Positions 1 through 39,820 of a DNA stretch of 39,820 nucleotides are shown piece after piece. The position numbers were made by a program, and so were the translations under genes. Source of the DNA: Vampirovibrionales bacterium (GTDB lineage: Bacteria > Cyanobacteriota > Vampirovibrionia > Vampirovibrionales > JAJTHC01); the NCBI GenBank assembly GCA_035285385.1, contig JAYKJM010000001.1, positions 1-39,820 on the forward strand, given 5' to 3'. The stretch's first letter is position 1, and every line of letters begins with the position of its first letter. The notes beneath the pieces are model-generated. The model saw nothing but the letters and a program-made list of their open reading frames with translations. It searched no databases and was not told where the DNA came from.

Positions 1-175
1 CCTGTGGTAATGCCACTATTACGTGTGAATAACACATTAAACTGAACGTTAAACGCCTTCCCTCGTGGGCTGGGTGATGATTTGCGATTGACTTGGACAC
101 CCACATCAAGGATCGTCAATGAGATAACGTGTTAGGGAGTTGCCAGATAAGCAAAAATCTTTAACATAAGTTAAC

Positions 176-1003
176 GTGATGTTGCCACAATGCAATGCGC
201 AATCCAATACCATCATCCATCATCTGAAGAGTCAATCGAAGACCCACTCCCACGTTTTGAATCCTATGACGTCAAGATCTATACAACCTGCTCGCCTCGA
301 TGCAGCGCTCAATGCCTGGCAGGTTTATTTTGAAGCTAAAAATGCTAATATGGCCTATAATTTGGCACGTAAAGCCTTGGCAACAGGGTCACGGCATCAG
401 CGGGTGAGCCAAATCCGACTCTTTAGCCTTCTTGGATTCTCTTGCTGGAGCCTAAAACGCTATCCTGAAGCAGCGCAGTGGTTTCATCAAGGTAAAAACA
501 CCTATTTGAGTGGTTATAGCTGGCTTCTTGATGGTGATCTCAACAAAGCCTATTCGGTTTGGATGCCCATATTGTCAGCTCGTCCTAACCATTGGTGCGC
601 AAGCGTGCTGGGGTTAGTCAATCAGCAGCTGAGCTATTCACCCAGTTTTCTGGGGGTTCGCAATCATACCGAAATGGATGTCTTTGCCTTGTGTCAGGCC
701 GGCCAGATGGCGTTTCTGGAAAGCTATGTCTCCTATCGTCAATCGTTGGCAATGGTCAATCCTGAAGCCTACAAGCTGATGGGACGCGCGCTCTGTTATG
801 CGGGCTCAACACAATGGGGGCTTGGTATTTTACTGGAGGCTCAGCAGCATTGTCCCCAAGACCCTGAAGTGTATTATCATCTTGCGCAGGCCTACTGTAG
901 CCTAAATAACCCTAAAGATGCCCAAATGATGCTCCATCAGGCTATTATCATGCAGCCGGCCTTTACGCCTGCTCTGGATATGCTGGCCAATATGACCGCT
1001 TAA
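176..1003 (+). CDS. TPR-like helical repeat protein, function unknown
   Basis: 275-aa ORF. The C-terminal segment EVYYHLAQAYCSLNNPKDAQMMLHQAIIMQPAFTPAL has a typical TPR unit pattern. The start is ambiguous (GTG176, ATG179 or internal Met31). Confidence 0.5.
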   Translation: MMLPQCNAQSNTIIHHLKSQSKTHSHVLNPMTSRSIQPARLDAALNAWQVYFEAKNANMAYNLARKALATGSRHQRVSQIRLFSLLGFSCWSLKRYPEAAQWFHQGKNTYLSGYSWLLDGDLNKAYSVWMPILSARPNHWCASVLGLVNQQLSYSPSFLGVRNHTEMDVFALCQAGQMAFLESYVSYRQSLAMVNPEAYKLMGRALCYAGSTQWGLGILLEAQQHCPQDPEVYYHLAQAYCSLNNPKDAQMMLHQAIIMQPAFTPALDMLANMTA

Positions 1004-1107
1004 TCTCGTTTTTTCTTGAAAATCTGGCAAGTCTTTTCATATAAACTAACCAACAAGCGCTGATGACGCTTTAAATGGCTCAATATTGCTTTTGCACAGG
1101 ATGGTTT

Positions 1108-1593
1108 ATGTCCAAAAAAATTGCGTTTTATCCAGGGACGTTTGACCCTCCAACGACAGGTCACCTGGATATGATTCATCGCGCTGCCGGCTTATTTGAG
1201 CACGTGGTGGTGGGTGTGGCCAAAAATCCTGCCAAAGCACCGCTCATTTCGTTTGAGGAGCGCCGAGCGCTTCTTTTGGCTTGCGTCAAGCCGCATTGGC
1301 CTAATGTATCCGTGGTGGGATTTGAGGGGCTAACCGTCAGAACCGCGCAAGAGCATGGGGCAAAAGTTCTGCTGCGAGGCTTGCGCGCCGTGTCTGATTT
1401 TGAACACGAATTTATGATGGCGCAAATGAACAAGACACTTTGCCGAGAGCTGGAGACCGTGTTTTTAATGGCGGCACTTGAGCACCAGTTTGTCTCTTCT
1501 AGCCTCGTCAAAGAAGTGGCCAAGCTGGGCGGCGATATTTCGGCTTACGTCCCTGAGCCGGTAGTTGGCTATTTCAAACAGCGACATTTGTAA
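1108..1593 (+). CDS. coaD: Phosphopantetheine adenylyltransferase
   Basis: MSKKIAFYPGTFDPPTTGHLDMIHRA carries the GTFDPxTxGH nucleotidyltransferase motif, and the ~160 aa length fits the family. Start trimmed to ATG1108, which is preceded by AGGA at 1098-1101. Confidence 0.93.
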   Translation: MSKKIAFYPGTFDPPTTGHLDMIHRAAGLFEHVVVGVAKNPAKAPLISFEERRALLLACVKPHWPNVSVVGFEGLTVRTAQEHGAKVLLRGLRAVSDFEHEFMMAQMNKTLCRELETVFLMAALEHQFVSSSLVKEVAKLGGDISAYVPEPVVGYFKQRHL

Positions 1594-1780
1594 AATTGCA
1601 AACCTCTGTTACGGTTTCGGCTCAATAAATGGGTTTGCACTGGTCGCCACACTCTCTTTCTGTCATAAGTGAATGCATCGAGAGTCACGATAAATTCAAA
1701 ATTTTGAGGGGCTCACACTAAATTCTTGAAATTATAGTGATAGTTGAAGGCTTAGTTGACAGCACGAGGAGTGACTTGTC

Positions 1781-2536
1781 TTGAAATTCCTGAAATTGAT
1801 TGAACGCCTTGAAGACCTAATTCTGGCCGGTTTGAATCTCCCCTTAACGCCCTGGACCATTGTCAACAATGAGCGCCTAATGCCATTGCTGGATCGCATT
1901 CGCGAGCAACTGCCCCAGGAATTACGGGAGGCATCCCAACTGCTCTCCCATCGCGATCAGGTCATTGAAGAAGCACGACGCCAGTCACTGCGTATTGTGC
2001 ATGATGCCCAACAGCAAGCAGAACACATGGTGTCAGAGTCTCAGTTGATGAGTGCCATTCAGGAAGAAGCCAATCGGGTCAAATCCCAATTGCTTCATGA
2101 GGGCGAAACCATTCGCCAAGAGGCCATGGCAGAAGCGGAGGCTATTTTACAGCGAGCCCGTGAACATGCCAGCCTAATGATTGACAAAACCTATGCCTGG
2201 GCACTTCAAACCACGCGGCAAACCCAATCATTTTTGTCGCAGCAGCTCCACGCCAGTGATGATGCCATCAATCAGCTGGGGTTAGAGCCTCCTGATGTAG
2301 ATTTTGTCTGTCAGGGTGCACTGCAGGCAACGCTCACTGACGCGCGGTCTGATGCCAAAAGACAGTCCGTTGCGGCAAAAAACAGTTTGCCACCTCTTAT
2401 CAATCATGAAGAGGAGTTGGCGCTGTGGACCAATGCCAATGGCGCTGCCTCAGCCAACCTTCAGACCAACAGCACCCAGAAAATGGTTTCAAAGTCTGTC
2501 AAAGCTCGTCAAAAACTCTTTTCAGGGATTGAGTAA
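1781..2536 (+). CDS. Coiled-coil protein of unknown function (long Gln/Glu/Ala-rich helix)
   Basis: 251-aa ORF with a TTG start 9 nt after AGGAG (1767-1771). It has a long heptad-like segment, EEARRQSLRIVHDAQQQAEHMV...EAMAEAEAILQRAREHA. I recognised no catalytic motif. Confidence 0.55.
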   Translation: MKFLKLIERLEDLILAGLNLPLTPWTIVNNERLMPLLDRIREQLPQELREASQLLSHRDQVIEEARRQSLRIVHDAQQQAEHMVSESQLMSAIQEEANRVKSQLLHEGETIRQEAMAEAEAILQRAREHASLMIDKTYAWALQTTRQTQSFLSQQLHASDDAINQLGLEPPDVDFVCQGALQATLTDARSDAKRQSVAAKNSLPPLINHEEELALWTNANGAASANLQTNSTQKMVSKSVKARQKLFSGIE

Positions 2537-2627
2537 GCCCTCAATGACGTCTAACGGATGCTTCTGTCTCTGTTATTTTGGTTAACCCTCTCTATTGTCC
2601 CCGGTTGTATCACAGGAGATTATTGCG

Positions 2628-2909
2628 ATGAACAAAGAAGAACTCATTCAGGAAATTGCAAAAAAAACCAAAGTGTCTCAAAAAGAAGTTGGTGACATCA
2701 TTGCTGTGACCATCGAAGTGATTGAAAAAGCTGTTTCCAAAGGAAAACGCGTAACCTTAGTTGGATTTGGCACCTTCGAGCCTCGCAAACGCAAGCCTCG
2801 CAATGCCCGTAACCCCCAAAATGGTGAAATGATCAAGGTTCCTGCCAAAACCGTTCCTGCCTTCTCTGCCGGTAAACGCTTCAAGGATAAAGTCAGCAAA
2901 ACCAAGTAA
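2628..2909 (+). CDS. hup: HU/IHF-family nucleoid-associated DNA-binding protein
   Basis: MNKEELIQEIAKKT...LVGFGTFEPRKRKPRNARNPQNGEMIKVPAKTVPAFSAGKRFKDKV matches the HU beta-arm signature (GFGxF..R..R.GRNP.tGe.i.ipa...p.F.aGk). A CAGGAGA SD lies at 2613-2619. Confidence 0.9.
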   Translation: MNKEELIQEIAKKTKVSQKEVGDIIAVTIEVIEKAVSKGKRVTLVGFGTFEPRKRKPRNARNPQNGEMIKVPAKTVPAFSAGKRFKDKVSKTK

Positions 2910-2941
2910 CACCCAATCGATTCTATTCATTAAATCTAAAA

Positions 2942-2974
2942 GCACCGACTTCTGAATATCAGGGTCGGTGTTTT
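2942..2974. terminator. Candidate bidirectional intrinsic terminator between convergent hup and the response regulator gene
   Basis: The stem GCACCGAC (2942-2949) pairs with GTCGGTG (2964-2970). It is followed by TTTTG on the + strand and flanked by CTTTTAGATTT on the - strand. Confidence 0.55.
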
Positions 2975-2975
2975 G

Positions 2976-3734
2976 TTAAAGAGCGACATGATCATTCAAG
3001 CGATAGCCGATATTGGTGACTGTTTCGAGGTATCGAGGCTGCTTGGGGTCTGCTTCAATTTTCTGACGGATGCCACCCACGTGCACCCTCAGCATTCGAA
3101 CATCTTCATCGGCATCGTATCCCCAAACCTCCTGCAAGAGGGTCGCCAAAGGCACACCCTCATTGACGTGCTGCATCAGACAAAACAGGATTTCAAACTC
3201 TGTCGGCGTCAACTTCTGTAGCTTGTCTTTCACCAGCACTTCCAGCGAGGTTGGCAGCAACCTCAGATCGCCGGCGGCAAGGCGATCTTCTTTCGGCTTG
3301 AGCCCACTTGACGATTTTGGCTTGCCCGCTGAGATGGCCGCAGGGGGTTGAAGCCCCTTGGCCCGACGAAACAAGGCACGCGTGCGAACAATCATCTCCT
3401 GAAATTCAAACGGCTTGACCAAATAATCATCAGCGCCAGCATTGAACCCTCTGACCTTGTCTTCAAGGGTGCCTTTTGCCGTCAGCAAAATAATAGGCAC
3501 CTCACAGGGGGTTGCAAAATGACGATTGGCTCGAATCTGGCGACACACCTCATAGCCATCGAGCTTGGGCATCATCACATCCAGCACGACCATATCAAAC
3601 GATTTTTGCTCGGCTTTTTTTAGACCCGCCACCCCATCGGATGCAGCATCAACCTCAAAGCCCAACAACTCAAAATCCAACCGAAGCAAATCCAAGATTT
3701 CGGCATCATCATCAACAACCAACACATGAACCAT
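2976..3734 (-). CDS. OmpR/PhoB-family response regulator (receiver plus winged-helix), with no adjacent histidine kinase
   Basis: The receiver domain shows VLVVDDD...DMVVLDVMMPKLDG...ILLTAKG...DDYLVKPF. The C-terminal trans_reg_C-like part reads LTPTEFEILFCLMQH...RMLRVHVGGIRQKIE...LETVTNIGYRL. The inter-domain linker is unusually long and Pro/Lys/Ser-rich. Confidence 0.9.
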   Translation of the reverse strand: MVHVLVVDDDAEILDLLRLDFELLGFEVDAASDGVAGLKKAEQKSFDMVVLDVMMPKLDGYEVCRQIRANRHFATPCEVPIILLTAKGTLEDKVRGFNAGADDYLVKPFEFQEMIVRTRALFRRAKGLQPPAAISAGKPKSSSGLKPKEDRLAAGDLRLLPTSLEVLVKDKLQKLTPTEFEILFCLMQHVNEGVPLATLLQEVWGYDADEDVRMLRVHVGGIRQKIEADPKQPRYLETVTNIGYRLNDHVAL

Positions 3735-3803
3735 GGAAATTCGTCAGTAGCCTTCCTCTGTGTCTCTGGCGTAACTTTGTTTTGTTTCAGATATCATCAT
3801 AGT

Positions 3804-5003
3804 ATGCAAACCCATGACACCTCGCTGCCATTATATCCCGAATCTAACGGATTTCGACGCTGTGAGCCCCAGTGCTCGAGCGGAATTATTCGCCGCTATC
3901 GCTCTTTTTTTAAAGCTGTATCAGATGAGGCCATCGTAAGCCTCAATGAGGGCAGAACCCCGTTAATTCCTGCCCCGCGCCTGAGTCAGTGGATTGCCAA
4001 AACAACCGGCGTTGAAAATCTCAACATTTATCTCAAATATGAAGGGCTTAACCCGACGGGCAGCTTTAAAGACCGAGGGATGACCTGGGCCATGACTCAG
4101 GCCAAGTGTGCCAAGGCGCAATTTGTCATTTGCGCCAGTACCGGTAACACCAGCGCCTCGGCCGCCGCCTACGCCGCCCGCGCAGAACTCCAAACCCTGA
4201 TTTTGATTCCAAAAGGCAAGGTTGCCATGGGCAAACTGGCGCAAGCACTGATGTATGGTGCAAAAATTGTTGAAATTGATGGCAATTTTGATCAAGCCCT
4301 CGATGTGGTGCGCGTCATTGGTGAACGCTACGGCGATCGGGTGGCCGTGGTCAACTCTATTAACCCTTATCGCATTGAAGGGCAACGCACGGGCGCCTTT
4401 GAAATCTGCGATGAGTTGGGCGCCTCACCAGATGCCCTGTTTATTCCGGTGGGTAATGCCGGCAATATTACGGGCTACTGGCATGGCTTTAAGGCTTACC
4501 AAGCTGCTGGGCGCATTCAGCACTTACCGCGCATGATGGGCTATCAGGCGGCAGGTGCTGCGCCACTGGTGTTGGGGTATCCCGTTGAACACCCAGAAAC
4601 CCTAGCAACAGCTATTCGCATCGGCAAGCCCGCCAGTTGGGATATGGCCATTGCCGCTCGGGATGACTCTGGGGGTAAAATCGACAAAGTAAGTGATATG
4701 GAAATATTACAAGCCTACGGTCAGTTGGGTCGACTGGAGGGTGTTTTCTGTGAGCCGGCCAGTGCTGCCAGTGTGGCTGGCGTGTTAAAGGCTGCCTCGC
4801 AAAACGATATTGCCTCTGGCCAAACTGTGGTTTGTGTCCTGACTGGCAATGGCCTTAAAGACCCGGATACGGCGATTCGTTTTTCCCAAGGCGATAGTCA
4901 CTTGTGCGATGACTTTGAAAACATGAATCCCAAGCCTGTGATGCAGTGTATTCAGTTGCCACCAGAGGTGGACGCGATTGCTCGCTATTTTGGCCTTCTG
5001 TAG
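3804..5003 (+). CDS. thrC: Threonine synthase
   Basis: The PLP-lysine motif is present (YLKYEGLNPTGSFKDRGMT), followed by ASTGNTSASAAAYAA and a glycine-rich GNAGNITGYW loop. Start set to ATG3804. The longer ORF from 3726 would overlap the divergent regulator gene. Confidence 0.9.
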   Translation: MQTHDTSLPLYPESNGFRRCEPQCSSGIIRRYRSFFKAVSDEAIVSLNEGRTPLIPAPRLSQWIAKTTGVENLNIYLKYEGLNPTGSFKDRGMTWAMTQAKCAKAQFVICASTGNTSASAAAYAARAELQTLILIPKGKVAMGKLAQALMYGAKIVEIDGNFDQALDVVRVIGERYGDRVAVVNSINPYRIEGQRTGAFEICDELGASPDALFIPVGNAGNITGYWHGFKAYQAAGRIQHLPRMMGYQAAGAAPLVLGYPVEHPETLATAIRIGKPASWDMAIAARDDSGGKIDKVSDMEILQAYGQLGRLEGVFCEPASAASVAGVLKAASQNDIASGQTVVCVLTGNGLKDPDTAIRFSQGDSHLCDDFENMNPKPVMQCIQLPPEVDAIARYFGLL

Positions 5004-5046
5004 GCTTATCGAGTTCTTTTAATAATCCTTGTATAAAATCTGGCCA

Positions 5047-5199
5047 GTTCTTCGCCCCTCAATCTTCTTTTCATGCTCCCTCTGAAAAATCTGGCGGGGT
5101 GGACGGGGCTCGAAAGCAATTCATCAGGCGGGTTCTTCGCCCCTCAATCTTCTTTTCATGCTCCCTCTCAAAAATCTGGCGGGGTGGACGGGGCTCGAA
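5047..5199. repeat. Direct duplication: two 68-bp copies, 85-bp period, each containing the last 23 nt of tRNA-Asp
   Basis: Copy 1 (5047-5114) and copy 2 (5132-5199) are identical except for one base (ctctGaaaaatc versus ctctCaaaaatc). Each contains tggcggggtggacggggctcgaa, the reverse complement of the tRNA 3' end. Only copy 2 continues into the full tRNA. Confidence 0.9.
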
Positions 5200-5253
5200 C
5201 CCGCGACCTCATGCGTGACAGGCATGTATTCTAACCAGCTGAACTACCACCCC
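5177..5253 (-). tRNA. tRNA-Asp (anticodon GTC), CCA encoded
   Basis: The reverse complement reads GGGGTGGTAGTTCAGCTGGTTAGAATACATGCCTGTCACGCATGAGGTCGCGGGTTCGAGCCCCGTCCACCCCGCCA. It has a 7-bp acceptor stem, an anticodon loop CTGTCAC and a TTCGAGC T-loop. It is near-identical in architecture to canonical bacterial tRNA-Asp. Confidence 0.93.
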
Positions 5254-5263
5254 AGCGGCTATA

Positions 5264-5291
5264 ATTATGCTTGATAAAACTTGTAATGCAA
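5264..5291 (-). promoter_or_regulatory. Candidate sigma70-type promoter for tRNA-Asp
   Basis: On the - strand: TTGCAT (5291-5286), a 16-nt spacer, then CATAAT (5269-5264), with ~10 nt to the mature tRNA 5' end. Confidence 0.4.
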
Positions 5292-5440
5292 CGGTTTGCG
5301 CAGAAGCTCATGATTCTTTTACACATCTGCTGGTGAGCCTTGTTACAATAAGTAAGCTTATTACCTAATTTTTTTAAATGTTGCCTAATTGGTTGCCGAT
5401 TGGCGCTTATTTAGCTGATTATCACGCACCCCTTTTTCCT

Positions 5441-6490
5441 ATGAAATACAAACGCTTGCCCCCTATAGCCGCATGGAACACATGGAGCGGCGCTCAATTT
5501 AGCACCTATCGCCTTGGGGGGCCATTGTCACAAGCGTTTTGCCCGATGAATCAAGACCAGGCCGTGGCACTGCTCGATTGGCTCTGTGAGACATCTGCTC
5601 CTAATCTGCCTGAATTTACCGTGCTTGGCTGGGGAAGCAATTCCGTCATTGCAGATAGTGGCATTCAGCACCCGTGCCTAATTTTTAGAAAACTGACCGA
5701 AATTGAGAAAATCGATGCCACCCATCTTCGCTTTGGTGCCGGAGTACACCTGGCGAAAGTCTCACAAACCGCATTCGATATGGGCTTGACGGGTTGCGAA
5801 TTTATGGTCGGCATTCCAGGCACCATGGGCGGTGCCGTCAGGATGAATGCAGGCGCTACAGGCCAAGAAACCGGCTCACTGGTAAGCCATGTCACCCTTT
5901 ATAACCTAACGACAGGCCAACTTGAGACATGGTCAGCCGCGCAGCTGGCATTTTCCTACCGCCACAGTACAATTGAACCCGGCCATCATGTTGTGTTATC
6001 GGTACAACTAACCTTAGCGCAAGGAGATCCACAGGCCATTCAGGCACTCATGGCCAAAAATCGTCAATTTCGAAAACAACATCATCCCACTGAGCCCAAC
6101 GGCGGCAGTGTTTTTAGAAATCCGGTAACAGCAAACGCGGCACCGTCGGCTGACGCCTCGGGCACATTTGCGACGTCCTTAACACCAAACGCGGCACCGT
6201 CGGCTGACGCCTTGGGCGCATTTGCGACTAAAACCGCTGGTCAAATGCTCGATGAACTCGGTGCAAAATCATGGCAAGAAGGTGGAGTGCGGGTGAGCCC
6301 CAAACACGCCAATTTTATTATCAATACCGGTGGCGGAAGCTCAGTGGAGGTGTTGCGATTGATGCGGCGCATGCAGCAGGCTGTTCAAGACGCTTACGGC
6401 ATCCATCTAAGGCCTGAAAACCTGTTTTTAGGAGATGCGAGCGAGGAAGAAATGGCTTTATGGGCTCAATTGACCCAAAAAAACACCTAA
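5441..6490 (+). CDS. murB: UDP-N-acetylenolpyruvoylglucosamine reductase with an internal repeat insertion
   Basis: Matching blocks are TYRLGGP...VLGWGSNSVIAD, GIPGTMGGAVRMNAGA, FSYRHS, GGSVFRNP and KHANFIINTGGGS. The start is uncertain (ATG5441 or ATG5378). Confidence 0.85.
   Translation: MKYKRLPPIAAWNTWSGAQFSTYRLGGPLSQAFCPMNQDQAVALLDWLCETSAPNLPEFTVLGWGSNSVIADSGIQHPCLIFRKLTEIEKIDATHLRFGAGVHLAKVSQTAFDMGLTGCEFMVGIPGTMGGAVRMNAGATGQETGSLVSHVTLYNLTTGQLETWSAAQLAFSYRHSTIEPGHHVVLSVQLTLAQGDPQAIQALMAKNRQFRKQHHPTEPNGGSVFRNPVTANAAPSADASGTFATSLTPNAAPSADALGAFATKTAGQMLDELGAKSWQEGGVRVSPKHANFIINTGGGSSVEVLRLMRRMQQAVQDAYGIHLRPENLFLGDASEEEMALWAQLTQKNT
6132..6228 (+). repeat. In-frame tandem duplication (54-bp period) inside murB
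   Basis: Unit 1 (6132-6174) and unit 2 (6186-6228) are caaacgcggcaccgtcggctgacgcctYgggcRcatttgcgac. They encode NAAPSADASGTFAT / NAAPSADALGAFAT. Confidence 0.9.
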
Positions 6491-6572
6491 GAAACGCTAA
6501 GCAAAAACTCAAAACTTTTTTCAAAAATCAATTATGACATCCAATTCATTCAATAATCAGAGCAATCGTGAT

Positions 6573-8720
6573 TTACCCGCGCACCAACCCCAGCGATTGC
6601 ACACGGGTCGTGGGACCCACCTCGTTATAACTGAGCACGGCAATTTGCGGCAGCATCCGCTCAATCATGCGCCTTAACGGCATACGAATTCTGGCATTGC
6701 ACAAAATCACAGGCTGAAGCCCATACTCAGACAGTGCCTTTTCTACTTCTACATTAAGGGATTTGAGTAGTTTTTGGGTCAGCTGAGGGCTCACGGCAAT
6801 CAATGCCGAGCCTGTGCTACCGGCGCCGCTTTCATTGACAACCCCTTGTGCCAGCTGCTCTTCGAGATCCGGGGCAAGCGTAATGGCCGGCAAGTCGCCG
6901 GTGTCTGGGGCGACATGCTGTTTACAAATTGAGCGCGATAAGGCAATCCGGCATTGCTCGGTCAAATAATCTGGCTCTTTGCTCACGCGCACATGGTAGC
7001 CAATGGTTTCCAGAATGGTGATTAAATCTCGAATGGACACTTTTTCGCGCAGCAGGTTTTGCAAAATCACATGCACTTCCGCCATGCTGATGCTGCTCGG
7101 AATAAGATCGCTGACCAGAGACTCGGCCTGTTTTTTGGTGTTTTCCAAAAGCCCTTGCACATCCTGACGGCTTAAAATATCGCAGGCGTGGGCTTTTAGG
7201 GTTTCTGCCAAGTGAGTGGCCACCACCGAGGAGGGGCTCACAACGGTATAGCCGGCGGCAATGGCATCATCGCGTTGATCCTCTCGAATCCAGATGGCGG
7301 GCAACCCAAACGCCGGCTCCTTGAGAGGAATACCCTCAATCGGCTCGCCACCGTCTGGATCCGTGCTCATGGCCATCCACATATCGGCAATAATGTCGCC
7401 TGTGGCAATGGTGACACCCCGCAGCTTGATGTGATACTGGTTGGGAGGCAATTGCAGATTATCTCGCACCCGAATGGAGGGCATAATGACCCCCAGTTCG
7501 GTTGCAATCTGACGCCGCAACTGCGCAATGCGATCCAGTAAATCCCCCCCAGAATCAGGCTCAATGAGCGTAACCAGCTTATAGCCCACTTCAACTTCAA
7601 GAGGATCCACGTTAAGCAAGTCCATGACATTGTCATTGGTTTGCTTTTTACGCTTGGTGATTTTTTCTTTGTTTTCCTGAATCAGTTTTTCAGCCTCAAG
7701 ACGTCTTTTCTCTCGAATTAACAAGAAGGCGCCACCAACAGCAACCCCACCCACGGTCACAAAAGGCAGCATGGGCAAACCAGGAATCAATGCCAGGCTC
7801 ATCAGCAAGCCTCCCATCATGCCAAGCACCTTCGGGTTGCCAAACATCTGCCCGCCAATGTCGTCTCCAAGCGTGTTGTCGGTGGTGGAAATCCGAGTGA
7901 CCAAGATACCGGTAGCTGTCGAAATAATTAAAGCAGGAAGCTGGCTTACAAGCCCTTCACCCACGGTCAGAATAGTGTAGGTGCTAGCAGCATCAGCCAA
8001 TGGCATGCCCAACTGCACAACGCCGACAATCAGGCCACCAATAATGTTAATAATCGTAATGACGATGGCCGCAATGGCATCGCCTTTGACAAACTTACTG
8101 GCACCATCCATGGTGCCATGAAAGTCGGCTTCCTGCTGAATTTGAAGACGTCGCTTCTTTGCCTCCTGCTCGTTGATAAGGCCTGCATTCAAGTCTGCAT
8201 CAATACTAAGCTGTTTGCCGGGCATGGCATCCAGGGTGAAGCGGGCAGCCACTTCCGACACCCTGCCTGCACCGTTGGTAATAACAATAAAGTTAATGAC
8301 AATCAAAATCACAAACATCAGCAAGCCGACGACGTAATTGCCCCCAATCACAAACGTCCCAAAGGCATGAATCACTTCTCCCGCACTGCCCTGCAGCAAG
8401 ATAAGCCGCGTTGAGCTGACGTTTAGCCCAAGCCGAAACAGGGTCGTCACCAGCAAAATCGTCGGAAATGTAGAGTATTGAAGTGGCTCGTCGGTGTACA
8501 GCGTCACCAGAAGAATGGTCAACGCCAGCGCAATGTTAACCGTGAGCAATAAATCCAGCACAAAGGGTGGCAACGGAATCAAGAGCATCGCCACAACCAG
8601 GACAACACCCAAGGCCAGCAGCATATCGTTGTGACGGAGCATATCGCGCCACGTCAACTTGCTCAGCTTGGGGAGACCTGAAAGAATCCCGCCAGAATTT
8701 GCTGCAACGGCCTCTGCCAT
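6573..8720 (-). CDS. flhA: FlhA/SctV-family type III export-gate protein (flagellar FlhA-like)
   Basis: 715 aa. The N-terminal polytopic domain carries FPTILLVTTLFRLGLNVSSTRLIL, ARFTLDAMPGKQLSIDADLNAGLI, MDGASKFVKGDAIAAIVI and TILTVGEGLVSQLPALIISTATGILVTR. A basic linker and a ~330-aa cytoplasmic C-domain follow. Confidence 0.9.
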   Translation of the reverse strand: MAEAVAANSGGILSGLPKLSKLTWRDMLRHNDMLLALGVVLVVAMLLIPLPPFVLDLLLTVNIALALTILLVTLYTDEPLQYSTFPTILLVTTLFRLGLNVSSTRLILLQGSAGEVIHAFGTFVIGGNYVVGLLMFVILIVINFIVITNGAGRVSEVAARFTLDAMPGKQLSIDADLNAGLINEQEAKKRRLQIQQEADFHGTMDGASKFVKGDAIAAIVITIINIIGGLIVGVVQLGMPLADAASTYTILTVGEGLVSQLPALIISTATGILVTRISTTDNTLGDDIGGQMFGNPKVLGMMGGLLMSLALIPGLPMLPFVTVGGVAVGGAFLLIREKRRLEAEKLIQENKEKITKRKKQTNDNVMDLLNVDPLEVEVGYKLVTLIEPDSGGDLLDRIAQLRRQIATELGVIMPSIRVRDNLQLPPNQYHIKLRGVTIATGDIIADMWMAMSTDPDGGEPIEGIPLKEPAFGLPAIWIREDQRDDAIAAGYTVVSPSSVVATHLAETLKAHACDILSRQDVQGLLENTKKQAESLVSDLIPSSISMAEVHVILQNLLREKVSIRDLITILETIGYHVRVSKEPDYLTEQCRIALSRSICKQHVAPDTGDLPAITLAPDLEEQLAQGVVNESGAGSTGSALIAVSPQLTQKLLKSLNVEVEKALSEYGLQPVILCNARIRMPLRRMIERMLPQIAVLSYNEVGPTTRVQSLGLVRG

Positions 8721-8851
8721 AGGGGGTTACGTCTTTCTTTTTTCTCTCTTTCTCTCAATGGACACACGCAAGTGCTTATCCTGAGTGTAGAGGAGGCCAC
8801 TTGGCGTAACATCCACCCAAAGATGGAGATTGAGGTTAAAAATTACGCTAG

Positions 8852-9619
8852 CTACTTGGTCAAACGCGCCATTCTTAAGTATCTGCAACATCGAGAGCGA
8901 CGTGTTTGAGGCTCTTGAACCTCAGCGGTTTCTTGTTCTGGTGCTCGTGGATGATGTGAGTCGAGGCAACTTAAAACCTCAGCGCTGTTTAGAGGAAATT
9001 GCGTCCACCCTGATGATTGCTCAAACGGTATCATCATTTTATCAGATTCAGCATTATTCAGGGCAGAATGATGAGATCTGACAGAAGCCCTCTCGGAGAG
9101 ATTCGGTTCAAATATTTGTGGATATTGCGTCGTTTTTAAAGGATTGCTGTGCGCCACGTGCTGTTTTTTGCCAGACATGCTTAAAAAGGGAGTCGACTTG
9201 GCAGCGGGAGCAGATAGCCATGGATCTTGAGGGCAAGCGGCTGGAAAGATAGAATCCAACGCTTGTTGCAACTCGTTAATAGCACGTTCAGCTTCGAGGG
9301 CGTCTGTTAGGGGATCTTTTTGGAGGACGTATTGCTCTGTATTTTTTTTTACGGGCTCTTGTGAAGACAAAGCGGGGTTAAATCGTCTCAGGTTTTCATG
9401 AAAACTCGATGCAATCGCTAAAGGCTTGGTGACATGGGCTCTGGGAATAACACTCAAGAATTCCTTTTTCATCGACAGTTGAGGTAATTTTGTCGCATCG
9501 TGTTGCAACGAGGCCTGACAAACCGTCATACCGGCGCTGCTATCGTGTTGCTCAACCTGATGCCATTCTTGATAAGCTTTTGTCAAGTGTTTTAAGGGAT
9601 TTGTCAAACAAGAAATCAT
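8852..9619 (-). CDS. Hypothetical protein, Ser/Pro/Gln-rich, with no TM segment or recognisable motif
   Basis: 255-aa ORF on the same strand as flhA and 131 bp upstream of it. Support is ORF length only, and the composition looks disordered. Confidence 0.4.
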   Translation of the reverse strand: MISCLTNPLKHLTKAYQEWHQVEQHDSSAGMTVCQASLQHDATKLPQLSMKKEFLSVIPRAHVTKPLAIASSFHENLRRFNPALSSQEPVKKNTEQYVLQKDPLTDALEAERAINELQQALDSIFPAACPQDPWLSAPAAKSTPFLSMSGKKQHVAHSNPLKTTQYPQIFEPNLSERASVRSHHSALNNAESDKMMIPFEQSSGWTQFPLNSAEVLSCLDSHHPRAPEQETAEVQEPQTRRSRCCRYLRMARLTK

Positions 9620-9876
9620 CGTCTCGACAGACCTTCAAATTAGCTGTTTTATAAATTTTTTAAATCTTTTAACAAAAATTTTACGCTAGCTGCTACATCG
9701 TGAGATCCTGTGTTTAAATGACGTTGAATAATTTTATTAACGTTAATCACAATATTGGCTCGTAACGTTTTGAGGGTGATAGCAATAAATACTCTTGAGC
9801 GGTTTTGATTAAGCATCGCCCTGTTTTCTGGTGTTGATCACCGCATTTGTCTGATTTTTTGAGAGCTGCGCAACCA

Positions 9877-12800
9877 ATGGTGCCTCGCTTAAACGCTGTT
9901 TCTTTTGGTGGCTATCGACCATTGCCCTCTGGAGATGCCGCGCTGTACCATACTGGGAGTGCCTCGGCAAAACAGGTTGAAGTTGATGTCCAAGAGCCCA
10001 ACCGTGAAACCATTGAGCGCTATAAGCTAACCCAAAACATCAACAAACAAGGTTGGACATTGGCAAAATCTATCCCCGCCGGCAGCGCGTACCGCTTTTT
10101 AGTGGATGGCACCCCGCGGCTGGATACCGTGACACTGACGCCAGTGAATAACGAGACGTTTAACCAGATTGACAAAGATTTAAGTCGGCTGAATGCCTCT
10201 GGGACCATGTTGGATGTGTTTCAACACAGCTTGAAAACAACAACCCACCGCAGCCCTGGCAATTTGGCCGTTGGACGAACCACCCACTTCAACCAAAAAT
10301 CCGAAGCGGCCAATAATGGCCTACAGAACATGATCACTCAGCTACCTGCCGGCAGTGTTCAGACCATTATGCTCAAACCCTTTACGGAGGGGGGCTATTG
10401 GACAATCAATCCCTATAAGCTCTGTCCAAAATCATTCCAGAATGAAGCCGCCTTTGATCAGTTTCTGGGTGAGCTTTTGAAGCGTAACCAAACACTGACG
10501 ATGGATTTAGCGCTACTGAACCAGAACATGGAAGGAGGGCACTATCGAGCAAACCTGATTCATGGCGCCCGAAGCCCGTTTAACGCCTGGTTTATAGATA
10601 ACAGGGCAGAGCGAAGCCTTGAAAGCCCCTTGGCGCGCGTTCACAGTGAAGGTTTTACGCATGGAATTCTGCCCACCAAACGCGACCCTGTCAGTGGACA
10701 ACGCACCGCCATCGATTTTGATCGTTTTGAGGTTGGCTTCAGCAATGCGCCTGACACGGCACACTATAACCCTCTGCAGCAAACGTTTATCCAGATCATC
10801 CCCACGCTTAATCCTAATGATGACAGCATCCACGGCCCCGAAGATAGCGCACACTCCTATAGCTTTCCGGTTGATCCCAAACTGGTTCGTCAAAAACTTG
10901 AGACAGCCAAACAATCCCAGCTTGTGCCTGGTTCGGAGGCTTACAAACGGCTGATGTTGCACTGGCCTGCGTCAACGGGGTCTAGACCGCCACAAAAGAT
11001 GTCTGCCCAAAGTTTTGATGATGCTTTTGGCAAATGGAACGGCAATGTGGATGTCGCCTTGCTCGATCCAGAAAATCCTGAAGTGCGTGCCTATCTTTCT
11101 GGGGCGATCACGCATTGGGTCAGACGCGTTATAACGCACCACCGTGGGGCCTTGTCAGAGGCTCTGCCCTCAGTGCTGACGCCTGAAACATTGAAAAAAT
11201 TTGAAGAAACACGCTTTGCTAGCCTGAACAAACCACCCTTAAGCCCTCAGGTTCTGAGCAAGGCGCTCTCTGGCACAAATATTCCCACCAACCTAATGCC
11301 TGAAGTGCCGTTTGCTCAAACCCTGATTGATGAAACCCCATTATCAGCCTTGCCACTACCTAACGAGTGGCTTACTGCCACCAGCCTATCCGATTTTCAG
11401 AAAGCCTTGCGCGCCTCCCAACCTGCCAGTTGGCGCCAGCAAGAAGGGTTTCAGCACGCGTTAAAACATAAACTTAGCCAGGCTATGGCCACCCTGCCAG
11501 CTCATGAGAGAGAAAAGCTCTCTGAACCTTTGGTGCAAAGCCAACTGGCTTCAAAAATGGGAGCCGCTCTGTTTCTACAATTATTAACAGGCGCCTGCGA
11601 TCCTCAAGACGCAGAGACTCGCCTCTTTCAGAGTTTACCCAAGGTGTTGCTGACCAGTGATCCGACACTTATTGCCAGGCTATTGCCTGCAGAGCTAACC
11701 CGCAGGCTCAACGCTCTGCCTGAGAAAACACTTAAAACGCTCATTGCCGAGCCTCTTAAAGCGCTCGATCCAGCCAAATTAAGAGTCGCCGATGCCTTTA
11801 TTCAACACTATGGGCTAGGGCCAAACGTTCGGCTTGATGCCGCCAAAGATGTCACCGAATTTGATGACGTCTACGGCGCTGATACGCTTGAAACTCGCGA
11901 GAAAGCGCTCTATCAAGCCGTCAGCAGAGCCACCGATTTTTGGCAAGAACTTTTGGCACCGGCCAAAAAATTGTTTCCTAAAATGACCGTTTTGGCCGAA
12001 TTAACCGATGTCGCCAAACTGAGCGGCCCATTTCCGTCACTGGCTGAAAAAGCGTATCAGCAATTCTACACGGTATTTGACAGCAACCCAGATATGGATC
12101 ACGTTTTTGGGCCGGCCTACCAAAGTTTCCATTATGCGTCTCGACCGTTTGAATTTGGCGATGATCAACGCCTGCCCTATCAGGGCGAGGCAGCCAAGCC
12201 AAACTCCGGGGAGAACAAGTACGGCCTTTGGGAGTTTATTTGGCAACGCAGCACTAAATTCCCGCTTCATGTCCAGCAGCAATATCAAACCATGATTACA
12301 AGCCATGACTATTCAACCGCGACGCATAACTTTTTAGTCAATCCGCTCCTGTTTTTTGCAGATCGCGAGCCATGGCGGGGAATTCTTGACGACATCCACG
12401 ATAGTCGTATGGAACTATCAACCAAAGCCTGCTTTGAGCCCTTGCGACAAAAGCTGGCCAGTCAGGGGGTTAAAAATCCGGGCGATGCCCTCTATAAACT
12501 GGAGCAAACACTTCTCAAGCACCATCAAAATGGCACGCTGACTAAAAATATACGACCTCGCTCCTCGGCTTTTTTGAGCCAGACAGCCCTCAACGGGGAG
12601 TCCAAAAGCAAGGCCAATCTTGTGGCGGCAACCCCAACAGAGGCCAAAGCGCAACTGATTGAGCTGATGGCATTGAAAATCACCCCAAAAGACCTTGGCC
12701 TAGCCGATGAAGGCGCCAAAACAGCTTTAATAGAGATCTTTAAAGACTTTCTGACTGAATCGAGTGCGGCAAAAGCCAAGCGTGCCATTTTAAATAACGC

Positions 12801-13716
12801 CACGCTGGCCTTTTTTAGCGAAGGACCCAGCCGTGCTCCTTCCGCTTGGCAAAAATGGGCTAAAACACACCAGATTGACCCGCTTAAGGGAGACGCCCTT
12901 CAGGCTGAACTCTTCGATCGACTGGTCACGCTCTCTCAAAAAGAGGGTGAGGTCTTTGGTTACTGGCCGCTGGATTATACCTTGGATCGCTGGCTCAACA
13001 CCCTTGATAGCAACCTCATTGGCAATCATCAAGCGGCTTTTAAACAGGCACTATTTGATGCCACGCTCAATCACGCCCAAATCCCTCAAAAATTAGAACG
13101 TATAACAGCTCTTCAGGTCGCCTTGCCTGGACTGCCCTCTGTTTCCATCAATGATTTATTAGGCCCAGGCGGCGGCGAAACCGATAAAAATGCTATGGTG
13201 CAAAACCGCCAGCCTATTGATGTAACCCAGCCTGCCGTTAGCGACGTGCAGCGCCATATGCGCCAGAGTCAACTCAAACTAATGCAATTGCGTCACAGCT
13301 TGCCTGTCCTCAATGATGGCCTCCTTATTAACCCGGCACTGAGCGTGGCGCAACGCGACGTGTTAAACGATGCTGGCATTATGCCCATTATTCGAGACAA
13401 CGGGACAGATCAAGCCATTGTGCTCATTCACACGGGCAAGCCAAAGCCCATCAAAAATGAAGACAACGGCTGGACGGAGCGCATTGGGGATTTACCCACT
13501 TATAAGCACCCCTATGCCACGCAAGCTGTAGCCAAAAATTTTAAGCTGGATTTAAGTGCCTTAGATTTTCCGGTCGGTGCGGGTTATCAGGATGTGATGA
13601 CGGGTGATCGCCTGGTTATAAATAACAAAGGGCAACTGGTCAAGGCGGATGAACAAGGTCAACCCACCGATCATGGCCTCGATATTGAGACGGTTCGCGT
13701 TCTCAAGAGGCTATAA
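9877..13716 (+). CDS. Giant GH13 (alpha-amylase superfamily)-derived protein with a CBM48-like N-terminus and large barrel insertions
   Basis: GH13 blocks appear in the correct order. They are GSVQTIMLKPFTEGGYWTINPY...FDQFLGELLKRNQTLTMDLALLNQ (region I, His replaced by Gln), DVALLDPENPEVRAYL, VRLDAAKDV (region II; Asp codon at 11836-11838), MTVLAELTD (region III), MITSHDYS (region IV), ALPGLPSVSINDLLG and LMQLRHSLPVLNDG. The N-terminal GWTLAKSIPAGSAYRFLVDG resembles CBM48. The longest ORF starts at TTG9847; ATG9877 is preferred. Confidence 0.75.
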   Translation: MVPRLNAVSFGGYRPLPSGDAALYHTGSASAKQVEVDVQEPNRETIERYKLTQNINKQGWTLAKSIPAGSAYRFLVDGTPRLDTVTLTPVNNETFNQIDKDLSRLNASGTMLDVFQHSLKTTTHRSPGNLAVGRTTHFNQKSEAANNGLQNMITQLPAGSVQTIMLKPFTEGGYWTINPYKLCPKSFQNEAAFDQFLGELLKRNQTLTMDLALLNQNMEGGHYRANLIHGARSPFNAWFIDNRAERSLESPLARVHSEGFTHGILPTKRDPVSGQRTAIDFDRFEVGFSNAPDTAHYNPLQQTFIQIIPTLNPNDDSIHGPEDSAHSYSFPVDPKLVRQKLETAKQSQLVPGSEAYKRLMLHWPASTGSRPPQKMSAQSFDDAFGKWNGNVDVALLDPENPEVRAYLSGAITHWVRRVITHHRGALSEALPSVLTPETLKKFEETRFASLNKPPLSPQVLSKALSGTNIPTNLMPEVPFAQTLIDETPLSALPLPNEWLTATSLSDFQKALRASQPASWRQQEGFQHALKHKLSQAMATLPAHEREKLSEPLVQSQLASKMGAALFLQLLTGACDPQDAETRLFQSLPKVLLTSDPTLIARLLPAELTRRLNALPEKTLKTLIAEPLKALDPAKLRVADAFIQHYGLGPNVRLDAAKDVTEFDDVYGADTLETREKALYQAVSRATDFWQELLAPAKKLFPKMTVLAELTDVAKLSGPFPSLAEKAYQQFYTVFDSNPDMDHVFGPAYQSFHYASRPFEFGDDQRLPYQGEAAKPNSGENKYGLWEFIWQRSTKFPLHVQQQYQTMITSHDYSTATHNFLVNPLLFFADREPWRGILDDIHDSRMELSTKACFEPLRQKLASQGVKNPGDALYKLEQTLLKHHQNGTLTKNIRPRSSAFLSQTALNGESKSKANLVAATPTEAKAQLIELMALKITPKDLGLADEGAKTALIEIFKDFLTESSAAKAKRAILNNATLAFFSEGPSRAPSAWQKWAKTHQIDPLKGDALQAELFDRLVTLSQKEGEVFGYWPLDYTLDRWLNTLDSNLIGNHQAAFKQALFDATLNHAQIPQKLERITALQVALPGLPSVSINDLLGPGGGETDKNAMVQNRQPIDVTQPAVSDVQRHMRQSQLKLMQLRHSLPVLNDGLLINPALSVAQRDVLNDAGIMPIIRDNGTDQAIVLIHTGKPKPIKNEDNGWTERIGDLPTYKHPYATQAVAKNFKLDLSALDFPVGAGYQDVMTGDRLVINNKGQLVKADEQGQPTDHGLDIETVRVLKRL

Positions 13717-13733
13717 GGCAAGATTGAAAGGGC

Positions 13734-14492
13734 TTAGGCACCAAATCGACGGCAACGGCCAGCAAATTGCGATAAAACCGTCACAAACGCATCGCTTGTA
13801 AAGTCTGGCCAGAGGGTTTCGGTGACCATAAATTCGGCGTACGCACACTGCCACAATAAAAAATTGCTCCACCGCTGCTCGCCGCCGGTTCGAATTAATA
13901 CGTCTGGGTCGGCTAAGCTGGCATCTGTGGCCAAAACAGTCGCCAGGCGATCCTCTGTGATGTCATCTACAGTTATTTCACCCGACTGAACTTGGGTGGC
14001 CAGGGTTTTAGCAGCCTGCGTTAATTCTAGTCGTCCACCGTAGTTGGTTGCCACTTGTAGCGTCAAGCCGGTATTGGTTTTGGTTTTGGCCATGCCATGG
14101 CGCAACGTGTTCTGAACATCTTTGGGTAAGCCTGCCAAATCGCCCACAAAGCAGATGCGAACCCCATGGGCATCAAGTTCAGACAGTTCGGCCAAAAGAG
14201 CCTGAACAAACAGACTCATCAGAGCGCCAACTTCTTCGGCACTGCGGCGCCAGTTCTCGGTAGAGAAGGCATACACGGTCAGAGCCGAAAGACCCATATC
14301 ACTGGCAAAGCGCACCAGATTTTTCAGCGCTTTCACCCCCGCCTGATGTCCCGCCAGGGTGGGCAAATGTCGTGCTTTGGCCCAACGTCGATTCCCATCC
14401 ATGATGATGGCCACATGGCGCAGGCCACCAGCACTCAGACAAGCCTGTAGCTCTGGCGAAAGGGTCTTGAAAACATCCGCATGCATGCGCAT
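13734..14492 (-). CDS. uppS: Undecaprenyl (isoprenyl) diphosphate synthase
   Basis: HVAIIMDGNRRWAK, YAFSTENWRRS and RTGGEQRWSNFLLWQCAYAEF are the canonical cis-prenyltransferase motifs. Confidence 0.93.
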   Translation of the reverse strand: MRMHADVFKTLSPELQACLSAGGLRHVAIIMDGNRRWAKARHLPTLAGHQAGVKALKNLVRFASDMGLSALTVYAFSTENWRRSAEEVGALMSLFVQALLAELSELDAHGVRICFVGDLAGLPKDVQNTLRHGMAKTKTNTGLTLQVATNYGGRLELTQAAKTLATQVQSGEITVDDITEDRLATVLATDASLADPDVLIRTGGEQRWSNFLLWQCAYAEFMVTETLWPDFTSDAFVTVLSQFAGRCRRFGA

Positions 14493-14506
14493 AAGGCAAA
14501 ATTCCT

Positions 14507-14857
14507 TTAGCCTGGCGGCCAGCTCAGCGTTCGGCCTGCCAAAAGATGAACGTGCCAGTGAAAGACACTTTGACCGGCACCGGCACCATTATTGCTAACA
14601 ACGCGATAGTCCTGAAGCTTATGCTGATGTGCATAGGCGGCGACGGCCGAGAATAACGTGCTGTATAAATTAGGATCTTGAACATCTGAGAGGCTTTCAA
14701 CATGTGTTTTCGGGATAAACAACACATGGGTGGGCGCCTTGGGCTCAATATCATTGAATGCAAGAATATGGTCGGTTTCAAAGACAATTTGGGCAGGGAT
14801 TTCACCGGTAACAATGCGACAAAAGAGGCAATCTGGTTTGGACATCTGGGACATCAT
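14507..14857 (-). CDS. HIT-family (histidine triad) nucleotide hydrolase/transferase
   Basis: CLFCRIVTGEIPA near the N-terminus and the histidine triad VFHWHVHLLAG near the C-terminus. The start is ambiguous (ATG at 14857, 14854 or 14845; the GTG at 14899 is unlikely). The gene lies 14 bp upstream of uppS on the same strand. Confidence 0.85.
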   Translation of the reverse strand: MMSQMSKPDCLFCRIVTGEIPAQIVFETDHILAFNDIEPKAPTHVLFIPKTHVESLSDVQDPNLYSTLFSAVAAYAHQHKLQDYRVVSNNGAGAGQSVFHWHVHLLAGRTLSWPPG

Positions 14858-14940
14858 AGAGGATAGTGTAACGTAAGAGACAACAATAACGTGAGCCACA
14901 AAAAATCAGCATCAAAACAAATGTCGAAAACAGCCAGCCA

Positions 14941-15717
14941 TTAGTGCCCGGCGACAAAAAGCGCTTGTACTACCAGCTCATCATCCATCGTCACATTGGC
15001 GTGGACGGCCTGCACGTCGTCGTGGCTTTCAAGAGTGTTCAACAGTTTGAGCAGTTTTTTGGCGGTGTCTAACTCGGTCACTTCGTTGATGTTTTTAGGC
15101 TTTCGGGTGATTTCCGCCGATTGAATGATCACACTGGGTTGTTTCAGGGTGAGGGCTTGGCAAACACGATTCAGCGCTTCAGGCGGTGTCACGATTTCAA
15201 ACACGGCTTCATCGGCCACATTGTGGATGTCTTCTGCGCCCACTTCCAGAACAAGATCCAGCAAGGTTGCCTCCTCAAGCCCATTGGCCGGGATACGAAT
15301 TAGACCAATTTCATCAAACATCCAGGCCACACAGCCTTCAGCACCCAAATTGCCGTCATACTTGTTGAAATAACTGCGAATATCGCCCGCTGTGCGATTG
15401 CGATTTTCGCTGAGCGCTTCCACCATAATGGCCACACCGCCTGCGCCATAACCTTCGTATCGAAGTGAGGCCAGATTATCTGTGCCACCAATTCCTTGGC
15501 CTTTTTCGATGGCGCGTTTGATGTTGTCGTTGGGCAAGCCGGCGGCCTTGGCATGATCGATAGCGGTGCGCAGGCGAAAATTACCATCAGGGTCAGGGCC
15601 ACCCATTTTTGTGGCCACCATAATTTCACGGGCATAACGAGCAAAGGTTTGGCCTTTTTTGACATCTTTAACGGCTTTTTGGCGCTTAATTTGCGCCCAT
15701 TTGGAATGTCCAGCCAT
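14941..15717 (-). CDS. yebC: YebC/PmpR-family transcriptional regulatory protein
   Basis: MAGHSKWAQIKRQKAVKDVKKGQTFARYAREI...NFRLRTAIDHAKAAGLPNDNIKRAIEKG is the hallmark N-terminus of the family. Length is 258 aa. Confidence 0.93.
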   Translation of the reverse strand: MAGHSKWAQIKRQKAVKDVKKGQTFARYAREIMVATKMGGPDPDGNFRLRTAIDHAKAAGLPNDNIKRAIEKGQGIGGTDNLASLRYEGYGAGGVAIMVEALSENRNRTAGDIRSYFNKYDGNLGAEGCVAWMFDEIGLIRIPANGLEEATLLDLVLEVGAEDIHNVADEAVFEIVTPPEALNRVCQALTLKQPSVIIQSAEITRKPKNINEVTELDTAKKLLKLLNTLESHDDVQAVHANVTMDDELVVQALFVAGH

Positions 15718-16240
15718 AAAACAAGCGTATCTCTGCCAGAATTGATAATGAAAAATAGCAACACCAAGGTAGCAACAGCTTTGGCAGGAATCAAGCAGCC
15801 AGGCCTTAGGGCTTCCGTCATTAAAATCTAAAGAAACCCTTAAAACATGCGTGAGCCTAGCAATTTTAAACCAGATAAGTTGTTTATTAAAACATAGAGA
15901 AAAAGAGCGAGAGCAGAGAGACAGAGAACTTAAACAGAGACATCACCTTTACCCAACAGCGCAAAGTAGGGCTGCTGAAATACAGCGACAATAAAAACGT
16001 TTCAGTGAGCCTTCAAACAAGCGTCTGCCGTTAACTAAAAATAGAAACAAGAGCATCAGAGAGCCGCGTGAAACTTGAATCTTCTTCAAGCTGCATCACA
16101 TGCGAGCAAGGCTAAAGCCTTGATAAATCCTCATTACAAGCACTCGGGCATAAAAACACCCATAGTTTTTATAGGTTCACAGAATTTTTTAGTCTTAAAC
16201 AGGGAAGAGAGAGACAAAGGCGGTTTGCTTGGCTACAAGG

Positions 16241-16268
16241 GTCCTACCACTGGTAGGACTTTTTTTTA
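16241..16268 (+). terminator. Strong rho-independent terminator with no upstream ORF
   Basis: GTCCTACC (16241-16248), loop ACT, GGTAGGAC (16252-16259), then eight T residues (16260-16267). The T-tract is on the + strand only. Confidence 0.8.
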
Positions 16269-16378
16269 TCTATGTTCTTCAAGAATATTTTCAGATTTCA
16301 AAAAAATCTGCATTAAGCAGAGGAGGTCAGAGGCGCCACCCATGTCTATGATGAGGATGCAATCAGGGGATAAGAAAA

Positions 16379-17602
16379 ATGTGTCGTCACACTCAAGAAT
16401 TTTACCGAAAGAAATGTTACCAAAAGTGTCGAAACAGCCTCATCAAGCTGAGTTTTATAAAATGGCTGGGTATATTTTGGGCACTCATTTTTGGGCTAAG
16501 CTCACCAGGACTTGCAGAACCCAACCCGACCTCTACGGAAGCGTTGCCCGCACTAAGCACTCTAATAGACACTGAGCGTTCTGAACAAACCGCCCCATTC
16601 AATGAAAAATCACAAGTTAAAACCGCAACGAACCACGGCCTTCAGCGTGCTGCAAAAACAACTGGCAATGTCATTCGCAGCACACCAACGTATTTAAGAA
16701 AAAGCCTACAATATTTCTCATCACCGGCAGATCAAAATATGACCTTGGCCGCAGAGCCCGTGCGCGGTGTGGTTGTCATAGGCATCAACCGCCACCAAAA
16801 TGATCGAGCTTTTAGCAACATCAGCCTTCTGGCTGGACAAACGCTGGCTAGGCAAATCAAACAAAACATCCCCACGGCAATGATTATAAACCCGATGCAA
16901 GTACTGCAAGAGGTTGAGCTGGCCGATCAACAAGCGCGCTACAATCTTTTTTTGAAAGAGTATCTCAAAACCGGCTCCCCAGATCCTGCAAGCGTGTCTG
17001 CCCTCCTTGCCAGCTGGTCTTACATTAGCAATCAACCCATTGACCGTCTTATTATTGTAGAGGCGCAAGTAAGCCTCAACACACCCGCCGAATCGCATCG
17101 ACTGGGCGATAAAATTCGTCATTTTCTCACCGACGATATTCCAACCGAAGTGCAGTACCCACTTTGGATTCGAACTGATGTTTATGACTGCAGTCACTGG
17201 CCGCAATCGCTTTCAAAAAATACAATGGGGCACTATGGCGAATCAAACCGCATTTGGTCAGATGAAACCACCGTGACTATCACAGCACGGCATGATGTGG
17301 TAGCAACCCCGTCCATTTTTCAGGACTCGCAAAACGTTTTGTTGTTTGAAAAAGAGGTCGACAAAGCCTATCATCAGCGTTTGGCGCTCGCCCCAATACA
17401 GGTAACCCACCATCCTGTGAATGCCTCTTTGAATGCAGCCACAAATCACGCCTTGCAGCAGGCAAAGCCTCAGGTTTCTGAGCAGGCTCCCCTCGCCATC
17501 AAAGCTTCACAGAGGCCATTGAGTCAAAATCAGCAAGCTGTAAAACAGGGGCTGTCAACCAAAGCCAAACGTATGCCCCTTTCAGGCATGGAGCCGTTTT
17601 AA
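16379..17602 (+). CDS. Secreted/exported hypothetical protein
   Basis: 407 aa with an N-terminal signal-like segment, LIKLSFIKWLGIFWALIFGLSSPGLA/EPNP. No catalytic motif recognised. The overlapping 16075-16575 ORF is rejected in its favour. Confidence 0.6.
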   Translation: MCRHTQEFYRKKCYQKCRNSLIKLSFIKWLGIFWALIFGLSSPGLAEPNPTSTEALPALSTLIDTERSEQTAPFNEKSQVKTATNHGLQRAAKTTGNVIRSTPTYLRKSLQYFSSPADQNMTLAAEPVRGVVVIGINRHQNDRAFSNISLLAGQTLARQIKQNIPTAMIINPMQVLQEVELADQQARYNLFLKEYLKTGSPDPASVSALLASWSYISNQPIDRLIIVEAQVSLNTPAESHRLGDKIRHFLTDDIPTEVQYPLWIRTDVYDCSHWPQSLSKNTMGHYGESNRIWSDETTVTITARHDVVATPSIFQDSQNVLLFEKEVDKAYHQRLALAPIQVTHHPVNASLNAATNHALQQAKPQVSEQAPLAIKASQRPLSQNQQAVKQGLSTKAKRMPLSGMEPF

Positions 17603-17676
17603 TCAACCAAGCTTCAACCAAAACACATCAGATGCCATTGATTTTGAGGGTTACAGGGTGTACCCTCTAATGTCAA

Positions 17677-18738
17677 ATGGTTTCTCATGCATCTGAGCGC
17701 ACACGCGCAGCTTACCTTATTACCGGCGGTGCCGGCTTTATTGGCGCACATGTTGCAGAACAACTCCTCAAGGCAGGGGCGCGCGTCTGGGTTATTGATG
17801 ACTTTAACGACTACTACGATCCAACCCTTAAAGAGGCTGCCGTGGCACAGCTGGCGCGCTATGAACACTTTAGCCTCTATCGGGGTGATATTCGCAATAA
17901 GCATGCCATGGCATGTGTGTTTCAAGACATTGGAGCTGACTTATCGGCAGCTTGTGAACGTAAACAAGGGGGCATTATTCACCTGGCCGCTCGCGCGGGT
18001 GTTCGCCCCTCGCTAAAAGACCCTCAGCTTTACTTTGAAACCAATGTCAATGCAACCCTAACCTTGGCCGAACTGGCAAAGGCCTACGGCATTGATCGTT
18101 TTGTGTTTGCCTCCTCAAGCTCAGTCTATGGTGAGCGGGGACAAAACACGGCCAATCCTTCATTTACAGGCTTTCAAGAAACCGATGACATCTCAAAGCC
18201 CATTTCACCTTATGCCGCAAGCAAAATTGCAGCCGAACAACTGCTTCATACCTATGCGCATTTGCATAATATTCAGGTTGTCGCGTTGCGGTTTTTTACC
18301 GTTTATGGGCCTCGGCAACGACCCGATTTGGCGATTCACAAGTTTACCCGCCTGATTGATCGCGGTCAAAGCATCCCTGTTTTTGGAGATGGTTCTGCTC
18401 GTCGCGATTTTACCTATATTGATGATATTCTTCAGGGAATTTTGGCCGCCTTGACGTTTGATCAGTTTACAGGCGCCTCACCGATGGAAATTTTCAATCT
18501 GGGCGAGTCTGCAACCATTTCAGTCAGCCACTTGATAGCCCTGATTGAATCGGCGTTGGGCAAAAAGGCAACAATTGAGTTTCATCCTGCCCACCCCGGC
18601 GATGTCAGCCTGACGTTTGCCAATATTGGCAAGGCAAACACATTGCTTGGCTACCATCCAGAAACGCCTATTGAAAAAGGGATCCAGCGCTTTGTTGACT
18701 GGTACCAAACGCAAGCTGTTCCTTCTGTGCGGGCTTAA
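17677..18738 (+). CDS. NAD-dependent sugar-nucleotide epimerase (extended SDR, UDP-glucuronate/UDP-glucose 4-epimerase-like)
   Basis: Rossmann motif ITGGAGFIGAHV, the catalytic YAASKIAAE (YxxxK), and RFFTVYGPRQRPDLAIHKF, which is typical of GalE-family uronate epimerases. Confidence 0.88.
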   Translation: MVSHASERTRAAYLITGGAGFIGAHVAEQLLKAGARVWVIDDFNDYYDPTLKEAAVAQLARYEHFSLYRGDIRNKHAMACVFQDIGADLSAACERKQGGIIHLAARAGVRPSLKDPQLYFETNVNATLTLAELAKAYGIDRFVFASSSSVYGERGQNTANPSFTGFQETDDISKPISPYAASKIAAEQLLHTYAHLHNIQVVALRFFTVYGPRQRPDLAIHKFTRLIDRGQSIPVFGDGSARRDFTYIDDILQGILAALTFDQFTGASPMEIFNLGESATISVSHLIALIESALGKKATIEFHPAHPGDVSLTFANIGKANTLLGYHPETPIEKGIQRFVDWYQTQAVPSVRA

Positions 18739-18885
18739 CACGCATGCCTTTAGCATTGCAAAACCCATACCCTCTGGCGTATAAATAGGGTTTGATGGTG
18801 ATTCTTTAAAATTTCATCAAATTTGCTTTCCGTTTGCAGATTTTTTTATATCGATTTTAGTGACCCAATAGGATTTTGTACCCCC

Positions 18886-19104
18886 ATGGCTGACCCACGT
18901 CCCAAAAAACGTTGTTATTTCATGTCCAATGGCATTTCTCACATTGATTTTAAAGATGCCGCCTTCTTAAAGCGCTTTTTAAGTGATCACGGTAAAATTT
19001 TGCCCCGCCGCGTCACGGGCATCAGCGCCTACTATCAAAATCGTCTAAAAAATGCCATTAAACGTGCCCGTGCGGCTGGCATTCTACCTTTTGTGATGGA
19101 TTAA
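18886..19104 (+). CDS. rpsR: 30S ribosomal protein S18
   Basis: [63 protein letters not shown] matches the S18 consensus. Start trimmed to ATG18886. No rpsF, ssb or rplI is adjacent. Confidence 0.92.
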
Positions 19105-19216
19105 TGTAACCTCATATACCCCATCCACCTATGAGTTTTCAAGCGTCTTCAGATTGTGATCTGGAGGCGCTTGTTTATGACACTCGCTATCTCTAAGCCA
19201 CTATCATTTGATGACA

Positions 19217-20272
19217 TTAATGGGTGAGCATCATTTCATTTTCACGCATTCTGAGTTGACGTCGCAAAATAGCCGTCTCTGCCCGCTGTTGTTGAATGGG
19301 AGTTGTCGGCGTCCACGGTGGCACTGACGTTGGACGGTTATTAAAGCCTAGCCGCACATAAATTAAAAAACTACTGGCCACCAAACGTGTTTGACCGGTC
19401 AGGGGATTTAAGGCATGCACATCGACCTGAATTTCCATGGAGGTCGTAAAACTCTGCGTAATAATCGACTGTGCCCGAACGGTTTCTCCGATGTAGACCG
19501 GCGCTAAAAAGCTCATACGATCCTGTCGGGCACAGGCCACAGGGCCTGACAGCGCATGAAGTTCGGCCGCCTTACGCCCTGCATCATGAATAATCGCCAG
19601 AATAACGCCCCCAAAAACGTTGCCATTGGCGTTGGCGTCATTTGGGGTCATTTGCTGCTCAACCATTTGAATCAAGGCCATGGCTTGAGGGGTATCGGGC
19701 TCATTGACGGCAATCAGCTGTGTCTGTTTTGCTTCCAACAAACGCATCTCTTTTCGGGCATCGGCTGATGCGGCAAGCGCTTTTTCGTCATCCGTCTCAC
19801 AGCGTAAGCCCGCTATGGCATGTTTCTCCAATTTTTGACCCCGCAACCCCACACCCACATAAACCAAATAACTGGTTGCCACGGGCAGGGTTTCATCGGT
19901 CTGAAAATTCCATGAGTGCACCGTCACCTGACATTCCATGGAGGTTTGCCAAACTCGGGTTAAGCGACTATCAACGGTAATAACATCCCAGGGTTTAACC
20001 GGATTAATAAAATTGGTTCGATCGAGCATCGCCGTCACCACGGTTAAATCGGGTCCCACGTGGCGCTTGGTTGTAATGGCGCCTGCAATATCTATAAGCT
20101 TCAGAACCGTGCTGGCGCGCACCAATCCAGAACCATCAGAATAGCTGGGATAGGCGGGGACACGAAGTGTAAATGCCGAGGCATCCGCAGATAAAATGGA
20201 AACAACAGACGAGGATGCATCAGACGTCATCGAGACACCAAAAACCATGCCAACAATTAAAGCGATTACCAA
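19217..20272 (-). CDS. Acyl-CoA thioesterase with tandem hotdog (4HBT) domains
   Basis: The second domain has the canonical MTPNDANANGNVFGGVILAIIHDAGRKAA. The first domain is a degenerate copy (GLVRASTVLKLIDIAGAITTKRH). The hydrophobic N-terminus MVIALIVGMVFGV may reflect an over-extended start (alternative ATG at 20230). Confidence 0.78.
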   Translation of the reverse strand: MVIALIVGMVFGVSMTSDASSSVVSILSADASAFTLRVPAYPSYSDGSGLVRASTVLKLIDIAGAITTKRHVGPDLTVVTAMLDRTNFINPVKPWDVITVDSRLTRVWQTSMECQVTVHSWNFQTDETLPVATSYLVYVGVGLRGQKLEKHAIAGLRCETDDEKALAASADARKEMRLLEAKQTQLIAVNEPDTPQAMALIQMVEQQMTPNDANANGNVFGGVILAIIHDAGRKAAELHALSGPVACARQDRMSFLAPVYIGETVRAQSIITQSFTTSMEIQVDVHALNPLTGQTRLVASSFLIYVRLGFNNRPTSVPPWTPTTPIQQQRAETAILRRQLRMRENEMMLTH

Positions 20273-20486
20273 AAGACATCAAGATAAATGACCTACGCGA
20301 ATCATCACATAAAACCGATGATTTTTGGATGCATTCAGCTACAATAGACACCGTATCACTTTTCTCTCTGATTTTGTTTTGTGAAGTGAGAGAAGTCAGT
20401 AAAATCTCAGTCAAATCAAGGTTGAAAGCCTTCTGAAAGACTTGTTAATCTCGTAAAAATGATACCGCCCTGGTGTCTTATCCCTT

Positions 20487-22610
20487 ATGACATCCCCTCA
20501 AGCGTCTCACCCTGAATTGCCCGTGGACATCCCACTGCGTTCTCAAACTATTGGCAGCCGTCTGGGGATTTTGGCGGGATTGGTGCTTTTATTGGTCACC
20601 ATTCTCTTGATGTTTCTGGTCTCGGTGAATCTTGGCTTTATTCTGGCCAAGGGTGCCAGTGCCCTGCCCGATGTCCGACTGCTCATGCAATGGCAGCCAA
20701 GTCAAAGTACCCGCATTTTTGACCGCGATGGGGAGCTTATTGCCAACATTCATGGGGATGAAGATCGGGTTGTGGTGCCGTTAAAAGATATTTCACCCAA
20801 CATTTGTCGCGCGGTAATGGCCATTGAAGATAATCGCTTTTACACGCATAACGGTATTGATATCCGAGGAACCGCCCGTGCCATCGTTCAAAATCTTAAA
20901 GGTGGCGACATGCAGGGTGGCAGTACGCTGACGCAACAACTTGTCAAAAACCTCTTTTTAAGTCCAGAGCGCTCTATTGGCAGAAAACTGGCCGAAGCGT
21001 TACTGGCGTTGCGGGTTGAGCAGTACTATGACAAAAACCGTATACTGGAGATGTACCTCAACCAAGTGTATTGGGGTAATCAGGCCTATGGCATTGAAAA
21101 AGCGGCTCGCCGTTATTTTAAGAAGTCTGCCAGTGAGCTCACCATTGCAGAGTCTGCTCAGTTAGCTGGCTTGCTCAAGGCGCCTGAGGGGCTTTCTCCG
21201 TTTCATTACCCCCAGGCAGCTCGCAAACGCCAGCTTGAAGTCCTTGAAGCCATGGTTAAATTTGGCTACATCACGCCAGAACAGCAAAAAGCAGCCATTA
21301 ACACCCAGTTAGTCTTTAATGATCAAGCCCCCAAAGCGTCGAGGCATCCTTATTTTGTGGCGCACGTCATTCAGGAATTAATAAAAATATACGGCAGCGA
21401 CGTGGTTCGCCGGGGGGGATTACGCGTTTACAGCACCATGGATGCCCAAGCACAGGATGCGGCCGAAAAAGCCATGGAAAATGGGGTCGGCAAGCTCCCC
21501 AAGAGTTCTCTGATTAACCAGGCGGCCCTGGTTTCAATGGATGTTGAAACCGGCGAAATTCTGGCTCTGGTAGGAGGGCTTGACTTTACAAAAAGCCAGT
21601 TTAATTCGGCGGTTCAAGCCAGCCGTGCTGCAGGCTCTACGTTCAAGCCCGTAGTTTATCTTACCGCGTTGCGGTTGGGCTTAATCACGCCGGAGAGCAT
21701 GATAGTGGATCGCCCCGTGTATTTTAATACGGGCTACAGCACGTGGGTTCCCAAAAACTGGGATGGTCGCTACATGGGCAGCATGACGATTCGACGCGCG
21801 CTTGCCTTAAGCCGAAATACCCCCACTGTGCAAATCGGGATGAAAGTCGGCATTGATGAAGTCATTAAAACCGCGCAGGCGGCAGGAGTGAGCTCTACAA
21901 TTATCCCAAATTTTTCCAGTCTGCTCGGATCTTCCGGGGTGTCTCCCATGGAAATGCTGACGGTTTATAATACTTTTGCCCGCATGGGTGAGAGGATATT
22001 GCCCACGGCCATTCAGCGGGTAGAAGATACCCGTGGTCATGACGTTGCTCTGGAGCGCCCACAGCCTGAGCGCGTTTTTGATGCCTACAATGTGAGCCAA
22101 CTGGTCAGCATGTTGATTGATGTGGTTGAAACCGGCAGCGGAAAATCGGCTCGAGTTGAAGGCCGGGTGGTTGCGGGTAAAACTGGCACCTCGGATCGCG
22201 TGGTCGATATCTGGTTTGCTGGCTTTACACCAGACATCAGCACCGTGGTGTGGATGGGCAATGAGCGTAATCAACCGCTTCGAGGCGTATTTAGCTTTAA
22301 TGCCGCCCAAGTTTTTCACGATTACACCAAAGCCTACTACGAGGCGCACCCGTTGCCCGCACGCGGCTTTGATCTGGTTGAATTGCGCGGAAAATACCCG
22401 AAAAAGAAAAAATTAGATGCTGCTAATGCCCCCTCCAAGCCACCAGCTGCAACCGAAGCCTCCCCATCCGATTCCGCCACCCAAAACGCTATGGACAGCA
22501 ATCAAGAGCCTCGAAATCCCCAAGCGCCTTCCTCAACCCCTCAACAGACCTCTCTACCTCCAGCTGCGACATTACCGCCGCCGCCTGTCCCCTTGGCACC
22601 TGTTCGCTAG
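20487..22610 (+). CDS. Class A penicillin-binding protein (bifunctional GT51 glycosyltransferase/transpeptidase), copy 1
   Basis: N-terminal TM anchor. GT51 motifs are EDNRFYTHNGID and GGSTLTQQLVKN. Transpeptidase motifs are STFKP (SxxK), SRN (SxN) and KTGTS. The C-terminal tail is Pro/Ser/Ala-rich. Confidence 0.92.
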   Translation: MTSPQASHPELPVDIPLRSQTIGSRLGILAGLVLLLVTILLMFLVSVNLGFILAKGASALPDVRLLMQWQPSQSTRIFDRDGELIANIHGDEDRVVVPLKDISPNICRAVMAIEDNRFYTHNGIDIRGTARAIVQNLKGGDMQGGSTLTQQLVKNLFLSPERSIGRKLAEALLALRVEQYYDKNRILEMYLNQVYWGNQAYGIEKAARRYFKKSASELTIAESAQLAGLLKAPEGLSPFHYPQAARKRQLEVLEAMVKFGYITPEQQKAAINTQLVFNDQAPKASRHPYFVAHVIQELIKIYGSDVVRRGGLRVYSTMDAQAQDAAEKAMENGVGKLPKSSLINQAALVSMDVETGEILALVGGLDFTKSQFNSAVQASRAAGSTFKPVVYLTALRLGLITPESMIVDRPVYFNTGYSTWVPKNWDGRYMGSMTIRRALALSRNTPTVQIGMKVGIDEVIKTAQAAGVSSTIIPNFSSLLGSSGVSPMEMLTVYNTFARMGERILPTAIQRVEDTRGHDVALERPQPERVFDAYNVSQLVSMLIDVVETGSGKSARVEGRVVAGKTGTSDRVVDIWFAGFTPDISTVVWMGNERNQPLRGVFSFNAAQVFHDYTKAYYEAHPLPARGFDLVELRGKYPKKKKLDAANAPSKPPAATEASPSDSATQNAMDSNQEPRNPQAPSSTPQQTSLPPAATLPPPPVPLAPVR

Positions 22611-22624
22611 AGTACTTGCCGATT

Positions 22625-25387
22625 ATGTATTGCTCCAGATTGATTAAGCCAATACTGGCTCTGACATATGCTTTGTCGATGGGCTTATTTTTTATTCCAA
22701 CGGCTCATGCAAGCATGCCCGAACCGGTTCTTACCACCCTGCCCAATGGCCATCGTGTCATTTCGGTAAGCAACCCCAATTCATCGGTTGTAACCATTGA
22801 CACCTGGGTAGACACAGGCTCGGTCAATGAGACCTTATCTTCGACACCCTCGGCTCAACCTGCTGGCAACAACGGCGTCAGTCACTTTCTGGAGCATCTG
22901 CTGTTTAAGGGGACGGCCACCCTAAAACCTGGTGATTTGGACAGATTGCTCGAGCGGCGAGGCGCCAACTTCAACGCAGCCACAAGCGACGACTACACGC
23001 ACTATCATTTGACCACGCCGGTGCCATATTTTGAGGAAGCCCTGCGCCTGCATGGCGACATGCTCCTAAATGCCGCGCTTCGAAAAGACGACGTGGATCG
23101 TGAACGCCCTGTCGTGCAAGAGGAAATTCATCGTGCCACGGATAATCCCAATCATGATTTATTTCAAGCCCTCACCCGGCATTTATATGGGGCCAACCAT
23201 CCCTACGCGCTGGATACCTTAGGCCCCAAAGCCCTGATTGCCAGCATGCCTCTTGATGATATTCGAGCTTATTATCGTTGTTGGTACCAACCCAGTCATT
23301 TAACCACGGTTGTGGCTGGCGGTATTACGGCCGAGCAGGCGCTGACCATGGTTCAAGAAGCATTCACCTTTCCCAAAGCAGACCACGCTGACTGTCATCC
23401 AAAGCCCATTGCCACGCCCCAATATCCCAAACAACCTGTTGTTGAAGTTCTAACGCATCCACAATTGTCAGATGCTAAACTGATTCTGGCGTTTGAGTCG
23501 CCGAGCCTTAACGATCGAATTGTGAATGACCCTAAAAGAGCTGTTAATCAGGCAACACCCCGCTCTATTGGCTATGACGCTTTAGCCGAGGTGTTGGCAG
23601 GCGGTAGAACCGCACGACTTGTCAAACGTTTACGGGAGGACAACGGCTGGGTCACCGACATCAGCGCGGGTAACCTAACCCAGCGCTATGGCGGCATGAT
23701 GATGATCAGTGCCGAGATGGCGCCAAATCGGGTGCTGGATGTTGCCCGAGACATTGTTGATGAACTCCATCATCTGGAATCTGACGGCATTAGCGCCTCT
23801 GAGCTGCAGCGGATTAAAACTGCCGTGGATCGAGATTTTGTCTACCTAAGCCAATCCACCGAAGACGTGGCCAGCACCGTGGGGTATTATGCCAGCCTGG
23901 CCAAACTGGACGATTACACGCAGTATCGAGATCGTGTGGCAGCTCTGTCTCAAGAAGAGCTTAATGCTTTGGCCAAAACTGCATTTCCAATGCAATCTGC
24001 CGTGTTACTCGTGATGCTGCCAGAAAATCCAACCGAGGCACCGCTCGATCATGCGCACATCAAAAAAACGCTCAAACAATTACTCACGCAACCGGCAAAG
24101 CCTTCATCCAAGGTTGTGACTTCTTCAGCAGAGATAGTACCTTTCTTTAAAACAAAACTCGCGCAGGGGCCAACCCTGATTGTCAAATCATTGCCAGAGG
24201 CAAGCACCGTGGCTATAAACATCAGTATTCCAGGAGGAAGCAGTGTTGAAACCACACCAGGAACTGCCAAATTAACCGCACAAATGCTCTCCAAAGGCTC
24301 TACCACGCGCACGCTTGAACAACTGAACGCTCTACTCGATGATCGTCATATGTCTCTGACAATGAATGCCGGATCAGATGCCATGCAAGCCGAAGGCGTT
24401 AGCGTGACGGAAGATTGGCCGCTGCTTTTAAACACGATGGCAGATGTCATGCAACATCCAGCCTTTACTCAAAGTAAGCTCGCTCAAGAGCAAGCACTGA
24501 TGCTTCAGGAGCTCGCTACCAGCCTGGATGCTCCTTCTTCCTTGATGTTTGACGCCTTAAATACCCGCCTCTACGGTCGTAAATCTCCCTACGGAGTGTC
24601 GACCGCTCAAACGGTACAAGGTGTTCAATCCCTCAAGCGTCGTCATTTACAACGCTATCACCATCGCTGGCTCACACCCGATCGCTGGATTGTCACCGTG
24701 GTTGGAAATGTTGACCCAGAAACCATTCAGCAAACCCTCTCTGGAATACTCGTGCAAACGCGTGAGCCAAATACGTTCAAAAATTTGCCAAAAGCAACGT
24801 CTTTTTCCGCCCAAACCAAACAAAATCGCCCTGTAGCCCCGCTCATCCATACCCGCTCAAAGCTTGCAGCAACCTGGATGGGGCTGGCATGGTTAGGGCC
24901 GTCGGTTGCTCAGAGAAAAGATTACCTGACCCTCAAGGTCATTAACAGCCTCATGGGAAGTGGCATGAGCAGCATTCTGTTTCGAACCTTACGCGAGCAG
25001 CAGAGCTTGGCGTATCAGGTAGCCAGTAGTTATGGCGGAAAGCGGCTCCCGAGTGCATTTATGATGTACCTGGCAACAGCCCCTCAGAATGAACAAAAAG
25101 CGCTCGATGGTTTAGAAACCCAACGCCAGCGGCTCATTTCTGGCAGTTTTACAGATGCGGATCTCGATGATGCCAAATCAAAACTGGTGGGTGCGTTTGC
25201 CGTGGCGCATGAAACCCCAGCCGCCCAAGCCAATTATCTGGCACTGTTTGAGACCCTGGGCCTTGAAGCCGAGTTTGATGAGCGCTTTAGAACTGAAATT
25301 CTTGCAGTAACCCGAGCAGATGTTCTAAGCGTTGCAAAACGCTATTTATCTGGCCCACCCGTTATTTCTATCGTGAAACCAGAATAA
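22625..25387 (+). CDS. Secreted M16 (pitrilysin/insulinase) zinc peptidase, fused two-module form
   Basis: Signal peptide ...FFIPTAHA/SMP. The HxxEH zinc site is GVSHFLEHLLFKG, with a downstream ERPVVQEEI Glu. The second half is an inactive M16-like module. TTG22616 is an alternative start. The gene starts 5-14 bp after the PBP gene. Confidence 0.87.
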   Translation: MYCSRLIKPILALTYALSMGLFFIPTAHASMPEPVLTTLPNGHRVISVSNPNSSVVTIDTWVDTGSVNETLSSTPSAQPAGNNGVSHFLEHLLFKGTATLKPGDLDRLLERRGANFNAATSDDYTHYHLTTPVPYFEEALRLHGDMLLNAALRKDDVDRERPVVQEEIHRATDNPNHDLFQALTRHLYGANHPYALDTLGPKALIASMPLDDIRAYYRCWYQPSHLTTVVAGGITAEQALTMVQEAFTFPKADHADCHPKPIATPQYPKQPVVEVLTHPQLSDAKLILAFESPSLNDRIVNDPKRAVNQATPRSIGYDALAEVLAGGRTARLVKRLREDNGWVTDISAGNLTQRYGGMMMISAEMAPNRVLDVARDIVDELHHLESDGISASELQRIKTAVDRDFVYLSQSTEDVASTVGYYASLAKLDDYTQYRDRVAALSQEELNALAKTAFPMQSAVLLVMLPENPTEAPLDHAHIKKTLKQLLTQPAKPSSKVVTSSAEIVPFFKTKLAQGPTLIVKSLPEASTVAINISIPGGSSVETTPGTAKLTAQMLSKGSTTRTLEQLNALLDDRHMSLTMNAGSDAMQAEGVSVTEDWPLLLNTMADVMQHPAFTQSKLAQEQALMLQELATSLDAPSSLMFDALNTRLYGRKSPYGVSTAQTVQGVQSLKRRHLQRYHHRWLTPDRWIVTVVGNVDPETIQQTLSGILVQTREPNTFKNLPKATSFSAQTKQNRPVAPLIHTRSKLAATWMGLAWLGPSVAQRKDYLTLKVINSLMGSGMSSILFRTLREQQSLAYQVASSYGGKRLPSAFMMYLATAPQNEQKALDGLETQRQRLISGSFTDADLDDAKSKLVGAFAVAHETPAAQANYLALFETLGLEAEFDERFRTEILAVTRADVLSVAKRYLSGPPVISIVKPE

Positions 25388-25490
25388 AAAAACCGACTCA
25401 ACATAGCCTCAAAACAGCATCGGATGCAAAAAATGTGCCTATTTTTGGCTGCGTTTTTAAAAGCATCATGAAGCCGCAAGCCGGTCTACG

Positions 25491-27872
25491 TTACAGTGCA
25501 CTCAAACGATTTCGAACATAGCGGGTGAGTTCAGTGTCAGCGGTTTGCAACTCAAGGTAACGTTCAAAGGCTGAACGCGCCGACGTTTTGTCCGCTTTGG
25601 CATCAAGTACAACCCCAAGGGCATAAAAAGCATCCGCATAATTGGGGTCAAGTGTGGTTGCTTTTTGATAGTCTGCAATGGCCAGCTGAGGCTTCTTGAG
25701 GGCTTCTAAAATTAAGCCACGGGTGTAATAAGCCACGGCATTTTTCGAGTTGGCGGCAATCGCCACATTAATTTGTTGTTGTGCCTGCCAGAACTGTTTA
25801 TTTTGGTAAGCGCTCAAGGCTTGATCGATGGCTTTTTGTGCCTGCGTGTCATCAAGCGCCAAAAGCGCTTGCTGCGCCTCTGGGAGTTGACTTGCCTGCT
25901 GATAAGCCAGCCTGGCCTTTGCCAGGTCTCCGGCTTGCTGGTAGGCCGTGCCGAGTGCATACGTTAACGAACTATCGTCAGGGGCCGATTTTATCAACAC
26001 CTCATAGAGCGAGGCGGCTCGAGCCGCGTCGTTATTGCCATTGCGCTGCTGTAACAGCCCCGCCAAGCTTCGTTTAACCTCCGGCAGATTGGTGTTAATC
26101 GCCAACGCATTGTCATAGGCTGTAATCGCCGCGTTGGTATCATTGGACTGTTGTGCTTTTACCCCCTGACGGATCAGCGCATCCACCTCCCCCTGGGTGG
26201 CACGCGCCAGTAAGTCTTGAATAACCGAATTTTGGGCATCCAGTTTTCGTGCCTCATTCAGCAAAGATCGTGATTTGGCCGCATCGCCTTTGGCTTGATA
26301 AATAACAGCTTGGTTGGCCAATATGGCGGCACGTTTTTTGGCACTGTCGGGGGTAACAGGATTATTTCCTCCTGGTAGCACCAACAGGGCGCGCTCATAG
26401 CCACTCAAGGCAGCATCCAGCTTGGAAGGGTTATTGGCCGCAATTTTATGGAGCATTTCTGCCACGTGAAGTTGAACATCAACTTGAAGGGCATAGCGCT
26501 TGACGTAGTCATCGAGGAGTTTTTGGGTCAGTGGCACCACCGCTGGATTGGGATGATTAAGCCCGGAGGCAAAAAGAGCCAGTAAAGCGTCGTGGGCACT
26601 TTGAGCCAAAGCAACATCGGTGGTTTTGGAGAGCACCTGATTATAGGCCATAACAGCATCATTGAGGCGTTTTGGATCTTGCAACGCAGACTCTTTATAA
26701 AGCGAAGCGCGATAATATAAAGCCTGCGCATTGCTTGGATCCGCTGAAATGACGCTGTTATAGGCCTCAAGGGCTTTTAGTGGCTGCGCCATTTCCTGGT
26801 AAAGGGTTCCCAGATTCAAACGAATCAATTTTTGGGTGTTGGCGTCAATCTTACTGGCACCCTCTCGGCTAAGACGCTCGGCTTCTGTGTACAACTGAAG
26901 GGCGGCATCATAGGCTTTGCGTTTTTGCAAAACGCCAGCCAAATTGGCCCGCCCTAAAATACTGCCTGGATTGTTGCGAATATCACTTGCCCAAATTTCT
27001 TCCAATAATCCAAGCGCCACCGGGTGAGATGAGTCCATGCTCAAAGCGCGATCAAGCGATTTAACCGCTTCGTTAGGTTGGCCAGCTTTAAATTGCGCGC
27101 TCCCCAGTTTAGCATAACTATCGGCGTTATTTAGGATGGCTGCCGATTGTTGATAGAAAGAAATGGCCAAATCTGGGCGGTTGAGCACGCTGTAAATATC
27201 GGCCAGGCGACTCTGCACGTCAGCACGTTCAGCTTGTGACATTGTTGAAGATTGCGTTAACACCTGCGACAAGGTCACAGAAGCGGGTCTCAAGTGGGCA
27301 GCACTTCGCTGCTGTTGCGCCAGATCAATCAAGCGTTTGCGATCGGTTGGCTTAATGGCCATATTGTTGAAAGCAATCTGGACATTTTCCTTGGCAATAC
27401 CGCGATTGCGCTCGTGCAGGGGACTTCTGGTAATACCCGCTGGCCATGCTGTATTAAGCAGGAAGAAGGCCTCTTCAAAATCCAGCAACGCCAATTCTGG
27501 CTGCTTGGCGGAAGATAAAAAATAGTTGCCTCGACGCATATAAACGGCAGCAAGGTTATTGTACAACGGCGCCAGGCTCACTTTAGGCGCAAGAGGAATG
27601 GCCCGTTGAAGGACGTCAATGGCTTGTGAGAGCTGACCATTGCTAATAAACTGATTGGCTTGTTCGCTAAGCTCAATGTAATTGGTGTAATCGCGATCTT
27701 CGACATCATTCTCCTGAGCCAGATTACGCCCGCCCCAGGTATTATTCACTGGGGCAGGCGGCTCGGCATAAGCCACAGAAAAACTCACGGCACCAGCCAG
27801 CGTGATGGACAGAGCCAAATTCAGGGTAACCAGCCGGAGTTGGCAGAACCTCAAGCGCGCTGAATAGGCCAT
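25491..27872 (-). CDS. Large exported tetratricopeptide-repeat protein
   Basis: About 790 aa of repeated TPR-like units (for example AVAYYTRGLILEALKKPQLAIADYQKATTLDPNYADAFYALGVV). N-terminal signal-like segment LALSITLAGAVSFSVAYA/EPP. Start set at ATG27872, preceded by AAGGGA. Confidence 0.8.
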   Translation of the reverse strand: MAYSARLRFCQLRLVTLNLALSITLAGAVSFSVAYAEPPAPVNNTWGGRNLAQENDVEDRDYTNYIELSEQANQFISNGQLSQAIDVLQRAIPLAPKVSLAPLYNNLAAVYMRRGNYFLSSAKQPELALLDFEEAFFLLNTAWPAGITRSPLHERNRGIAKENVQIAFNNMAIKPTDRKRLIDLAQQQRSAAHLRPASVTLSQVLTQSSTMSQAERADVQSRLADIYSVLNRPDLAISFYQQSAAILNNADSYAKLGSAQFKAGQPNEAVKSLDRALSMDSSHPVALGLLEEIWASDIRNNPGSILGRANLAGVLQKRKAYDAALQLYTEAERLSREGASKIDANTQKLIRLNLGTLYQEMAQPLKALEAYNSVISADPSNAQALYYRASLYKESALQDPKRLNDAVMAYNQVLSKTTDVALAQSAHDALLALFASGLNHPNPAVVPLTQKLLDDYVKRYALQVDVQLHVAEMLHKIAANNPSKLDAALSGYERALLVLPGGNNPVTPDSAKKRAAILANQAVIYQAKGDAAKSRSLLNEARKLDAQNSVIQDLLARATQGEVDALIRQGVKAQQSNDTNAAITAYDNALAINTNLPEVKRSLAGLLQQRNGNNDAARAASLYEVLIKSAPDDSSLTYALGTAYQQAGDLAKARLAYQQASQLPEAQQALLALDDTQAQKAIDQALSAYQNKQFWQAQQQINVAIAANSKNAVAYYTRGLILEALKKPQLAIADYQKATTLDPNYADAFYALGVVLDAKADKTSARSAFERYLELQTADTELTRYVRNRLSAL

Positions 27873-27976
27873 GGGATCCCTTCTTGAACAAGCAAACGAT
27901 GTTAGTAAGAGTTTTAAAATCAAGCTAAGCCCAATAAAATTGCCATCAAATTGTTTACAGTCTACGGCCTTGGTTA

Positions 27977-28876
27977 CTAAAATAAAAGATCCTCACACGC
28001 TTTAAGCAAACTTAGCACATCGGCCATGGCGCTGACATGATGCACACGGAGCTGCATTGGGCAATTTATGCCGATGGCGGCTTGAATCAGGGGCACAAGG
28101 CTGGCTGCTGTCAAATAATCGCGTTGTGATGGGGGCAATGCATTTGCAGCCTCTTGGTAGGGACGCTGGGTGAGAAATGATTTTCGTGAGCTTCCCATCA
28201 CCACCCCCTGGCAGCCCAGTGCTTGCGCTAATGTCATAATCGGCGAGGCATCGGCAAGCATTCTCATGTTTTGCTGAACAGATTTTCCAAATCCAAACCC
28301 TGGATCAAGCCAAAGTTGCCTGGCCAAGACGCCCGCATCCATCGCCTTGCTGAATTGTTGCTTTAAATGCCCCAGCACAATAGGCCACGGGTTTTGAGGC
28401 TCATCCGCGACGACCGTTGAGTGCATTAAAACCAGCGTTGCGCCAGACTTGGCCGCCAGGGCAAACATCTGTGGATCATCCTGGCCGGCAGAGATGTCAT
28501 TGATGATTGAAGCCCCTGCTCTAAGCGCGGCCTGAGCCACCGCAGCGCGACGGGTATCAATACTAATATTAGTCTCTGGAAAAGCCACCGTTAAAGCCTC
28601 AATGGCTGGCAGAATACGAGCAAGCTCTTGCGACTCTGAGACAAAAGCAGCACCCGGGCGGCTCGATTCTCCGCCCACATCCAGCCAGAACAGGGGTAAT
28701 TGATGCTGATTGGCAACGCAAATAGCGCCTTGCGCCGCCTGTAACAGATCGTCTTTAGAAGCCAATAAGCCGCCATCCGAAAAGGAATCTGGAGTCACGT
28801 TAAGAACCGCCATAAGGCCTATAGGCGGTATTGGCCGCTTGCAATCGGTAGTATCGAGAGCCATCATGGTCAGCAA
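27977..28876 (-). CDS. folP: Dihydropteroate synthase
   Basis: MAVLNVTPDSFSDGG, WLDVGGESSRPGA, ISIDT, INDISAG and DPGFGFGK are canonical DHPS motifs. Several alternative N-terminal Met codons exist. Confidence 0.92.
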   Translation of the reverse strand: MLTMMALDTTDCKRPIPPIGLMAVLNVTPDSFSDGGLLASKDDLLQAAQGAICVANQHQLPLFWLDVGGESSRPGAAFVSESQELARILPAIEALTVAFPETNISIDTRRAAVAQAALRAGASIINDISAGQDDPQMFALAAKSGATLVLMHSTVVADEPQNPWPIVLGHLKQQFSKAMDAGVLARQLWLDPGFGFGKSVQQNMRMLADASPIMTLAQALGCQGVVMGSSRKSFLTQRPYQEAANALPPSQRDYLTAASLVPLIQAAIGINCPMQLRVHHVSAMADVLSLLKACEDLLF

Positions 28877-28903
28877 GTTTAGCAGAAGGCTTCCCTTTCG
28901 AGT

Positions 28904-31036
28904 ATGCTAGTGCACACCATGATAACGATGTTCTTTAAGTTCCTTGTGGGCGCCCTGGCCGTTTTGGGTGTCGTGTTTGTGTTCAATCGCTCTAGCATTG
29001 AACACGCCATTGCCGATCCCTTTACGTTGCCTTCAATGGAAGCCCTGGTCTCTGAAAGTGCACTGAATGCACCGCCCACCTCAAGCAGTCGCATCTTGGC
29101 ATCGGATGGCACGGTGATTCTGGCCAATGGACAGCTTCGCCATACGGCTGTGAAACTCAATGAGGTCTCTCCCGAGTTTATCAACGCGCTGGTTGCTACT
29201 GAAGATCGCCGTTTTTATCAGCATCACGGGGTGGACCCACTGGGTGTAGGGCGAGCCATTTTTGTGAACCTGACATCGGGTAACCTAAAAGAGGGTGCCA
29301 GTACCCTGACCCAACAGCTTGTGCGGATGTATCTTCTATCTAACGAGCGCACCTTAACCCGAAAACTCAAGGAAATGATTCTGGCTTGGCGCGTCGAAGA
29401 CAAGCTGAGTAAAGAGCAAATACTCGAGCGCTATATTAACAGTGTGTATTTTGGCCACGGCGCTTACGGCATTTATGCGGCCAGTATGCTGTATTTCAGC
29501 AAGGCGCCCAGCCAGTTGACGCAGTCAGAATCGGCACTGTTGGCGGGGCTACCACAAGCGCCATCTAATTATGACCCCATTATCAATCCAGAGCTGGCCA
29601 AATCACGGCGCAATGAGGTTATTCACAATATGGTCGAGGCGGGCTACCTGAAGCCCGAGCAAGCCCAATGGTATCAGCAACAGCGGCTTAACTTAAGGGC
29701 GCAATCGGCATTGGCAGCCGCCGGAAATCTTGCCCCTTATTTTAATCAGTATGTCTTGAAGTGGGTACAACAGAAATTTGCAATGACAGAAGGGGAATTC
29801 TGGTCCCAAGGATTACAGGTTCATACCACGCTTGATTTACGTGCGCAGCGCTTGGCAGAAGCGGCATTGGTTAATGGCTCTGCGGCGGTGGGTCGCACTG
29901 GCAATAACAAGCAGGGTGCCATGGTCGTCCTTGATCCAAAAACCGGCGCCGTGTTGGCTTATGTTGGCGGCTTGGGGTTTGAAAATAGCCAGTTTGATCG
30001 GGTGACCTTGGCCAAGCGTCCGCCGGGTTCCTTGTTTAAAGTGTTTACCTACACCGCTGCCATCGACTCTGGAATTGCCCCGGGCACGTTGTTTGTGGAT
30101 GAGCCGCTCACATTTGATAACTGGCGACCCAAAAACTATGATGGTCAACACCACGGCCAAATGAGCCTAGTGACCGCGTTAGCCCAATCCAATAACATTG
30201 TTGCTGTCAAACTGATTCAACAGCTGGGACCAGATAAGGTTGCAAGCTTAGCCAATCGCATGGGTGTCGAGTCCAGTTTGCCGCGAAATTTAGCCTTAAC
30301 CCTGGGTGGTGTGGATGTCACTTTACTGGAAATGACCAGTGCGGTGGCAACGCTGGCCAATCAGGGGATACACGCCCACACGTTTGCCATCTCTGGCATT
30401 ACCGATGCCCAGGGTCAAAGCCTTTACGAGGCACAACCCAGACAAGACGGGGTCTTATCTAGCAAAACAGCCCAAACCATGACCCAAATGCTCGTTGAAG
30501 TGATAACCCATGGCACAGGCAAAGCGGCACAAATCAATCGCCCGGTGGCAGGCAAAACCGGCACCAGTGATGATCATCGCGATGCCTGGTTTGTGGGGTA
30601 TACACCCTCGGTTGTGGCAGGCGTCTGGATGGGCAATGATGACAATACACCGATGCCCAAAGGCACTTCTGGCGGTGGGGTCCCCGCTCGGATTTTTGCC
30701 CGTTTTATGAGCAGTTATTTAGCCAAACGTGACGTGGAGTCATTTGATTTAACGCAAGCCGACCCCTTAGACGCCACAACTCAAGAGACGCCCACAACAG
30801 CAGAAGAGCATTCAGAAGCGGTGGAAGAGGCAACGGTGCCCTCCTCAGAGCAGCCTCCGATGGATAACTCAGCGCCTGAGACTAGGCTTGAAAACGCTGC
30901 AGAGCCCTCTGCATACAACACAGAAACAGACACGCCGACAGTGCCGTCTGCGGCGCCGGTGCCATTATCCGCGCCCTTGCCTGCCTCGCCAACGGCTGTA
31001 AAATCTCGCGAATCTCTTCAAAGTGCAGCAAACTAA
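28904..31036 (+). CDS. Class A penicillin-binding protein (GT51/transpeptidase), copy 2
   Basis: N-terminal TM anchor FKFLVGALAVLGVVFVF. Motifs are EDRRFYQHHGVD, GASTLTQQLVR, SLFKV (SxxK), SNN (SxN) and KTGTSDD. The C-terminal tail is acidic and Pro/Thr-rich. Confidence 0.92.
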   Translation: MLVHTMITMFFKFLVGALAVLGVVFVFNRSSIEHAIADPFTLPSMEALVSESALNAPPTSSSRILASDGTVILANGQLRHTAVKLNEVSPEFINALVATEDRRFYQHHGVDPLGVGRAIFVNLTSGNLKEGASTLTQQLVRMYLLSNERTLTRKLKEMILAWRVEDKLSKEQILERYINSVYFGHGAYGIYAASMLYFSKAPSQLTQSESALLAGLPQAPSNYDPIINPELAKSRRNEVIHNMVEAGYLKPEQAQWYQQQRLNLRAQSALAAAGNLAPYFNQYVLKWVQQKFAMTEGEFWSQGLQVHTTLDLRAQRLAEAALVNGSAAVGRTGNNKQGAMVVLDPKTGAVLAYVGGLGFENSQFDRVTLAKRPPGSLFKVFTYTAAIDSGIAPGTLFVDEPLTFDNWRPKNYDGQHHGQMSLVTALAQSNNIVAVKLIQQLGPDKVASLANRMGVESSLPRNLALTLGGVDVTLLEMTSAVATLANQGIHAHTFAISGITDAQGQSLYEAQPRQDGVLSSKTAQTMTQMLVEVITHGTGKAAQINRPVAGKTGTSDDHRDAWFVGYTPSVVAGVWMGNDDNTPMPKGTSGGGVPARIFARFMSSYLAKRDVESFDLTQADPLDATTQETPTTAEEHSEAVEEATVPSSEQPPMDNSAPETRLENAAEPSAYNTETDTPTVPSAAPVPLSAPLPASPTAVKSRESLQSAAN

Positions 31037-31039
31037 TGC

Positions 31040-34000
31040 TTATGCGGCAAGGTTCACCGTCCCCGGATAGGCTTTTAGTCCAGATTGCAATAGATTTGGT
31101 GTATTGACTTCAAACAGATGAAAAGTGCCCGGCCCAAGGCTCACGGAAACGGCATTATCCTGCGCAGATATCGTGCTGGGTTGACCATAAACAGGGCTTA
31201 AACGCACCATGGCAGAGCCACTTGTCAGCCCCGGCAGCTGAATTGATGCCTCATGACGAGCGTTGAGATCCTTATTGGCCAGGATAACCACCGTACGGCC
31301 GTTTAGATGGCGAGCAAAGGCAATTACCTGATTTAAGCCATCCTCACCAGCAGGACGATTGACTTTTAACGGGATAAACCACCCTTGTGTCAAAAGATCC
31401 CCAATTTCAGGGCGATTCGCTTGTGAAGAGGCAACATTTGGGAGAGCAACACCGCTAGAGGGCTGCACCGTGGCTGAGGGCTGAACGTGTTGGGCTCGGA
31501 GGGTGAGCATATGGCGCATAAAATGAGCAATTTCAGGATGATGACCACCGGGCTGGCGACTGAAATTAAAAATATCCAAATCGTTTGGATCGCCAGACTG
31601 CCAGCCATCCACCATGTAGACATTGCTCCAGGGTTGCGTGGCCATCAAGCCGGCTTGCAGCATCATCAGGGTTGGGCCGCCCACATTCAATGAACTGTGA
31701 TCATCGTGGGTGTAGAACGATGTAATGAAAGATTTTCCAGCACCCGCAGGCTTTAGCTCTTTTTCATAAGCATCAATCAGGTAGTGCATGTAGCTATCGG
31801 CGGAAGGCAGGTTATGAAAAATATGGAATTGCCCGTACTCACTATCAAAGCCCGATTTCAGTAACTCTTGCGGTCGATCGGCTGGCAGGTTTGCAATGGC
31901 CGATGTTTCTTCGGTGTAGGTTTCAGCCAGCCAGGCTTTATCAGGATATCGTTGAATGGCTTGCTGCCAGAAGCCATCCGTTCGGGCTCTTGCAACATCT
32001 GCGCGAAATCCGTCAACACCAAGCTGATTGACCATTAAATCCAGAAAGCCGTCAAAATACCGACGCACATCCGGGCTATCTGGCTTTATCATCATAATGT
32101 CTTGCCACGTGGTTGGAATTTTAAAATGCCCTTTTTTGTCCAGCAGCATTAATTCGGGCTTGGCAATGGCTAAATCCAACGCGGCACAACTCGGAATATC
32201 AGCCATAACAGCGATACCGCGTTTGTGACACTCATTGATAAATAGCTTTGCCGCCGCCATGGCATCAACCCCAGGAGGCGCCAGCTGTGGATTCAATCGA
32301 TGCATGTTCTCAATGGCATAGACGCTGCCTGCATTGCCAAATTTGAACATATCGCCAGCATCCACAATAGGAAGCATATGGATGGTATTGACACCCAGAG
32401 TTTTGAGTTCATCCAATCGTTTGATGGCACTTAGGAAGGTGCCCGTCTCGCCCATACTCCAAATGTATTTGCCATCATTGTTTTTATCCTGGGTGGCAAA
32501 AGTTCGAATATTCAAGGCGTAAATCACACCTCGATTTCGCTGCATGGCCTGCTTAAGCGGGTTCGCTCTTGATGCGACCAGAGGAGATGCAGCCATATTG
32601 GACGGCATTAAGGCAGGGGTGGCCAAGGCAGAAACCGCTTGCACCATAGACGGCGTTGCTGTAACAGGTGTTGCGCCAGGTATCGTGCTTGGCATTGTTG
32701 CAAGCGATGTTGCTGGCGAGAACCTCACAGGCTGAGCCGTCACGGCAGCGCCAAAGCGGGCATTGTTGGCGACAAGCGGTGTGGCATAAAGCGTCTGCAT
32801 GGCAACCGCGGCAGGCATCTGACTGAGAATGCCCATATCCAGAGCTCCGTTAACTCTTGCAAATTCCATGGCGTTTTTAAGTTTGGGATCCCGCGTAAGG
32901 TTGCGAACATCATGAGGGGTCATTGGAGACAAATTAGGGGTCACCGGTGCTGCAGATTTTGTAAGCGCCAGGGCAGAAAATAACGCCCATAAGGCTGTAA
33001 CCCCACCGCCTAATAGCCCAAGGTATCGAGTTCGCCAAAGTTTGGTTCGAAGCGCAGCTTCGCTCAGTTGCGTAAGCTGCTTTGCAGGTAAAACCCCAAA
33101 GCGGGTAAAAGCCTCCTGAAAATTCCGATTTTCAACCGCTTTAAGAAGCGTCGCATACGCGTCTGGGCAGTTGCCCAGGGTTTCCATGGCCGCTTTTGCC
33201 GCCCCCGATTTAACCAGTTTTTGGAACTCGGCCAGCGATGACTGTTCGAGACGGGCTTGAATGCGCGCCGCAGAAAATTTGGAGCCCGAGTGCAACATGT
33301 CGTCAATCAGGAGGCTATAGCGCCTTAAGGAATTCATCGCTCCGGAGACAGCAAACTCTGCCTGCTGAAGCATTCTCGTGGTGGTGGCAGGCTGAGTCGA
33401 GTCACCAGAGGCGACAAGACCACGTTTAACCGTCTTAGTAAGCTCCTTCTGTAAGGCGGCTAATTGATTCAACCGACCGCGCAACCCTTCTTGAGGGTTA
33501 CTGCCGAGCGCTTGACGAAGGCGCAGAAGTTGATCCTTTTCCAGCTGATGGAGATGTTGACTTAAATGCTCAAGCGCAAACTGGGGGTCTTGCTGCATTT
33601 TTTTCTGCAGGGTGGCATCCGCAAGATTCAGGCCACGGGTGAGGGTTTTGGATAAATCCTCCCACCAGTGCGTCAGATCGGTTTTAGCGCCATCCTTGCC
33701 GTTTCCAAAAACGAGCGCGAATTTTTTTGCAGCAGAAGGTACTAATCCCTTATGAAGGCCATGAAGAGCCCGTTCAATAGGATTTTGTGTCACGTGTGCC
33801 ATGGCACTGGCCAGCACTGGGGTCATTGGGCCTGCAGCCAGCAGCCAGGCGGTCTCGGCCTGGGTGGCAATTTTTTGCATGGTGTCTTCAACATTATCAG
33901 GGCTGTCACCAAGGCGCGCTGAAATGCGGCGCTTGAGAGCCTCGGGCAACAGATGATGCGGGATGTGGTCAGACTCTTCAAAGACGCGTTTTTGGTCTTT

Positions 34001-34339
34001 TTCCATGGTGTGATAGTTGAGCCCCATCGGCACAGCGGCTCGAATGTTTGTAAAAATATCTCGAAGTTTCGGGGTGCTGGCCATGGCCGCATACCAGCTG
34101 GCAAAACCAATCAGCTCGCGCATCGCAAACGGCCTGCCCAGCGCATTGCCTGAAATCAGCCCCGCAATCATTAAGCTGCTGGCGCGCTTTAGGGTGTCAC
34201 TCAGTTGCGCCATTTGTGGATCGTGCATGGGGGTGCCCTTTGCCGCATCAACGATGGTTTGGGCGCTTTGAATATAGGGTTTCGGCCCTTGCCAAAGCTG
34301 TTGATAAATCGGCACGGAGGTGGCCAAATGCGTCTGCAT
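31040..34339 (-). CDS. Single-pass membrane protein: unknown ~435-aa N-domain, TM, Ala/Pro/Thr-rich linker, divergent GH13-type (alpha/beta)8 domain
   Basis: The TM segment is YLGLLGGGVTALWALFSALALT (nt ~32960-33025). The GH13 blocks are LGVNTIHMLPIVD, HKRGIAVMADIPSC (region I, NH lost), GVDGFRADVA (region II; Asp codon at 31997-31999), AWLAETYT (region III) and FYTHDDH (region IV). Its start overlaps the upstream gene's stop (TAATG at 34337-34341). Confidence 0.75.
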   Translation of the reverse strand: MQTHLATSVPIYQQLWQGPKPYIQSAQTIVDAAKGTPMHDPQMAQLSDTLKRASSLMIAGLISGNALGRPFAMRELIGFASWYAAMASTPKLRDIFTNIRAAVPMGLNYHTMEKDQKRVFEESDHIPHHLLPEALKRRISARLGDSPDNVEDTMQKIATQAETAWLLAAGPMTPVLASAMAHVTQNPIERALHGLHKGLVPSAAKKFALVFGNGKDGAKTDLTHWWEDLSKTLTRGLNLADATLQKKMQQDPQFALEHLSQHLHQLEKDQLLRLRQALGSNPQEGLRGRLNQLAALQKELTKTVKRGLVASGDSTQPATTTRMLQQAEFAVSGAMNSLRRYSLLIDDMLHSGSKFSAARIQARLEQSSLAEFQKLVKSGAAKAAMETLGNCPDAYATLLKAVENRNFQEAFTRFGVLPAKQLTQLSEAALRTKLWRTRYLGLLGGGVTALWALFSALALTKSAAPVTPNLSPMTPHDVRNLTRDPKLKNAMEFARVNGALDMGILSQMPAAVAMQTLYATPLVANNARFGAAVTAQPVRFSPATSLATMPSTIPGATPVTATPSMVQAVSALATPALMPSNMAASPLVASRANPLKQAMQRNRGVIYALNIRTFATQDKNNDGKYIWSMGETGTFLSAIKRLDELKTLGVNTIHMLPIVDAGDMFKFGNAGSVYAIENMHRLNPQLAPPGVDAMAAAKLFINECHKRGIAVMADIPSCAALDLAIAKPELMLLDKKGHFKIPTTWQDIMMIKPDSPDVRRYFDGFLDLMVNQLGVDGFRADVARARTDGFWQQAIQRYPDKAWLAETYTEETSAIANLPADRPQELLKSGFDSEYGQFHIFHNLPSADSYMHYLIDAYEKELKPAGAGKSFITSFYTHDDHSSLNVGGPTLMMLQAGLMATQPWSNVYMVDGWQSGDPNDLDIFNFSRQPGGHHPEIAHFMRHMLTLRAQHVQPSATVQPSSGVALPNVASSQANRPEIGDLLTQGWFIPLKVNRPAGEDGLNQVIAFARHLNGRTVVILANKDLNARHEASIQLPGLTSGSAMVRLSPVYGQPSTISAQDNAVSVSLGPGTFHLFEVNTPNLLQSGLKAYPGTVNLAA

Positions 34340-35490
34340 TAACGGGCGCCTCCAGCAGGTTCATAATGCTTGCCAATATGGGCATTTTCCATAGCAAACA
34401 GCGTATAGAGCAGTGAGGCCATAACCGTCACAAGTGCCACATTAGCCGGCCACCTTGGGGCTTTGAGTGCACCAACCGGGGGCTGCCAGTAGCGCTTCAA
34501 GATAACCCCAACATTGCGTAGTTTTTCAGGCCATGATGCGGGCATTTTCGCGGATTCTAACGTGTCTTGCAAAAAAGTTCTGGGAGATTGAAAGAGTGTG
34601 CCCCCCAGATGTGCCAGATAACCAGCGCCCACCGCCGCCAGGACATTTCCCAGAAGGATTTTACTCACTCGAGCGGCCGGTACAATGCCATCCAGCTGTC
34701 GTCTAACTTCCCAGTCGGGGGCGGCAATGGTCTCTGGAATGTTCATTTTGCGGCGCATCGTTTGAAGATCTGCCTTGGAGAGCAAATCATCACGATCAAA
34801 CATGACGCTGTCAAACACGCCCGCAATTTGCCCCTTGTTATTGTGATATTTCATTGTCAAATCTACCCCGTAGCGAAGCTTATACAGGGTATTCACCACC
34901 GCGTTGGCCACAGGAAATCCAATAAAATAGCCCAAACACGCTAAGGCTGGCTTAAGTGCATTTTTAGCCGCCATGGAGCCTCCTGGCGCCAAATACGAAG
35001 CCACAAGCGCAGCACCACCTAAATAATAAGGGATTTGAGCCACCCGCATTTTGTCAGAAAATTCAAACCGGGGATCCCCACTCAAGCCTTTCCAAACCGA
35101 TTTGGGGGTTTCAATTACGAGATTTTGAAACGAGAGAGCGGCTTTCTGAAACGCATTGAGCGACACAATATATTCTGAGATTCGTGTTCGAACGCCGGTT
35201 TTATACTGTGTGGCAGGATCCATTAAAGAGATACCCGTTCCCACAGAGTCTGCCTTAGGGAGTGTCGCCTCTGACACCAGAGGCTGCGGACGCTTTGGCA
35301 TTAGCGGATTCAATACATTTGAAAAGGCGTAAGCATTTTGAATGGTTTGTGGCAATTGCCCCCCACCATCAGAGAGCGCCTGGGCATATAATCCCATCCG
35401 TTGGGGGGTCAAGTCCAACGAGGGCATGCGTCCCAAGCCCGGGTAATTCCCGGCAACCGACAATGGAAACGCAATGGGTGTCATCGACAT
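34339..35490 (-). CDS. Polytopic (about 4 TM) membrane protein of unknown function, translationally coupled to the GH13 membrane protein
   Basis: 383 aa. The hydrophobic spans are IPYYLGGAALVASYLAPGG, ALACLGYFIGFPVANAVVNTL, ILLGNVLAAVGAGYLAHLGG and ANVALVTVMASLLYTLFAM. Its stop codon shares one base with the downstream ATG. Confidence 0.6.
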   Translation of the reverse strand: MSMTPIAFPLSVAGNYPGLGRMPSLDLTPQRMGLYAQALSDGGGQLPQTIQNAYAFSNVLNPLMPKRPQPLVSEATLPKADSVGTGISLMDPATQYKTGVRTRISEYIVSLNAFQKAALSFQNLVIETPKSVWKGLSGDPRFEFSDKMRVAQIPYYLGGAALVASYLAPGGSMAAKNALKPALACLGYFIGFPVANAVVNTLYKLRYGVDLTMKYHNNKGQIAGVFDSVMFDRDDLLSKADLQTMRRKMNIPETIAAPDWEVRRQLDGIVPAARVSKILLGNVLAAVGAGYLAHLGGTLFQSPRTFLQDTLESAKMPASWPEKLRNVGVILKRYWQPPVGALKAPRWPANVALVTVMASLLYTLFAMENAHIGKHYEPAGGAR

Positions 35491-35685
35491 AACGGAAATG
35501 AATCCAGTTTGCCTATACAGAAAAAAATTATGCCATTACGCAAGGTCTGCGCAATGAAATGATTTTTGAACCTTTGTTTGAAAATATGTTAAACCTTAGA
35601 GCGATTGATGGTGCGTGTTGTTCCAGATTGATGGCAAAGGCCTCATCCTCTGGTATTTCATTAAACCGCCTCAAGAAATTTTGTG

Positions 35686-35717
35686 TACAGATTCAGCTGA
35701 ATTTTCCAGAATCTGTA
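35686..35717. promoter_or_regulatory. Perfect 9-bp inverted repeat enclosing a 10-bp palindrome (candidate operator or RNA hairpin)
   Basis: TACAGATTC (35686-35694) and GAATCTGTA (35709-35717). The palindrome TTCAGCTGAA lies at 35692-35701. The site is ~200 bp upstream of the 34339-35490 gene and ~90 bp downstream of the SBP gene. Confidence 0.3.
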
Positions 35718-35805
35718 ACGCGATGTGAATACCATGAAACAATCCTGTCAGCTTAGACGTCTTTATTCCCAAGAGCTGCTTTGGGCGCGCTGTTTTTAGA
35801 CGGCA

Positions 35806-37140
35806 TCAATCACAAAAGGAGGCGTTAACAGCATGTTCAGCCTGTTTAAGCGCTTCATCAATACTCACCTGATTCAACAGCGCCGATTGCACGGCAAAAT
35901 CCACAGCCGCGTTTATCTGCGCGTCGTTAATCAATAACGGATTCGTCACCTTGGCATTCAAAAGTTGCCATGCGGCAAGCGCTCTGGCACGAGATTCCAA
36001 TGACATCGGCAGTGAATGGGTTTTGACAGTGGATAACCCAAAAAAAGCAGGATCGTCAAGGTAGGCATCTAGAATTGAGGGCAATACAGCAACAGATCTT
36101 GCCAAAGCAAGCTGAAAGGAGGATTGCGTTAAATGCTTGGCCAGTGCCACGGCCAACCGTCGATGCCTACTTTTGACAGGAACCACCAGCACCATCGGTG
36201 AAACATCCAGATAGCCATTCTGTTTGAAACCCTCTTGCGGGAATGCGGGTGCAATGTTAGTGCTGGCGTATACCTCAGGAGCATTGTCACGCACGGAGCT
36301 CAGAAAATTTCCACCAATAGACAACAGAGCCAAGCGAGCGGCCAGATACTGTTCAACGGAGGCACGGTGTCCCTCGGTTAACGCTTCCGCAGGAATTAAT
36401 CGGCGGGCAAAAAGTAACTTGAAAAATTGAAGTCGCTGGGCAACTCTGGCATCGTCAGACCACTGAAGGCATCCGTTTGATGTTGATATAGGCTCAATAC
36501 CTTCACGCCGCAAGAGTTTCAGAAACGAACCCCCTTCTGAGAGGGTTGGCATCATGACCTTAGCGCTATGTTTTTGCTCAAGCCAGCTTGCCAGAGTAGA
36601 AACCTGAGACCAAGACTCAGGAATTACGGTTTGATTTTGTTTTTTAGGCAGTAAAGCTTGATTAGCCAGCGTAATGGTAGTGGTTACATACCACGGGATG
36701 CCCACCGAGACTGTACGAACTGGGCTTTGCTGCATTTGCGTCGCCTGCCACACAACCGGAACATAGGCGGCCTGCTCTGAAGGCGTCAGGGCAGTATTCA
36801 TATTGATCAACGCAGAACGCTGAGCCAGAATGGCTGCAAATCCAGGGTTTAGATTAATAACATCAGGAACCGAGGGGCTCAGGATAGCCGCAATTGCGCG
36901 TTTTTTTCCTTCCGTAAAAGGCAAATCTTCCCACTGCACGTGAACGCCAGGGTGCGTTTTCTCAAACTCGCGAATACTCTGGCGTATCAAAGGCGAAAAC
37001 GCCCCCATTTGAAGCGTCCAGAGACGAAGGGTTACATCCCGTAGAGAGGAGGATGAAGGTTTTGAAGCATCACGCTGGCACCCAGTGATGAGAAACACAC
37101 AAGCGGCCAAAGCGATAACAATAGCAGGCATCCACCTCAT
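35806..37140 (-). CDS. ABC-transporter extracellular solute-binding lipoprotein (family 1, sugar/oligosaccharide type), with no permease or ATPase partner in the window
   Basis: The lipobox is ALAACVFLITGC. It continues LRLWTLQMG...IREFEKTHPGVHVQWEDLPF...SPSVPDVINLNPGFAAILAQRSALINMN, which is typical of SBP_bac_1-type sugar binders. Confidence 0.8.
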   Translation of the reverse strand: MRWMPAIVIALAACVFLITGCQRDASKPSSSSLRDVTLRLWTLQMGAFSPLIRQSIREFEKTHPGVHVQWEDLPFTEGKKRAIAAILSPSVPDVINLNPGFAAILAQRSALINMNTALTPSEQAAYVPVVWQATQMQQSPVRTVSVGIPWYVTTTITLANQALLPKKQNQTVIPESWSQVSTLASWLEQKHSAKVMMPTLSEGGSFLKLLRREGIEPISTSNGCLQWSDDARVAQRLQFFKLLFARRLIPAEALTEGHRASVEQYLAARLALLSIGGNFLSSVRDNAPEVYASTNIAPAFPQEGFKQNGYLDVSPMVLVVPVKSRHRRLAVALAKHLTQSSFQLALARSVAVLPSILDAYLDDPAFFGLSTVKTHSLPMSLESRARALAAWQLLNAKVTNPLLINDAQINAAVDFAVQSALLNQVSIDEALKQAEHAVNASFCD

Positions 37141-37200
37141 CTGGGATCACTCCTTAGGGGTGGGGAGACTGTATCTGGTTTTTGAGGCCAAACAGTTGCT

Positions 37201-37359
37201 CTACTCGGCAGCCTCAGTTGATGGGCTGGCACTGAAGCCTCCTGGACGTGAGCCACCAAAGCGGGATTTACCAACACCTTTAGGAACACGCTTCTTGAAT
37301 TTACGAGCGTATTCACGGTTTCGAGCCGCTTTTTCTTGTTTTTGTTTGTTCTTGGCCAT
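37201..37359 (-). CDS. Small highly basic protein (52 aa), below the ORF-track cutoff
   Basis: My translation is MAKNKQKQEKAARNREYARKFKKRVPKGVGKSRFGGSRPGGFSASPSTEAAE. ATG37359 is preceded by AAGGA. No homolog recognised. Confidence 0.45.
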   Translation of the reverse strand: MAKNKQKQEKAARNREYARKFKKRVPKGVGKSRFGGSRPGGFSASPSTEAAE

Positions 37360-37563
37360 GTCAGAAAATCCTTTCCAAAGAATAATAGCGCGAAGTTCGA
37401 GTCACGGTGTTAAGCGTCAACTAGCAGCTGCAATTGGCAGAAGCGGCTGAGAAGATGGGTTTCACCGCTGAGATGGTGGTGGGTTTCACCATGGTTTTGC
37501 AGCATGAGCGAAAACAACCACCTAAATATCGTAAGCCTAGCGTGACGCAAAATCAGATAAAAA

Positions 37564-37616
37564 GCAAAAAAACGCCATCCTCAATGTGTCGATTGACATC
37601 GTTTGAGAATGGCGTT
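37564..37616 (-). terminator. Rho-independent terminator of the zinc-ribbon gene
   Basis: On the - strand, AACGCCATTCTCAA (37616-37603) pairs with TTGAGGATGGCGTT (37584-37571) with one mismatch. TTTTTTTGCTTTTT follows. It starts 10 nt after the stop codon. Confidence 0.75.
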
Positions 37617-37625
37617 TATTAAAAT

Positions 37626-37958
37626 TTAGTAGGCACGCTGTGACTGAAAGCAGGGCTTGCAGTACACGGGCTTGCGGCCATCTGGACGGAATGGCACTTG
37701 GGTGTTTGCGCCACAACCGGAACAAACCGCATCAAAGAACTCACGTTCTCCACCAAAGCCACCTCGGCCACCACCAAAGCCACCGCGGCCACCACCGAAG
37801 CCACCACCTGAACGCTTGGCAGCTTTTGCGGCCTCACGACAAGGCTTGCAACGACGGGGTGGGTTAAAGCCTTTTTCGTTGAAAAATTCTTGCTCCTCAA
37901 CGGTAAATACGAATTCTCCCCCACAATCAGAGCAGGGTAAGGTTTGTGCTTGAAACAT
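37626..37958 (-). CDS. Double CxxC zinc-ribbon protein with a central RGG/FGG repeat linker (probable nucleic-acid binding)
   Basis: MFQAQTLPCSDCGGEFVFTVEEQEFFNEKGFNPPRRCKPCRE is followed by SGGGFGGGRGGFGGGRGGFGG and then AVCSGCGANTQVPFRPDGRKPVYCKPCFQ. Start trimmed to ATG37958, preceded by AGAGGAA. Confidence 0.8.
   Translation of the reverse strand: MFQAQTLPCSDCGGEFVFTVEEQEFFNEKGFNPPRRCKPCREAAKAAKRSGGGFGGGRGGFGGGRGGFGGEREFFDAVCSGCGANTQVPFRPDGRKPVYCKPCFQSQRAY
37747..37809. repeat. Three tandem 21-bp units encoding the GGFGGGR repeat
   Basis: Units at 37747-37767, 37768-37788 and 37789-37809 (ccaccaccaaagccaccgcgg and variants). Confidence 0.8.
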
Positions 37959-38182
37959 GCGCGATTCCTCTAAATTGGAAATAACGATAGAATGATTGAC
38001 AGATTGTGTTAACAACCTACTGATCGCGCCATGACACCCGTGTCAAGAAACCCTGTCAAGAAAATTTAGAGAACTCGTTATGAGGAACCTGTTGCGAACA
38101 ATATTGTCTATATTATTACCTAAGCTTTTTAAAAAAGCGATAGTTCCACAGGTAAATTTTAAATTATATCTTTAAATCAATA

Positions 38183-38854
38183 TTATTGCAATAATGGCGC
38201 CAACGCGGTGAGATACTCAGCAACATTGGTGTGAAGGATTCTATCTTCAAGTGCTATACGATGTTGCAGGTCACAGCCAAGGTTTTTAAGCTTACCACTA
38301 AGGGGATCCAGCGCCGAATAAACATTAATAAAGCGCTCAACGGGGGGTCTTTTTAAGGGTTTTGATGGAAATAACGTTTTAATGAGCGTGGCAATCCCCT
38401 GAAGCGGGGATCCAAGCGGACAGGCAATGGTTGCAAGGGTCAGCGGGTGTTTATCAGTAAGCCAAGATTGGCTTAGCGTCAGCCAGACAGCGATCAAGCC
38501 ACCCAGTGAATAACCAACCAGGGTAATGGGCTCTTGCGGACTCAACGGGGCAAGCTGATGTTCAAGCCGGTTGGCAATGTCTTGTCGCAACTTTGCGTTG
38601 GTCATAAATGAGGTTGCATCTTGCAGATAATCTGCCAGTAGCAATTCTGCCAACGAAAAAGATTGCTGATAATAGGCCGATGCGGCTTTAATCACAAGCC
38701 GTGTCAGGCCACTTAAAACGGTTGAATCCATTAAATCTTCGTAATAAAGGGGGATAAGATCGCTAACGGGACAATTAAGTCGGGTTGCCGCCTGCCATTG
38801 CACCTGAAAATCAGCAGATGTATTGCCCATGCCGTGTATCAGAATGGTTTTCAT
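38183..38854 (-). CDS. Alpha/beta-fold hydrolase (lipase/esterase-like)
   Basis: The oxyanion-type N-terminus is KTILIHGMGNT and the nucleophile elbow is LVGYSLGG (GxSxG). Length is 223 aa. AGAGGA SD. The gene lies 45 bp downstream of the M15 peptidase gene on the same strand. Confidence 0.72.
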   Translation of the reverse strand: MKTILIHGMGNTSADFQVQWQAATRLNCPVSDLIPLYYEDLMDSTVLSGLTRLVIKAASAYYQQSFSLAELLLADYLQDATSFMTNAKLRQDIANRLEHQLAPLSPQEPITLVGYSLGGLIAVWLTLSQSWLTDKHPLTLATIACPLGSPLQGIATLIKTLFPSKPLKRPPVERFINVYSALDPLSGKLKNLGCDLQHRIALEDRILHTNVAEYLTALAPLLQ

Positions 38855-38899
38855 GAAAAATCCTCTTGTATCTATTGCTCAAATAACCTCTCCATATGC

Positions 38900-39307
38900 T
38901 CAATAATGTCCCATCCAGCGACGATGCGGGCCAATATCAACGTGAACATGCGCAGGGTAGAGCCCTAAGCCTCCCGCCCATTGACTCAGCCGTTCTGCCG
39001 TCTGCCTAGGCGTTAACCCTGCTACCTGAATATCTGCCGCCATCCCCGTCAGATGATAGCTCTGCGAGGCACCGCCCACTTGCCTGTTCAGCGAGATACT
39101 TCGGTAACCACCCCCATTAGGGCTTATTCGAACGGCTCGATGTTCAAAAACCGTCTCTCGCAATATCTGTAAACGTTGAGCCAGCTTTTTTAGGTTTTCA
39201 AAGTGAATGGGCGGGATTTTCTGTGCATCAAATCCAGCCGGTAAAAACTCTCCCAGTGTAAAATGCTCGCAAAGCATCGTCGAACGTGTTCGCAATGGCA
39301 TCGTCAT
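38900..39307 (-). CDS. Peptidase M15 (M15A/DUF882-like, endolysin-type zinc D-Ala-D-Ala peptidase), no signal peptide
   Basis: FTLGEF...GGGYRSISLNRQVGGASQSYHLTGMAADIQV...PAHVHVDIGP contains the H..D..H zinc-ligand pattern of the family. A strong AAGGAG SD lies upstream. Confidence 0.85.
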   Translation of the reverse strand: MTMPLRTRSTMLCEHFTLGEFLPAGFDAQKIPPIHFENLKKLAQRLQILRETVFEHRAVRISPNGGGYRSISLNRQVGGASQSYHLTGMAADIQVAGLTPRQTAERLSQWAGGLGLYPAHVHVDIGPHRRWMGHY

Positions 39308-39509
39308 GGCCTCTTCTCCTTACCTCCGTGTAAATCTCTGTCTGGCCAAAGTCCTGAGTAAAAACTCCCAGCCAAACGCTCTGAGATAGATGGCATCTCA
39401 AGCAGCGATCGAAAATCGCCCATGTTGTGCTCGCTTCTGGAGCGCCTGAAGAGCAATTTCAGACATCTGGCCATGATGTTGTAATTTGAATGTTTTTTAT
39501 TGAAATGTA

Positions 39510-39820
39510 TCAGCCTGGTTCGCTTCGGCCGCCTCGAATCACTCGAGAGGCTTTGATCGTGATTAAGCCCTTGCGCAGGTCGGCTAAATCTGTCTTGAGT
39601 TCACCCAAATCATCGTGCAGTTCTTGCCGGAGGGTTGTGACGGCCTCCTTCAGGGTAGATTCCAATTTGCTCAACGCGCGCTCAACCTCATCTCGTCGAA
39701 TGGTGTGCTGCATCACCTGCTGAATCAAATCGGCTTTGAGTGCGTTGAGTTCGGCTTTTGTCGCAAAGAGTCCTACGTTGACTAAAAAAAGTAACATGCC
39801 GCCTGCAATTGTCCCTGTGG
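39510..39820 (-). CDS. Coiled-coil protein with an N-terminal hydrophobic segment, probably truncated by the window edge
   Basis: ...TGTIAGGMLLFLVNVGLFATKAELNALKADLIQQVMQH...LRQELHDDLGELKTDLADLRKGL. The frame stays open upstream of Met39797 to the window end. It is loosely DUF1640-like by eye. Confidence 0.5.
   Translation of the reverse strand, partial: TGTIAGGMLLFLVNVGLFATKAELNALKADLIQQVMQHTIRRDEVERALSKLESTLKEAVTTLRQELHDDLGELKTDLADLRKGLITIKASRVIRGGRSEPG

Follow-up and report, generated by a model that had tools for sequence, protein, structure and literature searches.

What does a GH13 enzyme do when it shares a reading frame with a membrane segment and lies directly behind the gene of another membrane protein? 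GH13 members are among the best-studied carbohydrate enzymes, and the literature we searched holds no description of one that is obligatorily encoded or fused with a paralogous pair of membrane proteins of unknown fold. The question is raised by the window, by which we mean the whole stretch of 39,820 nucleotides from a Vampirovibrionales bacterium that was analysed, in which ORF calling placed gene X (383 aa) at 34339..35490 and an ORF of 1099 aa at 31040..34339, both on the minus strand, as are all features of the module given below. Their junction (34337..34353), read directly from the sequence, runs ...GGAGGcgcccgttAATG on the minus strand, with the stop codon TAA of X (34341-34339) and the ATG of the large ORF (34339-34337) sharing one base (TAATG) and the GGAGG Shine-Dalgarno sequence of the large ORF lying within the X gene at 34353-34349, 9 nt 5' of the ATG. 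Both minus-strand ORFs and their overlap thus confirmed the translationally coupled pair of the preliminary description, and at the equivalent junctions of relatives the genes overlap by as much as 4 nt or lie as much as 2 nt apart. Judged by homology, X and the large ORF are genuine genes, because both have full-length homologues (52% identity for the large protein, 62-89% for X). ORFs of 76-125 aa on the plus strand of the region were treated as shadows of these long minus-strand genes. A promoter scan of the region gave no signal above background, an Rfam search of the leader gave no match, and no tandem repeats were found in the region.

The N-terminal part of the large protein, here called Y (aa 1-438; 33026..34339), was delimited by full-length alignment with stand-alone Y genes. 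In X, a disordered N-tail (aa 1-97) is followed by a conserved core (aa 126-295; 34606..35115) and a C-terminal membrane helix (aa 347-367; 34390..34452; Kyte-Doolittle (KD) 1.82), whose Hessa-type sum of +1.4 kcal/mol is the lowest in X. The core runs through helix 1, helix 2, a conserved loop (RYGVDL..Y..G..VF..., MxIP) and helix 3, and thus holds three weakly hydrophobic helices and a beta-hairpin loop. Profile comparison revealed that this core is homologous to aa 23-183 of Y (33791-34273), with an hhalign probability of 97.6% (E 4.5e-12 over 160 columns), and the X and Y HMMs cross-match each other's ORFs reciprocally in every locus (1e-8 to 1e-14). On this profile evidence X and Y are paralogs, which supports the earlier hint that the two genes share a module. 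The parallel stretch quoted for that hint is not significant pairwise (BLASTP E 0.15) and has the same register as in the significant profile-profile match.

AlphaFold2 modelled Y aa 1-438 as all-helical (pLDDT 78.7, pTM 0.69), with a variable helical insert at aa 186-438, and placed helix 4 (aa 439-459; 32963..33025; KD 1.74, with a conserved LGGG motif) within a continuous helix at aa 418-458. The model of X has low confidence (pLDDT 56.6), and the order of its secondary-structure elements agrees with the Y core. At 50% identity the Y family resolves into 280 clusters (out of 1.84 billion representatives searched), its members spanning 446-1286 aa with a long insert of variable length, and seven homologues of X were found. 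Pfam gave no match for 27 Y members and 9 X members, NCBIfam gave none for X, and in an NCBIfam scan of the whole 1099-aa protein all matches fell within the GH13 part. The best match of the Y profile to PDB sequences (E 0.027) was noise, Foldseek of the Y model against PDB and BFVD reached at best E 0.5 with no transporter or channel match better, and no signalling, DNA-binding or carbohydrate-binding domain was detectable in X or Y. The all-helical model and the lack of a Pfam match agree with the helical N-domain of ~435 aa without a nameable motif described before, and neither partner matches a characterised family.

Alignment with relatives revealed a unit of three components, X, Y and GH13, of which Y and GH13 are joined by gene fusion in the 1099-aa protein. 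The relatives are all Melainabacteria, and most of them carry these components as three overlapping genes, fusion being the minority state; Y and GH13 are separate overlapping genes in the L004, L005, L007, L009, P0006 and P0008 loci, and the closest relative of the 1099-aa protein (P0002, 52% identical) is likewise fused. The order X, Y, GH13, with genes overlapping or abutting, is identical in nine distinct loci, which answers the check on neighbour conservation that had been proposed for the pair. Fusions form five 50%-identity clusters that sit in two separate parts of a neighbour-joining tree of the GH13 domain, with linkers that are dissimilar between the parts (about 150 aa versus 60-70 aa), and the fusion therefore seems to have arisen at least twice. 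Such fusions point to a physical interaction of Y with GH13 (the Rosetta-stone argument) and to a single compartment for the C-terminus of Y and the N-terminus of the enzyme. We rejected the idea that a programmed frameshift links Y to GH13 where the two are split, because the genes meet in ordinary 1-13-nt stop/start overlaps and their relative frame is inconsistent between loci.

A first full-length homologue search with the 1099-aa protein returned two proteins, probably because linker matches filled the candidates, and a search with the GH13 part alone returned 946 matches. The GTDB genome scan with the X alignment, its peptide patterns being too strict, returned only the known Vampirovibrionales MAG. 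By source names (Vampirovibrionales, Vampirovibrionia, Gastranaerophilales and Candidatus Adamsella), the module is widespread in Melainabacteria, spanning abundant gut lineages and relatives of the algal predator Vampirovibrio, and one GH13 cluster alone is present on 130 contigs. Alpha-glucan genes adjoin it in only about half of the loci. The neighbours that recur are GlgA-like GT5 proteins (next to the module in L001, in L007 and at the P0006 locus), giant GH13-like proteins and TreZ/GlgB-like ones, and none of these has a signal peptide. Directly upstream in the window lies the gene of a lipoprotein sugar-binding protein (SBP_bac_1; 35806-37140), a neighbour not conserved in the other loci. 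The neighbouring glucan enzymes possibly have a common N-terminal '[RHS]-F-G' motif, which was dropped as too short and resting on too few examples and which may be the start of a CBM48-like domain.

The GH13 catalytic domain and its domain-C-like end occupy aa 601-1099 (31043..32539) by Pfam PF00128 and the family profile. PF00128 scored 30.3 bits (gathering cutoff 22) over aa 620-715 only, the single sequence found 4GKL in the PDB at E 3.9e-16 (phmmer), the family profile matched 4GKL at E 3.9e-37 over profile positions 124-486, and Malt_amylase_C matched weakly at aa 1003-1045. These matches, together with an invariant Asp/Glu/Asp triad, uphold the GH13 barrel with three catalytic carboxylates, for which alignment predicts D781 as nucleophile (31997-31999), E806 as acid/base (31922-31924) and D879/D880 as transition-state stabiliser (31700-31705). 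The motifs quoted before lie at aa 711-718 (VMADIPSC), 774-783 (GVDGFRADVA), 802-809 (AWLAETYT) and 875-881 (FYTHDDH). D781, E806, D880, R779 (the Arg two positions ahead of the nucleophile) and D714 are invariant in the family alignment (33/33), H878 and D879 are each found in 32 of 33 members, and the window's nucleophile and acid/base align with those of GlgE and 4GKL. Region I N-H and region II K-H are indeed replaced, here by C718-A719 and R784-A785, and family-wide CSR-I reads D-[VLI]-P-S-C-A and CSR-II R-x-D-V-A-R-A-[RK], such that the CSR-IV His (H878) alone of the canonical histidines is kept and those of CSR-I and CSR-II, which are usual in GH13 though not universal, are absent. Going by these residues, the domain is divergent yet catalytically complete, and by alignment it belongs to a large Melainabacteria-specific clade.

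The strongest hydrophobic helix of the 1099-aa protein, at about aa 440-458 (KD 1.74), corresponds to the single transmembrane helix (aa ~439-460) assigned to it before. The '4-TM' label given to X stands in part, since three of its four hydrophobic segments reach KD >= 1.5, but the Hessa-type sum marks the last one alone as a clear membrane helix. Helices 1-3 of the window's own proteins are weakly hydrophobic (KD 1.0-1.24; Hessa-type +4 to +10 kcal/mol), so that an even-numbered-helix topology is not secure, and the four segments in other lineages have KD 1.2-2.05. Helix 4 of both X and Y is conserved, uncharged, strongly hydrophobic and flanked by Lys/Arg, with a Y family mean of KD 1.66 and 0.19 charged residues per segment, and the long N-tails of both proteins have no signal peptides. 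The Lys/Arg content of the Y family is higher on the N-flank of helix 4 (3.85) than on its C-flank (2.26), which by the positive-inside rule would place the C-terminus outside, whereas in fusion P0148 it is the C-flank that has the more basic character; because family members give such conflicting answers, the rule was not used for topology.

Between helix 4 and the GH13 domain runs a low-complexity Ala/Pro/Thr/Met-rich tether (about aa 460-600; 32540..32962), and its composition (64% A/P/T/M/S/V and 10% charged over aa 461-600) bears out the ~140-aa linker of the preliminary description. Ala/Pro/Thr linkers are typical of extracytoplasmic tethers. On sequence grounds, this tether is the equivalent of the Pro-rich N-terminal tail of stand-alone GH13 homologues (50-220 aa, mean 109 aa, 18.7% Pro), which in a subset of these unfused proteins has a short D-x-F-x-[RQ] motif. 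None of the stand-alone homologues inspected has a signal peptide or a membrane helix.

With moderate confidence, we propose that X and Y of Melainabacteria form a membrane anchor tethering a GH13 enzyme that acts on alpha-1,4-glucans at the cytoplasmic face. X and Y would be paralogous integral-membrane proteins, each with three weak helices, a strong C-terminal helix and the conserved loop between helices 2 and 3, and would probably pair to form the anchor or scaffold. The long, flexible Pro/Ala/Thr-rich tether would keep the enzyme at the cytoplasmic membrane face, covalently in this genome because Y is fused to GH13, and in most relatives non-covalently via the enzyme's Pro-rich N-terminal tail. 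A retaining GH13, whose nucleophile would be D781, its acid/base E806 and its stabiliser D879/D880, would act on alpha-1,4-glucans, most likely trimming or transferring short maltooligosyl units on glycogen or maltodextrin, an activity proposed because the nearest characterised relatives act in this way. The X-Y complex, the cytoplasmic topology, the substrate and a role as hydrolase or as transferase are all inferred.

Helix 4 of Y could also be a type II signal anchor that leaves the N-domain in the cytoplasm and the GH13 domain outside, where it would act on imported or envelope alpha-glucans or maltodextrins and could supply the ABC transporter to which the upstream binding-protein gene belongs. 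This periplasm-facing arrangement, which we consider unlikely, would account for the window's protein having no clear membrane helix other than helix 4, for the N-flank that is on average richer in Lys/Arg, for the Ala/Pro/Thr-rich linker and for the upstream lipoprotein SBP_bac_1 gene (35806-37140). However, all inspected stand-alone GH13 homologues are without signal peptide, fusion (probably twice) would have had to move the enzyme across the membrane and yet be retained, the four homologous X/Y segments are clearly hydrophobic in other lineages, the SBP neighbour is absent from the conserved context of the other loci, and the closest characterised relatives are intracellular, going by reference titles in PMC11239784. 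Because the unfused homologues and the recurrent glucan-enzyme neighbours are signal-less, a cytoplasmic enzyme on an X-Y anchor is more likely than the envelope-side one suggested in the preliminary description.

The region I His that is missing here as in the maltosyltransferases 1GJU and GlgE, the small-residue-rich (Gly/Ala) X/Y helices similar to channel-type helices and the GlgA-like GT5 genes that adjoin the module in L001, in L007 and at the P0006 locus would fit glucan synthesis and export, with a GlgE-/MTase-like maltosyl- or glucanotransferase and an X-Y conduit to the envelope. We hold this to be highly unlikely, as all three phosphate-binding residues of GlgE are replaced, the flanks have no maltokinase or TreS gene, structural matches to transporters or channels are none better than E 0.5, and the module is without outer-membrane or periplasmic partner genes. 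Least probable of all is that X and Y are no anchor, and are either a soluble or granule-associated helical scaffold or regulator, with their hydrophobic helices as buried cores (e.g. on glycogen granules), or a glucan-sensing transducer. The weak hydrophobicity of helices 1-3 and the long, variable helical insert of Y (family members of 446-1286 aa) are consistent with such a reading, but helix 4 of both proteins is conserved, uncharged, strongly hydrophobic and Lys/Arg-flanked, and neither a signalling domain nor one that binds DNA or carbohydrate is detectable; the sensing device suggested earlier thus finds no pointer, a signalling domain being absent.

If the tethering to an X-Y anchor is true, the membrane would be where these relatives of cyanobacteria organise their glycogen or maltodextrin metabolism, two new protein families would be defined, and the enzyme would probably represent a new GH13 subfamily without two of the three canonical histidines. 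A wider and doubtful reading is a 'glucanosome', in which X/Y would be a new class of paired polytopic proteins organising alpha-glucan metabolism at the membrane: they would dock GH13 via its Pro-rich tail (D-x-F-x-[RQ] in the subset of unfused homologues), might do so too for the GlgA-like and giant GH13-like enzymes encoded nearby, and could serve to position glycogen granules or to move a glucan chain through the membrane. Chloroplast membrane-anchored coiled-coil proteins, which localise starch initiation, are loosely analogous. As judged from its loci, the X-Y-GH13 unit of these non-photosynthetic cyanobacterial relatives is conserved and unstudied.

Ranked by family profile, the solved relatives of the GH13 domain are 4GKL, 3DHU, 1GJU and then GlgE. 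The closest, 4GKL (the GH13_48 maltogenic amylase AmyB of Thermotoga neapolitana, E 3.9e-37), and the second, 3DHU (a related Lactobacillus plantarum enzyme, E 2.6e-28), resemble it in an A-B-C domain layout, a GFRxDVA-type region II without Lys-His, a W-x-D-[IV] motif in domain B and an intracellular location (here predicted) without signal peptide, and reference titles in PMC11239784 describe the nearest characterised relatives as intracellular amylases. Relative to GH13_48, region I N-H is changed to C-A (DIPSCA); CSR-I ends here in C718-A719, with Cys in 32 of 33 family members, and an N-H ending is typical of most GH13 subfamilies rather than specific to GH13_48 (PMC11239784). The residue directly before the nucleophile is Cys in 81% of GH13_48 and otherwise Ala, Val or Leu (PMC11239784), whereas it is A780 here and Val (18/33) or Ala (14/33) and never Cys in the family, which is GH13_48's minority state only. 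With the register against 4GKL read by eye from the profile alignment, CSR-V ends in L-[DN] in GH13_48 but not here, where the domain-B motif is W-x-D-I-x-M-[FI]-K, and CSR-VII ends in G-Q there but reads N-P-Y-x-x-D-G-[FW] (G912-W913) in this family. Unlike 4GKL and 3DHU, the window family has a Pro-rich tail and is always encoded behind two membrane-protein genes or fused to one.

The Thermotoga maritima maltosyltransferase / maltodextrin glycosyltransferase (1GJU, 1GJW; E 1.3e-25), third among the solved relatives, aligns well over the first ~130 barrel residues and in weak fragments over the remainder; its region I reads DFIPRTAARD against DIPSCAALD here, with N-H absent from both, and it is without membrane partners. 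GlgE (GH13_3; 3ZSS, 4U2Y, 5CGM), the fourth, matches most of the barrel (E 5e-20), with nucleophile and acid/base aligned (RVD / LAE), the region I His absent in both and a [WY]-x-D-I motif in domain B. The phosphate-binding residues conserved in all GlgE, N371, Y376 and N414 in M. thermoresistibile numbering (PMC4663749), correspond here to K740, W745 and V782, so that 0/3 are kept; in the 3ZSS profile alignment AENPPKKYQDI lies against k-t-k-v-P-t-n-W-v-D-i and RVDN against RvDv. The GlgE N and S domains and inserts 1 and 2 are absent here, the match beginning at GlgE chain residue 249 and the window having only the low-complexity tether 5' of the barrel, and among called genes within 7-10 kb at eight loci and the window there is no TreS, maltokinase Pep2 or GlgM. 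GlgE itself is soluble, whereas the window GH13 is predicted to be membrane-tethered. The term 'GlgE-like' therefore holds as a resemblance, to the fourth solved relative, but not as membership, and by its motif residues the domain bears the signature of neither GH13_48 nor GlgE.

Lipoprotein pullulanases and the periplasmic amylase MalS reach their site of action outside the cytoplasm by Sec export, directed by a signal or lipobox peptide. They resemble the present system in being GH13 enzymes held at the membrane and differ from it in that the GH13 domain here is without signal peptide and is tied to a paralogous polytopic pair of unknown fold.

Comparison with distant genomes resolved the 1099-aa protein of the window (31040..34339, minus strand) into two genes. 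There, two overlapping genes come after a homologue of X (the 383-aa product of the minus-strand gene at 34339..35490): one encodes a stand-alone form of Y (aa 1-438 of the window's large protein plus its strongest C-terminal hydrophobic helix), the next a PF00128 protein. Stand-alone Y proteins (446-889 aa, no Pfam match) align over their full length to window aa 1-460, terminal hydrophobic helix included, and the stand-alone PF00128 proteins (538-637 aa) share 40-60% identity with window aa ~600-1099. Judged from these alignments, the large protein is a fusion and the unit has three parts: X, Y and GH13. When every ORF of each retrieved locus was scanned with the family HMMs, the order X-Y-GH13 was recovered in the window and in relatives' loci L001, L004, L005/6, L007, L009 and L010; gene tables gave the same order around homologues P0006 and P0008, and the incomplete locus L003 held X then Y, such that the neighbour conservation on which the preliminary description had staked its gene pair held across loci. 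All named sources were Cyanobacteriota/Melainabacteria (Vampirovibrionales, Vampirovibrionia, Gastranaerophilales and Candidatus Adamsella).

A sensitive Y-part search of 1.84 billion representatives returned 280 clusters at 50% identity, and four of the best 150 matches carried a GH13 domain (P0002, P0138, P0148 and P0150), making five fused forms with the window protein. The window protein and P0002, its closest homologue, stand apart from P0138, P0148 and P0150 in a neighbor-joining tree of the GH13 domain that has no bootstrap support, and their linkers are ~150 aa and Ala/Pro/Thr-rich versus 60-70 aa in the other three. Because both tree position and linkers differ, the Y-GH13 fusion probably arose twice, with the tree only suggestive.

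X and Y themselves are, on profile evidence, paralogs. Pairwise BLASTP between the window's X and Y was not significant (E 0.15, 18% identity); profile-profile alignment of the two families gave a probability of 97.6% and an E of 4.5e-12 across 160 columns (X 126-295 with Y 23-183), a significant match for the module that the two genes had been suspected of sharing, and in every locus the HMM of each family matched ORFs of the other (1e-8 to 1e-14). The common core is helix-helix-loop-helix, with a beta-hairpin and the motifs first picked out by eye lying in the loop, and AlphaFold2 models of Y (pLDDT 78.7, pTM 0.69) and X (pLDDT only 56.6) are alike in the order of their secondary structure. 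Neither family matched Pfam, and the Y profile matched no PDB sequence; NCBIfam gave no match for X, and with Y scanned within the whole protein all matches fell in the GH13 part; Foldseek with the Y model against solved and viral predicted folds gave none (best E 0.5, TM <= 0.19). A match of the partners to a characterised family, which the preliminary description had named as a refuting outcome, was not seen in these resources.

Within the window, both minus-strand ORFs lie exactly where they had been placed, and their junction reads GGAGG-N9-(TA[A)TG], with the TAA of X at 34341-34339 and the ATG of the large ORF at 34339-34337. Since the ribosome-binding site of the large ORF falls within the end of X, translational coupling of the two is supported rather than proved. 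The region's plus-strand ORFs span only 76-125 aa, no tandem repeats were found there, and the leader upstream of X had no match in Rfam. In the 315-nt gap ahead of X (35491-35805), an 11-pair hairpin resembling a terminator (35533-35557, minus strand, ~40 nt 5' of the X start) precedes a T-run; a weak promoter-like site (35729-35701) lies upstream of both. The hairpin could terminate the transcript of the upstream substrate-binding-protein gene or serve as a leader or attenuator. That gene, directly upstream on the same strand (35806-37140), encodes a lipoprotein (signal LITGC) that would bind substrate for a sugar ABC transporter (SBP_bac_1); it has no adjoining permease or ATPase genes and was not seen in the other loci of the module. 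At the opposite end, a class A penicillin-binding protein gene (28904-31036, plus strand) ends 3 nt before the convergent Y-GH13 stop, too close for a terminator to fit between the two; a second such gene (20487-22610, plus strand) lies less than 10 kb away, and FlhA and MurB are also encoded nearby. Three window proteins have their closest relatives on one Vampirovibrionales MAG (GCA_035285025; 47-62% identity), so the window probably derives from a Vampirovibrionales-like lineage of the Melainabacteria. A 251-aa ORF (1781-2536, plus strand) has a sub-threshold phasin match (PF05597, E 2.6e-4; 21.5 bits, cutoff 28.8).

Several loci place further glucan-enzyme-like genes beside the module. The adjoining GlgA-like GT5 genes (L001 6263-8662; L007 9129-12314, minus strand; P0006 locus 1560-3749) are unusually long at 729-1061 aa; glycogen synthase models align with the C-terminal half alone (profile ~270-430 of 477, at scores far under the cutoffs), and the remainder had no annotation. 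In two other lineages, giant ORFs of 1333 and 1472 aa with a faint alpha-amylase match lie beside the module. The window holds, ~17 kb from the module, a 1289-aa ORF (9847-13716, plus strand) without a Pfam match that shows full-length 47% identity to the gene directly downstream of X/Y-GH13 in the Vampirovibrionales MAG. Read by eye, it resembles a very divergent GH13 (MDLALVNQN, GAEVTDI, SSHDY, domain-C-like end); the giant ORFs of the relatives' loci lie at L001 14061-17873, L005 8983-12984 and L007 1-3686 (minus strand). A D-x-F-x-[RQ] motif, often P-x-D-S/Q-F-Q-R, occurs in 21 of 55 stand-alone GH13 homologues versus 0.6 expected from shuffling, in the Pro-rich tail (for example P0012, P0020, P0029-P0033, P0036, P0039, P0042, P0045 and P0053) except in two carriers whose sole occurrence lies where the catalytic domain begins (DLKD[LM]FHRN). 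The window's covalent linker lacks the motif, which may serve for docking to X or Y.

We consider the GH13 enzyme probably cytoplasmic, the pivotal inference here, and give about even chances to the full model, in which a heteromeric X-Y anchor tethers a cytoplasmic, alpha-1,4-glucan-active GH13. In favor of the cytoplasm, every stand-alone GH13 protein examined lacks a signal peptide and opens with a non-hydrophobic, Pro-rich tail. Because this tail became joined to the Y C-terminus, it seems on two occasions, that terminus must lie in the enzyme's compartment. Four hydrophobic segments are homologous between X and Y (Kyte-Doolittle 1.2-2.05 in other lineages), and both proteins have long N-tails without signal peptides, which together fit an N-in/C-in four-helix topology. 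Recurrent neighbours (the GlgA-like GT5, TreZ/GlgB-like and giant GH13-like proteins, the last 1270-1472 aa) also have no signal peptides, and the characterised relatives are intracellular (reference titles in PMC11239784). Against the cytoplasm, among the helices of the window's own proteins helix 4 (aa 439-459 in the large protein) alone is a convincing membrane helix, the Lys/Arg bias flanking it, averaged over the family, points the opposite way, and the upstream gene in the window encodes a sugar-binding lipoprotein. The envelope role first proposed is weakened.

The GH13 barrel and catalytic triad read from the sequence alone are both present. The Pfam match covers only the first part of the barrel, and a 33-sequence family profile aligned nearly the whole domain (~aa 601-1099) with 4GKL (E 3.9e-37), followed by 3DHU (2.6e-28), the T. 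maritima maltosyltransferase 1GJU (1.3e-25) and GlgE 3ZSS (5e-20). D781, E806, D880, R779 and D714 are invariant and H878 occurs in 32 of 33 sequences; with the catalytic residues kept family-wide, the enzyme should be active. Region I reads D-[VLI]-P-S-C-A without Asn-His and region II R-x-D-V-A-R-A-[RK], with Lys replaced by Arg and no His; further signatures are P-x-x-W-x-D-I-x-M-F, T-H-D-D and N-P-Y-x-x-D-G-F. The region I His is likewise missing from 1GJU and GlgE, the top solved relatives that are maltosyltransferases, which hints weakly at transferase chemistry in an enzyme that may be either a hydrolase or a transferase.

Of the signature features listed for GH13_48 (PMC11239784), N-H, an L-[DN] ending and a G-Q ending are missing here; where most of that subfamily has Cys before the nucleophile, this domain has Ala or Val, compatible only with its minority state. 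The GlgE-like reading of the preliminary description is weakened: all three phosphate-binding residues that PMC4663749 describes as conserved throughout GlgE are replaced here, and the domains specific to GlgE are absent. By sequence, the domain falls in the 4GKL/maltosyltransferase/GlgE neighbourhood, probably outside both GH13_48 and GH13_3, and looks like a separate clade, so far in Melainabacteria only, with at least 946 homologues in a word-indexed search. One paper on Melainabacteria glycogen enzymes does not mention the X-Y-GH13 unit, and the X-Y pair and obligatory three-gene architecture had no counterpart in the family libraries, solved structures, or Melainabacteria, glycogen and GH13 literature searched; the catalytic part appears, on these comparisons, to be a new clade of the very well-known family GH13.
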